Shown: positions 1 through 64,000 of the stretch, piece after piece
Numbering within the stretch: the stretch's first letter is position 1
Layout of the letters: the number at the start of each line of letters is the position of its first letter
Origin: Rhizodiscina lignyota
Taxonomy: Eukaryota
Assembly: GCA_010015805.1 (NCBI GenBank)
Contig: ML978121.1
Span: forward strand, 1,612,001 to 1,676,000
Reading direction: 5' to 3'
DNA: 64,000 bases
Made by a program: the position numbers and the translations under genes
The notes under the pieces: generated by a model
Told to the model about the DNA's origin: nothing
Databases searched by the model: none
What the model saw: the letters and a program-made list of their open reading frames with translations, nothing else

Positions 1-2
1 TA

Positions 3-857
3 GAAGATGAACTCCAACCTCCGGACGACGAACCCGCTCCTCCTCCGATCGAAGCCTTACTTGAGAATGGCATCCACGAGGATCATGCACCTGCCTTTGA
101 CGCTCCACAGCCAGCCTTCCAAAATCAGCAACACCAGCCCGCGCCGCGTGCGAATCGCGAGAATATCGGCGCCAAAAAGGCGCGCTCCATCACCCGCCGC
201 AACCAGCGCCGGCAGTACCACGGATGGATCCGCGAGCAAGCTGAGGCAAGACGCGCGCAGGAAGCTGTAGGTGCAGAGGAGCGTGAAGCGGCACTACAAG
301 CGGAGAAGGAGAGGAGGTTAGAGGTAGAGAAGAAGTTGGATGAGAAGAGGATGAAGGAGAGGAGTCTGGTAAAGGCCGAGAGGGAAGTGCGGGAACAGAG
401 GGAAGCGAAGAGGAGGGTTGATTGTGAGAGGTTTGTCAAGGACAGGCTGAAGGAGGAAGGCTGTGTTGAGATTGTTGAGGTGGTAGAAGAGGTTTGGCAG
501 GACGAGGATAGCGATAGCGGAGGCCTTTGGAGCAAAGGCAAGGGAAAGGCAAATGCCGAAGAAGAGAGATCATGGGAAGAAAAGGCCATTTGGGTGGAGA
601 GACTCCTGAGGGCGATACCGGGGCTGCTGGGAAAGAAGAACGTCGTGAAAGAGAACGGGACAGAAGCGGTCGTAATGACGATGTTGACGACTGGTGGATG
701 GATCGTTAAGATTGATGAGGACGTCATGAGAGATGCATATGCAGCAGCAGCTCAGATGGCGAGGGATAAAGTAAAGGCAGGGTATGATGGCAAGGTCACG
801 ATGATGGAGCTCGGGCATGTCCTCGAGGATATCCTCATGGCAAGAGCAGGTGGTTGA
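3..857 (+). CDS. DDRGK1/UFBP1-like coiled-coil + winged-helix protein, 5' partial
   Basis: Frame is open from position 3 into the 336..857 ORF. IGAKKARS...RRNQRR is followed by an E/R/K-rich coiled coil. The C-terminus (FVKDRLKEEGCVEIVEV...MLTTGGWIVKIDEDVM...GKVTMMELGHVL) aligns by eye to the DDRGK1 winged helix. Confidence 0.6.
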   Translation, partial: EDELQPPDDEPAPPPIEALLENGIHEDHAPAFDAPQPAFQNQQHQPAPRANRENIGAKKARSITRRNQRRQYHGWIREQAEARRAQEAVGAEEREAALQAEKERRLEVEKKLDEKRMKERSLVKAEREVREQREAKRRVDCERFVKDRLKEEGCVEIVEVVEEVWQDEDSDSGGLWSKGKGKANAEEERSWEEKAIWVERLLRAIPGLLGKKNVVKENGTEAVVMTMLTTGGWIVKIDEDVMRDAYAAAAQMARDKVKAGYDGKVTMMELGHVLEDILMARAGG

Positions 858-868
858 ATTCTGGCATG

Positions 869-1976
869 CTACATCTTCGGTTTCTCGTCACCCTTTGACT
901 GGAACAAGCCGGGCCTTCCACCAGGGACACTTCCTAGTCTAACCATGCCATCTTGGAAAGTGCTTAGCACATGCAGCCCATCCTCTCTGAAATACTTCGA
1001 TGGTGCCAACGCCCTCCCATATGCATATCGGCCTACCCATGCTTCCTGGACGAACCATCGTGCGTTTCCGTCCTCATCATACCAACTCAGCTCCTCCGGC
1101 GACACATGGAAAACTACGGAATGATGCAGACTGCCTAGTCTGTAATAGTTATCCGCGTCGTGCTCTTGCAGAAAGTTGGGAATGATGAATAACCCATTGG
1201 AGTCACTGCTATACAGATGTGCAGCAACATGCATATTTGGATCTTCTGCTACCGGCGGCATTGGCCCTCTTATTCTGTAGTACTGCAATTGCACGCGGTC
1301 ACTCGGTTCGACAGTGGAGTTGTACGGCCTCATGTCGACTTTTCGCCTCGATACGCCTGGGAAAGGGATATTTGAGTCTCCCTCAGGCGAGTTGCCTGGC
1401 CTTGTCATGTATTTCCAAAACCATGGAGAATCGATAGCAGGCGCTTCCGGCCATTCGTCAGGTCTTTTGGATCTAAGTGCTACTCCATACTTCTCTCGGA
1501 GATCGACTTGCTGCTGGACGTCGAGACCGCGCGGCTCTGGCTGTTTGAAGGAGCATATGCAGGTGTACATGAGCTTTTCCGGCCTGCCTTGATACACTTC
1601 GACGTTGCGCGTGCAGTAGCCACGGCCCTCTCGAAGATTGCGTACCCGGTAGAGAAAGTGGATATCGGTACGGCCTTCTACGAGGAAATAGCCCGTGAAG
1701 TTCTGACACATATCAGCATACAATTGTACAGATATTTAGATTGGCATTTGGACTGAAATAAAATTTCTTGTTCAATATATGTGAAAATGATTTCCTTACA
1801 TGCACAACGAAGCCATTCCTAACTGTTCGCGACGCTGCAAGCAACGCCTGTGCCATAAAATGTCCGCCATAAGCTCTCGTCTCGAACCCAGGTGCTAAAG
1901 TTGTCGATCGATAGGTGTCATCATCTATTTTCTCCAGTTTCATCTGGTCTACAAAATTCGTTGTATCCGTTGCCAT
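869..1976 (-). CDS. Acyl-CoA thioesterase II (TesB/Tes1 family), probably peroxisomal; 2 exons
   Basis: Motifs YGGHFMAQAL, AHLYSSD, SLHHSVVFH and STFQDGMVR. Intron 1799..1703 (GTAAGG...GCTGAT...CAG). C-terminus -PKM resembles a PTS1 variant. Confidence 0.88.
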
Positions 1977-2161
1977 TGCGCCGGTGTGTCGACTGTGCCA
2001 TATGTGAACGACCGGACAAAATTAGGGGATGCTGTACTCTGTTCTCTTTGACATGCAAACTTCAATCATAATGTTCATGTTCCCTCAAATTACACCTGGG
2101 AGGAGGCCAGTTTAATAGGCAGTTTTGCAACTCTCTTTCCGCGCAAAGTCGTCAGCCCCCG

Positions 2162-2167
2162 CCGAGG
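2162..2167. promoter_or_regulatory. CCGAGG (FarA/FarB-type fatty-acid response motif)
   Basis: Exact CCTCGG/CCGAGG hexamer ~190 bp upstream of the thioesterase start. Short motif, could be chance. Confidence 0.3.
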
Positions 2168-2412
2168 TCGTCAATTGTGGATCTCAAGTCATGCAAGGGC
2201 TACATTTCCGAAGTAAGCTACTTCGCAAGCTTACGCCCTGTGAGTTGTAAAATAAGCTTATGTCGTATGAGATCAGTCGCTTCATTTCTTGCAAACTCAT
2301 AGATTTATTATTTATGTTTCCCGGCATACATGTAACGCGAACATCTTTTGTAATAGGTAATACAGTGGCTATGCTATATTATTCTCCGGTCGCACTCCAT
2401 TCAAACCCCGAT

Positions 2413-3613
2413 TCAAGGTTTGTCTAGAGTTGGATGCAGGGTTGCTGCATAGGAAAGAACATCCTCCACCTTGACGCCGCCCGCGCCTTTACCATCATTC
2501 GGCCGAGGCCAACGCACACCATCCTTCTCACCTCTAACATCAGGGTACGGTCCCATCGGAGTGATAGCCTTCGGATTGATGTCGTAGTGAGACTTGGTGT
2601 AGTTCTCCTTGATATGCTTGAAGTCGGTCGTCTCTTTGAAACCCTGAACATTCCAATACACATGTGCCAGCCAAGCTTCGATATACGGATAGTCGTGACG
2701 AATCATACCCAAGTTGCACTTGAAGTGCTGAACATAGACAACGTCGAAGCGCACAATGGTGGCGTAGACACGGATGTCTAGCTCCGTTAACTTGTCGCCG
2801 AGGACAAAGGGACCGCCGAGAGAAGAAATGGTTTCCTCGAGCTTGTTCAGCGCGCCGAACACAGGGATGACGTTCTTGTCATACACCTCTTGATTGGGAG
2901 CAAATCCGGCCTTGTATACGCCCGCGTTAAGATCACTATTGATCCAGACTGTGAGCCGGTCGATCTCGAGGCTTAATTCGTCTGGGTAGAGGTTGAGGCC
3001 CAATCCCGGATTGGTCTTCTTGATACTATCAAAGGCTGTTGGAAGCCAGCGAAGCATCTCAGCGCTCTCCTATGAAAGGATTGATATTAATACAACACAA
3101 CCTCCCAGGAGCATTTAGAATTGCATGGATGTCTCACATTGTTCACGATCGTATTGAGTTTCTTATCCCATAGAACCGGGACGCTGTATCTCCCTTTATA
3201 ATCGGGATCAACCTTGAAGTAAACCTCATGAAGATACTTGCTGCCGAACAAATGGTCGACAGTGGCGTTTGGATACTCGTCGTCCGATGCAGGAAATTGC
3301 CATCCAGGCCAGCCTTTTTCGTCCCCTTTGGGATACGGCTTGACGACGGAAAGGGTGATATAGCCTTCCAAGCCAGCGAGCGAGCGCACGAGATTTACTC
3401 GGTGAGCAAAGGGACAGAATAGGCCTGGATTGTAGTCAGAAGACCGAATGTAATCAAAGATGGGCGTAACTCGGTCAACGGACCTATGTATAAGTGATAA
3501 CGGTCGGGCTCTGGAGGAAATGGTCCATTTTCCGAGATGACTCCATGCCAGCCGTCGTCGGTGCCTGCCTTGTGAGAGTCGATGCGTGATGGGCTCATGT
3601 TGAGAGGGCTCAT
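2413..3613 (-). CDS. Omega-like glutathione S-transferase / glutathionyl-hydroquinone reductase (Ecm4/YqjG family); 3 exons
   Basis: Motifs FPPEPDRYHLYIGLFCPFAHR, SVPVLWDKK, NNESAEMLR, GVYKAGFA, RFDVVYVQHFKCN and HIKENYTKSH. Introns 3483..3425 and 3137..3070. Confidence 0.92.
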
Positions 3614-4387
3614 ATGTAGAGTAAACTCCTCTGTTTGGCTTTCTCGGAATTGAAGCTTGAAAGTAGAATGAAAACAGAAGTCTACGATGAATCACTCGAA
3701 GGCAGCCAAGTCGTGCCTTCAGCTTCGGGCCATTGTTTAGTAAATATGGAAGACACTACACGATACGTTACTTATGCCCTAAGCAGGCAATTTCTCGAAT
3801 ATATAATCCGTACGACTTCGAAGACGAGGAAGCGGAAGCCTTGCGCATTCATGACGGAAACCGCTCGGATATTATTAAGCTGCGATGGACGACAAGCCAC
3901 AGGAAGGAGTGGAGTGGCCCTGGTGGCTAGCCAGACTCGAAGAGTGTGGCGTTGGAAATGTGGAGGGAGGCTCCCGCCTTGTTTGAACGTAAAGACACTT
4001 CAACCTGAGTTGTCTCTGAGGAGAATGGAGGCTCGTCCGACCGAGCAGAACTGATTACATAGGGCTCCTTTGTTATCAGTAACTCTGACCATGTAGAGCG
4101 AGGTGAGCCTCAGCGTCACGCATTCCTTCGTGCAGAAAGACGAACGTATCGACACTATTTAATATTCAGCTGAAATTTCGAGTGAGGATACATACTCGAG
4201 CCAACCAACGAGGCACAACGACGCCCACAAGCAATCTAGCCTGGAATAAGCCCGGAACAATTGTATATGGAAGTTAGCTGAATATTCGATATTCCTCGTC
4301 ATGCATGTTAAATACAAGAGTCGCTCAAATGAATCTCAACTTTTGCACTTTCATTTCTTCGTGGCGTTTACTTCCTCCCATCTCATC

Positions 4388-5193
4388 ATGGCGCAAGATA
4401 AACCTACGATTGTAATTGTCCACGGGGCATGGCATCATCCAGAATATTTCTCTACAGTGGGTCATTCCCTCGAGAGCAAAGGCTATGAAGTTGTCTGTCC
4501 TCGTTTACCAACTTGTAACAACGCCATCCCGCCAGATCAGACGCTGTCGGACGATGTCGCCCTTATTCGATCGACGGCGCTGAAGCTTGCGGACGCCGGG
4601 AAGGAGATTGTCGTTTTGTGTCACAGCTATGGCGGTGTTGTCTCCACCGATGCGCTGTACGACCTCTCAGTTGAGAAGCGAGCAGCACAGAATCTGAAAG
4701 GCGGCATAAAGAGGCTAGCCTATATGTGCGCATTCATCCCCAAGAAAGGGGAGGGGCTCGCAGACATATTTGGCGGCACGCTGCCACCATGGATCCAGCC
4801 ACAGGTACGACACCCTTTTCCAGTTCTGGCCTGAATGTAGCAGAGTTGACAAAAGCTTCCAAGCCCAACAAAACGCTTGCACTCGTCAATCCAGAAAATC
4901 ACTTCTTTCACGATACTAGTGATCCCGAGCACTGGGCTTCGTTGCTGGTGACACATCCAACAGACGCGCAGTCGGACCCTGTCAGCCACGAGGCCTGGCG
5001 TGAAATTCCCGTCACGTACCTCATCTGTGAAGGAGACCAAGGATTGCTGCTGGAGTTTCAGAAGATGATGATTGCAAGAATCGAAGCAGAAGGTGTGAGA
5101 GTCACGACGGAGACTTGTACCGCGAGTCATTCTCCATTCCTTTCCATGCCTCAGCGAGTTGTAGAACTTGCGATAAATGTAGCGAATTCGTGA
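4388..5193 (+). CDS. Alpha/beta hydrolase (AB hydrolase-1/6, methylesterase-like); 2 exons
   Basis: VHGAWH oxyanion motif, HSYGG nucleophile elbow, C-terminal ASHSPFLS. Intron donor GTACGA at ~4805. Confidence 0.88.
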
Positions 5194-5383
5194 GCGAGGA
5201 ATTTTTAATATAAGCGGAAGGTTTGGAGACTGAATATGCAGCGTAAAATTTCCACTTGGAAACATCTGTTCTGACCATTGAGAAAAAATCAAACCAAAAA
5301 CCCGAAGCCCAGAAATACCTCGAATGCTACATGAACCGTCTCCGCGTGGCCGATTTAACCCAATCAAAACACCTGAGAACCTA

Positions 5384-8300
5384 TCATCTTTCAAACTCAA
5401 CAACCTTTCTAGTCTCGCCACTTGACTCGCTGAGACTCGTAGGTCTTCTACCGACCCCTTCAACTGGCGCATCCATCAGATTCTCCACCTGCCCATGCGC
5501 CGCACCACCGCCAGCTTCTGCATCGGCGCCCTCGAGCAAATCCCTATCACTTTCCTTCACGCTCTTTATACTCCTCCTCTCTGCATCACCACCAGCCGTG
5601 GGGCTCGTCAGGCCAGCGCCCAAACTGAGATCCACGTCGGCATTCTCATCGTCATCGTCCTCGTCTTCAGCATTCCTCTTCGAATTTATACTTGCAGCAT
5701 CTAATTCCTTCTGTGCCTCGTCCATTCTCCTCCTTACTTCTGCCGCAACTCGCATACCGTCGCTGACGATATTATCCAGCATACCGCGGATGCCCTTACC
5801 CGGTGGCCCGACGCCGCTAGATTGAGGCCCTACGGGGCCTGCGGTTATCGGACTCGAGACCTTGCGGCCAAGGTTGGCGAAGGTGGTGAGATTAGAGGAA
5901 GACGAAGCGGATGAGGGTGTCGGGATGTCGGAGAGGCGGAAAGAATTTGCAAAAGCAGCGTCAAAGAAGTGCTCGAGCGCCTCATCGGCAAGGACAAGCA
6001 TGCGGAAGGTTGGAAGAGTTATGAACAGCGGGTGTGCCGGGTCGAGAGCTGCATTTGCGGCATGCGTGTTCGACTTGGACGAAGGTCGAGCTTGGCTCAG
6101 AGGATCCGTTGATGTGGGTGTAGGAATAGACATCTTTCTCTTGATGGGAGATTTAGGTTTCTCACCAAAGTCAAGGAGGTCGTCCTGGTCTTCCTCGTCG
6201 CCTCCGATTTGGAAAGAGTCCACAGCCGCAGTCGTCTCATCGACGTCGGCAGACTCGGTGTTCGCTGGGTTATCAGGATCGGCATATTCGAAACATCTTC
6301 TGATGAAGGCTGATACACTGCTTAAGAACTGCTCATCCCTTTCTCGTTTGGAGCTCGTTCCTGCACCGTTGCTTCCTTGATCCGTCATCGAAGAGGATGG
6401 TGACTGCGGTCCATCAATGCCACGTCGTGAAAGGAATAGCAAAGCTTCTGATATTCTGAGAATGCCCTCACGGTCAACCTTCCCATCGTTGTCATCATCG
6501 TAAAGTTCGAAAAAATAGCTGATGTTGGTCATGATGTCTTTGGTACCCTTTACGGAAGCCATGCCATTGACCACATTCTGTAAAGTCAATGCATCGTCGT
6601 TGTCGGTATCCCAGCGTTTGAATAAACGTCTCATGAACTCATGGTCCGTCGGCTCTGGTCCCAATCCCCAAGGCGATAATGAAACATTGCGAGTCTTGAT
6701 GGAACCAAAATATGAATAGTTTTGCTTTTCAGACACTTCGCTAGGAGAGCTAGGCGAGTCGGTAACAGCCCACTTCGTAATACCTGCAACACGGTCAGCA
6801 TCAATTTGAGAACATGAAGGATCTGCATCAGTAAATACCAGCGAGGAACTCCCTGAACGCGCTATAGTCCATTTGAGTCGTGCTCGGACCGAGCCCTACC
6901 CTTCCCATGGAGACGTTATCCTGCGTAGGCATTCCCTGGACGACCTCGGATGCCTTGTTCTTCGCTGCACTTGCTCGCCTATCCGCTTCCTGTTGGATCA
7001 TTTGCATGCGTTGCTGCCGTTCGTACAGGACACCGTAGAACCTGTCGTACAAAAAGCCGAGGTCGTTCTGACTTAATTTCTTACTTTCCGGGCCCAGGTT
7101 CCTGATTGACGTGCGCTTCGCAAAGTTCTCGATATTGTCGAGGACCGCTTCCTTATGCTTGGATCGTTGCTCTGCAATAGTACTTTGCGTGATGCCAGCG
7201 AACTCTTTGAAAGCAACGACCATCAGCTCTTGGAACTTGGTAATGGCTCGTATTTTTGGATTCTCCGACTTTGGGTGCGCGGACTCGTCGAGCCTGGAGA
7301 AATACGACTTGAGGACTGAGATAAATGTTCCATCGTCTGTTGCATCTAATAGTTCTTCGCCGTTTATCCGAAGGATGGCCAGCCCTATCTGGAACAGGAC
7401 TTTTGGTCCTTCCAGAAAGAAAACGTCTAAGACACGGAATGCGAAGATCAGTGGCATCGAGTTGATGTATAGTGAAAGGAACCACGGTAACGAGACGACC
7501 GATAGTTGAACATCTGACTTGACGAGGTGATCCCAGATAATGGGCATGGTCTTTTCCACAAGCGATTCGAAGACTTTCTGGTCCAGCAAGGTTCCATACA
7601 TTGTCGTCGAGTAGTATCCGGGAACAAGACGGTCGCAAAGCACCGAGAGGAGAAAGAATGCTTGTGTCTCGGACATGTATCTAGTTTTGTCAGATAGATT
7701 GAAGGGGAAATTGGATGTAAACTCACATGAGAAGTGCAGCAACTACGATATTCATGGCCTGGCAGTATCCAACGTCTGGATTCGTCCAGCTGTAGGCTGT
7801 GAGAACACGCCGAAGTCTGCCAATGCCTTCTTCACTCTGAAAGCCCGGGTATTCTGGCAAGCTGCGATTTAGATCTTTCTCGATTTCGTCTATCGCTAAC
7901 GATTCTTGGCCAGAGAATTTGGTGAGAGTCTGAGTATACAGCTCTGGATTCTGTAGGCGCAGATACAGCGATCCCGACGTGAGCTCCCACGTTTCACCTC
8001 TCAGCCGATTCGGTAGACCGACACGGATGAGCTTGTGAAACGTGGGCTGCCGTATCAGGGTCGCATTTCTGCCATTCTCTCGCAGGTATTCCTTCCACAG
8101 TCTCATCTTCGCCTTATCCCGCAGTTTTCGAGCATCTCCAGGATACCGAAAGACCGCACCAAGCCCAGTGTCCGGTGCTTCGTGTGGCCTCGCTGGCTGG
8201 CCCTTCGTGTCATCTTTCCGGACGGTGCTCTCCTCTGATAAGTGATACTCAGAGTAGCACTCGTCAACTACCTTCTTCAGTTTATCCACTTCCCTGATGC

Positions 8301-8889
8301 CATCTCTTAAACCCTTCTTGAGGCCGTCGCAGAATCTCTCACACTGCTGCCGACTCCCAGCCAATTGTATTGTAAGCTTTTGTGGAACGAAGTCCTTCGA
8401 ATCCTTCGTTTTCACATCGTTGAAACCATTCGAAGTCGTGATTGAGAGTGAGAATGAGAGTGTATTCTGCGTATGTAGGCGTTCGACGCGTCGGATCGCG
8501 CAGAGGGGGAGTGTGAATCCATTGCCAGCTGGACCGGTCCCATGAGTCTGACCGGTGAAAGAGCTCGAAGCACTGGTACTGGCAGTGCTAACGAAACTCG
8601 CAGCTTGTGTAGAGAAGCATATGAATTGTTCGCTCAGATGTAGTTTGCCCACATAGTGATTGCCCTGTCGCTTTACATCTGCGTTTTGATTGTTCCGCAA
8701 GGAGTAATGCGGGGACAGTGTAAGCTCAGCGGTGATCTCTTGGAGGGGGTTCTGCGAGTCTGGAAGACGGAATTGATGTCTGAAGAGCGCTGCCTTGGAG
8801 GGCCTGTTATCTGAGCTCTGGCCGGGAAGGAGGTTCGGATCTATAAACGACTGTGCTTTCTGGACGAGAGAGGAGAGATTGCTGAACAT
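5384..8889 (-). CDS. GYP2: Rab GTPase-activating protein Gyp2/Mdr1-like (GRAM + TBC + EF-hand); 3 exons
   Basis: TBC fingers IEKDLNRSLP and GYCQAMN. GRAM-like GKLHLSEQFICF. EF-hand-like loops WDTDNDDAL and YDDDNDGKVD. Three ORF pieces joined by two short introns. Confidence 0.9.
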
Positions 8890-9226
8890 GGCGGAAGGGC
8901 GGGATCATCTAGAGAGGTATCTGCATGTAAGTATTTGTAAAAGTCACTAGAGACGCGTCTGCTCTTCGTGTGAGCGTGTTCGAAGTTATCATCCCATATT
9001 CCGAGCGGGATAGGCTTGACTGCTTGGTGCAGGAGGCTGAATTGCTGCGGCTTCTAATGGAGCTTATGCTGTATGCAAGCCACGCAGGGGCCAACGCCCT
9101 GTCGGAATCCCTTCTCTGACGTCGGAAGTCACGTGCCATTGATCACAAATTGTAACTTCCATACTCTTCATTAATTTCTCATTTGCTGGATATCTCTATA
9201 AGCACCTATGTCTTACGGTGCCGTTA

Positions 9227-12200
9227 TCATCTACTCGGCCAGAGCTTCCTTGTATTCTGCAGGAAACCGATGCCTTTCGCCTTCTGCTCATGAGCATGTC
9301 CTTCCTCCTGTACATCGTGCTGCGTGACAACAGCCAGGAAGACTTGGTCCAGAGTTGCCTGACTCACAGAGTAGTACTCAAAGCCCAGGTCTTCCTTGTT
9401 CTTCTCCAAGAGTGAAAACAGCCCAGCAATACTTATCCCCGCCGGGGCAGCCGACTTGATTTCTTCGTCCCCGCCTTCGAACGAAGCATCTGCGCCCTTG
9501 TTCGGGACACTGAATCTCAGCTGCCCGTGGAAGACTCTATCTTCTGTCAGCGCACCCTTGATATTCTCCTTGATCCATCTCTTGACCCTCTCCGCTTCCT
9601 CGTCGCTCACGTGTGGCGCACCCTTGAGCACCACGTGCACATGGAAAGCGTCGCCGTATCGTTTCCTCAACTGCTCTGTATTTCCCAGCGCAAGCATTCT
9701 CCCCGCCATGATGCCTACACGGTCCGCGAGATATTCTGCCTCTTCCAATGAATGAGTCGTGATGACAAGGCTGCGCCCGCCACTCACAGCTTCAAGAGTG
9801 CGCCACATGATACGCTTGCTAGCAGCGTCCATTCCGCTGCTTGGCTCGTCGAGGAGAAGCACAGATGGATTGCCCATTAATGCTATAGCCAAACTGAGCT
9901 TCCGCTTATTGCCACCAGAGAGGGCGGCCGCCATCCGCGTGGAAAACGCTTGCAAGCCAACTGCTTCGATAATTGCTCGGACGTTGTGCTCAACATCTGG
10001 CACGCCTCTAGCGCGTGCGTAGAATCGGAGATGCTCCTCGCAGGTCATTGTATCCATAGCGTCAAATTGCGGGCAAACGCCGAGATGCGACCTTGCTGCT
10101 GCTCGGTGTGCAAGGATGGAAGTCCCTTCGACAAAGACATCACCTCCAGTGTGGCCATGAGAGCGTGACGGCCGGAGATCTCCACGAATCAAGCTGATAG
10201 TCGTCGACTTGCCCGCACCGTTTGGACCCAAGAGAGCAAAGGTCTCGCTATGCTGAACACCAAAACTGATATCATTGACAGCTGTGTTGGAGCCGAAAGA
10301 CTTGGTGAGATGTAAGACGCGCAGTCCATCGTTAGAATCTTTCACACGAGCAACTTCGGCAACAACATCTGCGTCCTGCGGGTAAGGCTTTTCTTCTTCA
10401 TCCACCGCTCGATCCTTCGAACGGATTAGCCATGCTGGTTTGTACCCACTATCCCACCAAACGAGGAATGTGAATAGGACAGCCGCCTGGAGTATGAGGT
10501 ACAGAATCGGAGAGCCGTAGACTGAAAAAGCCCCGGGGTACGACGCTTTCTGATCGCCTCTGCAGAGTGTGGAGAACTCGTTTAGTGTTAGTAGTAGGGA
10601 TCGAAGCAGATTGCCCGAAGGAAAGAAGATCCCGATGACATACTGAGCGATCAGAATGTCATGATCGATCTGTGTTGCCGGTACGTACGTGACGATGCAC
10701 ATGAATGTGATGAAGTAGATGAGGAAGAAGACAGCCTGGCCTCCGGCTGCGAAGGCGAACGCTGCTAGTTGCGAGCTCACAAACAGTGAAACACAGTAGG
10801 ACAGCAGAATTGAGGTCAAACCGTAGAGGAAGAACACCACGAACAGGTATCCAGGAGCGTACCAGACGTCTGAAGTTGCTACCCAAATAATTGTCACCAG
10901 CGCGCTGATAAGCAGAACGAACAAGAAGTCGAAAGCAGTGTAAGCCAAGAACAGTGGGCCAGCTCTGATGCCATTCGAATAGTGCAAAGCTCGTACATTG
11001 CGAAGTCGTTCGACAGTCGGATAGAGCGCGAAGAAGCCAGGGGAAGCGGACATGGCAAGTCCGAAGTACAAGATGAGTTGAAGAGTGTCGCCGGCCTTGC
11101 TTGCGAGCGGAAGAGCAAAGCTGCGAAATGTTGCAACGACCGGCACACGTGTGAGGATGTTATTGAGAAGGTTCTGGGTGAGAAGCGCCGTGGCTACCTG
11201 CCAATTTCCAACGTACGCGAAGGTGGGAGTGCTGTCAGAGCTGTTCCCGAGGAAGAAACCGCCTGGAGTGACGTTTGCATATCGTTGTTTAATGAAGCCA
11301 TTAAAGTCGTCTAAGGAGTCGACAGTATGAAACTCCGAAATATTCAAGGCGAATTCTTTTGCCAAAGCTCCTTGCGAGAGCTGTCCAGAGGGCGGGCCGA
11401 AAGGGATGAGCAAGTCAATCAGATTGCCAGTGTTCAGGCCAGTCTCGCTACCTTCCGACACTTGAGATTCCGGAGAACAGTTCTGACCGTGAAAGTTATG
11501 TAAAAAGAATGTAACCAGCCCAGCTGCAATGACTGGTATTATCACAGCAAACAAGTACGGGAGATAGTTCTGTCGCAGAATAGTGATGCGTTTCCGGAAT
11601 AAAATCCATGACTGGCGGAGCATGGTTGTTCCATTTCCAGTATAAAGTTGGAAGGTGGTATCGTGCTCTGAATCCTCAGCGGAGGCCTTGTCAAGCTCTG
11701 TCAACGAAGTTGGTGAGAGCTTGCCATTTTCAGCCGCTTTCACTACGACGCGAGCTGTTTCTAAGGCATAGTTTTCCTGAACTTCTTCCGCAAGCTTGAG
11801 GAAGACATCCTCGATGGTAGGGCCTGTGACTTGATAATCGTAGACGTGCTGAGCGTCAAGCGCTGCTACAAAGCTGGCAGCATGAGCGGAGTCACCGAGC
11901 TGGTAGATAACTTCTTCTCCAACCGTGGTGCGTTGGATAAACGCAAGTCCATGGTGATTAATGTCCAGCTTACGAGGAAGGCGCACTCTGTAGCCACCTC
12001 CGAGCTTCTCGCACAATTCCACTGCGCTACCTTCAGCTTTGAGGTTACCCTTTGAAAGGATCGCTATATGGTCGGAGATCAACTGTGCCTCGTCTAGGAA
12101 GTGTGTGGTGAAGAGTAAAGTCCTGACACCACGTTCTCGGAGCAGTATATCCCAGATCTTCCGTCGCGAAAGCGGATCAAGCCCGCTTGAGACTTCGTCA

Positions 12201-14059
12201 ATGCAACAAACTCTACTTCCTCCAACGAACATCATGGCCAATTGCAGCTTCCGCTTTTGACCGCCTGACAATGTTCCTGCTTTGGCATTGAGCTTAAGAG
12301 ATAAATCGCAAGCGGAGATGAGTGCCTCCAATTCTGCTTTTGAACTTGGGGGTCCTGTTGACTTCAACTTGTTAAAAATCTCCACGTGCTCAAAGACGGT
12401 AAGCTCATCCCATAGCACATTCTTCTGAGGGCAAAGACCAAGGCCACCGGTGCCGTCGACTTCAATGGACCCGCCAGTGACTTCGGTAAGACCAGAGATT
12501 GCATCCAGAGTTGTGCTTTTCCCCGAGCCATTTGCACCAAGAAGGGTAAATATTTGGCCTTGTAATGCCGTGATGGAAAGGTTATTGACCGCTAACACGT
12601 TGGAGGCTTGTCTGCGCCGCAGGCCACAACAAGACCTGAAAACACGATGCCACCATGAGGGCCGATACTCCTTCGTGAATGCTGAGAGCTGAATCGCCTT
12701 CGAGGGATCATCGGGGTGGAAATTCAATTTCCTCTCTTTCGAAGCTGTGCCGTACAGGGTGCGTTCCATGTATGCTCCGAGTAGAGGAAATACAAGGGTT
12801 TGGACCATAAAGAATATCCACAAAGCAATGCCTGGAAGCTGCCACGGACTGTCTGGAGCCCCTTTGGTCAAGTCTGCTGGCAAGCTCTGCCGTTCCCAGC
12901 GGGCCATCCAGATAATCATCAGTGTATAGTTCATTGGTGGGAAGAGAAGGCCAATTATGGCAACCGCACCGCTGGACCTAGGCGTGATTACTTGAGAGAT
13001 AATGGCAAGTACAATGGATACGATTGTCACAGTAATCCCCGAGAGTTGGGCTCGTTTAAAGAGGCTGCCACCAAAGACAGAGAAACTTGAGAGTGAAAGG
13101 CCGGCAAGGAGATTTGTCACGATAGTAATTCCGTATGAAGTGGACTCAAAGGCCTGGAACTTCAAGGTGACGCCCATAACTAACCACGACGGGAGGTAAA
13201 TGATGTCGAATGCTAGATGTGTTGACAAGAGCCTCGCAGCCTGGGTATGCCAGGTTTTCCTGTTCGGCGTCATCGCATCGATGAGTTGCGATAGTGCAAG
13301 TTCGCGTTCGGAAGCCATCGAGCCAGTGAGATGGTAGACGATGCCCACGATGCCAATGTAGAGTGTGACCCCAAGAAACCGGATGAGAGCCTGCATATAT
13401 AGTCGCCTAATGTCATCATCTCTTTCTTTTGAAGTTTCGCTTGTGAATGGATATTGCTCCACAGTACTTGGAAGAGAAGCACCGCTCAGACCAGCAATAG
13501 CAGAATCAATCGCGTTTTGGAACGGAAGGATGTAGATCTCAGCATCATTGTTGGTCTCATCCACGTAGATCTTGGTTCCGAAATAACCATCGGCTCGGAT
13601 TGTGTAGTTCCAACGACCGCCGGTCCCTTCGTCTGGGGATGCATTGAAGCTCACGGCACCGTAGCACGCCGTGGTCCCTCGCAAAGAACTCCGACATATT
13701 CGTAGCAGATCAGTGTCCGACTGTAGAATCTGAATGTCCTTCCCGGCGTCCCGCGCCGCACCCGACACCTGGTTTATCACACTCTCAATCCGCCCTCCAG
13801 TATGGCCATTGTGAACAAATGCAACCGTCTGTCGCGTCGCATCGGCCGCGCGAAGGGCGTCTGGGAAGCTTCGAAGCCGCGTCGCAGAACCGATGCCGAA
13901 GTCAGAAGGAGGGACGAAGAGGTTTTTCGCATAGGTTATGAAGAAGGTGAATAGAATTGGAAGCAGAATCGCTCGAAGAATGGTGGCGAACCAATGCCGC
14001 TGGACGACTATAATGAGCGTCTTCCGCGTCAAGGTCCACGTCTGTCGCGTAAACCCCAT
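9227..14059 (-). CDS. Full-length ABC transporter, ABCA subfamily (TMD-NBD x2), intronless
   Basis: Walker A GANGSGKST and GPNGAGKST, signatures LSGGQKRKL and LSGGNKRKL, ABCA-typical CPQ motif and N-terminal TWTLTRKTL. Start placed at MGFTRQ. Confidence 0.93.
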   Translation of the reverse strand: MGFTRQTWTLTRKTLIIVVQRHWFATILRAILLPILFTFFITYAKNLFVPPSDFGIGSATRLRSFPDALRAADATRQTVAFVHNGHTGGRIESVINQVSGAARDAGKDIQILQSDTDLLRICRSSLRGTTACYGAVSFNASPDEGTGGRWNYTIRADGYFGTKIYVDETNNDAEIYILPFQNAIDSAIAGLSGASLPSTVEQYPFTSETSKERDDDIRRLYMQALIRFLGVTLYIGIVGIVYHLTGSMASERELALSQLIDAMTPNRKTWHTQAARLLSTHLAFDIIYLPSWLVMGVTLKFQAFESTSYGITIVTNLLAGLSLSSFSVFGGSLFKRAQLSGITVTIVSIVLAIISQVITPRSSGAVAIIGLLFPPMNYTLMIIWMARWERQSLPADLTKGAPDSPWQLPGIALWIFFMVQTLVFPLLGAYMERTLYGTASKERKLNFHPDDPSKAIQLSAFTKEYRPSWWHRVFRSCCGLRRRQASNVLAVNNLSITALQGQIFTLLGANGSGKSTTLDAISGLTEVTGGSIEVDGTGGLGLCPQKNVLWDELTVFEHVEIFNKLKSTGPPSSKAELEALISACDLSLKLNAKAGTLSGGQKRKLQLAMMFVGGSRVCCIDEVSSGLDPLSRRKIWDILLRERGVRTLLFTTHFLDEAQLISDHIAILSKGNLKAEGSAVELCEKLGGGYRVRLPRKLDINHHGLAFIQRTTVGEEVIYQLGDSAHAASFVAALDAQHVYDYQVTGPTIEDVFLKLAEEVQENYALETARVVVKAAENGKLSPTSLTELDKASAEDSEHDTTFQLYTGNGTTMLRQSWILFRKRITILRQNYLPYLFAVIIPVIAAGLVTFFLHNFHGQNCSPESQVSEGSETGLNTGNLIDLLIPFGPPSGQLSQGALAKEFALNISEFHTVDSLDDFNGFIKQRYANVTPGGFFLGNSSDSTPTFAYVGNWQVATALLTQNLLNNILTRVPVVATFRSFALPLASKAGDTLQLILYFGLAMSASPGFFALYPTVERLRNVRALHYSNGIRAGPLFLAYTAFDFLFVLLISALVTIIWVATSDVWYAPGYLFVVFFLYGLTSILLSYCVSLFVSSQLAAFAFAAGGQAVFFLIYFITFMCIVTYVPATQIDHDILIAQYVIGIFFPSGNLLRSLLLTLNEFSTLCRGDQKASYPGAFSVYGSPILYLILQAAVLFTFLVWWDSGYKPAWLIRSKDRAVDEEEKPYPQDADVVAEVARVKDSNDGLRVLHLTKSFGSNTAVNDISFGVQHSETFALLGPNGAGKSTTISLIRGDLRPSRSHGHTGGDVFVEGTSILAHRAAARSHLGVCPQFDAMDTMTCEEHLRFYARARGVPDVEHNVRAIIEAVGLQAFSTRMAAALSGGNKRKLSLAIALMGNPSVLLLDEPSSGMDAASKRIMWRTLEAVSGGRSLVITTHSLEEAEYLADRVGIMAGRMLALGNTEQLRKRYGDAFHVHVVLKGAPHVSDEEAERVKRWIKENIKGALTEDRVFHGQLRFSVPNKGADASFEGGDEEIKSAAPAGISIAGLFSLLEKNKEDLGFEYYSVSQATLDQVFLAVVTQHDVQEEGHAHEQKAKGIGFLQNTRKLWPSR

Positions 14060-15166
14060 TTTGCGATTGCGTCGCCAACGCAACGCAAAAGAGCTTCGCG
14101 GTTCACGATGCCCTGGGGCCTCCGATATGAAACGTGGAGGAGCCGTCTCAAGAGCTGCTAGGGTTGGATGGACGAGATTCTTGAGATGTGGAAGGAAACG
14201 TGGTAAAGCGACTCGATTGCATCGCAGACGGGTTAAAGATACAATGTTAGCAACACAATGTCATGAGAAAGTAAGCATTAGAGCACATATGTACATTGAA
14301 GATAGAGAAACGCTCAAAGTCAAAGATGGAAGGAGCTTCAGATGTGGAGCATTGAGAGCAAGGAAGGGTGTTTCCGCCCATCAAGATGCGCGTTACACAT
14401 CGACCTCCTCCCACGCGTTCGCACTCGTCGCATTGCTCAGCCAATTACCCGGATGCCTCTGTGCCGAGCACTCAGCCTCCAACGATGTTAGAGGATTCGA
14501 CAAAAGAGTGTCATGATGGGAGCGGTTGGAGCTTTGTAGATAATCTGCATGTTCAAAAATCTCCGTACTGGGGGAGAGACCCAGAGACGGAGATGGGGCT
14601 GAAATTGCGGCCGTGGGCGATCGGTGTGGCGTCAGAGCTGGAACATGCAATCGCATTCCTTGGGCGTACTATGCTTGGTGGTACACACTTAGCCTGCCTT
14701 TCCACCGATGCGCTCAAACCCACGCACAGCTGCTGTGATAAGCTAAGCTAACATCTGCTTCGAGAGGTCAATTAGCAGTGCGAGCCTTGGAGGTTGAGCA
14801 GATGCCAAGGCCGGAGATAGCCGGCATTTGAGCGAAGTATCCACACGAGCTCTCTTGACTAAAGTTGAGCAACACATCGAAGCTCTTGGAAATATTACCG
14901 CCCCGACACAGCACGCCGCACGCTGCGAAACTTGCTCTCTCTTCGGCCTATTCCTGTGGCAAACGCCATTCTCAAACACTGCCGAAAACCTTCCCTGTTC
15001 CGCGAACCCTTCCTCTTCGCCTCTGTTTTCCAACGCCCTGGCCTCGCAATAGGCCGATAGCTCTTTCGTCATGCCACCGCCTTGAAACAATCTCGTCTGT
15101 GACATCTTGTCATTTTTAAAGCACCACGAAGATATCAACAAAGGCGAGAGAGGAAACACAGATAAA

Positions 15167-18100
15167 ATGTTCCAAACATTCACCGGCTCGTCGCGGCGGC
15201 CGCGTCAAGTCAATCTCTCTGGACGAAATCCGAACCCGTTTGCGACTTTGGGAAATGCTTCCGGCTCTCAGGCAGCTCTTGCCAGTGCACAACAGGAGAG
15301 GGAGAGGAGACAGCGTGAGCGTGAGCGACAAAATGCGGCGAAGTTGATACAGCGAAGCTGGAGAGGGGCAACATGTCGGAATGCCGTCAACCAGTCTCTG
15401 AGGGCAGAGTGGGATGCCGCAGAACTTCATAATTCTGACAGCAGCGCTGAAAATGAACTGCAACAACTTCGGAGGTTATTACGGTTCTTCAGTCCCCGAA
15501 ACAAGGCAGATATTCAAAGACTACAAGGGTGGGCGTCACGGCACCTGAAGCACGTCCAGGATCGCACCACGAATCCTGCGGCTGGCCCATGGCCAATGAC
15601 ATACTTGCGGCTTGAGAAGACTTCATTAGCTGCGCTGGAGCGGATTTCGCGAGAGGGGATCGATGACACTGTGGACATTCTTCTACAATTGCTCGTATTT
15701 CTGACCAACCATGGGCCGGACAGGAACTTGCAGCAAGCCCTGCGGTATTTCTCCGTCGTGCGAGAGGTCACTGAATACTTCATCAAGACAAACCATGAGC
15801 CGATCTCTTCCATACTGAACGCCACTACAGCCCCTCTTCGCAAGATCACAGCCAGAACGTTATACTCGTACGAAGCCTTTGCGTGCCGTTACCTTGCTTC
15901 ACAAAGCCTGTTATCACCATGGTATCTTCAAAAACTATTACCGACCATTGCTGACAAGGTCAACTATAAACTTCTTGCCAGCGCTCTAGCAGCAGTCGTC
16001 AGGAGTCCCCGGCTTGAGGAGTATCCAGAACTGACAGATAGCCGAACAAGGCTGTCTCTTCTCAGCTTCTTCATTTACTTCCATCGACATACTCACAATT
16101 TCGGATCATCAGAGCCGTACTCGTCCAGTCAAGATTTCGTCACTGTTGCGTCCGTTCTACTTGGCTCCATTGCGGATGACTTTGATCTGGACGAGCCTCT
16201 ACCAGATGAAGTGGATTTCTCGACACGAAGAAGCTCATCACAAAGAGAGCACGTTTCTGACAGCTTTATAAAGGAGCAGATTCGCTCATTAGTTCAAAGA
16301 GAGAATGTTGGAGCGCTGCTGAGAATGACGGGCCAGTCATCCTCGTCTCCCAACAACTCATCAGCTACTCGCGACGATGGCGCTAGACAACTGGCCATAT
16401 ATGCGCTTTCACTGCTTCGATTCTTCCCGAGGCACGCGGACGAGATTCGCATGTGGCTCTTCCGAGGCTCTTCCCAATCGTCTACTCCGGCGATCAAATA
16501 TTTTTGGAGTGCCTCAAGGGATACCGAAGTATTTCGTGCGATATACCATGACTCGAGGGCCGCTATGAAACTGCTCAAAGACCCGTCAAGCGTACAGAAA
16601 CAAGATTACCAGCCCCCTACATCGTCTTCTAGGCCATCTGAATCCCTACGCGATGATTGGAGGGTAATTCTGGTGTTCCTCGAGCTGTACACTTTCGTCT
16701 TGAAGGTCATGGACGACGACGAATTCTTCTCGGCTTCGAATGTCATTACAAATCGTGGGGCGGATGAATCAAGCAGTGTGCGGGACAATGCGCTCCCACT
16801 CGATGATGTCAAAGAACTCTCCGTCTTCCTCAAAAATCTGGGTTTCACAATGTATTTTAATGCGGCTCAAATCGTCGAGGATAATGATGCGCGAGAGGCT
16901 CCTGCAACCCTTAGCAGTTACTTCAATACGTCAAATGCCGGCATGTTCGAGCCCGCTCCGGAGACCAAGAGAAGCAGCCCTAGCGGTCCGTCAATTGGGG
17001 GTATCTCCGGAATGAGCATCGACTATATGAAGGGTCTCGTCACCGGCCTGTTGCGCATGATCTACGAGCGCGATTCCAGGCGAAAGTTTCTACCGCCAGA
17101 TCATTGGCTGCTCACTTCGCGACTGGACATGGACGGATTTATTCCAGCTGTCGTAACAGAGGAGGAGAGCCGCAACAAAGTCCGAACGGAAGACGATGAG
17201 GATGTGGAAGAGGACGAAGAAGAAGATGTTCTAGGACCTGACTCGGATCTTATTGGATCTACTCGTGTGCGCCAAATCCGAGCTCAAGAGCGTCTTCGAC
17301 GACAGCAGAGAAAAGCATCGCGGAGGAGGTACTTGCAAGCTGTGGCGCCTAGACTAGAGATATTACAGAATATGCCGTTCGTCATTCCGTTTACAACAAG
17401 AGTACAAATCTTCCGCGAGTTTGTACGCCTTGATCAAGTGAGTTGTTACCCCATATCATCTCTGCGTCGAACGCTAACAGGCTGTAGTATAAGCGGAGGG
17501 ATGGCTTAGTGGACCCGGAATTATGGCGCTTGTCTATGAACCAAGATATGCAGCGTCGCAACCAGCTAGCTGACCACCATGCTTCGATTAGGAGGGGACA
17601 TGAATTCGAGGATGCATATACAGAGTTATATGAGCTGAAAGAGAAGCTGAAAGAGCCCATCCAAGTCAGCTTTGTCGACAAGTTTGGGCAAATCGAAGCC
17701 GGTATCGACGGTGGTGGTGTGACGAAAGAGTTCTTAACAAGCGTAACGAGCCAAGCCTTCAGCCCATGCGAAGGTCTCAACATGTTTTCGGAAAATGAGC
17801 ATCATCTCCTCTTCCCAAATCCTTCTGCGGTTGAGGAGAAGAAGGAGCTGCTGAGGCAATCCGGATTTCGCGAGAATAGTCCGGAATTCCGGGAGGAGGT
17901 CAACGAATTACTACGACGCTACGAATTTCTTGGCCGTGTGATAGGGAAGTGCCTTTATGAAGGCATTCTGGTTGACATACACTTTGCTGGATTCTTCCTG
18001 CTAAAGTGGGCACTCACTGGGGGCGAAGGCAGTGCGCCGAATGAGTCTGGGTACCGCGCCAATATAAATGATCTTCGTGATCTTGATGAAGCTCTCTATC

Positions 18101-18831
18101 AAGGCCTGGTAAGTTTTGCTCAAATCAAACATATGCAATGAACTAATACATCGCAGCTTCAGCTCAAGCGCTACCCCGGTAAGGTCGATGATTTCTCTCT
18201 CGACTTCACAATAGCCGACACAATCTCCCTCCCTGGCTCCGAGGTAACAAAGACAATTACGAAAGACTTGATATCCGGCGGTTCCTCTATGGCCGTCACA
18301 AACGAAAACCGTCTCATCTACATCTCATACGTCGCACAACACAGGCTCTCCCGACAGCCCTGGCAACAGACAATGGCGTTTCTCCGCGGGCTCTCTTCCA
18401 TGATCCAGCCCTCTTGGCTCAGCATGTTCAATCAGTCTGAACTTCAGACACTCATCGGTGGCACAGCAGCAAGTATTTCTGTCGCTGACCTCAAAGCGAA
18501 CACGCAATATGGTGGTGTCTACCAAATTGGCGATGATGGTTTGCTCCACCCAACCATCGAGCTATTCTGGCGTGTCATGGAGGGTTTCGAGGATAATGAG
18601 CGCAGGGCGGTGCTCAAGTTTGTGACTAGCACGCCGAACGCGCCGCTATTGGGATTCGGAAGCTTGAATCCGAAGTTTAGCATTCGGGATTCTGGCGATG
18701 ACCAAAGCAGGCTGCCGAGCACGAGTACGTGTGTGAACCTGCTGAAGCTACCAAGGTATTCGAACGAGAAGGTGCTGAAGGAGAGGCTGCTTTATGCCGC
18801 TTTTAGTGGTGCTGGATTCGACCTCTCGTAG
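15167..18831 (+). CDS. HUL5: IQ + HECT E3 ubiquitin ligase, Hul5/UBE3C-like; 3 exons
   Basis: N-terminal MFQTFTGSSRRPRQVNLSGR, IQ motif AAKLIQRSWRG, HECT motifs EAGIDGGGVTKEF and RLPSTSTCVNLLKLP...GFDLS. Introns at ~17438 and ~18109. Confidence 0.92.
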
Positions 18832-21800
18832 GTGCTAGGAGTGATAGACGCACAGCAGTGGTAGATAGAAGAAATGATAATTGGCATTGCCATTTGACAG
18901 CTTTAAACAATGAAACGATTGAGCAATGACTTGCTACCTATGCAATGGAGATGCAGTGCTACTTTTAATTTATGAAAATTTATTGAAAATATGGAGGTAG
19001 CTTTCCTCCTATCAAGGCTTGAACTTGGCCTGTGAGATAGAAGGCTAAAAACCTGGAGAGATTTCTTCGCAGAGTGCATGCTGTGCCAGCTTGTACGTGA
19101 TGCCGATTGGATTGGGTGTGAAGCGATGGCTTACGATTCGGCGTTAGCGTCAGCTCTTGCATATTGTGTGCCACGAAACATCGGTCGCCATGTCCCTCTC
19201 CTCCAAGGACTGAAATAACGCCTATTTTCCTTTTGATCCACGGATATCAGTACGGGCACATGCGTCTACACTCAAAGACGCGTCTGTCGCGCTTCAATCT
19301 CCTCGTCTGGCCTTGTGAGGGTCGCAGTTCACCATCTGCCCTGGCGGTGTCTCGGCATCGGAGAATTCGTACGACTACCGGCTTTGTTCTTTGCTCGAGC
19401 GCGCATGCAACACGCGTGTTCCTGCAAGGAAACTGTGCAAAGTCGTGTTTCGAATCCACCTCGATCTCCGCAGCGCGAAGATTACCTGCAAGCACCAGCT
19501 AGTGGCGATGTAAGGGGAGGTGGTGGCGCTCGACACGGAGGACTCCTCGTTGGGATACGACTTCGCAACCCATGGATGAGAGAAGATCTATGACGAACCA
19601 CGCTGGGCGCTCGAAGCGTCAAGGCCTTAGTAGCTTTCGTGGTAGCTCTGATCTGCAGTGTTTTCAGGGGGTCGAAGCCGCCGAGATGGTCGAAAAGACC
19701 TTGGTAAAGGAGGGGGGTGGGTGTCTTATGCGCTGCGGACGTCTGCTAACGTATCGTCTGAGGGTGCCTCGTAGAGCCCGTCCGAGTCTTCAGTTCGGCA
19801 AGAGGGTGAGGACTTGCTCGTAACACCTCATTCTTCTTTCTCCCAGTTTCTATGCCAATGAAAATGCTCCAGCCCATTGTGTAACCTCTTGCGCGCGCAA
19901 GCTTTGGTCGGACACCTTTATCCCTGCTATTGCTCTGATCAGGGCAACAATGAACGCCTACTGTTGTACCACATCAACTATCTTCTTAGCGATATGAAGG
20001 AGGCTTATTTTCAACCGAACAATTTCTCTCTCTCTTTTCTCTTCGGTCGATGTCTTTCATAACGTAATCTCGTCCACCAGTTTGCATTGACAGAACTTGT
20101 GCCAGGAGAGATTTAATTTGAGCCTGGATTTGCTGTCTCGTCATTTGATGAACAAGACAGCATTGAAATGGTTGTGGTCCTTTGTATGACTGGATGGCCT
20201 TTGAAGTGCTCTGCCCACCACCCACAGCATCGTGAGCATACGACGCAGACGCGATTGGACGCGCTAATGCGACATTGTTGGAGATCATCTTGGGTCTGAC
20301 CGTCTCTTCAATTCGAGCATCATTCTGTCTGCGTCAAAGATCGTCATTGAAGAGCGACTGTCTGTTTTCTTTGCACAAGTTATCGGCGTAGTTGTGCACA
20401 ATCTAGGAGCGGCCGTGCACGCTAATTCGGCGCCTGTGGCTTCTATCGGTGCTTCTTTCGACGTCAAAGGTCATTCCTAACTGCTCTGGTTGAAATCAGC
20501 ATCGATTTGACTCTGGAGAGCTCGACCACGCGGTACTCGAAGTCGTCGTTCGCGAGACTGTACCCGCCCGGACTGCACTTGCGAGAGACGGTAGCAGACT
20601 CAGGGGTTCCAAGGACCAGGACGAGTGGATTCGGCGGGCAGGAGGACTCTGGAAACCTTCCTTACAGACGTTATTCGAAAGTCCATTGTTGAAAGGTCAT
20701 CTAGAGGCTGTTTGGGTGCTTCTCGAAGTTCTTGATCAAGAGACGGAGGGTCGACGGGCTGGTTGCCGCATCAAGGGGTGCCGTGGCAAGACGAAAGTTT
20801 GGTACCGAAAGTCCCTAGCTTGCCATTGCTCACCCACGAACCACTGCCTGGGCGCGGCAACAATCCAGAGTGTCCGCTGAGGCGAATTCTGCAAGACATT
20901 TTGGTCTCCGCAGCTGTCATGTGCATTTAGCGTTTGGGGCGTTCTTGAAAAGCAACAATCGCTCGCCTTTGTTGTTTTCTATGCACTGCAGGGGTTGAGG
21001 AATGTAGACGAGAAGGCCATACAAGGACAGGATCATCCGAATTTTGACTCGACAACTCCCGCATACAGACATAAGGAAGAGAACTTGTTGAGCGCTACTC
21101 CATCTGCCATTCGGCTCGCAGCGTCTTTTCCAACGGTGTCTTCCGCGCCGGATTTGGTAGCGAAAAGGCGATTCAGGCGAGCTTAAAAGCCTTCCGCCAA
21201 TCAGGGCAGCGGCATTATTTACGCCTTCGAGGTGACGCTTTGGGGCAGCGTCGAACCATTCCGGATCAAGAGCCGGCCGGGGACGCGGCTTCTGTGTTGA
21301 GATCTCGCGCCTTCCCTGTCTGGGATCTGGAAGTCCCCGTGGACTCATGGTAATCAGTTCTCATGGTGTGCATGTGCAATTGCTCTCTCCATCACTCTGC
21401 AATCCTCTGGCCCTCCCATTCTCAGCGGACCGCAGACCCAGGCAATAAAGCATTTCTCGCTGCCGCTTTCAACTTACGAAATCGGGAATTTTCAACGCAC
21501 TATATATCCACACCGACAACAATACTTTGGAAGTCTGGAAACCCATCCGTTGCTGAGTCCTCTACGTCCGTTCACAGCAACGGCGTCGTCAGAAGACCAA
21601 CGAGCGTCGAGGGATGTCCAACGATAATCAGCCGCCTACCATTCGACAATTTAGCTACAGCAGCTGACAGATCCCTCCTCCGTATTTGTCCATTGAACGC
21701 TGCGTTGATACTAATTCCTGCACGACTGGTCTTCTGGATGCCGCCCGCTACATCCCACTTTCTGCTGGTGTCTGGCTGTGGTCCCGGTCTTTCACAGCCT

Positions 21801-22147
21801 TCGCGCACTTGGGGCCTGGAATATTTTCCTTTCATCATTATCTTCACACTTGCGAAAACCATCAGAGTGATCGTTAACACCTCTAGAAAGGCGGTTGTTC
21901 TGCTTCTCTCCCATTGAGACCTCTATTTTAACCTTCTAGACGGATTGCCTCGTCAGAGTATTAGAGGGCAGAAAACCCCCGAGGAAAGCCATTGAACAGT
22001 CTCACGAGGAACTCGTGTCAGCTCGTCGTGCGTACCACGGTAGCGACTTCGACGAGCTCTTTCCCGGAACTTCCAGCGCTCCCAGAGGCTGACCACTTCG
22101 CCCTCCCTCCGACACTTCAACGGTACTCCGTACTTCACTACTTCCAC

Positions 22148-24295
22148 ATGTCCTACTTTACTCCTCACGGGTACGACCATGGCGACTTCACCACATGGCC
22201 GCCGATGCCGGAACCGCTGCGAAGGTACGCTAGGTTGCAACAGAACCTTTCCGTCATAGTCCTAGGAAAAGAGAAGAAACTGACAGAGTTTCTCAGTGAA
22301 TTCATCACCCTCAGTATTAAACAGCAGCCTCGGCAGGCACTAGTAGCAGCTCCTAAGAAGGAGAAGGGTAAGTAGCTGCGGATTGGAAAGTTAGAATGGA
22401 TGAGACTGACAACGGATCAGCACGAAAGCCAATAGATCCTCCTGTCGTCGTTCAGATGCAAGTCCAGAGACAAGCAGATGCCACGCAGTACGTTCATGCA
22501 CGATCACAGATGCTTACGAACACCGCCTAACATTAACCTGTAGGATGTTCCTTCACAATCCATTCCTCTTCGTCGTCGCAACGTTGGCGTATGAGAACGG
22601 TCAAAGTGTTGCTGGACAAGGCAGCCAACGCCTCATTGGAAGAACAACATCTTCGCTACATCGGCTGAAAGACATTGATGAGCTGGGTAACTGGGGAGAT
22701 GGTTCGTGTTACGTTCCACAGCGCTAGTCCTCTGCAAGCTAACATGAGGTGCAGATGGTGGGTTCTTTGTCTTTGGTGACCTTTCTGTCACTGTCACGGG
22801 CAGATATCGACTTTGCTTCAGTTTATTTGAACTCGATAAGTTCGTCTTCTCCACAGCGCTCATCGAACCAGTTCTTACAATAGCAACAGGGACGAAGGGG
22901 TAGTAACCCCTCTGCAATCGATACAATCTGGCGTGTTTGATGGTTAGTGCTAGGACCTTTGAGGATATGCGTTCGATAAAATAGTAATTAATATCCTTTA
23001 GTTGTCACTTCCAGAGACTATCTCGGTCTGGACGAGTCTACAAATCTGACGAAAGCATTTGCGGATCAGGGCGTTCGACTGAGGCTAAGGAAAGAAGTTC
23101 GAACCGTCGGGTATGAATGTAGTTTACCTATGATAGCTGTAGCTGACTGGTGTATAGGATGCAGCAATCTCGTCGAGGAACGAGGAGTACTTTGGACACT
23201 GACGATCGAAACATACTCCCCAAAGTGGATGATTCACCCAGCGAAAACAAGCTAAAACGACCTGGCTCCGATAGCCCGCGCCCTGCGAAACGTATGAAAT
23301 CAGAATTTGGCCCAATGTTCCCGGGCGTGAAAAACAATACGCGGGGTTGGGGCGCATTTAGGAGAGAGGATATGGAGACATGGTGTGGAGCTGAGGAAAG
23401 GACTTCGTTTGCAATCGCATCGCCAATGGCGCTGGACCAGAGATCCTCCAATCCTTTTGCGTATTCGGCTTCGAACATGTTCACGGGCAGGCCATATACG
23501 CCACCACATCTGCCCAGTATCACCCAACCAATGGCAGCAATGCCAACGCCAGCGCCAACAGACTGGCAACGAAATGAGGCTGCACCCCAGAGACCACTCC
23601 AACCTGGATTCAATACTAACGTACTTTCTTCACCTAACATGGCCATGCAGTCAGGCAGTATCGTTCATCCTTCGTTGTCGGGACAGCCCCATCACGAGCA
23701 GAACCAGTATCAACCGAGCTCTGTGTTTGAATCTCCACCAACCTTTACTCGTCAACAGCCTGTTCGCACCCCGCAAAGATCCTTCGTACAGCCACAAGGC
23801 ATACCTCCCTCGCCGCCATATACCTCGCATCAAAATCGACAATTTCATTTTGGGGCCAGTCCTGCACGCCATCCGTATGGTGAATCCAGCAGAATGCAGA
23901 CGGGCTATTTCGACAACGTTTCTCGTGCACCGGACCCTTTGGTGGCAGATCAGAGGCCACAGGGCACAGAAGAGGCTCTTCAAGCTCTTGCAAGCGCGTC
24001 GGAGCAGCGGCCGTATCTAGCACAATCTGGCATCGGCGGCAACGATATACCTGGGGCTTTGGGCGAACCTGTGACTCTAGGCGCGTCTCAGCAATCCGGA
24101 GCTACCACTTTCGATGGCCAACACCCTATGGCTTCTGCGCAGCACGTTCAGAACTCCCTGCCGCAAGTGAGGAACACATATCAGATTCCCGGGATGGCTG
24201 GCATGGGTTTTGAGGCTGCGCCTGGTCATCAGCTACAACAGAATTTCCGCTCTGCAGCTGCTCCAACGTCGCTCAACTGGGCTGGGATGCCGTAG
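22148..24295 (+). CDS. vosA: Velvet-domain transcription factor, VosA-like (N-terminal velvet, long P/Q-rich C-terminus); ~8 exons
   Basis: Spliced exons give [10 protein letters not shown]...[11 protein letters not shown]...FLHNPFLF...[10 protein letters not shown]...[11 protein letters not shown]...[11 protein letters not shown]...[21 protein letters not shown], the velvet-domain motifs. The last exon is ORF 23150..24295. Confidence 0.82.
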
Positions 24296-25112
24296 GTACT
24301 ACTAGGTCGGTGCTGGTGGTGATGATGGTCGGAAGGCTTACGGAGATGTAGGGAAATAAGCGGACTGCCGTCATTACAAAGCACTGAAAAGGCAATGTCT
24401 GAGGAGTTGATTTTGAATTGTTAGCGATTGGGCGAACGGCGGACCTCTGTTCGGCATTACGAGGCAGTTGAGCATTGCGTCTGCCATTGAGCGAGACTAC
24501 GGAGTATTGCTTTCCTTTCTTTCTTTCACCTTGCTTGCTGTTTTACATTGGGTGCCCGGGAAACAGGACGGATATCCCTTCTCCCGAGGCGAGTTAAAAT
24601 AGATTTCTACAACGGGGTGGCCGCCGCCCTTGCATGTTTCATTCTTACCAAGTCAGCAAGCCGAATTGGTGTGGACTTTGTAGTCCAGTGGAGAGTCAGC
24701 ATTACGGAGTGAGACTGTAGCGTTGACACAAATGGAGTAAAGTTTCAAAATCTTTCATATTTCTAATTACAAGCGGATTAAACCAATAATCCCTTCCTCA
24801 CCAAAGTTCTAGAAATGCGGACACCCATTGCCGTTGTGTGCGGCGCAAAATGCAAACGTCATCTACCAAGGACCGTCGCAGACTAATTCTCTTCCTTCTG
24901 CATTCGCACTTCCATTAGAAATTAACGAAGCTGATAGTGTCCCCGAGTTCCCGATCGGCCGTTTGCTGAGTGTCGCGGATCGGTCTGGCCTTTCTTTGTT
25001 TGACGGGCCTCGATCCAAACGATAGGCCGTTACTCCGACAATATCTTACAACCAACTGACCAATTGGAACGCCTAGGCCGTTTGCAGTCATCAACAGTAC
25101 CCTCTCCCCAGC

Positions 25113-27395
25113 TCAGATGGCAATGCCGTTCGCCTGAGGTGGCAAGCCCATGGAGGAGTTCCGACTCGATGTGCTCAACGGCGGACTCGACATGCCGTCC
25201 ACAGGCTGATAGTAGCATCCAAACATATGGTTCGAATTTTGATCCCCGGCCGGAAGCTCGAGTCTCGGCGTATCCACGCGCTTCAGCGAGAAGGATGGCT
25301 TCTTCTCCATCTTCTTCTGCAGCATCATGAGGAGTCTCTCTTCTGCCAGCTGTTCATAGTGCTGCACGTCGTCATAGCTGTCCCGCTCCTCCTCGTCCTG
25401 GAGGCTGCTGTCGACGCGGCGGTGAGTTGCGAAGCGCAGTGGCGTCTGGGTGGCTTTGACCTTGCGCACAAAGTTGAAGCGGCGGGAGTGGTAGCGCGTG
25501 GAGCGGGGGCTGTAGAAGTCTTTCGCCATCTCGCTGAGCTCAGCTGCGCGGGCGGTGGCGAGCACAGCGGGGGACAGCTCCTGCTTCGCTTTCCACAGGA
25601 CACGGCCTGGCTTTCCGGATTTAACGACCACGGCAACGTGGTTGCGGATGCGCTTCTCGAGGATGGCGCCTGTGCCGGGGAAGACATGGTCAACGAGGCC
25701 GATGGATCGCGCCTCAAATGGTGATATCGGTGTCATAGAGCGGAGAATCTCGGTGGCCTTGTCCTTCCCGCAGCGGCCAGAGTACGAGATCGAGTGATAT
25801 TCTGAGCCGTACAGACCGATGCCACGGTATGCGGGATTAAGGACGACATCTGAGCCAGCAATCACGAGATCACATGCGGTGGCTAAGGCACAGCCACCAG
25901 CAGCGGCGTTTCCTCGGACACCGGCAATCGTGAGGATTCCTTTCGCTGGGAACTCGTGCAAGAGGTAGTGCACGACATCGTCGATGCGGTTGATGTTTGC
26001 CCAAGATTCACTCGATGGGTCCTTGTGTGCCTCGATCACGTTCAACGCAATGCCGTTGCTAAAATACGATCCGGCCATGAGAATAACCGCTTTGATTGGG
26101 TTCTTTGCGGTTGAACATGAAAGGATGTAGTCCATCGCATCGATGAGATGAGAGCACTGATTCGTAGCCATGGCGCCATTGTAGAAGTCGAAATAGAGAT
26201 ACGCTGCTCGTTTGTTCTCGCCGTAGTCGGCGAATTCAACCCAGACTTCCTGGAATGTCGGGTACGGGGATTTCGCCCAGTCGTTTGGAAGGTCCCATTG
26301 CAACTGGCGCACCTGAGTAGCGTTCATAATGCCCAGCTCGAGGAGGCCATGTACGGCCGGTACCTTGGGCCAGAGGGCATTGTCTTGTGCTCGCTTTTGT
26401 CTTCGGACATGGGTGATCCAGATACCTCGTCCGTCACATGTCGCGATGCACACGGCCTCGTTCCTGGTAGCGACAATGGTGCCTGGTGCAGCTCCTGGAA
26501 CACTTCCTGGGTTGGGTCCGCCAACAGAGTCTTCGATGATGCCTCCGTAGATGTAGAGGCTCTGTCCGAAAACTTTGCTCAGTGCTCCTGGCTGAGAGTC
26601 ACCACACCGAATACGACGCGAGATTTGTTGAGCATTGTGGCGGAATGGATCAAAGTCGCGTTGCGCTGCCTTTAAGAGCGGTCGGTGGAATAACCGTCCA
26701 CCCTTGAAAGGCATCTTGTTCTCAACTGAGAGGATCTTGTAGTCCGGGTGTGCTCTCAAGTTCGGGGAAATCCTGCTCCTGGACGATCGCGACAATGAAC
26801 GGACGTCCAGATCCATTTCTGTTGCAGTGTAGTCGGGAGACGGCGGTGGGTCGCGATGGGCCGCCTTCTGGATTCTGGCAACTGCCGTCAGACATGCTGA
26901 TATGGCTGCGCGAGAGACGAATCCACGGTAGAGTTCCGACTTGGTCAAACCAGGTTGGTCGATATTGATGGGAAACTGCTCGAAAGCCCAGACGGGACCA
27001 GCATCGAATTCTTCAATCGCCTGCAAAACGGTAACACCCCAGTGAGTCCGGCCGGGTCGGCATGTCTCCCCGTCCAAGCTCTTCAGTAGCTTTGATGGAT
27101 CTTCGACCGATCCATCGTCGCCCATGAGGACCCAGTCCAACGCGCTCGGGCCGACATCACCGGGAGGGCCAGGATGAATGATCAATGTGAGATAGGTGGT
27201 GTAGAGCTCTCTCGGAACGCGAGTAGTGAGGAAAGGGCAGATAATGAGATCTGGACGCGACAGTTCCGCAGCAGTAATCATCAACTCGTCCGACAGGGCA
27301 TACTCGACGGTAACATCGTGTGACGTAGACAGGGCAAGGTATAGACGCTGCGAAAGGGAATTATGAGCGGTGCATAGGAAGAGGATCTTCATCAT
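25113..27395 (-). CDS. hypX: HypX/HoxX homologue (formyltransferase-like + crotonase-like fusion), intronless
   Basis: Motifs MKILFLCTAHNSLSQR, IIHPGPPGDVGPSALDW, WGVTVLQAIEEFDAGPVW, YFDFYNGAMATNQC, FSNGIALNVIE, ESWANINRIDD, GNAAAGG, VVLNPAYRGIGLYGSEY. Confidence 0.93.
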   Translation of the reverse strand: MMKILFLCTAHNSLSQRLYLALSTSHDVTVEYALSDELMITAAELSRPDLIICPFLTTRVPRELYTTYLTLIIHPGPPGDVGPSALDWVLMGDDGSVEDPSKLLKSLDGETCRPGRTHWGVTVLQAIEEFDAGPVWAFEQFPINIDQPGLTKSELYRGFVSRAAISACLTAVARIQKAAHRDPPPSPDYTATEMDLDVRSLSRSSRSRISPNLRAHPDYKILSVENKMPFKGGRLFHRPLLKAAQRDFDPFRHNAQQISRRIRCGDSQPGALSKVFGQSLYIYGGIIEDSVGGPNPGSVPGAAPGTIVATRNEAVCIATCDGRGIWITHVRRQKRAQDNALWPKVPAVHGLLELGIMNATQVRQLQWDLPNDWAKSPYPTFQEVWVEFADYGENKRAAYLYFDFYNGAMATNQCSHLIDAMDYILSCSTAKNPIKAVILMAGSYFSNGIALNVIEAHKDPSSESWANINRIDDVVHYLLHEFPAKGILTIAGVRGNAAAGGCALATACDLVIAGSDVVLNPAYRGIGLYGSEYHSISYSGRCGKDKATEILRSMTPISPFEARSIGLVDHVFPGTGAILEKRIRNHVAVVVKSGKPGRVLWKAKQELSPAVLATARAAELSEMAKDFYSPRSTRYHSRRFNFVRKVKATQTPLRFATHRRVDSSLQDEEERDSYDDVQHYEQLAEERLLMMLQKKMEKKPSFSLKRVDTPRLELPAGDQNSNHMFGCYYQPVDGMSSPPLSTSSRNSSMGLPPQANGIAI

Positions 27396-29359
27396 GGACA
27401 CAGAGCACGCGCTGAGCAATGGTACGAGAAGTAAGGGCGCGAGTCAGAGAACTGACAGGAGGATTTGCAACTTGCAAGGTCGGATCGCAGAAAGTTAAAT
27501 GGAGATTTAAACCCTTATGAAGCTGCGAGGGAGGCACCGCAAGCCGTGCCATCTTGACAGCTCTTGGAACGCCCCTTTTCCTCCCGCGTGTTGGACAGGC
27601 ATGGTTTTGATGAGCGAAATCATCGTCCTGATGTGTGGCTGCACTAAGCGAAGCAGCGCCAATCATGGCGGAGTGACTGGCGAATGTTGCTCTTGCGCTC
27701 TGAGTGGCGCTCCCGTCAGGTATCGGTGGACCGTCGCCAATATCTCGTTTCTTACGCGAGTGCCGTCATCTCCGCACACGAAATCACGCATGACACGGAG
27801 CCGCGCTCCTTTCGGCGACTCTGATGCGTTCTACAGATCGACTTCCGCGGGAGCGAGGGGCTTTGCGTCGAGATTGTGTTGTCGAGTCGATAGCTTTTAC
27901 GAGATGAAGCTGATTTAGCGCCCGACCCGGTCAGGCCGGACTCCCTCCGGTCGAGTGCGAGCCCCACAGGGCTGCCCCTATCCTGACTCTCGGTACCCCC
28001 ACAACAAATTCTAGCGCTCCCTTTTACGGCTCACAATGGCTCCAAGGAAGCTTGACTCCAGGCACCGCTGCTGCTCGCAGAGCTGATCGGCGTCCCGGTG
28101 GAGAGAATGCTTTTACTGCCGATAGAGCACGCGTCTGCCGTCCGCCCGCCACAGCGTTCGAAACCCCAGCTATGGCGTCTGCCCTCGTGGTTGGGCGTCA
28201 TTTCGTGGCTCAAGTCTGCTCAAGTCTTGGGGAAAAGTCGTACGAGATTTTGATGTTTGGGCTGAAATGGTGGGCTTTGGCAGAAATGCGATATCTGAGG
28301 GCGCACTTAGGTCGTGCTGAACAAATAATGAAGGATTCCTCACAGCAGCTACCGACCCTCCTGTGCCACGGCTGATGACCTGATTCTCAAATCTCAATTA
28401 GCTGGACGACCGAATTCGAAAGGGCCGCCTGATGTTGGCGACGATAAAGAGAAGCTGTCGAAGCTGTGATGCGCCCGGTCTCACTTTAGCGACGCCGACG
28501 TTGACGGCAAACTCCAATGGGCCCCAAAGCAACGCCGCTCCACGCCTATCGGGACGCCTATCTGAACATCCGCAGCCCAGCAAGGTAGGACCGGATCTAA
28601 AACAGTCACCTGCGCAAGTGGCGATGATCGTGAGACCCTATATTGAAGCATTTAAGCCTGTAAATCCAAACGAGATTGAGTAGGATTCACAGGCAGAGAT
28701 CGACGGCGTTTGAGTGATGGTGTTGAGCTGCGGGATTAGAAATACGGAAACTTCTGAGCTCCCACTCGGTTGACACGCTCATTTTGAGCAAGCCAGTAGG
28801 CCGAAATGGTTGGCATCGATAACAAGAGTGCTGACACAAACTAGTATGCCTGTTATTATTTACGCTAGATACAATCATGAATCTTCGAGATGGACTGCGC
28901 ATGCTTCTTCCACGTTTGAGCTCATGACGCTGCTCCCGTATGAGTGGGATGATCTTCTCGCCAAACTTAACCAACTTAGTAGTTTGAGAGTTCTTACGTC
29001 CTCAAATGTAACGAGCCACTGCACGATGATATGCTTGCTCTACTCGTCTAGTTTTACTTGGTCATCAGTTCTGGCTCATCCGGTAAACATGAGCTGAGAT
29101 GCAGAGAGGAAAAGGCCGTTATAGCGCTCGTCATATTGCCTATTTCACGGCACTGATGCCGTGGTAACGAAAGCGGACAAGGCTCGTTCGTGCTTCAATG
29201 GTGGATCGATCTGAATGGAAGTTTGTGCGATGGAGTTCGAGGGGCTCGGAGTAAAGGACACTGTTCATTCGTGCTAGATATATTTAGATGTCTTCTTCGA
29301 TTACACAAATGGCCTTCTGGACCTCTGCAATACATTTGTCGCTGGCTCCGCTGAGCGAT

Positions 29360-29983
29360 CTAGCTCCGATGCAAGAGCCATTGTGAAGAGACACTGCCAA
29401 CGACGCGGAAGCTCTTGAAGAGCCCCAAGTACAAATCGAAGGTTGCTGTCGATACTGGTCCCCGCTGAATTCGGATCTCCATTGATCTCAGGTTTGCTCC
29501 GTATTGGAAAGGCTCACCAAGTGTTCCTGCCGTTGTTGCAAGTGCCTCAAGCCCATCCGCGATGAGCTCGACGTCGTCGCCGAAAATGGTGTGGAGGCAC
29601 AAATGCAAAGAATGAGATGGCGAACTGATGAAGCATTCCTGGAAGGGGTAGATGTCGAAGATCCGTGTGATCGGCGACAAATATTTTGCAGGACTCCCAG
29701 AAAACATAGCGGACTCCCTGATTCAGACGTTTGCAGTTAACCGGAGCCACTTGAGCTGCAGAAGGACGCCGGGTCCGCTTGCGTCGTTTTCCAGCTCTTA
29801 AGACAAATTCATAGGACCTCCATAAAGCCAGGTAAGAGGAAATATTACATCATAAACACAAATCCTGAGTTCCGGACGCAGACGAAAGAAAAGGCTAGTG
29901 ATTTGCTGATGAAAGTTTTCGTTAATGTGTTCTATCGTGCTTTGTGGATGTTTTAAAAACAAAAAGATATTAGAATACTTCAT
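29360..29983 (-). pseudogene. Disrupted paralogue of the 43614..44405 F-box-like protein
   Basis: QITSLFFRLRPELRICVY, then a stop at 29800..29798, then frameshifted CKRLNQGVRYVF, then HLCLH...GANLRSMEIRI. These match QSPFFNKLPCELRLEIY, CKRLCVEA, HLQLN and GNLRSLEIHI in the intact gene. Confidence 0.6.
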
Positions 29984-30901
29984 ATTTCAAGGACTGGACA
30001 TTCTTTGATGATGTGCTTAATGTGCGTCAGGCCGCGAAGATGTGCTGACGAGAGCGGCGTAATAATTACCAAAACCCGACATGGTAAGTTATAAAGAGGT
30101 AGAGAGCTTGATTATGAGATGTATCAAGGGATATTTCTGACAATGAGTTGACCTGTAGTTTTCCTTGAAAGGGAATGAAGTTGAACAAGTCAACACGTTA
30201 GCCTCACAAGCGTCACGGCTTGATGAGACGGGATGTTTGGCGCTATCTTTCTTGGTCCAGGAACTTGATGTATCAGCTAATATTTCGCACATCGTTATTG
30301 GATAGATGAATTTTCATAGATCTTGGTATTGTTGATATGCAAGTTGTATGGGAGAGACCCATGTTGTTGTCGTGTCCATTTTCGCGAGGGTCTGCTCCGC
30401 AGTATAGTAATATGGGAATGTTGCGAGCTTATGTTGGCGTTCTTGTGTATCTGGACTCTTCAGATTCCTCTAACAACCAGTTTGTAATCATCATGAAGAA
30501 ATAATAGGTGCAGAACTGCACGCCTGGTTCCCTGTTGTCGAGAGAACAGCTGGCATCGGGAAGCTGCGTAATGCAGGGGACAACTAGTCATGTAAGGCCA
30601 AATAGCCCGGACTATATTTAAGCATTTACTAGTCCATATTAGATCGCCCCGTTCCTAGAAAAAGGGGTAAGGTAAGTAGATAACGATAAAATTCTCATAA
30701 TTGCGTCATTGTTTGATTATCTACGCGTTCAAACCCTACTGTAATGACTTCGTACTTGTCTACTACGTCGTGGTTAGGAACACACCAGGCTTTCGAATCT
30801 TTCGACATTCTCTATACAGATACGATTACTTCACAGCATTCTCACGAGTTTGTTTTCTCTCAAATTCTTGTTATTCAAAGACGAACAGCTCGCAAGCGAC
30901 T

Positions 30902-32329
30902 TCAGCTGACCAACTTCGCCAGGCTTGAGATACCGTGCTTCTCCAAGTGCTTCACGGTATCACAAATCTGCTTAGCGCGCTCTTCGCCGTAAGCGTCCAC
31001 AGTAATCCCCATGAACTTAGTTGCCACACCCTCCCAGGTGATTGGATTCTCCGGCTCTCCTAACGGCGCCTTCAAATGTTCTCGAACCGTCGTACCGTCT
31101 TCGTACTCGACATCCAGACTCGACTCGAGCAGACTGTACGAGTCGTTGACCTTCACAGTAACTCGATCGAGAAGTTTATTGACGGCTGGGTCGCCAATGT
31201 GGTCATACACCTTCCAAACAAGCCCAGAGCCGTACAACCATGCTACAACAGTCTGAAAATAGGAACTGAACTGCGCGTCAACGATGTTGTTCGGATGTGT
31301 CTTATTCGGGACTGCAGTGCCGACAAGCGCGTAGCCCCCCTCGCCGATCCAAACCGTGAGGCTTTTCACTTCCGCGTTGCTCTTCTTCCTCATCTCATTA
31401 GCCAGCTCAATCTGGCCGTGGGTTATGCGACATGCGGGGAATGGCTTAATAGCACTCGTTACAAACATCCAATGCTCTTTGAACGGCCCGATTTTAACTT
31501 GTGGAACAGCTTTGCTATTGCCATAGGCGTTTAGAAGACCGTACTTGCCTTCAAGTGGTTCCGCAGCGCCAAGTCCTCCGGATTCTGCCATTGCAGTGCA
31601 GATGAAAGCATTGTGTGCAGAGATTCCGGGATGGAGTCGTTTGTTCCAGCTTCCATTAGCAAGATATTGCATAGATCCTGAAGCCATGGAGATTGCAAAC
31701 CCAAAGGCATTTTCAATCACTGCTGCGCTCAGCTTTCTTAAAGAACTGATCGCGGCAATGGCGCCAAACAGGCCGGCAGTACCGGTATTATGGAATCCTC
31801 TCTCGTACCCAGTAGTACTAATCGAACAGCCAATTCGGCAGGTGATTTCGTATCCGGCTGCCGCCGCTGTAAAGAACTCTTCTACCGTCGACGTGGGTTC
31901 TTTCTCGGCTTCTGCGAGAGCAGCAGAGAAGACGCTCACTCCAGGATGTAGCGTGGCCACAGCGTGTGTATCATCAAAATCAAGACTGTGGGCGAAAGCA
32001 CCGTTGAGCATCGCTGCGTAGTGCGGAGACCATGACTGTCCGTTTGCCATGACAGTAGCCTTGCCGCCTCCGTCAAGTGTCTTGATTGCGTCTAAGAATG
32101 GCCCAGTAGATTCTGCCAGTGTCGTTGCGCCAGCAGCAACTCCAATATAATCAAGAAAATATGTTCGAAGCTTCCCAATTGCGTCTGATGGGAGATCGCC
32201 GAATTTTAAACTGGCAACGAAAGATGCGCAATCTTTTGTCGAGAGCGTCGATCCCCGGTCCTCCTTAGTTCCATTCACGCCTATGCCATTCTGATGATCG
32301 TTTTGCTGAGGTACAGACGTGCCATTCAT
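30902..32329 (-). CDS. MmgE/PrpD family protein (2-methylcitrate dehydratase / aconitate decarboxylase / epimerase superfamily), intronless
   Basis: Motifs HSLDFDDTH, TLHPG, GFHNTGTAG, WNKRLHPG, IKPFPACRITHG, AQFS and PLGEPENP. Confidence 0.92.
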   Translation of the reverse strand: MNGTSVPQQNDHQNGIGVNGTKEDRGSTLSTKDCASFVASLKFGDLPSDAIGKLRTYFLDYIGVAAGATTLAESTGPFLDAIKTLDGGGKATVMANGQSWSPHYAAMLNGAFAHSLDFDDTHAVATLHPGVSVFSAALAEAEKEPTSTVEEFFTAAAAGYEITCRIGCSISTTGYERGFHNTGTAGLFGAIAAISSLRKLSAAVIENAFGFAISMASGSMQYLANGSWNKRLHPGISAHNAFICTAMAESGGLGAAEPLEGKYGLLNAYGNSKAVPQVKIGPFKEHWMFVTSAIKPFPACRITHGQIELANEMRKKSNAEVKSLTVWIGEGGYALVGTAVPNKTHPNNIVDAQFSSYFQTVVAWLYGSGLVWKVYDHIGDPAVNKLLDRVTVKVNDSYSLLESSLDVEYEDGTTVREHLKAPLGEPENPITWEGVATKFMGITVDAYGEERAKQICDTVKHLEKHGISSLAKLVS

Positions 32330-32599
32330 AGCGCCGTTTGTAGTTCCTTGCGGTACGTAGATTCGCGAAGATTGTCCCCAGTTGAAGTGCCTTGATGTGA
32401 CAACTAATTACCTCCGTGCTCACTTATTACAGATTTTCGATCCTTCTCTTCACCTCAATATGCTGTAATGAATATGTCCAAGTTGAATTAAAACTTCTTG
32501 CTCTTCTCCATTGTGAAAATCAATGTCTGTCCCGCGGTCTATGAATCGGCTTGTTAGTCTCCGCAACCCTGTCGATCATGCAAAGCTCGATCTCCAGAG

Positions 32600-32613
32600 C
32601 CGAGTTCTCCGCA
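32600..32613. promoter_or_regulatory. CCG-N6-CCG direct repeat (CCGAGTTCTCCGCA), candidate Zn2Cys6 site
   Basis: Lies in the divergent PrpD/aconitase promoter. The identical 14-mer occurs at 57341. Confidence 0.3.
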
Positions 32614-33084
32614 TTAAACAATCAGCATTCAACAGAATGGCCTCTGGTAGGGCTTAGCTTGATCAAAAGCCAGCTATTGGGTCTAGGGGGTGCCAAAATG
32701 TGGGGTGTATGATGCGGACTGACCGCCGACCAACGACATCGGAAGCACCGATCACACGTGTCGGAGTTCCACCTTCAACCCCTTCGAGGTCGCACCGAAA
32801 GCTTCATTCACTTAGCTTGACATGGATTCTCCGTCCCATCTGACAATGGCCACACTGCGGTGTCTCCGTGAATGCGAAATGCAGTCGCGACCGGCAGTAT
32901 CAGGAGTGATGTTGTGGACCGGTCGTCGCAAATATGTACTCTGGTTATGATAGAGGACTGAACATTTTACTATTCCACCTATTCCATTTGTTCGATCACG
33001 GAGTATATCTCAAAAGAGTCCTGACGTAACATCAAGATTGCCAAAGAAGAGTCTGAAGAGACTCGTATTCTGTGGTTACTAACG

Positions 33085-35747
33085 ATGCCTGCTTTGACTG
33101 AAGACGGCTTATCTGCAGTGAAGGAGATATCACGACTCCTCCAGGACATAAGATCGATCAGTAATATCGGTCTGGCAGACACTGGTATACTTGACGGCCT
33201 CTGAAGACAGTGCCATGCTAACAATGAGAGGTAGATCTATCATCACCGCATCCGAACTTTCTCGAAGTTCTTCGCGAGGTGTCCGACAGCCTGTTGCGAA
33301 ATGGGCACACTCGTGAAGCTGAGGCCCTCCGCGACGTTTCAGTGCATTGCACTACTTCACCAGATTTCGGCGGCCTAGGATTCACACCCTCCCACGAATT
33401 CAGCAAGGCTGATGAAGCGGAGATCACTTTTCTTGTCAGTGCTTACTTAGAAGCCTTGAATTATCAAGACCGCCACGACTCGCCAATCGAACCTCTGTAC
33501 CAACGACCTGCTGGCCGCCGAGGAATGACCTTGGCCGAGAAGATATTCGCAGCCCATGATGTGGAGAGGCGTGGGGAAGTGCAGCCGGGTGACGTGATCC
33601 GTCTTGATGTTGATTGGATTATCGCCTCAGAATTATCGTGGGGTGCCATGGAGAAGACATACGATGATCTCGGAAGACCAGGCATCTTTCGGAATGATAG
33701 AGTCTGGCTCGCCGGAGATCATGTCGTCGATCCACGAGTTAGCAAGATTCCGAGGATCAAGGCGCTGATTGAGAGGAGTGAACGGGCACGACAGGTTTTC
33801 AAGTTGACAGAGTATCAAGGAATGAATGTGAGTGTTTCGTATACTTGTTCCCTTATCGTCTCTGGCTTTGGAATGATTGTGTCTGACTCTACTGAAGTAT
33901 ACAATAATGCATTCCGAGTTCTGCAGGGAGAGAGCACAGCCAGGGATGCTTATTATTGGGTCCGATTCGCATACTTGCTCTGCAGGTTCCGTGTCTAGCC
34001 TTGCAATTGGTCTTGGTGTTGCCGATGTAACGCTACCTCTTGTTACAGGAGAAACATGGATCAAAGTGCCCGAAACGGTAGAGATACGCTTCATCAACAA
34101 GCCAAAACCAGGCCTCGGTGGGAAGGACGTAATCCTTTACGTGCTAAAACAACTCAAGAGAAACACGGTAGCGGCTGATCGTGTCGTGGAATATACCGGG
34201 TCTGGGCTGAAGTTTCTTTCTTGTGACGCGCGGTTTGCAATCTCAAATATGACTACTGTAAGCTCAATTCCTATGCTTCGAAGAGCCGACTGATGCGCTA
34301 CAGGAATTCGGAGGCGTTACTGGAATCTTTGTACCCGATGATACAACGCGCGATTTCGTTGAGAGGCGTAAGAATCCTAAATACAAGAAGTATTCTACGT
34401 ACTACCGTCCAGACGATGATGCGAGATATGCCGAGAGCTATATCATCGATCTGAATCAAGTGGAGTCTTTTGTGGCGCGCTACCCCAAACCGGACGATGT
34501 TGTCCCCGTCAGCGAAGTCGCCGGAATAGCTTTAGATGGCTGTTTCATAGGTGCATGTACGACGGCGTATGAGGACCTGGTTCTTGCGGCTCTTGTGCTG
34601 GAGGTTGGCTTGAAGAGAGGCATGAAGCCGACGAAGCATGGGAAGAGAAAGGTCGTCCCAGGGTCGAAGCCAATCCTACACGACTTGCGTGCTTGGGGTC
34701 TTGCCGACGTATATGAACAAGCTGGATTTGAGATTGGCGTTCCAGGATGCAGTTACTGCGTAGGAATGTCAGCGGACAAAGCTGGTCCAGGGGAGGTTTG
34801 GCTCAGTAGCCAGAACCGAAACTTTGAGAATAGAATGGGCCCTGGTACGCTGATTCCAGGCCCTACAGACCCTCTGTTTGGCTGCTAACAACGCGTTAGG
34901 CGCTATTGGCAGCATTGCTTCGGCCGTCACGGTAGCCGCGAGTAGTTTCGATATGACCGTTACAGACCCGAAACCTCTTCTCGATGAGATCGATATGAAT
35001 CGCCTTGGAGAGATACTGGCGATTAGGGTGCATCCCGAAACTCCATTGCGATACGTGGAACCGGGCTCGAGAGACACGGTTGCCAAACCGCCGCGTGAAC
35101 CGGCTTCGACCGACGAAGAGCTTCAAGGGACGGATAATGCTTCAGAGGCCGCTGATCCTGTGTCCCGAGTTATCAGCGGCAGAGTACAAACTTTGGGTGA
35201 CTTTATCGACACCGACGCCCTCGCACCGGCTGAAGCGCTTGTCGGCAATCTCTCCAAGGAAGAGATCGGCCAATACTGCCTCTATCACACGCACCCTGAC
35301 TTCCGCCGTCGCATCAAGGAAGACGGCCTTAATATCGTAGTCGCTGGTAAAGCTTTCGGCGTAGGTTCGTCTCGCGAAAATGCTGTTACCGCGCTGCAAG
35401 GAGCGGGAGTCAAGTGTGTGATTGCCCGCTCCTTTGCTTTTATCTACGCGCGCAATCAGCCCAACCTCGGAATGATGGGTATCGTCATGACTGATGGGAA
35501 ATTTTATGAACTGGCACACGACGGAGAAGAGATAGAGATTGATGTTGATCAGCGGGTTGTAAGAGTTGGCGGCCAGGAGTTTGGATTTAATTTAAGCGAA
35601 CTGGAGAGGCAGCTATGGGAATGTGGTGGGATGAGCCCGGCGTTTACAAGATGGGGAAAGGATTTGTTAGGAATCATGACTAGCAAAAAGGTGAATGTGC
35701 AAGGAGCTGAAGGAGCGTCCGCACATAATGAACAACTTCAATGGTAA
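33085..35747 (+). CDS. Aconitase-family [4Fe-4S] hydro-lyase, fused LeuC/LeuD (isopropylmalate isomerase/homoaconitase-like); 5 exons
   Basis: Motifs [26 protein letters not shown]; Fe-S ligands FIGACTT and [20 protein letters not shown]; swivel domain [10 protein letters not shown] and GVGSSRENA. First intron 33185..33234. Confidence 0.9.
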
Positions 35748-36118
35748 AAGGAATGGTGTCAGGGCCGCCTTCCGGGAGAGAACAAGGCAATTCTGAAAGA
35801 TGCCCCCTCTTTTGTAGTTGCTCGGATTATTACCATCGGCTCGGTGCAATGGCGAGCTGTGGGAGAGTGTGCTACTTCGCTGTCTTCATCTTGTGTTCGC
35901 ACCGTGGATGATGTACAGAGTAGCTTCGGTAGCTGCACAACGCCATGGAGCACATGACAGTTAAATTGATGTTGGCATTGAAAGACTCTCGCCCATACCT
36001 GTGATTTGCAGGTAAAGATTTCTCCCAGATTTACTCCTTTAGCATAACGCTTTGAGTAATGACCAATTACAATGCTTTCCGAAAAGTCGTGAGATTTCGT
36101 CAATGGAAGCGCAGTCTG

Positions 36119-37159
36119 CTATTTCCTCGCAAGCCGGAGAATGTCTTGATTAAGATCAACTCTCTGAAAGTCCGGGAGAGCGCCAGATGCGCCCCTTACT
36201 GCCGTCGCAATCAGGACATCCTCCTCAAGGCCTTGGATCCACAGACGCACATCATCGACCCTCCTCCCTTTCAACCATGCCTCTGCATCGTCAACTTTCT
36301 CTCCCCACGTCCCATAAGTACTACATCGCATCACCGTCCCGGGCTTTGGTGCTCTGACGTTTTTGAATTCCAGTGCTTTCAGCCAGGTCGCGAGGAGGCC
36401 TTCGCCAACCAACTTTATATACGCTTCCTTGTACGCGTAAAATGCATAGAAGCGCCGAAGCTTCGCATCTATGATCAGCTCGGAGCTTATCTGCTCTGTA
36501 CGTCCGTTCTTCAGTGTGACTTGGACGTCCCGATTGCGCCTGCAGATCCGATCGTGACGACCAAGTTCCTCAGCTGAGACTTCTGTGCCGTCAAGAAGCG
36601 TAACTGATTCAATGTTGTACTTGATATCCCAAAGTTCGGCCTGAGAGAAAACTTCCTCGTAGATGTCGACAAAGCCGTCGAAGCCCTCCTCGTCAATGTG
36701 CCGATAGTCGTTACGCTCGTTTACGCACGTGATATCAACGCCAACCTCTACACTTTTCTTCCTCGTCCCCACAAGCGCTACTAGACCTGCTTGGTGCGAG
36801 ACATTGAAGTCGACCGATGCGATTGAGCCATTTGGGAAGATGTAACACGGCTTGCCATGTATTGGATCTCCTTTCCTGCCGAATCGGATGCTGGTCCAGG
36901 GAACTCGGAACGTTTTCGAAATGAACGCTCGCTTCAACAGCGCCGATGCTAGGCTCATCTTCGCATCCTGGAGCTGCATCTTCCGACATATTGAGTCGCG
37001 TTCGTCTGGGCTAACGAGTCGCAGCTCTTCAGACGCCTGGTGATACTGTTAAAGTTGTGCGGATGGGGTTGAGGGACGTGCGCGTACGGCATCTTGAATT
37101 CTTACACCCTTCCACAAAGACCTTGTATCCAGGAGCCAGCATGTGATATCATCTCCCAT
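36119..37159 (-). CDS. npgA: Sfp-type 4'-phosphopantetheinyl transferase (NpgA/Lys5-like); 2 exons
   Basis: Motifs WLLDTRSLW, DAKMSLASALLKR, HGKP, FNVSHQAGLVAL, VGVDI and FYAFYAYKEAYIK..GEGL. Confidence 0.9.
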
Positions 37160-37752
37160 TGGCATTAGAATCGGTGCAAGCCAAAAGCTTCATGCTACTT
37201 TGAGGGATGGTCTTGGAAATGCGAAGGAGTGACGATCGGTAGAGCCGAAGTCGTTCGGGGCCGGCGGAGTTGATCTCGTACTATTTTTGGAAACACTTTG
37301 CTTCACCGGTGCTGATTATCATCTGCTCACGCTAGCATACCCGCTTCCAAGTTAAATATCGATTAAAGACCACTTTTGTATCGTTTCATTCACACACTAA
37401 GCCACACATTTGATGGGCCACAACTTTTGATTAGTCTCCTGAATCCCATAGTGATGAGTGTTGCTGCCACCAACGTGGAGATCTTTCGCGTGACTTTATC
37501 TCTCTGGATGCCAAATAGCAATCTGTCCCTCTCGATCGCTTCTTTACACTTCACGCGTGCTGTTTCGGTGTCCTGAAATGGCCGGCCTTGATTCATCTAT
37601 TTTTGAGTTCTTTAAGTGTCCGAGACTCGTAATCTCGGGACTATTTCAAGCCGAATTGGACGCCTTATTTTCAAATACATAACGTTCACAGTAGCATCTT
37701 CGCCTGAATGAATTAAAACCCTTACTCCAAAGTCATATTTTTGTAGCTCGAA

Positions 37753-38961
37753 ATGAATGGCCCCAAATTTCCTATCCCAGAAGAGTTCCGCTCTCAGGTT
37801 CATCATGTTGACAGCCTCGACAACCGATCGGACGAGGAGATTCTCCATTCTCTCACAAAACCGGTCGCCTTGACATCGGAGAAGAACATATGGACCTATT
37901 GGCATGCCGGAGTTCGCGAGATGTCCGCTTGGTGCCAACGGAATGTTTTCAACTGGATCCGCCTCTGCGGCCCATCTTGGTCTGTTCGAGTTCTCGACAA
38001 CATCCCGGACTCGCCCAACAATGCCCTCAAATGGGTCACACCAGATCTGCTACCCGATACGTTTGTCAAAGGCACAATGGATGGGCCCTACGTTGGACCC
38101 CACAGCGCCGACTTTCTGAGGGGCGCATGTCTTCAACTGCACGGAGGAGTGTGGATGGACGTTGGTTGCATTTTGATACGGTCAATAGACATGATCTGTT
38201 GGAAGCAGCTAGAAGATCCGGAGTCGCCTTTCGAAGTCTCGTGTCCTTGGATGTATGGCACTATGATGGCAAATCATTTTGTTGCAAGTCGGAAGGGCAA
38301 CCAGTTCATCGAGTACTGGTAAGAGGTAAGGATCTCAACATGGGTGCTCGTGCTGACACCTCATAGGCACAAACTCTTTATTCATTTGTGGCAGGGCCGT
38401 ACAAATCCCGGAGGCATTCTTCAGAATCCTCTTGTGCAGTTTGGCTCAGAAGTGAAATTCGAGGACTCACAAGCGCGCAACTTCCACTGGGATTTTAAAG
38501 TCGACATAAAAACCGTCATGGAATATATTGGGCAAGTCCTTGCATGGCTCCGACTGTGTATGCTTGAGGAACCGAACGGATTCAACGCTCGAGAGTATTA
38601 CGGCAACAGAGTCCCGATAGAGGACACGGTCGGATTCACTGGCCAACAGCTCTTCAACGTGCTTGCAACGCGACTGGATGCGCAATCAGAGGAGTACAAA
38701 GCGGCTTACAAGACAATCTGGAGAGTATTGACTCGCGCGACAATGCAGAAGATCACACACGGAAAGAATCTTACTAAGACCGAGGCCTTGGGCGTTCTCT
38801 GGGACAAGCCGGAGAACGAAGGCAAGGATATCGAGCCCGGGACGTTCGCAGAGCTGCTTCGGTATGGGAGTGTATACTTTGAGCAAGACCGAAAGGAAAT
38901 AGATTACGTTAAAGCTGAAATGCCTGACCATGTCATCAGAAAGGGACTGTTGGAGCCATAG
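37753..38961 (+). CDS. Capsule polysaccharide biosynthesis-like glycosyltransferase (GT32-like); 2 exons
   Basis: Motifs SEKNIWTYWHAG, HSADFLRGACL, HGGVWMDVG and NHFVASRKGN. Intron at ~38319. Confidence 0.8.
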
Positions 38962-39026
38962 ATAAGCAGAATGTTCCGGAGACTCTGTTGCGGACCTTAC
39001 AAAATTGTATCATTGCGTACATCTCC

Positions 39027-41280
<2,254 letters not shown>

Positions 41281-42180
41281 TTACGGATCCTCAAGTCTGC
41301 TTGTTTAGCTCTTATGTTGTAGCCATCCTTGGCCGCGAGGAAGTAGAGCTTAGACCGGTTGAATTCAAGCGTGCGCATTATTACGACCATAGATAGATCC
41401 TTCAAGCGCACAATTGGAGGAGTCCCCAGTCCTATCGCGCTTAACCGGATACTGATTACTACCGCTGGCAATTGATGGCCACAGGAGATTATAGTCAGTT
41501 ATTAATTCCTTTCTATTCTTGTCAGGGGCGAATTAGCTCTTGAAGAAATTACACTCAGCCTAACACGGCCTTCTGAACGCCGGCGGTACGCCGATTGCCC
41601 GTAGGGCATAAAGGCACGAGAATAATTCTTGGAGAGCAGCTCAATACTACTGAACCGATGAGCTTCGTGATAGATGTGTAATTAATGAGATAAGTCTGGA
41701 AGGCTGCTTCCTCAGGCAGAACAGCAGCGATCTTGCGAGACTCTGACGAGTGGTGGTTGTGACGGCCGTCCCTGAAATTCAAATCATCGCGGTCGAGCAT
41801 AAGTACGAGACTGTTCCGTGCGAGTCGCGCGTCAAAATCACTCGATTGAGGATGCATATTCACTGAAACAATGAAGTACGAATGGCCTGGGTCGCTGTGT
41901 CGCTGTGTCGTCGTGTCGTGAAGCCAGACGGAACCGTTGCCATTTGGGGGCTTTACTTTCTTGGCGGCGGAATGTAAGGCTCCCGATTGGAAGCTCGTTG
42001 CTGTACTCTATTCCGTACTGGCTCGCACTTCCTCCAGGCAGTCACTGTTACGTGAGCTCTCCTCACAGCACTTCAAGTACTCTGCACGTGGCTGAAAATG
42101 AACGAAACGACTTCGTTTACACGCGTCTGAACGCTCTTTCTGTCAAGGTCTCGAGGTTTGAGACCGGGGTTTTGGCGGCG

Positions 42181-43133
42181 ATGGCAGAACACAGCAAAGC
42201 TTTCTTCGAGAAGACCGACGAAGGCGAGGTCAAGAAGCGTCAGGAGGCATTTACCCAGTTCCTTGTCGATGCTCCCACAACAGCGAAGCTTGCAGAAGCA
42301 CGAAAGTTGCTTGAAGTCTACTCCCGTGTCAAGTCAGAGGAAGTTCTTCCTCATGTGATTGCTATTGTGAGTGGGTGATTACTCACAACCGCATAGTCAG
42401 ACGGGTTGACGAATCACAGCGTAATAAAGCTTGGAAGATAGTATGAGCATTTGACTGGTCTATCCCGCGTCAGCTCTTGCTTATAGCATGAAGGACCCTT
42501 TCCCTTGCATCGGCCAGTTCAACTTTTTGGACCTCAGTGTCAGTAGATCGCCGTTCTACCCCGAAGTTCTTGAGCGTGTCAAGCATGGGCACAAACTTCT
42601 GGATCTGGGGTGTTGTCTTGGGTGCGAAATTAGGGCTTTTGTGAGGCAATTTCGTTTCTTATTCATCCACACTACGATATTTCGCCACTCGGAGTTTTTG
42701 TGGCTGATCTCATGGTGGACTAGGTTGCAGATGGCGCTCCATCTGAGAATCTGTATGGCTCAGATATCAATTCTCACTTCCTAGCTCTGGGATACGACCT
42801 GTTTCTGGACAAGTCAACGCTGAAATCCACTTTCATCGCCGCCGACCTTTTCGCGAGTCCGTCTCCTCTCGACTCCCTGAACGGACAGATGAACATCGTC
42901 TATGCGGCTTCGGTCATACACCTATTTGATAGGCCAGGGCAAAAAAAGGTAGTTCAGCGCATTACTCAGCTGCTGGTAACGGAACCTGATAGTATTTGCC
43001 TTGGAAGACAAGTTGGTGACAATGGGACGTAACCGCCAACTTAGTTATAGATGACCCAGGGTGCCTAATCAAGGACAGACCAGGATATGAAAAAAGCGGC
43101 TTCCTCATTTTCTGCGTACGCAGAGTGACTTGA
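42181..43133 (+). pseudogene. Class I SAM-dependent methyltransferase (AusD/Trt5-like) with an internal deletion and frameshift
   Basis: [43 protein letters not shown]. The frame stops at RQVGDNGT*, while the family-type tail QWDVTANL...FLIFCVRRVT* continues in another frame from 43020. Confidence 0.72.
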
Positions 43134-43613
43134 TCCGAGCGGTTTTCTCATATTGCAGTTAATTTTTTGCCACGGACTGTTACGTTTGCTTCGCGAAATT
43201 TTCTGTTCACAGCGTATTTCTTTCAAGTCATTGTCATCGTTGCTCAGATGCTTACGGGGTCCCGGAACGTTCCATTCATGTCTGACGCCCAGTTCTCTCG
43301 CAACAGATTGGCATAAGATTAAGGCAAAATTAACTAAGGGCTCTGTCCAACTCGCACGTTGCGCGCGTTCCAGAGTCTTACACATTCGTACCTCTTCCCA
43401 ATTAGGGTCCCGCTCACTTCAGCTGACTCCAAACAAAAGTTGCCTCTGCGCAAGCTCGCTAATTCATATAAGACCACAAGACACCACTACTGAAATCTTC
43501 TCAAGTTTATCGATTGAGTTTACGCCGCGCTTGCTCGCGTGTATTTGCAGGGACTTCTTCAGCCGTACCATCCGCACGCATCGGACGAGACGACCTTCGT
43601 GACACCAGCAGCC

Positions 43614-44405
43614 ATGGACATTGCGGATAGTTCAGGGCCAGCTCTACAACTGAAACCAGAGCAATCTATAATATACTCGAACAGGCAGCTACAAAGTCCT
43701 TTTTTCAACAAGCTTCCATGCGAGCTCCGCCTCGAGATTTACAAACTCGTCTTCACGGTACCGGTGCATATCGAAGTTGGCGAACACGCATCATGGGACG
43801 ATCTGAAACAGCAATTCTCGATCCTTCTGACCTGTAAGCGCCTGTGTGTCGAAGCACAGGATATTCCGTTCGAAATCAATACCTTCCGTGACTCTCTCTG
43901 GAGCTATAAAGCTTGTCGACTCGAAGACAGCAGAGCTCGAAACGTTGCCCCTCGGATATGCCACCTCCAGCTCAATTTCCACGCATGGCGCTACCTGGAT
44001 TTCAAGTGCCCACTTGTAAACGACTTCAAGGAATTGCGAGAGCAAATTGCGAACTTCAAGCAAATCTTCAACCAATGTGGAAATCTAAGAAGTCTCGAAA
44101 TCCATATCCATGAATACAACGGGAATAAGGACCTCCTGGAGAGAGGGATACGGATTCTAGAAGACTTGAAATTAGGCAGTTGCAGAGTCACCATAGCCAA
44201 CTGGGCGGTCGCCGGAGTCAGCGAAGAATGTGTTGAGGAATTGTCGAATGCACTCAACGTGGCAGATGCGGTCAATGGAGGTGGCGGCATGTGGGCGGAG
44301 AGCGCGACTAGCTACAGAGTGGTACGCGCAAAGCATTGTGCATATCATTGTTGTAGAGGAATGACACTGAAATTCAAAAGGTCGAAGACGAGTGCGGCGT
44401 TCTGA
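43614..44405 (+). CDS. Hypothetical protein with F-box-like SPFFxLPxELRxxIY motif
   Basis: Intact ORF with QSPFFNKLPCELRLEIYKLVF...SILLTCKRLCVEA...NLRSLEI. Confidence 0.7.
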   Translation: MDIADSSGPALQLKPEQSIIYSNRQLQSPFFNKLPCELRLEIYKLVFTVPVHIEVGEHASWDDLKQQFSILLTCKRLCVEAQDIPFEINTFRDSLWSYKACRLEDSRARNVAPRICHLQLNFHAWRYLDFKCPLVNDFKELREQIANFKQIFNQCGNLRSLEIHIHEYNGNKDLLERGIRILEDLKLGSCRVTIANWAVAGVSEECVEELSNALNVADAVNGGGGMWAESATSYRVVRAKHCAYHCCRGMTLKFKRSKTSAAF

Positions 44406-45032
44406 CGGGCCTCCATTAACCAGTTTCTCCACTCGCGAGGACACTATTCGAAAAAGCTCCCGTTGCCTCGAGCAAAATCTGGACCACCTCAGCTGCAAGA
44501 CTAAAAAGACCACATGACGACATAAGCATTCATGTTAGATCTTACTCCTCAAAGCCCGAACGATTACACCGCGCCGTGGACTTCCGCAGCTTGGCTAGCG
44601 GAGCCTGAGTGGGAAAGTCGGCCGTCGATTCCGAATTTCGACCGATCTTGTCCCGAGCCTGAAAAGTTGTTCAAGAATTGGAATTGTGAAAGTTAGCCGT
44701 TGGGCCTTGTCCGTTTGTTTTGTCTGCTCCAAGCTAGAATGGCAAATGGGGAGATGAAATCCCAGAAAACATGGATATGCTGATATATCGGCCACTGAGC
44801 CAGTTCGCAGGGCGCCGTGACAATGAATACATGGAGGATACCAAATGTACACTTGTCACTTTATGTTACTGTTTCGTCTTACCAGCCTTGAAGTATCTCT
44901 TTTTGTCACCTATCCAAAGTCTGTAAGGTCGATCGAAGACGATATCGAGCCGGAGTATGTACAGGCACAGCTCGAGAGGCAGGAGTAGTTGATACACAAG
45001 AACCAATGCCAGTATTGAGCGAAACAACTCTC

Positions 45033-46010
45033 TCACACCCCTTTTGCAAACGCAAATCCTCCTGCAGCCTTGTCGAACTTGACGCACTCTACCAGACCAA
45101 CAGCGTTGAAAAGCCCTTTGACGCCCTCTTGTTTCTGTCTCTCTGTAACTTTCATATCCCCCGTACCCTTCAACTGTGCACATGCGGCACTAGTACTTTC
45201 ATACACAGCAGTCAGCGCCAGACCGGGATAAATGATTAGCTTGAAACCCATCTGCTGCGCTTCTTGACTAGTCATGTGCGGTGTTGCTCCTCCTGGGACG
45301 CTATTCAGTAGTACAGGTGTAGGTGCGAGGTCGATACAAATCTGGCGACACTGGTCAAGCGATGTTGGTCCTTCCAGGAATCCTACGTCTGCACCGATCT
45401 CAATTGCTTTCCTGAGACGCCCGCAAGCTTCGCTATAACCGAGCTGCTGAAGTGCGTCTGTCCGAGCGATTAGAACAATATCCTGACCGAGAGTCTGCCG
45501 CATCTCTTCTCGAGCCAGGACCGCAGCACGGATTCGTGAGAGGAATGTCTCCTCATCGACCAGTTCTTTCCCGGCTAGGTGACCGCATCGCTTTGTCTGT
45601 ACTTGGTCTTCTAGATGCATTGCAGCGATTCCAGCAGTTATGTATGACTTGACGGTCCGCGCAACCATGATCGGACCACCGTAGCCAGTGTCCGCATCTG
45701 CGATCACTGGCACCGTGCGGTCCAACGAAGCGATCATCGCCGCGTTTTCGAGCATCTCATTCAGAGTTATAACACCGAGATCTGGCATACCCAGCCGCGA
45801 AACTGCTGTGCCTGCCCCTGTCTTTGATTCCGGTTAACATCACGAAGGAGCCTGAAAGTCAGTGAGGCGTACAACGTAAAGACAATCAAATCCTTCCCTT
45901 AGCGCCAGGCGGGCTGTGAGCCCGTCATAGACTCCTGGGCATATGGTAATCTTGCCATCTCTGGAAAGAAGCTCATGAAGACGAGCTGCTGCTGACTTGG
46001 GACCGGTCAT
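45033..46010 (-). CDS. Isocitrate lyase/PEP mutase family C-C lyase (2,3-dimethylmalate lyase / methylisocitrate lyase-like); 2 exons
   Basis: Motifs CPGVYDGLTAR, TGAG, IADADTGYGG, HLEDQVQTKRCGHLAGK and IARTDA. LIIYPG carries Pro where oxaloacetate hydrolases carry their diagnostic Ser. Confidence 0.9.
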
Positions 46011-46917
46011 TGGCACGGCGTAAGAGTAGGTTACTTGGTGAAACAGCCTGTTCGCAAAAATTTAGTATGTCTGCATAGAGCTTCGAAATTCTGAGATATA
46101 TGTTAGCTCATTTGATTCCTGAAAACAATGTAGTAGAATATTCTCCGACGCCCCCAAGTTGAGGACTTCGGCGGTGCCGATCTGGTCGGAGTAGAGCGGC
46201 CAAGGACACAACGAGCGCAATAAATTCCTCATTTGGAAGCTATCCGCATTTCACCGAGTTTAAGGCAAATAACATTGGCGATACTGCTCAAGCGGCGACA
46301 CGAACGAGGTGTGGTTTTTGAACATGAAAGGTCGACAGTATCTGTAATGAAGAGCAGTCTTTAGGATGCTGATCCTCTATCCTACCGTCATCTCAATATT
46401 CTTTACCCCAATCTCCAAGAACTGGCAACTCTCCTCACCATGCGGCCCCTTGGCTAGGCCTTGGGCATAGTCAATAGAAGAGCGATTATCCACCTTCGTG
46501 ACAAGGTCACAAGGATGATGTAGATGTCCTAATGTCCCATGAAACATACACAATGCGCGCGCCCAGTGCTCCGCTGGCCGACCTGACAAGCTGACCCAGC
46601 CTAGCCCGCTTTTGGTATGGACGCGTTCCAGCGCGTCGTGCGCGTTATGTCGATTGAAAGTAGCTCTGCTCCCTTCTTCCAAACTATGCTTTGGACATGT
46701 GCTAACTTTTTCTTGTAATGCGACTTCTCGAGCAGTCGTGTGATGCACAAAATTGGAATGCAGCGCCTTTGTGTCGAGAAGGATGTGGACCGTCGCCGCC
46801 TAGCTGTCTCAGAGACTCCCTCGGTTGATGAATCCCGATCTGCCTGTAGTGCCTTTGATGCCACTTATTAGATTGTTCAATTGCCTTCCGTCTCCGTCAT
46901 CATCAAACGCATTGGAC

Positions 46918-47742
46918 ATGGAGCAGGAATCGATTTCCTTCATTTCGTCGCTTGCCAATCGAGCAAAGGCTGTTGGAGCCGAAGACACTTGGTATTGCAT
47001 TGCGGTAAAGGCACCTCTTTTGATCTATATCTCATCTTTTAACGTGGTCCAAGGCTTGTTCCTTTGCAGCATGCAACCAGGGCCAATTTCTCGCGGAAGT
47101 GTATCGAACAGCCATCGCGCCTCATCAGGCAGATCACCAAGCGAACCAAGTTAAGCTTCAGCGGATCAAAGGTCCTCATTCTAGATTTGGGGAACCGAAA
47201 GAAAAGACGACTGAGCTCAATCAGAATCAATCCTTAAAACGTCTATGATCATAAGCATCCCACGAGTTATTAATGCAGCTCGTGCGTTAATTGGAGCCAT
47301 CCCTAATCCCAAGTCGAACGAATCGGCGAGTATTCGCAATCATATCAAAGAACCTAGCGTCACAGACGACCGAGGCCTCGATTACATGCGTAATATATTC
47401 AGAGCCGACCTGGACCCCTTTGTAGCGTATATGGATGCGAACTGGCCCGACTTGAGGACTCTGGTTTGCACATTCATATACGGCTACTGGCAATCCGACG
47501 TTTCCATTATTGATGCTATCACCACCTCCCAGCTTAATATTGCTACATTGATGGCCATGGACGCCCCTCCTGAAGTTGTTTGGCATATGAGAGGTCTCAT
47601 CCGCAATGGAGGCACTCGGGAACAGCTTCAATTTGCTACTGACATCGCGATGGAGATCTGTCAGTTGACAAACGTACAGCTAAAGAACCAGATGCCACTC
47701 CCAGAGGACGTCATCAACGAAGAGAGGCTCATCCGAGTCTAA
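46918..47742 (+). CDS. AhpD/carboxymuconolactone decarboxylase-like protein; 3 exons
   Basis: ESILKTSMIISIPRVIN, RGLDYMRNIF, FIYGYWQSD and VVWHMRGLIRNGGT. Divergent from the lyase gene. Confidence 0.7.
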
Positions 47743-47790
47743 GGCCAGAGCCAGTGCCAGCAACGGGTTAGAAATTTAATAACGCTGTTC

Positions 47791-48640
47791 TCAACAATTC
47801 CACCCGCCGTCAATGCTGTAACTTGCGCCTGTAATGTAGCTCGCTTCGTCCGACAACAGGAAAGCGATCAGCTTAGCCACTTCTTCTGGCTGCCCTTCTC
47901 TGCCAAGTGCAACACCAGAAATTGTCTCCGTGTCCCTCGAACCGGCCCCTCCCACGCCCTGCGCAACTTTCTGGGCAGCTCCTGACATGGGTGTATTGAT
48001 CCTTCCTCTTGAGTATGTGAGTATGCATGTCGTATTATGTTTGCACCTTACTTACGAACAGATAACGTTCACTCGAATGCCCCGAGCACCGACCTCCTTC
48101 GCGGCAGATTTTGTCAACCCAAGAACGCCATGTTTACTCGCCGCATATGATGATAGTTTCGGGCGGCCAATGAGACCCGCAATGGAGCCGGCATTGACAA
48201 TCGATCTTCCTTGCTCGAGGTGCTTTAGCTGGGCACGCAAGCAATACACAACTCCCATTACATTAACGCCCAGCATGAACTCCCATTCGCTTCGGCATTC
48301 TTCTATATCCTGCTCGTCGAGTCGATTAAATGCCGATGGATTTGGGAATTACACCTGCCATATTTGCGGCGCCATCTAGCTTCCCAAAACGCTGAACAGT
48401 TTGCTTTATCCATTCTTCTACCTGTGCACCATCTCGGACATCCAAAACGTAGGTAAATATTTCAGCCTTGCATTTCGATTGGATCTCATTAGCAGCTCTT
48501 TTCAGGCCATCGTCTGATAGATCCGCAAGCGAAAGATTTGAACCTCGACTGGCGAGTAACTGTGCTGTAGCATATCCGATTCCTGATGCTGCTCCTGTTA
48601 TGGCTACCACTCGTCCTTTGAACTGCTCGGCGAATGACAT
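47791..48640 (-). CDS. Short-chain dehydrogenase/reductase (classical SDR); 3 exons
   Basis: [13 protein letters not shown], catalytic YAASK, IRVN and [11 protein letters not shown]. Confidence 0.92.
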
Positions 48641-49015
48641 GCTGATGGCCGTTAGGATGTAGTAACTGAGTCCGCGGTTTTATTATGATACCTGCAGCAC
48701 ACGAAAGACCCTATCTGCTGAAGGCATTATGCAATTCCGAGCTCGGAAAACAGTATCCGAATTTACCAAACTTCATGTTAAATGGATTCCGACGATGATT
48801 ACGCTCAGAGATTTGTGTTCGTGACCACAGCTATCCGATGTATCAGCTTCAGGCAGAAGCCTCGTTATCTCGTGTGACGGGTGAGGGACTGCTTGATGAT
48901 CCAGATCTTGAACAGAGCTCAATTTAATATTTAACACTGAGATACTCCTGCTTTCTTCTTCTTTTTCTTGATCCGTATCCATTTGTTTAATACTAACAAG
49001 TCTAAGTTTCCGGCT

Positions 49016-51004
49016 TTATATCTTTCCCCCTTCAAGGAATTTCTTTGGGATTAGAACGGTCTTAGCTCTTAGATACTCCCCCAAATTTTTCGCCAACGTA
49101 TCAAGCTTGGAGCCTGAGTTATAACCTCTGTCCAACTGGTTTTTTAAAAGGAAGTGTACAGCCCGTATATTGCGCATTTCGAACCTGTACACTTTTCCAC
49201 CGGAGTAGTCCTCATCTCCTAAAAGCTCTTTGATTTTCGCAATCGACAATAGACTCCGAAGCCAATCGAATTGCTCCTGTGTGCTCACGTAGAAGCCGAC
49301 GTTTGCGTCGGAAGCCTGGGAATACAATCAGCGGAACTCAAATGTTTCTTCCGAGAGCGATGTACCTTGTCTCCGGACCTAGCCAGCGCGATATATCCCA
49401 AAGGTGCTTCTATGGCCTCTCCGAACAGATCCAGCGAGACTGGATCTGGCGTATCGTAGGAGTCTTGTGCTGGATATTCGCGAGTTTCAGGCGGAAGCGG
49501 TATTTTTGTGGTTCGCTCATCATCGAAAAGCAAATGGAGCTGATGATTGCACACGTTCTGAGGGATGAGCGTCACGAAGTACTCAAAATAAGATTTCGCG
49601 GTCGACTGCCGCAGATCATTGCTCCGGCTCACTCCCGGACAGGATTGCAGAACAGTCTCGTAAAGACGCCTGCTGAAGCCATCTGGGAGGCTCGGATTGA
49701 ACAGCTCGGCGTCTGGTGCCTGGGCAAATATTCGAAAGTCCACAGTTGCTAGTTCTTGATTTCGCGAGTTGATCGGGGATGTTCCGTGGACGTGGAACTT
49801 AAGAAGGGAGAACTTTTTTATCAGCTCTTCGCCAATTGCGTATCTCGCCTGCTCCTCCATCCACTGGCACTTCTCTTCGATATCGAGGCCAACAAGGTAA
49901 AAATGCCATCTGCAAGGACTCAGTGAGGCGTTCTAGAAAGAGGTAAGGTTCCTAAATACTCTGCCTGGTATCCTCCATGCGCTGTGACTCCGACGCGGGT
50001 TGTTGGGGGTGGAGGCAAGCCTTCAATGCCACTGACGTGAACTCTGTCTTCACCTCTTTGCTCCAACTGGATATTATGGATATCTGCGACAGTATCGGAG
50101 TTGAAGTAGAGCGGTCCGGAGATTTCGTAAACAAGCTGGGCGGTGACTGTTTCGGTGTTGACGACACCACCTGTATCCTTCTCTTTGACAATGTCGAACT
50201 CTCCTTTCCAGTCAACCTCAGCGATGGGAAAGCCCATATTCAGGTGTCGCCCTGTTCTCATTAAGTCTTTGAACCGACTGTAATACTTTTCTATCGTTAG
50301 CTTGTTCTATTAATCATGAGTCCATGTACGAACCCCTCCAGTTACAAATGCTGAACATTCTATTATGTGGCCCGCTATCAGAGCTCCAGCTAACTCTTTG
50401 TATTGGTCTGCAGTCCAGGAGTGCCACCATGCTGTAAGGCCTATTGTTGGACCTGCGTCACTAACTCTCCCGCAGATGACAATGTCGGCCCCCTGGCGTA
50501 GCGCTTCAGCGATTCCAAGGCTGCCCAGATATGCCTGAGCGCAAATTGGTTCGAACCCCCATTCCTTGAGGGTCTTACCGTCAGTTGTGCTCCGAAACTC
50601 TGTCCCATCCGCGGCCATTTGCTTGAATTGTAAAGTCACGTCGTCCCCTTCTACCCAAGCCACTTTCATTTGATATCCCGCATCTTGAATGATCTGTTTG
50701 CACACCTTTGCAAGCAACTCAGTATCGCTTGCGCCAGCATTGACTACGAGTTTCGCGCCGTTGCGAGCAAGATCATGGATCGCGGGTTCGAAGCATAGAA
50801 GGAATGTGCTGGCGTATTGTGCATTCTTCTTTCGTTCGTCCAGAGGCTGCTGTTCGAGACTGTCGCCAAATTTCTGCAAAAGCCGTTGTTTCCCAGCTCC
50901 ATAACCGGTCATAACATTCTGCATTCATCAAATCTTCGTCATATACGTAGATAACATCTCCGCTGTAAGAAACGTACTTCGCTTAACCAGTCTCCGACAA
51001 TGAT
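49016..51004 (-). pseudogene. AtuA/DUF1446 family gene 1, body only (first exon displaced to 54543..54620)
   Basis: IIVGDWLSE|NVMT, VNAGASD, GADIVICGRVSDA, AGHIIECS, RSGDKASDANVG, LDTLAKNLGEYLRA. The body splices without stops, but no start codon or RIAGCSG motif lies directly upstream. Confidence 0.8.
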
Positions 51005-51005
51005 T

Positions 51006-51426
51006 CTGGTAAGGGGCGGGCGCTGCTGAGCAATAGCTCAGTCAAATTCTAGTCTCGAGGAATTGAAATTGTCGTGGAGGTGTAGATGCGCATTTTGGTG
51101 CTCAGTGAACTCTCTCTTCAGCTAACCGTCCGGCCTGGGGAAAGAAGAGGCCTCTAAGTCTGGGGAAATCCCGTCCAGCATTGTACCTCCGGTAAACGAA
51201 GCCATCTTGGCAGGTTATCGTCTTCCTTTGCGCACACACGAAGCCAGCAAGGTTCACAGATGCAAGATGCAAGCACGGATAGAACCAGCTATGTTGTGTA
51301 CTCCGCAATTTTCAACTTCTGCAAGAGGTCTAAAAGTGGGGCGCGCTAATATGAGCTAATGATTAAGCGTTTTAACCTTATCTACATATGATTAGCAACA
51401 CGTCGAACAACTCGAAGAATATCCAT
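51006..51426 (-). pseudogene. Degenerate Zn2Cys6 transcription factor N-terminus
   Basis: MDILRVVRRVA..., an intron, then TSCRS*KLRSTQHSWFYPCLHL...C. This is a decayed CxxC-RxRKLRC...PCxxC pattern with stops and frameshifts. Confidence 0.45.
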
Positions 51427-51661
51427 GTTCCAGCACGTCTGATGGCAATGATGTATTTGTCGCGAAGTACTCCGTGCATGCCACCACGAGTCACTAGTGT
51501 TGACATCGATACTTGGCATCCTTCTTGTAACCCGATTCAATAAATCAAGAGTAGAGACGCTCAGTTAATGAGACTGAGTTGTCTAGGTTCTCCAGCGCTA
51601 CATCGCATGCCTCAGAATATATACTCTGAAGAGTAATTTAGCAACAGTTAGAATTGCTGTG

Positions 51662-52612
51662 ATGGCGGCACCAAGAACGAAGAATCCAGTTCCAGAATGG
51701 GTCGAAGTACCTTATCCTCACATCGAGTACAGCCTCATCTCCTTCCCTCGCAAGCACATCCTTCTCGTCACGATAAACCGTCCCCAATATATGAACTGCC
51801 TTCCTGTGGAAGCGACCATTGAGTTAGGAGCGCTGTGGAAGTGGTATGATAACGAGCCCCAGCTGAGGTGTGCGGTCTTCACAGGAGCAGGCGAGAAAGC
51901 ATTCTGTGCGGGAATGGATCTACGTCAGAGGCTTGATATCATCAATACCAACGATATTGCACTTGAGTACCCACAAGGGGGATTTGGGGGGATGAGCAAT
52001 CGAACGGGCAAGAAGCCTATTCTGTCTGCTGTGAACGGGCATGCTCATGATGAGATTCTCCTCCTGCTAGGCTGGTAGTAATTAAGCTCATATGTTCAAG
52101 GCGGCGGCTTCGAGATCGTTCTTAATTCAGACGTTATATTTGCCTCTCCCAACGCTACATTTCGATTGCCCGAAGTCCTCCGCGGCGTAAGCGCTCTCGC
52201 GGGTGCATTGCCTCGCTGTATGTGGCTCTTCGGGAATCACCGCACTATGGACTTGATCCTTACCGGGCGGCAGCTAACAGTGGAGGAAGCCAAGGAATGG
52301 GGTTTGGTCAAGGATATCGTCCCACTGGAGGGACTGTTGGAGAGAGTAATAGCGTATGTGGAAGAGATTGCGTCACATAGTAAGTAATTAACTCCAAATA
52401 TGCTGGAAAAGAACTTATATATTTTAGGCCCAGACGCGGTCATTATCTCCAGGATAGCGGCGAGAGAAGCATGGGAAACGGGTGTGAGCAGGGCCACAAT
52501 GCGAGGCCAGGAGATATATGCGGAGGCGATGTTGAGGAGTAAAAATTCTGCGGAAGGCCTTGCAGCATACAACGAAAGGCGAAGCCCGAAATGGCTCCCG
52601 TCTTACTTGTGA
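51662..52612 (+). pseudogene. Enoyl-CoA hydratase/crotonase (CaiD-like), probably disabled by a splice-donor mutation
   Basis: AFCAGMDL, KPILSAVNGHAH|GGGFEI, LPEVLRG. Intron 52050..52100 starts ATGAGA instead of GTGAGA and contains an in-frame TAG. Confidence 0.7.
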
Positions 52613-52906
52613 TATAAGCTGCATTCTTCCGCCGGAATTGCTCGATTGCCAAAGCATCAATTTTATAATTACACTGTGGCCCTTCCTCAAGCTGCTCGTC
52701 TGGTCGTATAAGCACAGAACATACGGGCAACCTTTGATTGATTCCCCCTTAGACAGGTAATGACATACAACCAAGACACAAATAGTCACGACAGCGATGT
52801 TCGAGATATACATATCCATCATTCCTCACCAATTCAGCCACTATACGAATTCTTTCATAGCCTTGTTACAGATATGTCCTTGCCGTCCAAGCACTATTTG
52901 AATCAA

Positions 52907-54542
52907 TCATACGGGAGCCTTGCTATCCTTCATTCCACCATGATGCATTTTCCTCTCAACCTTGTCCGTCAAGTGCTTCTTTGCGTCTTTTGAGAACAGG
53001 CTTCCAATAATGGCAATACCACCAAACCCAAGAGAGGCCAGATAAACAGCTTAAAAGCTTGGGAGTACGCAGTGGGAAGTACGCCTGCTACTGCAGCTCG
53101 GACGCTTGATGAGAGGCCTGGTAGTGTTGCGAATTCTCCGTTAACCACGGCAGCAACGACAGTCGGCACTTGGTCAGCAGGCAGTCCAGCAGCCGTTGCA
53201 GCGGGACCAATATTTGCTGGTAGGGTGTGGCCAGGCGGTTGTTGAGGATGGTGACATACACGGCCACAGCGATCAATCCCCCAGCAGATCGAATAGATGC
53301 GAGAAGTCCGGATGCGAGACCAATATCTGCAGCCTTGCAGAACAAGGGCGCCAGGGCCAACGAAGCCAGTTCAATGAAACCCACGAAAAATGGCCCTATC
53401 ATCGTGAATGCTATGCCCATTTTCAAGGTGCTGGGCGTAAAGGCTGCCAGAGCGGCGACGAACCCAACCATCGAGCATGCTGAGAATATCAGCCAATATC
53501 TGGTATTTTCACCCCACTTGACGATCACTGCTGCGCAAATTTGGCCGAGCGCTGTGGCACTTGCTACAGTCGACGACAGCCAACCCGCATATGTAACATC
53601 CTAGGTATACAATGCTGCGACCTGTTGAGGCCAAAGAAATATCGCAGAATAATAAAACATCGAAGCCACTGTCGCGCAGGCTACCAGGCTAATGAAGCCT
53701 CGGTTCGCGAAAAATTTCACCGGTATGGCTGGATATTTGAGGTCGTCAAAGCCTTCGTAAATGAAGAGCACAATTAAACAGACGCCACCGAGAACGGTGC
53801 TACTGATGACTGCTGCCGATTTCCAAGGATAGATGACGCCTCCCCAGGAGATTCCCATCAGGAATACGGTCAATCCAGCGGTCCAGAGAAAAATACCGAC
53901 ATCTGAATAAGTGTTAGTTTCAGTTCCCCTTTCATTCAGTGCAACGTACAGTCGAGTTCTTTCAGAAGCTGCCTCTTCGTCTTGTGTTCATGCAACTGCT
54001 CGAACTTTGGTGGTCGATAAAATAGAAAGAGTAAGATGATAGCCAGTCCTACGACAATAATGTTAATGTAATAGCAAAATCGCCAACCTAACGACGGATG
54101 TTCGATGAATTTCCTGGCAATAACTGAGCCAAATGTTGCAATGGGTGCATTTGTTAAGAATATGAACGATAATATGGCGGGTCTGTATTTGTTTGGCACT
54201 GAATTGTTGTTAGCACGTATCAACCATAAACCCCCCCTTTTTTTCTTTTTTTTTTTCTTGACGTACCGAGTTCCCCAAGGGCGACATTGAAGCTGAGCTG
54301 AACAGTCTCTCCAAGACCATACACAGCGCTTCCAACGATGAGAGTGTCCTTTGCAACAATCAGCAGGGGCTTGCTTCTACCTTGCATCACGGATACCAAC
54401 CACATTCTGCGCTGTAGCAGACGATAATCCCCACCAAGGCGATGGTATTTCCCCCAATAAAGAACCACCTTCTCCCAAATAAGTCTGAAAGTCGACCAAG
54501 AATTGTATAAGTAAAAGAGAGTGAGAGAGTTCGAGCTATGTT
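52907..54542 (-). pseudogene. TRI12-like MFS transporter body, multiply disrupted
   Basis: LGRLSDLFGRRWF, GELVPNKYR, WRFCYY, GGVIYPWKSA, DIGLASG. Frameshifts near 54417, 53226 and 53049, and an in-frame TAG at 53603..53601. N-terminus missing. Confidence 0.85.
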
Positions 54543-54620
54543 GGCAAAGACCCTGTCTGTAAAGCCACCACTGCATCCTGCAATGCGTACTGGTCTTCTT
54601 CTGTTACTTGTGGGCGACAT
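54543..54620 (-). pseudogene. Displaced first exon of AtuA gene 1, fused in frame to the MFS body
   Basis: MSPTSNRRRPVRIAGCSGGFTDRVFA matches KRPIRVAGCSGGVYDRKRA at the start of AtuA gene 2. Confidence 0.8.
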
Positions 54621-55211
54621 AATTTTGAATACCTCTCGCCCGGCCTTCGAGTGTTCCGACTAGAATAAGCCATTCCCTCTTGCTTCAATAGCAATGCTTC
54701 TAGTTAAGTCGACGTGAAAGCTCCGATGCCAGATTCGGCATCCCGGCAAACAATGCAGGACCAAGTCAATGTAGATTCGAGCAAAGGCTGAACACGAAGG
54801 GATATCGTTTTCCTTATACGAATTTGGGAGGACCGAACTCGCTTTCCCTTTGGAAGGATTTCATACTTCCCCTCTTTCACAGACTAATGATTCAGCGCCC
54901 GTGCCTATCCACACACGCTAATTCCCCAGAAACACCAATCTCACGTGGTCAGGCCTTCGCCAGAGAAACACCGGAATGGTTGTCAGCCAAGATGGTCTGA
55001 AGCTTTTACCGTGCGTGGGAGTTTAAAATTTGCATCAAAGGTGCGAAGATGGCGAGCATTTTCTGCAGTTCCAAGGTTCGTCGTCGCCGGGTATTCAAGC
55101 AAACCTCAGAAATCTTTTGTCTCCACATCTCTTTTTCATATTGTGCACTTGCTGTTGACAAAAATCAATCATAACCCAAAGTTGCCAATCAACAACGATG
55201 CACAAGACAGT

Positions 55212-55444
55212 CATGCAGGTGACAAAATAACTGCGTCCGACTAACTGAACGTCCTTTAGGAGGAAGACATTTCGTTCTTGAGCACAAGTGAGAGTATCTC
55301 TGAAATCTTGATTTAATATATACTGCAGTCTATTCATCGCAAATACATAGGTTGGTATACTCGGCTTATGTTAGTTGATGATGGTGTACATCCTCGAAGT
55401 TTGAGATATTGCAGCTACGACTCAACTATTTTGTCACCAACTTG
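55212..55444 (+). mobile_element. MITE-like element, copy 1 (233 bp)
   Basis: Imperfect TIRs CATGCAGGTGACAAAATAACTGCGTC / GACTCAACTATTTTGTCACCAACTTG, flanks GACAGT / GACGGT. Internal sequence is similar to copies 2 and 3. Confidence 0.75.
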
Positions 55445-55546
55445 GACGGTCTAAACCCCGTGAGCTACTCGCCTTAGAGCTACTAGTTTTGAATCCACCT
55501 GGTCCAAGCCGAAGTCACAATTCCGCCGCAACCGAGAAGAAAAAGG

Positions 55547-55675
55547 ATGGATTCCGACCCAGAAAAACTGAAAATTGTAGAGGCAGTTGAGCAGTCTAAC
55601 GCTTCCACCGACATTCACGACTCGACTTCTCCTGAGGATGGGAAAGTAAGCTTCAAGACGAAGTTAGCTGTGTTT
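55547..55675 (+). pseudogene. Orphan first exon of an MFS transporter
   Basis: MDSDPEKLKIVEAVEQ...KVSFKTKLAVF followed by a GTTAGT donor, a typical acidic MFS N-terminus. No continuation on this strand. Confidence 0.55.
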
Positions 55676-55687
55676 GTTAGTTCCTCT

Positions 55688-55791
55688 CACTCCAATTGCA
55701 TAGGCATAAAGGAGGATATCTCTGCGATTATAGCTGTACTTTATTAGAGGATACCTGTACCCAGTGGCTTTGCAAAAGTCGACATTGTCAT
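55688..55791 (-). pseudogene. N-terminal fragment of a MaoC-type (hydratase-2-like) dehydratase
   Basis: VDFCKATGYRYPLIKYSYNRRDILLYAYAIGV resembles the Y-x-x-RD-x-LLYA-x-x-IG start of peroxisomal dehydratases. The ATG is out of frame and the rest of the gene is absent. Confidence 0.55.
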
Positions 55792-56463
55792 GGCGACCGG
55801 TTTCATTCTTGATTGGTCTGTCGCTTTCCATGCCGATAGAGAGCATATAGATCTTTGGAGGATCCAGGAAATGCACAACCAATTGAAGACAAAGAAACAA
55901 GGTGCACGACATGACATGAAACGAAGAAGCATTGGAAACTCGAGACCACTGAACGTGTCCAAGCAGCGCTAATGAGGAAGCGGAAGAGCTACTCCAGGGT
56001 TCGGTGACTACCCGCCGGCTGGTAGGAATAGAACAGCGTACTAACCTTGCCATCGCTAAACCGTTTATCTTAGAGCTGTCGAAGGCCCACATAAACCATA
56101 CGGCCTGTTGTTGTTCGGTGCGTACGGCAAATGAGTTTGTTGGAACTTCAATTGGGACCAGGAATGCAGGCTGACTCATTGCGCACGACGCGTCCGTGTC
56201 CAAGAGTCGCGTTTGTCTCCCCATCCGTTTTCCTCACTGTCTCAATTGGGATGGAAAACTTCTGAAAAATGTTTCCCGGTGAAGATGATGAGCCGCTTCG
56301 GCACCGAATGGCTTCTTACCTTCGGATTTGTGTCATTGCAGTTGCACTGGCCTCTAACGGGTTCAGACCGCACACGCCGCCACGACTTGGGAGTTGCATA
56401 ACCGTTCTCTATCCTCCTTACCTGTCGAGCTCATGTGAAGTTTGATAATCACTCAGTTTCGCA

Positions 56464-57213
56464 ATGGGATCTATTATCGTTGTCGGGCATCTGACAACTC
56501 GTGGACAAGCTGCGCGACAAAAGGCACGGACAGTCTATTGTGATATACCCAGCTTGGCTGACTGACATTTTCAGGTCATCGATGGTCTGACCAAGGTCAT
56601 GCATTACTCGAAAGAGAACGAACCAGGAGTTCCACAATATGCCATTACTGTTCCCAGGGATGAATCGGACGAGAAGTCCGTGTTTGTGATTGAAGAGTAT
56701 ATCCTGCTCTCACACTCGTACCAATGTTTGGTGCCTAACTCTGCTAGATATGCCAACAAGACGACTTTAGATGCGCACATGAAAACAAATGTCATTCAAG
56801 ACCTCCTGAAGACATTTGGTTCCGAACTCCTCCTCGAGGGCAATCCCCAAGTCTACAACCTCCAAACCCTGCATGTTCTCACTCGACCGGAAGCCAACCG
56901 AGCCGACTCGTATATAGTATTTGGCATCATAAGCTATGTAAAAGGCAAAGTCGCAGAAGGCTTGCCGTTCTGGAAGGCAGTTTTTGAAACAACAAAAACC
57001 GACGAACCGGGCTCGTTCGGATATTGTGTCTGCCGGGACGAAGAAGAAAACCCTGACGAGCTGTATACGGTTGAGGTCTATGAAAGTGAAAAATACCTAT
57101 GGGACGTCCACGCAAAGAGCCATGCTGTCAAGGCGAACATGAAGACAATGCACATCCGTGAAGGTTTGCAGCGATACTTTCTCAAGTTGGTGGCCGGCTA
57201 CTTTCACAAGTAG
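56464..57213 (+). CDS. Tandem ABM / dimeric alpha+beta barrel protein; 3 exons
   Basis: Two repeats of the EPG...Y...E.Y...H pattern (ENEPGVPQYAI...IEEY...AH; DEPGSFGY...VEVYES...VH). The first intron 56524..56574 has a GC donor. Confidence 0.72.
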
Positions 57214-57340
57214 ATGAGCTGCCATTTCTGTAATCCTCTCAAAAATAAACCATTACGTTTCCGCGTGACCTGCTCTTCTCCTCAATGTCACGATGGACCA
57301 GTATCAAATACACTCTCGAGGTAGATTTGGATATGCTGTT

Positions 57341-57354
57341 CCGAGTTCTCCGCA
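57341..57354. promoter_or_regulatory. CCG-N6-CCG direct repeat (CCGAGTTCTCCGCA), candidate Zn2Cys6 site
   Basis: ~260 bp upstream of AtuA gene 2, identical to 32600..32613. Confidence 0.3.
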
Positions 57355-57611
57355 GGGTCTTTTGATGGTGGGCCAGATTCTAGACATGCAGCTGGTTCCG
57401 ATATATCCATCGCACTGAATCATTAGCGTCACCAATGCCCTGACCAATCATTTCAGTCTGAAAGCTCCGCTGGAAATGGAGATACCGTGAATTCCGAGAG
57501 GGAATTCATATCAGTCGTATCATCTCACATATATTAGATTTCAATTCTGTCTTGTATTAGCCTGGCACCGTACCTTCCCTCAATATCCAGTCATTCTTCG
57601 TACATTTCGAA

Positions 57612-60279
57612 ATGGCGCCCGTTAGTTACGAAACATCGAATGGAGTGGATGGCGTTAATGGAATCAATGGAACGAATGGAACAGCGAAAAGGCCAATCCG
57701 AGTTGCGGGCTGCTCTGGAGGTAAGCGTCCTTCGGTATCATCGGAGTACTTGCTAACTATGAGGACAAGGCGTGTATGATAGGAAGCGCGCCATTCATGA
57801 TATGGCGAAGAATGAGGAGATAGACTGCATCACCGGAGATTGGATGAGGTTTGTCAATTCTTTCCCATTTCCCTCGCAAAGTCTTGAAGCCTGTTAAACT
57901 AGCCATTTTTCTCTCTCCATTTTCCCCCCTCTCTGTTCTTTTCCCTCTGCTGAACAACTCGACAATGACGGAAACATGAGCTTATACTTGGATGAGTGAA
58001 TGTATGTCATTCCTTTCTCTCCAGTAACGCCGCAAATACTAATTTGCTTCGCAGGTAACATGTATGTGACACCACGTGCCCGTCTTGCGAATTCCAACGT
58101 TAACAGCTCTATACAGGACCCTTCGTGGCTCCGACAAGCGGGATCGACTGGCCAACAAGGCGATGAACTCGGGGTCCTCAGTAGCGAAGGGTTATGAGCC
58201 ATACTTCCTCGAGGAACTAGACCCTGCTATCCCATGGCTCGCGAAGAATAACGTAAAGGTCGCTGTCAACGCTGGAGCCTCTGATGTTCATGGACTTGGG
58301 GAAGCCGTCAAAGAACTGATTAAGAAGCACGGCGTCGACCTGAAAGTTGGCGTTGTCGATGGCGATGACGTAACGGATGCCGTCTTGGATCTTTACAAGA
58401 AAGGTCGGTACAATCATTGGAGCTCCTATCAGGCCTGATGCGAGTAAAGACTGACGACATGCGCAGGAGAACCTTTCTACAACCTCCCCCAGAACAAGGC
58501 TATTCAAGATTGGGGTTATGATCCAATCTGTGCACAATGTTACCTCGGCGGCACGGGAATTGCTGCATGCTTTGAAGGAGGAGCAGATATCGTTCTTTGT
58601 GGCCGAGTAGCCGATGCCTCTGTCACACTGGGGGTTTCAATGTGGTGGCATGGCTGGAAACGAGAAAACTTCCAGCAGTTGGCTGCCGCATTGATGGTCG
58701 GGCATATCATTGAGTGTTCGACGTACGCGACAGGCGGCTATTACTCTGGATTCAAAGACTTGGGTGTGAATGACACTGATATGGGTTGTGCGTTGAATTG
58801 CTCAGAAATCGTAGCGTCTGGCTGACAACCGCATACAGATCCTATCGCGTCCATCGATGAGAAAGGAGAAGCAGTAATTACGATGGAGAAGAACAAACAC
58901 GGACTTGTTTCTGTTGCAACAGTAGCTGCTCAACTACTCTACGAGATTCAGGGACCACTCTATTTTAATTCCGACGTAACGTACGTCACTTTTGAGGCAT
59001 GAGGGCTGTCAATAGCTCACAGCGCTGGGCGGCCTTGTTTGGACCTCTGCTAACTTTTATCGGAAATAGAGCGTCCATCGAAGACATGGTTCTACGTCAA
59101 ATTGGCGAAAATGCAGTCCATGTTTCGGGAGTGAAAGGCCTGCCGCCTCCCTCAACGACTAAAGGTACGGGAATAACAACCCCCCCCCCCCCTTTTTTTT
59201 TCCCTCTCTCCTTCTGGCGGCCCCATAGTAACGTTATCGCAGTTGGAATCACAGCAAAGGGCGGCTATCAAGCAGAGTTTCATTTTTACCTTACTGGGCT
59301 CGATATTGAGGAGAAAGCAGCCATGGTGGAGCGACAAACGAAGGCGTTGATGGGTGACCACATCTCGAAGTTTTCGTGCCTGAAGTTCATGATTGCCGGC
59401 ACTGTTCCTGATGATCCGCAATCCCAAGAGGAGGCAACTGTGGATATGCGAATCTTCGCACAAACTAGAGATCCGGATATTCTGAGCGGAAACAACTTTG
59501 TGGACTCCGACCGAGGGAGGTGAGTGTCAAGGACCCCAATCATTCCGAAAAGAGACTGAGACAGTATTGCAGCTTCGCGCGCTTCTGCATTGAGAACTTG
59601 CTTCAAGGTTATCCTGGTTCTACTATGGCTCCCGATATGCGGACGGCCATTGGTCGCCCGTTCTTCGAATACTGGGTGACTCTCATGCCACAACACTTTG
59701 TGAAAGAAACAGCGCATCTACCTGATGGCACAGTCATTGATATTCCAACCCCTTCAGTAATGAAAGAATATCCAAGAGAGCAGCCGTCGTATGACACGAA
59801 AGATCCTGTCGACCTGTCCTCATTCGGCCCAACCACACGTGCTCCGCTCGGCTACATCGTTATGGGTAGATCGGGTATGTGTACCTTAACCACCACAAGA
59901 GCGTCTATGCTAATACTTCAACAGGCGACAAGTCCAGCAACTGTAATCTTGGCCTCTATGTCCGACACGACGATGAATGGGACTGGCTGCGATCTATTCT
60001 TAGCATCGCGAAGATCCGAGAACTGCTTGGTAAAGACGACGTTGGAAGACCCATAGAGCGCTGCGAGTTCCCCAACATTAGAGCAGTACATTTCTTGCTC
60101 AAAGACCACCTTGACAGAGGGTTTAACTCAACTAGCAGCTTTGATTCACTCGGAAAGAATTGCTGTAAGTTACGGTCTCCTATCCAAGCCCGCGCGGTCC
60201 GTTAACGAGCGCAGGTGAATACATTCGGTCTAAGCACGTTGATATCCCGAACAAGTTCCTCGAACGCGGAAGGATATAA
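57612..60279 (+). CDS. AtuA/DUF1446 family protein 2, apparently intact; 12 exons including 5- and 7-nt micro-exons
   Basis: RPIRVAGCSG, GDWMSECNMT, VNAGASD, GADIVLCGRVADA, GHIIECS, QLLYEIQGPLY, GRSGDKSSNCNLG, FDSLGKNCCEYIRSK. All 11 inferred introns restore the frame. Confidence 0.88.
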
Positions 60280-60431
60280 ATATTGCGGAATTGCTTTGTT
60301 ACCATTATCCAAATGAAAAGAAGGGAACTCACCTCCTGAGAGCTGCCCTCCTTTCCTAACTATCACTATGATGTTGGATAATTCAGAGAAATATCGCCAT
60401 TCTTGCAAACGTAATAATCTGAGTATGCACT

Positions 60432-60662
60432 CACGAGAGTGATAAAACAGCTGCGCCCGATTAATTGAACTGCTGCAGTAAAACTAAATTCTGCTCTTCA
60501 GCACGAGCGAGAGCATCTCTGAAAGCTCGATTAGATAGACAGAAGGGCGTATTCATCGAAAACACTCGGCTGTAGGATGTATAACTTATATTAATCAATA
60601 CTGATACATCATCGCGGTTCGACATGTTGCAGCCACGACTCGACTATTTTGTCACCCACTTG
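60432..60662 (+). mobile_element. MITE-like element, copy 2 (231 bp)
   Basis: TIRs CACGAGAGTGATAAAACAGCTGCGCC / GACTCGACTATTTTGTCACCCACTTG, flanked on both sides by GCACT. Confidence 0.78.
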
Positions 60663-60904
60663 GCACTATTTCCACTAGTGCGTATGAAACAGATTCATTC
60701 ACTTGAACCAATTAGAAGGAATATGAGTTGGTTAGCGATTATGTGCATATTTCGCACCAACTCTTTGCACGATGAAGGATTTGTGGTACAATATTAGCTT
60801 AGAGTAGGTGTAGGTTGGAGATGCACTAGTTTGACAATTCACCATGATTTACGGCAATCTCACGGCCACTTACCACTCGAACATTGCAAATTAAGACCAT
60901 CAAG

Positions 60905-61306
60905 ATGTCTTCTAGCAATACCAATATGGACCCTTTCACCAATAAGGCCTACAGTGCTAATTTCTTCGTACTGCGCAAAACGGCGTAAACTCTTCCTACC
61001 TCGCAGCAGATTCCTTAGCTGCTATCAAGAATAAAGTAGAGCAACGTCGTGGTAGTTATAGGGGAAACGGGTTCCGATAAGACGACACAATTGCCTAAGG
61101 CAATATTACTCGATAATAAGCTAAAAAAGAGCGGCAAAAAGCTTGCTCTTACCCAGAACTAGCGCCTCGTAGCCCAACTTGTAAGCCGTCACATATCTAA
61201 TTCCACAATTGCGGATGTACTTACTAACTATTATTAATCCTAGGTTACCGACCGTATCGCAAAGGAAATGGATGTGCAAGTCGGTAGTGTGGTCGGTCTC
61301 AAGCAT
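60905..61306 (+). pseudogene. RIP-mutated 5' fragment of a Prp43-like DEAH-box RNA helicase
   Basis: DPFTNKAYSANFFVLRKTA*TLP...VVVVIGETGSDKTTQLP...LALTQN*RLVAQL|VTDRIAKEMDVQVGSVVG. Four in-frame TAA/TAG stops, intron 61181..61242. Confidence 0.82.
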
Positions 61307-61308
61307 AC

Positions 61309-61637
61309 ATAGTTGAGTCGTGACTGTAATATATAGAACTGCGAGGATGTACCCCCTTGATAGTTAATATAAGTTATACACGCTGAGCTGCGTGTTTTAG
61401 ATAAACGAACTCTGGTATATAATTTATCGACCCTTCAGAGATGCTCTCGCTAGCGTTAAAGAGGTTTTGTAGCTAATATAAGTTATACACGCTGAAGCTG
61501 CGTGTTTTAAATAAACGAACTCTAGTATATAGTGTATCGATCTTTCAGAGATGCTCTCGCTAGCGTTGAAGAGGAAACCTCGCTTTTGCTGAATACGTTT
61601 AAACTTTACGGGACTCAACTATTTTGTCACCCCCGTG
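61309..61637 (-). mobile_element. MITE-like element, copy 3: inverted, one TIR truncated, ~100-bp internal tandem duplication
   Basis: GACTCAACTATTTTGTCACCCCCGTG at 61612..61637 and partial ATAGTTGAGTCG at 61309. Segment 61366..61464 is repeated at 61474..61574. Confidence 0.75.
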
Positions 61638-61894
61638 CTGGCTTGTTGTTGGCACTACTCGATCACAAGAAATTCAAGTTGTGCTTCCAGGACCCGAGCA
61701 AGCCTGGCTACTATGTCCATATGTTGAAGGCTCTCGCCGCAGGCAATTACTTGCGAGTCGCTAAGCGTGAATCTCGGTCAGAGCCGAGAACATATGACAC
61801 CGTCCGGCATGGTGCTCGAGTCAAATTGAGACTGATGATTGGCCTCGCTTCGCCCGTGGGTCGGTTCCTTTTCCGGCTCTCCATATCAACCTCG

Positions 61895-62064
61895 TGCTAT
61901 TTATTCAGTTCTCTATCTTCATCTAACCCCACAATGCTATTGATTCAGTTCTCTAGCCTCCCCCAACACTACATGCTATTGATTTAGTTCTCTAGCTCGC
62001 TGCTACCCGCCATTGATTAACTTTTCTGGCTCGCTCCTACCCGCCATTGATTAACTTCTCTGGC
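61895..62064. repeat. Degenerate minisatellite, 5 units (periods 40, 39, 34, 34 bp)
   Basis: Core (T/C)GC(T/C)ATTGATT.A.TT(C/T)TCT(A/G)GC at 61895, 61935, 61974, 62008 and 62042. Confidence 0.75.
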
Positions 62065-62503
62065 TTGGCCTCGGCTGGTAAGCTGGATAGGTACTATATA
62101 GACATCGAAGAACTATTCTTGAATTGAACTCCTAGCCTTAGATGTGTGCTATATACATGTGCAGGCCTCCCGTGAGGCGCCAGATGATGAGGCGATTGAA
62201 CCACAAAACGTACTTGCCTAAATGATATCGGTGCTAGCCTAAGACTCCATGCCCTTCCTTACTATCAAATAAGCTCAGGGCAATCGTAGAATAAACTATC
62301 TCAAGATCATTAATGCAAGTTTTTAATTATGCAACACGCTTCGACGGCTATTGGGTTAAGCGTCTGTGGGATGAACAAATGCAACACATTTCTATTTCTA
62401 GTCACTTCCTCAGCGTAACTATTCACTCGGTAAGAGGACAGGGACGAAGAATGTATTGCATCGTGGCAGGGTCTCGATATTTGCGTTCCTACCTCGCCGG
62501 AAA

Positions 62504-62989
62504 TTAAGCCTCCTCTTTAGTATCACCCTCTGGAAAACCCACACTCAAATTGCCCCTTCCCCAAACAAAAAACAACAACACACAGCTGACACTTAGCGCG
62601 TAGCTGAAGGGATAGGGGGGATAGTTACTCAAAAAGCCAAATATTCCCACTAAGACGCATGACAAAGTATCTGGAGTCCACCAAATATCGACCACATCCA
62701 TCACTCTGCATAGCGGCAGCATTCTATATGCCAGCAAGAAGCAGGCCACCAGTCCCAGAGGACATATTACCCAGTTGAACTCGAGGATGCGAAAGAGTTT
62801 TTCCGACCTCTTCACAAGGAACTCGTCCACCCCCTCTGGACGTGGGTTGGGAATATCTTGAATCTTCCTCGGAATAGCATTGTCATCGCCTGCGACCTGG
62901 AATCTTTGCAGTATGATCCCGTTCGGATCCTCGATCTGATTTGTCGTAATCTGATAATCGGCCATAGCCTGAGGCTCAGGTTTATTCAT
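62504..62989 (-). CDS. Hypothetical small membrane protein (~3 hydrophobic segments)
   Basis: 161-aa ORF with a hydrophilic N-terminus and a hydrophobic C-terminal half. No family recognised. Confidence 0.5.
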   Translation of the reverse strand: MNKPEPQAMADYQITTNQIEDPNGIILQRFQVAGDDNAIPRKIQDIPNPRPEGVDEFLVKRSEKLFRILEFNWVICPLGLVACFLLAYRMLPLCRVMDVVDIWWTPDTLSCVLVGIFGFLSNYPPYPFSYALSVSCVLLFFVWGRGNLSVGFPEGDTKEEA

Positions 62990-63345
62990 GTTGGTCGTGT
63001 TTCTCGTGATATCTGAATATAAACTTCTTAAAATGGCAACTCTTTCTTGGCTCTGACACTACGGTATATTTGAAAAGGAAGTTGACACCGCGGCTTGAAG
63101 CGAAGAAGAGGAATCGGCAGCGATTTTATAATTGCTAAGGTAACTATTCCTCCGCCATGACGTCGGCACTGTTGGTAACCTGACCGTTGTACAGCGCTTA
63201 GGATCGCAGATCAACTGGCCAGAGAATGAAACATCGACGTATGTTTAGAAGCGAAACTAAGATTGATGATTCCTTATCGACGTGCCAATTTTTCTCTACG
63301 TGAGGCGGCGGGACTCTGTTACACCACAAACACCGAGACCTTCAT

Positions 63346-64000
63346 TCACGACATATCAATCACAAGTTTTCCGCCAGCGCCTTTATGGTAGTCTTCCACC
63401 AGTTCATTGAGCTTTGCCAGCGGATAGGTTCTCTTCACAGCTTTGACCTGGTGCTCCGCGGCGAATTTCAGCATTTCTCGCAAAAGCCTGTTGCTTCCAA
63501 CCAAACTGCCTTCAAAAGAGATTTGCCGAAACACGATGTCTCTTGAGGATATGTTGAAACCCTTCTCTGGGAATGAAACAACGATACACTTTCCACGATT
63601 GCGAAGTAGCTTGACAGCGTAGTCGAAAGCTTGCTGACTTTCGGGCAAGATGATGACAGCATCGAGACCCATTTCACTCCTTTCGGTCTTTCCCATTTCA
63701 CGACCAAGCTCTTGCACCACGCTCTCTGGATCTTCAGTTCTGGCGTCTATCAGCTTCGAGCCAGTGTTTAGAGACATTGCCAGTTCGAGTGGCTTGTCAG
63801 CAGCATCGATGCCGAAGACTTTGAGGCCCATCTTCGTCGCAAATTGCAGGCCTAGATGACCCAAACCGCCACCACAGCCCGATATTCCCACACTCTGTCC
63901 TGGCTTGAGGTTACACTTTATTAGTGCCGAATATATTGTGACGCCAGCGCACATAAGCGGAGCGACATCGACACAGTCCAAGCCCTGGGGTATTGGCGCC
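63346..64000 (-). CDS. Zinc-binding alcohol dehydrogenase (MDR family), 5' partial
   Basis: APLMCAGVTIYSAL, GCGGGLGHLGLQFA and GSLVGS. The frame stays open to the window edge. Confidence 0.92.
   Translation of the reverse strand, partial: APIPQGLDCVDVAPLMCAGVTIYSALIKCNLKPGQSVGISGCGGGLGHLGLQFATKMGLKVFGIDAADKPLELAMSLNTGSKLIDARTEDPESVVQELGREMGKTERSEMGLDAVIILPESQQAFDYAVKLLRNRGKCIVVSFPEKGFNISSRDIVFRQISFEGSLVGSNRLLREMLKFAAEHQVKAVKRTYPLAKLNELVEDYHKGAGGKLVIDMS

What the first reader, a model, noticed from the sequence alone, without database searches (positions are those of the whole stretch)
25113..27395. Fungal HypX/HoxX: a candidate carbon-monoxide-generating enzyme with no hydrogenase to serve
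Seen: an intronless ~760-aa ORF with both HypX domains. The formyl-transfer motifs (HPG...GD.GPS.LDW; E.DAG) and the decarbonylase-side motif (NP.Y..IGLYGSEY) are retained. Known: bacterial HypX converts N10-formyl-THF via formyl-CoA to CO for the [NiFe]-hydrogenase cofactor, and fungi have no [NiFe]-hydrogenases. No other hyp gene is in this window. Inference: a bacterially derived enzyme kept for another purpose, such as haem-oxygenase-independent CO production (signalling, respiratory control, antagonism) or a C1/formyl overflow. It is convergent with the velvet gene and has ~2 kb of gene-free upstream DNA. HoxX-like annotations do occur in fungi; I know of no established function.
Basis: partly seen in the sequence, partly recalled or inferred. 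Interest (0 to 1): 0.8.

Follow-up and report, generated by a model that had tools for sequence, protein, structure and literature searches.

The report
Fungal HypX enzyme without a hydrogenase
This fungus carries an intact copy of HypX, the bacterial enzyme that makes carbon monoxide from a folate-bound formyl group for [NiFe]-hydrogenases, and relatives occur in many fungi, animals and mosses, so it may be an unstudied source of carbon monoxide in organisms thought to have no such hydrogenase.

Summary
Window 25113-27395 (-) is one open 760-aa frame. It matches crystallised Aquifex HypX over residues 2-664 (E 4.7e-104). All five proposed catalytic residues are kept (His74, Asp80, Asp131, Tyr523, Glu532), and six of seven CoA contacts are identical.

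The locus is ordinary fungal DNA. The protein equals a Rhizodiscina lignyota entry except for one annotated 63-nt in-frame intron. No hyp or hydrogenase family was found in 76 window ORFs, whereas 4 of 4 bacterial relatives examined sit inside hydrogenase/hyp clusters.

The interpretation needs widening. This is not a fungus-specific bacterial import. Ascomycota and Basidiomycota form one clan (100/100). A second clan holds cnidarians, amphioxus, molluscs, tardigrade, rotifers, mosses and protists. The catalytic pentad is kept in 103 of 103 eukaryotic sequences. Repeated fusions to FolD tie the family to 10-formyl-THF.

Fungi add a 24-residue insertion and a C-terminal tail with conserved DEEE and aromatic-x-Cys-Tyr-Tyr motifs. 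Synteny with the velvet gene is not conserved.

Eight literature searches found no study of eukaryotic HypX. The most likely activity is hydrogenase-independent CO synthesis from 10-formyl-THF. Its physiological role is unknown. No structure could be predicted and the whole genome could not be searched.

The parts
25113..27395 (-). HypX-like gene: one open frame of 760 codons plus stop (stop at 25113-25115). Homologues start at the second Met (27390-27392).
26871..27392 (-). N-terminal formyltransferase-like catalytic subdomain (residues 2-175). Holds His74 (27174-27176), Asp80 (27156-27158) and Asp131 (27003-27005), which equal Aquifex His74/Asp80/Asp109. Also holds the CoA contacts Ser13, Gln16 and Arg157.
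27048..27119 (-). Fungal-clade-specific insertion (residues 93-116, GDDG...R116). Absent from the other eukaryotic and bacterial homologues aligned.
   Evidence: mean identity 0.50 over 81 ascomycete rows
26751..26870 (-). Variable interdomain linker (residues 176-215; mean identity 0.17).
26779..26841 (-). 63-nt in-frame GT...AG stretch that the public gene model removes as an intron. The 5' site GTCTCC is weak by recalled fungal consensus. Whether it is spliced is unknown.
   Evidence: the 79%-identical P0003 keeps a similar in-frame segment; no RNA run listed
26391..26645 (-). Formyl_trans_C-like subdomain (residues 251-335), with the SDSQPG CoA 3'-phosphate contacts Ser267 and Gln268.
25404..26210 (-). 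Crotonase/ECH-like decarbonylase domain and C-terminal helices (residues 396-664). Holds Asn406 (FYNGAM), Tyr523 (25827-25829) and Glu532 (25800-25802), which equal Aquifex Tyr416/Glu426, the fungal-type Cys542, and Lys645 in place of Aquifex Arg542.
25116..25403 (-). Fungal-specific C-terminal tail (residues 665-760). Carries acidic DEEE (25386-25397) and Phe-x-Cys-Tyr-Tyr (25209-25223) and is otherwise poorly conserved (mean identity 0.26).
27396..30901 (.). Upstream 3.5 kb without a recognisable gene, presumably holding the promoter.
22372..24295 (+). Convergent neighbour: multi-exon velvet-family gene (VosA-like). The adjacency is not conserved in relatives.

Best explanation
The gene encodes an active HypX-type N10-formyl-tetrahydrofolate decarbonylase that works without a [NiFe]-hydrogenase. 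By homology, CoA stays bound in an internal cavity as a prosthetic group. The N-terminal domain (His74-Asp80-Asp131) moves the formyl group from 10-formyl-THF onto the CoA thiol. The pantetheine arm then swings into the crotonase-like domain, where Tyr523 and Glu532 decarbonylate formyl-CoA, releasing CO and regenerating CoA and THF. Most fungal copies examined have no N-terminal extension (0 of 18 aligned ascomycete rows and 5 of 10 basidiomycete rows have one), so this probably happens in the cytosol. I read it as a dedicated, low-flux CO source, used as a signal or as a ligand passed to a partner, rather than as bulk C1 disposal. The fungal tail leaves the core where Aquifex HypX has its proposed CO exit ('window B') and where bacterial HypX meets HypC/HypD. 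That tail, with its conserved Cys, is therefore my candidate for gating or hand-over. What is shown: homology, residue conservation, purifying selection, wide eukaryotic distribution, lack of hyp neighbours, and FolD fusions. What is inferred: the activity, the location and the role.
For: The protein matches crystallised A. aeolicus HypX at E 4.7e-104 over residues 2-664, against E 4e-09 or worse for ordinary enoyl-CoA hydratases. The five residues that Muraki et al. 2019 propose as catalytic (PMC6802093, passages) align to identical residues. They are invariant in 18 of 18 ascomycete sequences and in 103 of 103 eukaryotic sequences. The CoA contacts Ser12, Gln15, Arg131, Ser194, Gln195 and Asn306 are identical, and Arg542 is Lys. 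A review states that HypX makes CO via formyl-CoA in vitro (PMC12134894, passages). Purifying selection is clear: pN is 0.18-0.29 against saturated pS of 0.77-0.80 in 4 comparisons, and pN is 0.08-0.16 in the N-domain. The catalytic domains are 64-79% identical across 81 ascomycetes, against 17-26% in linker and tail. The family is old in fungi: Ascomycota 100/100, Basidiomycota 98/92 and fungi together 100/100. Thirteen of 26 long homologues scanned, chosen for length, are fused to FolD, which makes 10-formyl-THF. The fusion is N- or C-terminal and occurs in different clans. The window holds no hyp or hydrogenase family in 76 ORFs, whereas 4 of 4 bacterial loci examined have NiFe subunits plus HypB/D/E/F next to hypX. 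The C-terminal tail of Aquifex HypX borders window B, and HypX forms a complex with HypC/HypD.
Against: No activity, expression or localisation data exist for any eukaryotic member, and no RNA run was listed for this gene. The fungal stem branch is long (0.74 changes per column). The active-site surroundings differ from all other groups: SEYH...GRCG replaces SEYW...KRVG, and there is a 24-residue insertion near the folate site. Substrate or product could therefore have shifted. Sequence cannot separate decarbonylation (CO) from hydrolysis (formate) in a crotonase fold. The 'low flux, dedicated source' part rests on recalled knowledge that fungi have other routes from 10-formyl-THF to formate. 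Absence of hydrogenase and Hyp genes from the rest of the genome was not tested. It rests on the standard view that [NiFe]-hydrogenases are bacterial and archaeal (PMC11216029, introduction passage). No structure model could be made.
Confidence: 0.55

Rival explanations
1. Folate C1 relief valve. The same first step loads formyl onto CoA, but the point is to free THF from 10-formyl-THF without NADP+ or ATP. The C1 unit leaves as CO, or as formate after hydrolysis of formyl-CoA. This would be a functional analogue of 10-formyl-THF dehydrogenase or deformylase.
For: Repeated FolD fusions place the enzyme directly downstream of 10-formyl-THF production. Muraki et al. point out the mechanistic parallel with the FDH hydrolase domain, which uses a phosphopantetheine arm. 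Some members also match the hydrolase-type ECH_2 family (PF16113) in precomputed Pfam.
Against: A simple deformylase would not need a two-domain, CoA-tethered route, nor an invariant Tyr/Glu pair shared with CO-forming HypX. FolD fusion also fits a dedicated CO synthase. Fungal copies are not fused: 0 of 9 long fungal-clade proteins scanned. By recall, fungi can release formate from 10-formyl-THF through C1-THF synthase.
Confidence: 0.2
2. Changed chemistry. The fungal clade uses the scaffold for another formyl or acyl transfer, for example to a protein thiol or a metabolite, or has become a non-catalytic regulator.
For: The fungal stem branch is long. There are fungal-only features: the insertion, Cys542 and the Cys-containing tail. 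NCBIfam gives only sub-threshold generic crotonase hits.
Against: All five catalytic and nearly all CoA-contact residues are invariant across Dikarya. The catalytic domains are the most conserved parts. The cavity-based mechanism leaves little room for a large acceptor.
Confidence: 0.08
3. Artefact: bacterial contamination, a chimeric assembly, or a very recent horizontal transfer.
For: CDS GC is 0.562 against 0.499 for the window. The gene has no confirmed intron.
Against: The neighbours are intron-split fungal genes: HECT, velvet, aconitase and an ABC transporter. An independently built contig of 24,361 nt covers 24404-33000 (hypX plus PrpD) with 0 differences, at the same depth as the velvet contig (155.5 against 153.9); this may be the same sample. 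The identical protein lies on a 4.06-Mb contig of a named fungus. There are thousands of fungal homologues, and the fungal clan has 100/100 support with Asco and Basidio separated. Bacterial relatives are only 31-45% identical.
Confidence: 0.02

Closest known systems
Bacterial HypX/HoxX (Aquifex aeolicus, PDB 6J0P; Cupriavidus necator; Rhizobium leguminosarum)
   Same: Same two-domain architecture, with full-length alignment at E 4.7e-104. The catalytic pentad is identical, as are six of seven CoA contacts.
   Different: No hydrogenase or hyp genes nearby, against 4 of 4 bacterial loci examined. The host is eukaryotic. There is a fungal 24-residue insertion, a changed SEYH...GRCG segment, and a 96-residue tail with DEEE and F-x-C-Y-Y motifs. 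The presumed partners HypC/HypD are absent.
Eukaryotic 'hydrogenase maturation factor HoxX-like' proteins (Nematostella, Hydra, corals, Branchiostoma, Trichoplax, Hypsibius, bivalves, Owenia, rotifers, Ceratodon, Chara, Plasmodiophora)
   Same: Same family and the same catalytic residues. All occur in organisms with no known [NiFe]-hydrogenase, and all are uncharacterised.
   Different: They form a separate clan (92/96). They lack the fungal insertion and tail. Twelve of the 17 scored (5 further proteins lacked the anchor motif) carry basic, acid-poor N-terminal extensions of 25-110 residues that look like organelle presequences (no predictor was run). Rotifer and some protist members are fused to FolD.
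10-formyl-THF dehydrogenase (FDH/ALDH1L1), hydrolase domain plus phosphopantetheine arm
   Same: The N-domain fold and the His/Asp catalysis are shared. The formyl group is passed to a pantetheine thiol that swings to a second active site (Muraki et al., discussion passage).
   Different: The second domain here is a crotonase-type decarbonylase, not an aldehyde dehydrogenase. The expected product is CO rather than CO2, no NADP+ is needed, and the thiol carrier is free CoA rather than an ACP domain.
Haem oxygenase, the textbook eukaryotic CO source (recalled, not searched here)
   Same: It would yield the same gas.
   Different: The fold, substrate (haem against folate-bound formyl) and cofactors are unrelated.

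Membership tests
HypX/HoxX (formyl-THF decarbonylase) | Formyltransferase-like N-domain fused to a crotonase/ECH-like C-domain in one chain | tested here: met
   Pfam finds Formyl_trans_C at 251-335 and ECH_1 at 431-620. The N-terminal core aligns to HypX residues 1-92.
HypX/HoxX (formyl-THF decarbonylase) | Full-length sequence similarity to a structurally characterised HypX | tested here: met
   6j0p_A at E 4.7e-104 in three stretches covering query 2-664. The next unrelated chains score E 4.2e-09 or worse.
HypX/HoxX (formyl-THF decarbonylase) | N-domain triad His74-Asp80-Asp109 (Aquifex numbering) | tested here: met
   His74, Asp80 and Asp131 of P0001 align to them. They are invariant in 103 of 103 rows.
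HypX/HoxX (formyl-THF decarbonylase) | C-domain Tyr416 and Glu426 (Aquifex numbering) | tested here: met
   Tyr523 and Glu532 align to them. They are invariant in 103 of 103 rows.
HypX/HoxX (formyl-THF decarbonylase) | Residues that tether CoA (Ser12, Gln15, Arg131, Ser194, Gln195, Asn306, Arg542) | tested here: met
   Ser13, Gln16, Arg157, Ser267, Gln268 and Asn406 are identical, and Lys645 replaces Arg542.
HypX/HoxX (formyl-THF decarbonylase) | Three-dimensional fold with a continuous cavity linking both active sites | not tested
   Structure prediction accepted no jobs.
HypX/HoxX (formyl-THF decarbonylase) | CO release from 10-formyl-THF through formyl-CoA | not testable with these tools
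   This is a biochemical assay. For bacterial HypX it is reported in the review PMC12134894.
Hydrogenase maturation factor (functional class) | Encoded with, and needed for, a [NiFe]-hydrogenase and HypA-F | tested here: not met
   None of 76 window ORFs matches a hyp or hydrogenase family. Four of 4 bacterial relatives examined do sit in such clusters. The whole genome was not searchable.
10-formyl-THF dehydrogenase (ALDH1L) | C-terminal aldehyde dehydrogenase domain and an internal ACP-like domain | tested here: not met
   Pfam finds only Formyl_trans_C and ECH_1.

The most novel reading that the evidence does not exclude
Eukaryotic HypX-like proteins, including this one, are maturases that deliver CO to a metal centre or haem partner not yet recognised in aerobic eukaryotes. 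In fungi the conserved Cys-bearing tail at the CO exit would replace the bacterial HypC/HypD docking. An alternative reading is that they set mitochondrial or cytosolic CO levels that control respiration. A recalled and untested lead is that the taxon range (cnidarians, placozoans, molluscs, annelids, amphioxus, tardigrades, rotifers, bryophytes, many fungi; no vertebrate, yeast or seed-plant name in the lists seen, which does not show they lack it) resembles that of the CO- and cyanide-insensitive alternative oxidase.
Probability: 0.12. Interest if true: 0.95.

Novelty: new variant of a known kind. Interest (0 to 1): 0.72.

Why it matters
In bacteria, HypX is the only known enzyme that makes CO from the central one-carbon pool, and it is discussed only as a hydrogenase accessory. 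Here an intact copy is under strong purifying selection across Dikarya, and sister proteins occur in corals, amphioxus, bivalves, tardigrades, mosses and protists. That suggests a folate-dependent, haem-oxygenase-independent route to CO in eukaryotes that eight searches of the open literature did not find described. If the activity is confirmed, it raises two questions: what CO is for in these organisms, and which partners receive it. It would also correct a misleading database name ('hydrogenase maturation factor'). The test is cheap: one recombinant protein and a CO trap.

Tried and rejected
Whole-genome search for hyp and hydrogenase genes: no genome is held for this window.

Each retry was made only after the stated 20 other calls, and the step was then dropped.

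Expression and intron check by RNA reads: no RNA holder was listed. Only one run of unrecorded type, held as contigs, was available.

Earlier findings of this scan: nothing on record by words, sequence, genome or place.

'hypX' in a Penicillium marneffei paper (PMC4374905): this is a slip for hmgX and is irrelevant. 'Hydrogenase maturation factor' in an Aspergillus urease paper (PMC10100864) refers to bacterial HypA/HypB.

Conserved gene neighbourhood as a clue to function: none found. Nine window-neighbour ORFs gave no tblastn hit in 7 related fungal loci, and 8 of their neighbours gave none in the window.

The TPP enzyme 5 kb from the homologue in L023 was considered as a possible formyl-CoA source (oxalyl-CoA decarboxylase or HACL). 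It best matches indolepyruvate/pyruvate decarboxylase models, so the idea was rejected.

Identity of P0162, the unnamed sequence nearest the fungal stem: only 3 close relatives were found, all unnamed.

ESM Atlas look-up with a bacterial HypD, to look for eukaryotic HypD clusters: only bacterial clusters were shown, which says nothing about eukaryotes.

dN/dS: synonymous sites are saturated, so only pN and pS are reported.

The first search for related loci patterns came from fungal motifs. They therefore drew a biased set of bacteria, namely those sharing GNAAAGG or WxNINRID.

One literature search failed on term syntax and was rephrased.
Full report
**Observation.** The window holds one open frame at 25113-27395 on the minus strand, 760 codons plus stop. 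Pfam finds a formyltransferase C-terminal subdomain (251-335) and a crotonase/ECH domain (431-620). NCBIfam gives only sub-threshold generic crotonase hits.

Against all PDB sequences the best match is Aquifex aeolicus HypX (6J0P), at E 4.7e-104 in three stretches covering residues 2-664. Ordinary enoyl-CoA hydratases follow at E 4e-09 or worse.

**Catalytic equipment.** Muraki et al. 2019 (PMC6802093; I read passages) propose His74-Asp80-Asp109 for formyl transfer from N10-formyl-THF to CoA, and Tyr416/Glu426 for decarbonylation of formyl-CoA. After allowing for the 20-residue tag of the PDB chain, these align to His74, Asp80, Asp131, Tyr523 and Glu532 of the fungal protein.

The residues whose combined mutation loosens CoA were also checked. 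Gln15, Arg131, Ser194, Gln195 and Asn306, plus Ser12, are identical. Arg542 is replaced by Lys645.

A 2025 review (PMC12134894; passages) states that HypX was shown in vitro to form formyl-CoA and release CO. I did not see the primary papers, which are not in the library.

**Is it real fungal DNA?** The best database hit, named 'ClpP/crotonase [Rhizodiscina lignyota]', lies on a 4.06-Mb contig. It is identical except that it starts at Met2 and lacks 21 residues.

The missing residues correspond to a 63-nt in-frame GT...AG stretch at 26779-26841, inside a hypervariable linker. A 79%-identical relative keeps a similar in-frame segment. Four of 6 related loci with DNA have a single uninterrupted frame, and L028 and L029 are split elsewhere. 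With no RNA run listed, splicing stays open. It does not affect either catalytic domain.

The neighbours are typical intron-split fungal genes: ABC transporter, HECT ligase, a velvet gene, MmgE/PrpD, aconitase-family, PPTase and GMC oxidoreductase. An independently built contig of 24,361 nt covers 24404-33000 with no differences. A second contig covers 21000-24433 at the same depth. That run may be the assembly's own sample, so this is not independent support. Contamination or chimerism is very unlikely.

**Hydrogenase context.** None of 76 window ORFs matched any hyp or hydrogenase family (24 chosen ORFs; 52 of the 64 remaining ORFs of 130 aa or more; 12 shadow ORFs over scanned genes were omitted).

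In contrast, all 4 bacterial relatives whose flanks I scanned carry hypX inside clusters with NiFe small and large subunits, HycI, HypB, HypF, HypD and HypE. These were Clostridium pascui, Oceanirhabdus, a gammaproteobacterial MAG and Wenzhouxiangella. I examined 4 of the 22 loci fetched.

The rest of this fungus's genome could not be searched. That eukaryotes lack [NiFe]-hydrogenases rests on the standard view: they are 'encoded by bacteria and archaea' (PMC11216029, introduction passage).

**Distribution.** The word-indexed search gave 3314 proteins at E 1e-10 or better among 8000 scored. Every one of the best 120 that carries an organism name is a Pezizomycotina species (Dothideomycetes, Sordariomycetes, Orbiliomycetes), and 8 of them are named 'hydrogenase maturation factor HoxX'. 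The exhaustive search of 50%-identity representatives gave 2029, 869 and 272 proteins at E 1e-3, 1e-10 and 1e-30.

Cluster look-ups named basidiomycetes from all three subphyla: Phakopsora; Tilletia, Ceraceosorus, Testicularia and Violaceomyces; Rhizoctonia, Tremella, Kwoniella, Cryptococcus depauperatus and Cutaneotrichosporon.

Unexpectedly, the next group holds animals: Trichoplax, the tardigrade Hypsibius and the rotifer Didymodactylos. A profile of that group then found further named eukaryotes:
- Cnidaria: Nematostella, Hydra, Montipora and Oculina.
- Other animals: Branchiostoma, the fly Bradysia, the bivalves Potamilus and Sinanodonta, the annelid Owenia, and the rotifers Adineta and Rotaria.
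- Plants and relatives: the moss Ceratodon, the liverwort Calypogeia and Chara.
- Protists: Plasmodiophora and several EukProt transcriptomes.

Many of these are named 'HoxX-like' by NCBI.

**Phylogeny.** Three trees agree:
- FastTree, 109 rows.
- IQ-TREE quick, 75 rows.
- IQ-TREE careful, 42 rows by 557 columns, LG+C20+F+G4.

In the careful tree, support values (ultrafast bootstrap / SH-aLRT) are:

| Group | Support |
|---|---|
| Fungi | 100/100 |
| Ascomycota | 100/100 |
| Basidiomycota | 98/92 |
| Other eukaryotes | 92/96 |
| Named bacteria plus unnamed representatives | 96/96 |

The three clans meet at an unresolved centre (67/0). An unnamed lineage, P0162, attaches to the fungal stem (96/95). 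In the 75-row tree, the 41 named eukaryotes lie on one side of a branch against the 9 named bacteria (95).

The trees are unrooted. If the root lies among the bacteria, one ancient eukaryotic origin is the simplest reading. In any case the fungal gene predates the split of Ascomycota and Basidiomycota, and it is not nested in any sampled bacterial group.

Caveats:
- The bacterial rows were limited to those in the top 150 and to the motif-biased loci.
- Loci L017, L019, L020 and L022 (frameshifted) and L021 (partial) were left out.
- Fragments under about 540 aa were left out.
- The fungal stem is long (0.74).
- Many rows have deviant composition.

**Selection.** In the 103-row eukaryotic alignment the five catalytic residues are invariant in 103 of 103 rows. 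Gln16 and Asn406 are also 103 of 103, Ser13 is 101, Ser267 is 99, Arg157 is 94 and Lys645 is 98.

Mean identity to the window protein over 81 ascomycetes varies by segment:

| Segment | Mean identity |
|---|---|
| N-domain | 0.77-0.79 |
| ECH core | 0.70 |
| Linker | 0.17 |
| Tail | 0.26 |

Against four related loci, pN is 0.18-0.29 and pS is 0.77-0.80. Synonymous sites are saturated, so no ratio is given. The enzyme part is under strong constraint.

**Functional links.** Of 26 long homologues scanned, 13 are fused to the FolD pair of domains (methylene-THF dehydrogenase and methenyl-THF cyclohydrolase), 11 at the C-terminus and 2 at the N-terminus. These rows were chosen because they were long, so this is not a frequency. 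Nine of the 120 rows carry the same domains by precomputed Pfam.

The fused forms fall in different clans: rotifers, protists, a Bacillota-like group, and P0258. This suggests repeated fusion. FolD makes 10-formyl-THF, so the fusions support that compound as the substrate in eukaryotes. None of the 9 long fungal-clade proteins scanned is fused.

Gene order gives no clue. Related fungal loci have different neighbours (O-methyltransferase, forkhead, a pyruvate-decarboxylase-type TPP enzyme; or PDCD2_C), and reciprocal tblastn found nothing shared with the window.

**Fungal peculiarities (unexplained).**
1. A 24-residue insertion (93-116) lies between LDWVLMG and HWGVT. It is found in the 7 fungal rows of the 20-row alignment and in none of the 13 others.
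2. SEYW...LPKRVG of the other groups reads SEYH...Y-GRCG, with Cys542 invariant in the 18 ascomycetes.
3. A tail starts right after the core. Its length ranged from 63 to 483 residues among the 15 fungal-clade rows printed. It carries DEEE (Asp667 in 94 of 103 rows) and aromatic-x-Cys-Tyr-Tyr (Cys727 in 96 of 103 rows). Tremellomycetes have C-L/I-x at that place.

In Aquifex HypX the C-terminal tail borders 'window B', the proposed CoA gate and CO exit, and HypX forms a complex with HypC/HypD. I therefore suggest, as an inference, that the fungal tail gates the exit or recruits a recipient.

Of the 17 non-fungal eukaryotic proteins scored (5 of 22 lacked the anchor motif), 12 have N-terminal extensions of 25-110 residues that are basic and poor in acidic residues. 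None of the 18 aligned ascomycete rows has an extension, and 5 of 10 basidiomycetes have none. This looks like organelle targeting outside fungi and a cytosolic enzyme in fungi. No predictor was run.

**Literature.** Eight searches over PMC open-access papers and bioRxiv found work on bacterial HypX only. The phrases 'maturation factor HoxX/HypX' occur in no held paper. Subscription papers and supplements were not searched, so a mention there cannot be excluded.

**Verdict.** The protein is a member of the HypX enzyme family by every sequence feature tested. It fails the functional-class feature 'encoded with a hydrogenase'.

The most likely activity is CO formation from 10-formyl-THF via enzyme-bound formyl-CoA. 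I give 0.55 to that activity together with a dedicated-CO-source role, 0.2 to a C1 relief valve, 0.08 to changed chemistry and 0.02 to artefact.

The existence of 'HoxX-like' genes in eukaryotes is visible in databases. What this work adds is their breadth, strict catalytic conservation, FolD fusions and fungal-specific additions, together with the lack of any functional study.

Noticed in passing
P0293, P0308, P0361 (rotifers); P0323, P0331, P0362 (EukProt); P0167, P0180, P0192, P0195, P0207, P0215, P0236, P0238, P0243, P0244, P0258: HypX is fused to the FolD domains (methylene-THF dehydrogenase/cyclohydrolase), C-terminal in most and N-terminal in P0244 and P0258. The fused forms lie in different clans of the tree, so the fusion probably arose several times.
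   Followed up: partly
P0185, P0197, P0199, P0355, P0326, P0365 and others: Animal, moss and charophyte HypX-like proteins carry basic, acid-poor N-terminal extensions of 25-110 residues that look like mitochondrial or plastid presequences. Most fungal ones examined have none.
   Followed up: partly
L001:34-11671 and L002:33-11671: Clostridium pascui and Oceanirhabdus, which are Clostridiaceae and anaerobes by recall, carry hypX inside a NiFe hydrogenase/hypBFDE cluster. HypX is described as the aerobic route to the CO ligand.
   Followed up: no
P0208: A HypX homologue with an N-terminal response-regulator receiver domain. This is probably the source of the database label 'two-component system hydrogenase maturation factor'.
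   Followed up: no
window 30902-35744 and 45036-45833: An MmgE/PrpD-family gene, a split aconitase-family gene and a PEP-mutase/isocitrate-lyase-family gene lie within 15 kb. This may be a methylcitrate- or itaconate-type organic-acid cluster.
   Followed up: no
window 49288-50924 and 58996-60053, with an ECH gene at 51587-52075: Two AtuA-family (acyclic terpene utilisation) gene copies lie about 9 kb apart, with an enoyl-CoA hydratase fragment beside the first.
   Followed up: no
window 24404-24433: Logan's contigs of run X1 break here, between the velvet gene and hypX. They overlap by 30 nt, and a 54-nt contig has a loose end that resembles a sequencing adapter (by recall). Depth is equal on both sides.
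   Followed up: partly
L026:1984-3129 and L028:4243-5397: In two more distant fungal relatives (57-59% identical) the gene upstream of the HypX homologue is a PDCD2_C-domain gene. This is local synteny not shared with the window.
   Followed up: partly
P0162, P0410, P0411: An unnamed lineage known only from 2-kb contigs attaches to the fungal stem (96/95). It has a short tail ending in F-P-C-L-I but lacks the fungal insertion. It could be an early-diverging fungal or related lineage.
   Followed up: partly

What the first reader, a model, noticed from the sequence alone, without database searches (positions are those of the whole stretch)
30902..48640. PrpD-like + fused LeuCD aconitase + dimethylmalate-lyase-like trio: an uncharacterised branched di/tricarboxylate pathway
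Seen: intact MmgE/PrpD and aconitase-family genes share a divergent promoter. Ten kb on, an ICL/PEPM lyase (Pro-type, not oxaloacetate-hydrolase-type) is divergent from an AhpD/CMD-like gene, followed by an SDR. None has an obvious mitochondrial presequence, and no citrate synthase or PKS is present. Known: dehydrate/isomerise, rehydrate, retro-aldol cleave is the logic of the methylcitrate cycle (PrpD-Acn-PrpB) and of bacterial dimethylmaleate breakdown (LeuCD-like DmdAB + Dml). Inference: a cytosolic catabolic route for an exogenous alkyl-malate/maleate/citrate-type acid, possibly fed by the AtuA, crotonase and MFS genes.
Basis: partly seen in the sequence, partly recalled or inferred. Interest (0 to 1): 0.7.

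Follow-up and report, generated by a model that had tools for sequence, protein, structure and literature searches.

The report
Conserved fungal hydratase–lyase gene pair
Two long-orphaned fungal enzymes, an aconitase-like hydratase that appears to be cut down from a leucine-synthesis fusion protein and a dimethylmalate-type lyase, sit together as a gene pair across filamentous fungi and probably split branched maleic/malic acids without coenzyme A, while the neighbouring PrpD-like gene is only a local addition.

Summary
The genes are real and intact, and none is the canonical Pdh1, Leu1, Lys4, Aco1/2 or Mcl, which lie elsewhere in the genome. The conserved unit is a pair, not a trio. The aconitase is an AcoC-type protein (58% to A. 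fumigatus AcoC, never characterised). It is head-to-head with a Pro-type DMML/OAH-class lyase at a second locus in this genome and in 9 of 9 informative metagenomic loci. It also has consecutive accessions in four other fungi, and A. niger An15g07720/An15g07730 fit the pattern. In the window the pair is split by 9.3 kb and the PrpD-like gene occupies the lyase's usual place; no other locus examined showed that link. The PrpD-like protein has the His/Tyr set of epimerases (IDS epimerase, methylsuccinate isomerase), not PrpD. AcoC's N-terminal extension aligns to the C-terminal helices of LeuB in LeuB–LeuCD fusions, so it probably descends from an isopropylmalate isomerase. Both enzymes lack the arginines used for a third carboxylate. 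Most likely: a cytosolic, CoA-independent route, alkylmaleate → (2R)-alkylmalate → 2-oxo acid + carboxylate (e.g. citraconate → pyruvate + acetate). The substrate is inferred, not shown.

The parts
33085..35747 (+). AcoC-type fused LeuC/LeuD-like [4Fe-4S] hydro-lyase, 813 aa; exons 33085-33184 (alternative donor 33161), 33235-33827, 33898-34257, 34304-34844, 34900-35747. Core member of the pair.
33249..33494 (+). N-terminal three-helix extension of AcoC (about residues 39-120), a probable remnant of the C-terminal helices of LeuB from an ancestral LeuB-LeuCD fusion
45033..46010 (-). Pro-type DMML/OAH-class ICL/PEPM lyase, 308 aa, intron 45822-45872; KRCGH loop with Cys125, Arg166, Pro245. Core member of the pair.
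30902..32329 (-). MmgE/PrpD-family protein of the IDS-epimerase/methylsuccinate-isomerase type (H114, D117, H128, Y175, H180, K230, K295); local neighbour, not conserved with the pair
32330..33084 (.). 755-bp divergent intergenic region; in other loci the lyase lies on this side of AcoC. No PrpF remnant and no shared motif found.
35748..45032 (.). 9.3-kb block separating the pair: PPTase-like, glycosyltransferase, GMC oxidoreductase, methyltransferase, 2EXR/DUF7730 genes; not part of the module
46918..47742 (+). CMD/AhpD-like gene, divergent from the lyase; link to the pair not found elsewhere
47791..48640 (-). SDR; link to the pair not found elsewhere; first exon junction uncertain (very short intron or frameshift)

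Best explanation
AcoC and the Pro-type lyase form a conserved two-enzyme, cytosolic, CoA-independent catabolic module of filamentous ascomycetes. Step 1 (inferred): AcoC uses its [4Fe-4S] cluster to add water to an alkyl-substituted maleate (citraconate, 2,3-dimethylmaleate, 2-ethyl-3-methylmaleate or a longer alkylcitraconate), or to isomerise a 3-alkylmalate, giving a (2R)-2-alkylmalate. Step 2 (inferred): the lyase cleaves C2-C3 by Mg2+-dependent retro-aldol chemistry to a 2-oxo acid plus a carboxylate, e.g. (R)-citramalate to pyruvate + acetate, or dimethylmalate to pyruvate + propionate. The acid is probably taken up from outside under a Zn2Cys6 regulator in lineages that keep the transporter and regulator. 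AcoC descends from an isopropylmalate isomerase fused to LeuB and has lost all but the last LeuB helices. Shown: gene models, family placement, residues, conserved linkage, homology of the extension. Inferred: substrates, direction, induction. In this window the pair was split by a rearrangement (the layout is a circular permutation of the head-to-head pair, as duplication-loss would leave), and the PrpD-like epimerase is a local neighbour.
For: Linkage: a second AcoC (62%) + lyase (64%) pair is head-to-head on contig C6. Consecutive ids: CAG9945173/4, KAH8660471/2, V2G26_021442/3, PV09_08079/8. Of 16 AcoC-clade metagenomic loci, 9 had at least 700 bases upstream and all 9 carry the lyase there on the opposite strand (L139/L140 are one sequence and L071/L135 near-identical). 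A. niger An15g07730 (cytosolic aconitase) and An15g07720 (OAH-class, cytosolic) have adjacent tags (passages, PMC6862759, PMC6320622). Hydratase: three cluster Cys (436, 500, 503) and the DH, DSH and SSR motifs are kept. Best sequence matches in PDB are methanogen homoaconitase and isopropylmalate/citramalate isomerase subunits. The small-domain loop aligns V646 to the V of IPMI rather than the Arg of homoaconitase, with Arg in 1 of 50 homologues. Ancestry: sister lineages are LeuB-LeuCD fusions whose LeuB passes the leuB cut-off (L073 467 bits against 353) and a LeuA-LeuB-LeuCD fusion. Bacterial relatives lie near LeuA/homocitrate-synthase-like genes in 39 of 80 loci and IPMDH-like genes in 16 of 80, with the lyase in 0 of 80. 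Lyase: best PDB match is A. niger DMML (265 bits; OAH 235; PrpB 131); Thr250 stands where PrpB has Arg, and 0 of 130 aligned lyases have Arg there. A fungal transcription factor adjoins 4 and an MFS 2 of 10 scanned AcoC-clade loci. A. fumigatus acoC is barely expressed on glucose or ethanol (PMC3556520). The CoA-dependent Pseudomonas itaconate cluster does not support growth on citraconate or (R)-citramalate (PMC9875883), so a separate route has a niche.
Against: No activity, growth or induction data exist for either enzyme here. AcoC has Ser165-Glu166 where aconitases have Gln-Asp, of unknown effect. No regulator or matching transporter was found beside the pair in this window or at C6, and 6 of 10 scanned loci showed no regulator. 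The A. niger genes are expressed moderately in all four production conditions tabulated (RPKM 28-46 and 50-95; r = 0.78, n = 4, not significant), which fits housekeeping as well. That An15g07730 is the AcoC orthologue XP_001397294 is my inference. The extension-LeuB match is weak in score (8.8, 6.4 and 4.6 bits; one fusion, L070, missed at -4.4). Trees were fast, midpoint-rooted methods.
Confidence: 0.55

Rival explanations
1. Same chemistry, internal substrate: the pair is a metabolite-repair or overflow valve that removes citramalate, ethylmalate and the matching maleates made as side products of isopropylmalate/homocitrate synthases and Leu1.
For: Descent from leucine-pathway enzymes. Steady expression of An15g07720/30 in A. 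niger. A. niger makes citramalate and secretes citraconate when cimA/mfsB are overexpressed (PMC6862759 passages). No transporter or regulator at the two loci in this genome.
Against: acoC is near the detection limit in growing A. fumigatus. Regulator and transporter neighbours occur in several loci. Two pairs plus a third related aconitase in one genome suggest diversified catabolism.
Confidence: 0.2
2. The PrpD-like enzyme was recruited to the module in this lineage as an epimerase that converts the wrong stereoisomer of an alkyl-succinate or alkyl-malate into the form AcoC and the lyase accept, making a local three-step route.
For: Adjacency within 1 kb has about 0.06% chance under uniform placement. 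All seven IDS-epimerase catalytic positions, including the Tyr, are present. Its nearest bacterial relatives lie beside acyl-CoA dehydrogenase (5 of 11) and CoA-transferase III (6 of 11), the methylsuccinate-isomerase context. Its clade is often fused to the isomerase PrpF (13 of 120 hits).
Against: No second example: 0 of 80 metagenomic aconitase loci, 0 non-self contig matches, and none of the three closest paralogues in this genome lies near an aconitase or lyase. None of 11 bacterial relatives has an aconitase, lyase or PrpF within about 8 kb. The region is rich in unrelated accessory enzymes.
Confidence: 0.12
3. One reading: a cytosolic methylcitrate-type route, PrpD dehydrates, aconitase rehydrates, lyase cleaves an isocitrate-type acid.
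For: The three folds match PrpD-Acn-PrpB and two of the genes are head-to-head.
Against: Fails prpD, aconitase and prpB equivalog cut-offs, which other loci of the genome meet for prpD and aconitase. The lyase lacks the PrpB arginine and AcoC lacks the loop arginine. The trio is not conserved.
Confidence: 0.05
4. The pair runs biosynthetically or toward another product: aldol condensation then dehydration to an alkylmaleate for a secondary metabolite, or supply of oxaloacetate-like substrates for oxalate.
For: Both reactions are reversible in principle; DMML has some OAH activity (recalled).
Against: No PKS, NRPS or citrate-synthase neighbour in the window or in scanned loci. The marker is Pro, and a Ser-type lyase exists elsewhere in the genome.
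Confidence: 0.08

Closest known systems
Eubacterium barkeri DmdAB + Dml (with Mii), end of nicotinate fermentation (recalled)
   Same: LeuCD-like hydratase plus ICL/PEPM lyase acting in sequence on a branched maleate/malate, without CoA; the C-terminal domain passes the LeuD/DmdB small-subunit model (120 bits against 109).
   Different: One fused polypeptide with a LeuB remnant, a different LeuCD lineage, fungal, two-gene head-to-head unit; no Mii/PrpF in the locus; substrate untested.
Aspergillus fumigatus AcoC (XP_747512)
   Same: 58% identity over 779 aa, same clade, same extension.
   Different: The paper passage seen (PMC3556520) notes only 15% identity to AcoA and low expression and did not study it; no partner or function was given.
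Aspergillus niger 2,3-dimethylmalate lyase (An07g08390, PDB 3FA3) and OAH-class protein An15g07720
   Same: Best PDB match, Pro marker, KRCGH loop, Arg166 equivalent to DMML Arg161.
   Different: Orthology to An07g08390 not shown; linkage suggests An15g07720 instead. That fungal DMML has no known pathway is recalled from Narayanan 2009, which was not held.
Methanogen isopropylmalate/citramalate isomerase and LeuB-LeuCD fusion proteins
   Same: Top sequence and structure matches for both domains; sister lineages are LeuB fusions.
   Different: LeuB reduced to about 80 residues; partner is a lyase, not a dehydrogenase; the genome has its own Leu1 and two LeuB-like genes.
(S)-(R)-methylsuccinate isomerase and IDS epimerase (MmgE/PrpD family; PMC12290011)
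   Same: For the PrpD-like gene: seven catalytic positions with matching spacing, including the Tyr; bacterial relatives in a similar gene context.
   Different: No acyl-CoA dehydrogenase neighbour in the window; fungal clade often fused to PrpF; substrate untested.

Membership tests
Canonical fungal Leu1 / Lys4 / Aco1-Aco2 | Score above leuC, homoaconitase or mitochondrial aconitase equivalog cut-offs | tested here: not met
   P0002: 154/560, 177/530, 146/825; other loci score 688, 1245, 1259
Aconitase superfamily [4Fe-4S] hydro-lyase | Three cluster Cys, catalytic motifs, large plus swivel domain fold | tested here: met
   model pLDDT 81.8, TM 0.90 to MJ0499 large subunit
AcoC group | Clade with XP_747512 and N-terminal extension | tested here: met
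   58% identity; clade support 100 in fast trees
DmdAB dimethylmaleate hydratase | LeuD/DmdB-type small subunit | tested here: met
   TIGR02087 120.2 against 108.95; the model also covers archaeal LeuD
DmdAB dimethylmaleate hydratase | Hydration of 2,3-dimethylmaleate | not testable with these tools
   needs enzyme assay
2,3-dimethylmalate lyase (DMML) | ICL/PEPM lyase motifs with Pro at the marker | tested here: met
   KRCGH 123-127, Arg166, Pro245; Pro in 18 of 18 linked lyases
2,3-dimethylmalate lyase (DMML) | Orthology to An07g08390 | tested here: inconclusive
   An unlinked Ser-type paralogue also has 3FA3 as best hit; the DMML sequence could not be placed in the tree
2,3-dimethylmalate lyase (DMML) | Cleavage of (2R,3S)-dimethylmalate | not testable with these tools
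   needs enzyme assay
Oxaloacetate acetylhydrolase (OahA) | Ser at the marker position (marker recalled; Ser seen in 3LYE) | tested here: not met
   Pro245
2-methylisocitrate lyase PrpB | prpB cut-off and the Arg after the YP motif | tested here: not met
   211 against 354; Thr250
2-methylcitrate dehydratase PrpD/Pdh1 | prpD equivalog score | tested here: not met
   no TIGR02330 hit at 1e-5, NF042438 29/950; L001 scores 645/458
Methylsuccinate isomerase / IDS epimerase type | His, Asp/Glu, His, Tyr, His, Lys, Lys catalytic set | tested here: met
   H114 D117 H128 Y175 H180 K230 K295; Tyr in 116 of 120, matched by spacing
Methylsuccinate isomerase | Gene next to a methylsuccinyl-CoA dehydrogenase | tested here: not met
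   no acyl-CoA dehydrogenase among the scanned window ORFs; criterion from a prokaryote study
cis-aconitate decarboxylase (CadA/IRG1) | One-base site without the catalytic Tyr; decarboxylase activity | tested here: inconclusive
   mammalian CAD 78 bits, below B. subtilis homologue 109; Tyr175 present; fungal CadA not compared
Methylcitrate cycle | Methylcitrate synthase partner and mitochondrial targeting | tested here: not met
   no citrate synthase among scanned ORFs; N-termini not presequence-like by composition

The most novel reading that the evidence does not exclude
Ascomycetes built a new catabolic pathway by truncating a LeuB-LeuCD leucine-synthesis fusion and pairing it with a retro-aldol lyase. 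The pair is the missing physiological context of fungal DMML-type lyases and breaks down alkylcitraconates, such as those derived from fungal alkylitaconate and alkylmaleic-anhydride metabolites or methylated gentisates, to pyruvate plus a fatty acid. PrpF isomerases and PrpD-like epimerases, unlinked or recruited locally as here, funnel alkylitaconates and wrong stereoisomers into it.
Probability: 0.25. Interest if true: 0.78.

Novelty: new variant of a known kind. Interest (0 to 1): 0.6.

Why it matters
It gives two orphan fungal enzymes, AcoC and the non-oxalate OAH-class lyase, a shared and directly testable function. A CoA-independent sink for citraconate and (R)-citramalate would matter for Aspergillus organic-acid production, where these acids appear as products, and for how soil fungi handle antimicrobial branched dicarboxylates. 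The LeuB stub is a rare molecular trace of a biosynthetic fusion enzyme turned to catabolism. It also corrects annotation: these genes are labelled aconitate hydratase, methylisocitrate lyase and 2-methylcitrate dehydratase, and fail those family tests.

Tried and rejected
PrpD-aconitase linkage: 1 of the contig-length matches, the window itself; one PrpD-lyase match outside this genome is within chance (0.23 expected). PrpF remnant upstream of the PrpD-like gene: none. Shared promoter motif across 11 intergenic regions: nothing convincing; no background model was run. Fold searches with the isolated extension gave only generic helical bundles (best Z 6.2; no Foldseek hit at E 0.001), and the PDB profile search and Atlas search of it gave nothing useful; these are inconclusive, not evidence against. 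Expression: no RNA holder listed. Bacterial loci L223/L224 with LeuC, LeuD and PrpD belong to a more distant aconitase group (32-33%) and have no lyase hit. An IQ-TREE run on the aconitases did not finish; FastTree was used. The lyase tree does not separate linked from unlinked lyases significantly (37 of 500 shuffles as low), although a 39-row clade holds no known linked member. Literature: ten searches returned no paper treating the two genes as a module; the library lacks most subscription journals. Supplements of PMC6231085 held none of five locus tags; other supplements were not opened and could bear on the An15g07730 identity. Earlier-finding look-ups by sequence and words found nothing on the pair. 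No complex prediction was run because binding is not claimed.


Full report
Observation. All named genes are present at the stated places and have open frames: a 475-aa MmgE/PrpD protein, a five-exon 813-aa aconitase-family protein head-to-head with it, and 9.3 kb on a 308-aa ICL/PEPM lyase, a weakly scoring CMD-like gene and an SDR. Five unrelated genes lie between aconitase and lyase. A database hit names the genome as Rhizodiscina lignyota. The genome has at least 10 MmgE/PrpD loci, 7 aconitase-family loci and 5 DMML/OAH-class lyases. Canonical Pdh1, Leu1, Lys4 and a mitochondrial aconitase pass their NCBIfam cut-offs at other loci; a second mitochondrial aconitase and an isocitrate-lyase-family gene with a presequence-like start are also elsewhere. 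The window proteins fail those cut-offs.

What is conserved. The first half of that test splits the trio. Aconitase and lyase are linked: a paralogous pair (62% and 64% identical) is head-to-head on contig C6. Among the top 120 homologues of each, 10 pairs share a contig length, 8 outside this genome, against 0.145 expected from offset lengths. Four named fungi give consecutive identifiers (Clonostachys rosea, C. chloroleuca, Xylariales PMI_506, Verruconis gallopava). Of 80 metagenomic loci, 16 belong to the clade with the N-terminal extension; 9 have at least 700 bases upstream and all 9 carry the lyase there, divergently; two are duplicates or near-duplicates, and the other 7 loci are too short to tell. 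Tables in two A. niger papers list An15g07730 as a cytosolic aconitase and An15g07720 as an OAH-class protein (passages); that An15g07730 is the homologue XP_001397294 is my inference. One Talaromyces pair I checked was unlinked, but that lyase falls in a clade without linked members. PrpD behaves differently: the only aconitase-PrpD contig match is the window, none of the 80 metagenomic loci has PrpD, and its three closest paralogues here lie near other genes. CMD, SDR, AtuA, crotonase and the window's MFS were not found near any AcoC-clade locus. In the window the PrpD-like gene stands where the lyase normally is, and the block from aconitase to lyase is a circular permutation of the usual pair; duplication and loss would produce this (inference).

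The aconitase. It is 58% identical to A. fumigatus AcoC, XP_747512, which Fazius et al. found barely expressed and did not study (PMC3556520, passages). Cluster cysteines and catalytic motifs are intact; the model matches methanogen isopropylmalate isomerase large subunit at TM 0.90. In the swivel-domain loop V646 aligns with the isopropylmalate isomerase Val, not the homoaconitase Arg, and 1 of 50 homologues has Arg; the role of this loop is recalled, while an Arg that fixes substrates in aconitases is described in the passage. Bacterial relatives (41-48%) sit by LeuA/homocitrate-synthase-like genes in 39 of 80 loci and dehydrogenases in 16 of 80, never by the lyase. Closer eukaryotic relatives include LeuB-aconitase fusions (L070, L073, L142, Pestalotiopsis PFICI_10514) and a LeuA-LeuB-aconitase fusion; an Atlas cluster of 437 such fusions, commonest in Zoopagomycota, scored 0.89, a lead only. 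The roughly 80-residue, three-helix extension of AcoC aligns with the last helices of LeuB: one BLAST alignment to PFICI_10514 runs from residue 39 into LeuB residue 299; an extension profile scores 8.8, 6.4 and 4.6 bits at that place in three fusions and misses L070 and three other fusions, against a maximum of 2.6 in 1200 shuffles and 1.0 in 239 unrelated proteins; hhalign gives 66% probability over 30 columns. The evidence is modest in score but exact in position. AcoC is best read as a truncated leucine-pathway fusion, which points to alkylmalate/alkylmaleate substrates.

The lyase. Best PDB match is A. niger DMML, then OAH, with PrpB far lower. It keeps Lys123, Cys125, Arg166 and Pro245; Pro is present in 18 of 18 linked lyases, and no aligned lyase has the PrpB arginine at position 250. 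This fits cleavage of a dicarboxylic malate rather than methylisocitrate. DMML's substrate and its lack of a known fungal pathway are recalled from Narayanan 2009, seen only as a reference. Orthology to DMML itself is open.

The PrpD-like protein. PDB matches are B. subtilis IRG1-like, mammalian CAD and IDS epimerase; PrpD proper does not appear. It has all seven IDS-epimerase positions, including the Tyr that marks two-base epimerases (PMC12290011, abstract and passages; residues). Eleven nearest alphaproteobacterial relatives examined (33-36%; 12 of 301 genomes matched, one contig too short was left out) have no aconitase, lyase or PrpF nearby; 5 have an acyl-CoA dehydrogenase and 6 a CoA-transferase III. 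An epimerase of a substituted succinate is more likely than a dehydratase. Its adjacency is improbable by uniform chance yet unreplicated, so I keep local recruitment as a rival.

Mechanism and verdict. Most likely AcoC hydrates an alkylmaleate to a (2R)-alkylmalate and the lyase splits it to a 2-oxo acid and a carboxylate, in the cytosol and without CoA. It works like DmdAB + Dml (recalled) but is not shown to be a member. Regulator neighbours in 4 and MFS neighbours in 2 of 10 scanned loci and silent acoC favour an external substrate; steady A. niger expression and the absence of a regulator here favour repair. The CoA-dependent itaconate route does not handle citraconate or (R)-citramalate in Pseudomonas (PMC9875883, passages). 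Also read as passages without bearing: PMC6767652, PMC6231085, PMC7609661, PMC13491972, PMC9804861, PMC5247736. Ten searches found no paper describing the pair. Functional pairing about 0.9; alkylmaleate/alkylmalate chemistry about 0.75, split 0.55 external and 0.2 internal; novelty: new variant of a known kind; interest 0.6.

Noticed in passing
L070:5157-8255, L073:49-3294, L142, proteins P0433, P0437: LeuB-LeuCD fusion proteins in eukaryote-like contigs and in Pestalotiopsis, and one LeuA-LeuB-LeuCD triple fusion of 1559 aa; relatives P0441, P0443 and L081 have a long N-terminal part without a Pfam hit that may be a decayed LeuB, and L081 has a divergent lyase-like gene upstream in tandem.
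   Followed up: partly
L039:5737-9786 (G000:C15), L080, L082: A sister clade of AcoC without the extension lies head-to-head with a conserved sugar-porter-type MFS (72-76% identical) instead of a lyase; also present in Scheffersomyces.
   Followed up: partly
L053:8029-10000 (G000:C14:618059-620720): PrpF fused in frame to a PrpD-like paralogue (54%); a second, stand-alone PrpF lies at C5:2142702 among housekeeping genes.
   Followed up: partly
window 47791-48640: The SDR's first junction near 48310-48352 is either a 40-43-nt intron or a frameshift; the public contig shows the same letters.
   Followed up: partly
window 49285-60280 and L042: Two AtuA-family genes, a crotonase, a TRI12-like MFS and an ABM gene, followed beyond the window by an alcohol dehydrogenase, a hydroxyisobutyrate-dehydrogenase-like gene, a metallo-lactamase and a second CMD gene; possibly a separate cluster.
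   Followed up: no
window 25113-27765: Formyltransferase C-terminal domain plus enoyl-CoA hydratase domain in one ORF, a HoxX/HypX-like architecture (name recalled), unusual in a fungus.
   Followed up: no
window 36119-37048: Sfp-type phosphopantetheinyl-transferase-like ORF directly after the aconitase; not checked whether it is the main copy or a paralogue.
   Followed up: no
L027 (G000:C6:2046442): An unlinked lyase paralogue with Ser at the OAH marker, next to an SDR and a Zn2Cys6 gene; candidate oxaloacetate hydrolase.
   Followed up: partly
L055:1966-9999 (G000:C10): A PrpD-like paralogue (44%) near a 3-carboxymuconate-cycloisomerase-like lyase, an NmrA-like gene and a transcription factor.
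   Followed up: no
L223, L224: Bacterial operon with LeuC, LeuD, a homocitrate-synthase-like gene, a DHDPS-family aldolase, PrpD and, in L224, an aconitase X swivel gene and PrpF.
   Followed up: partly
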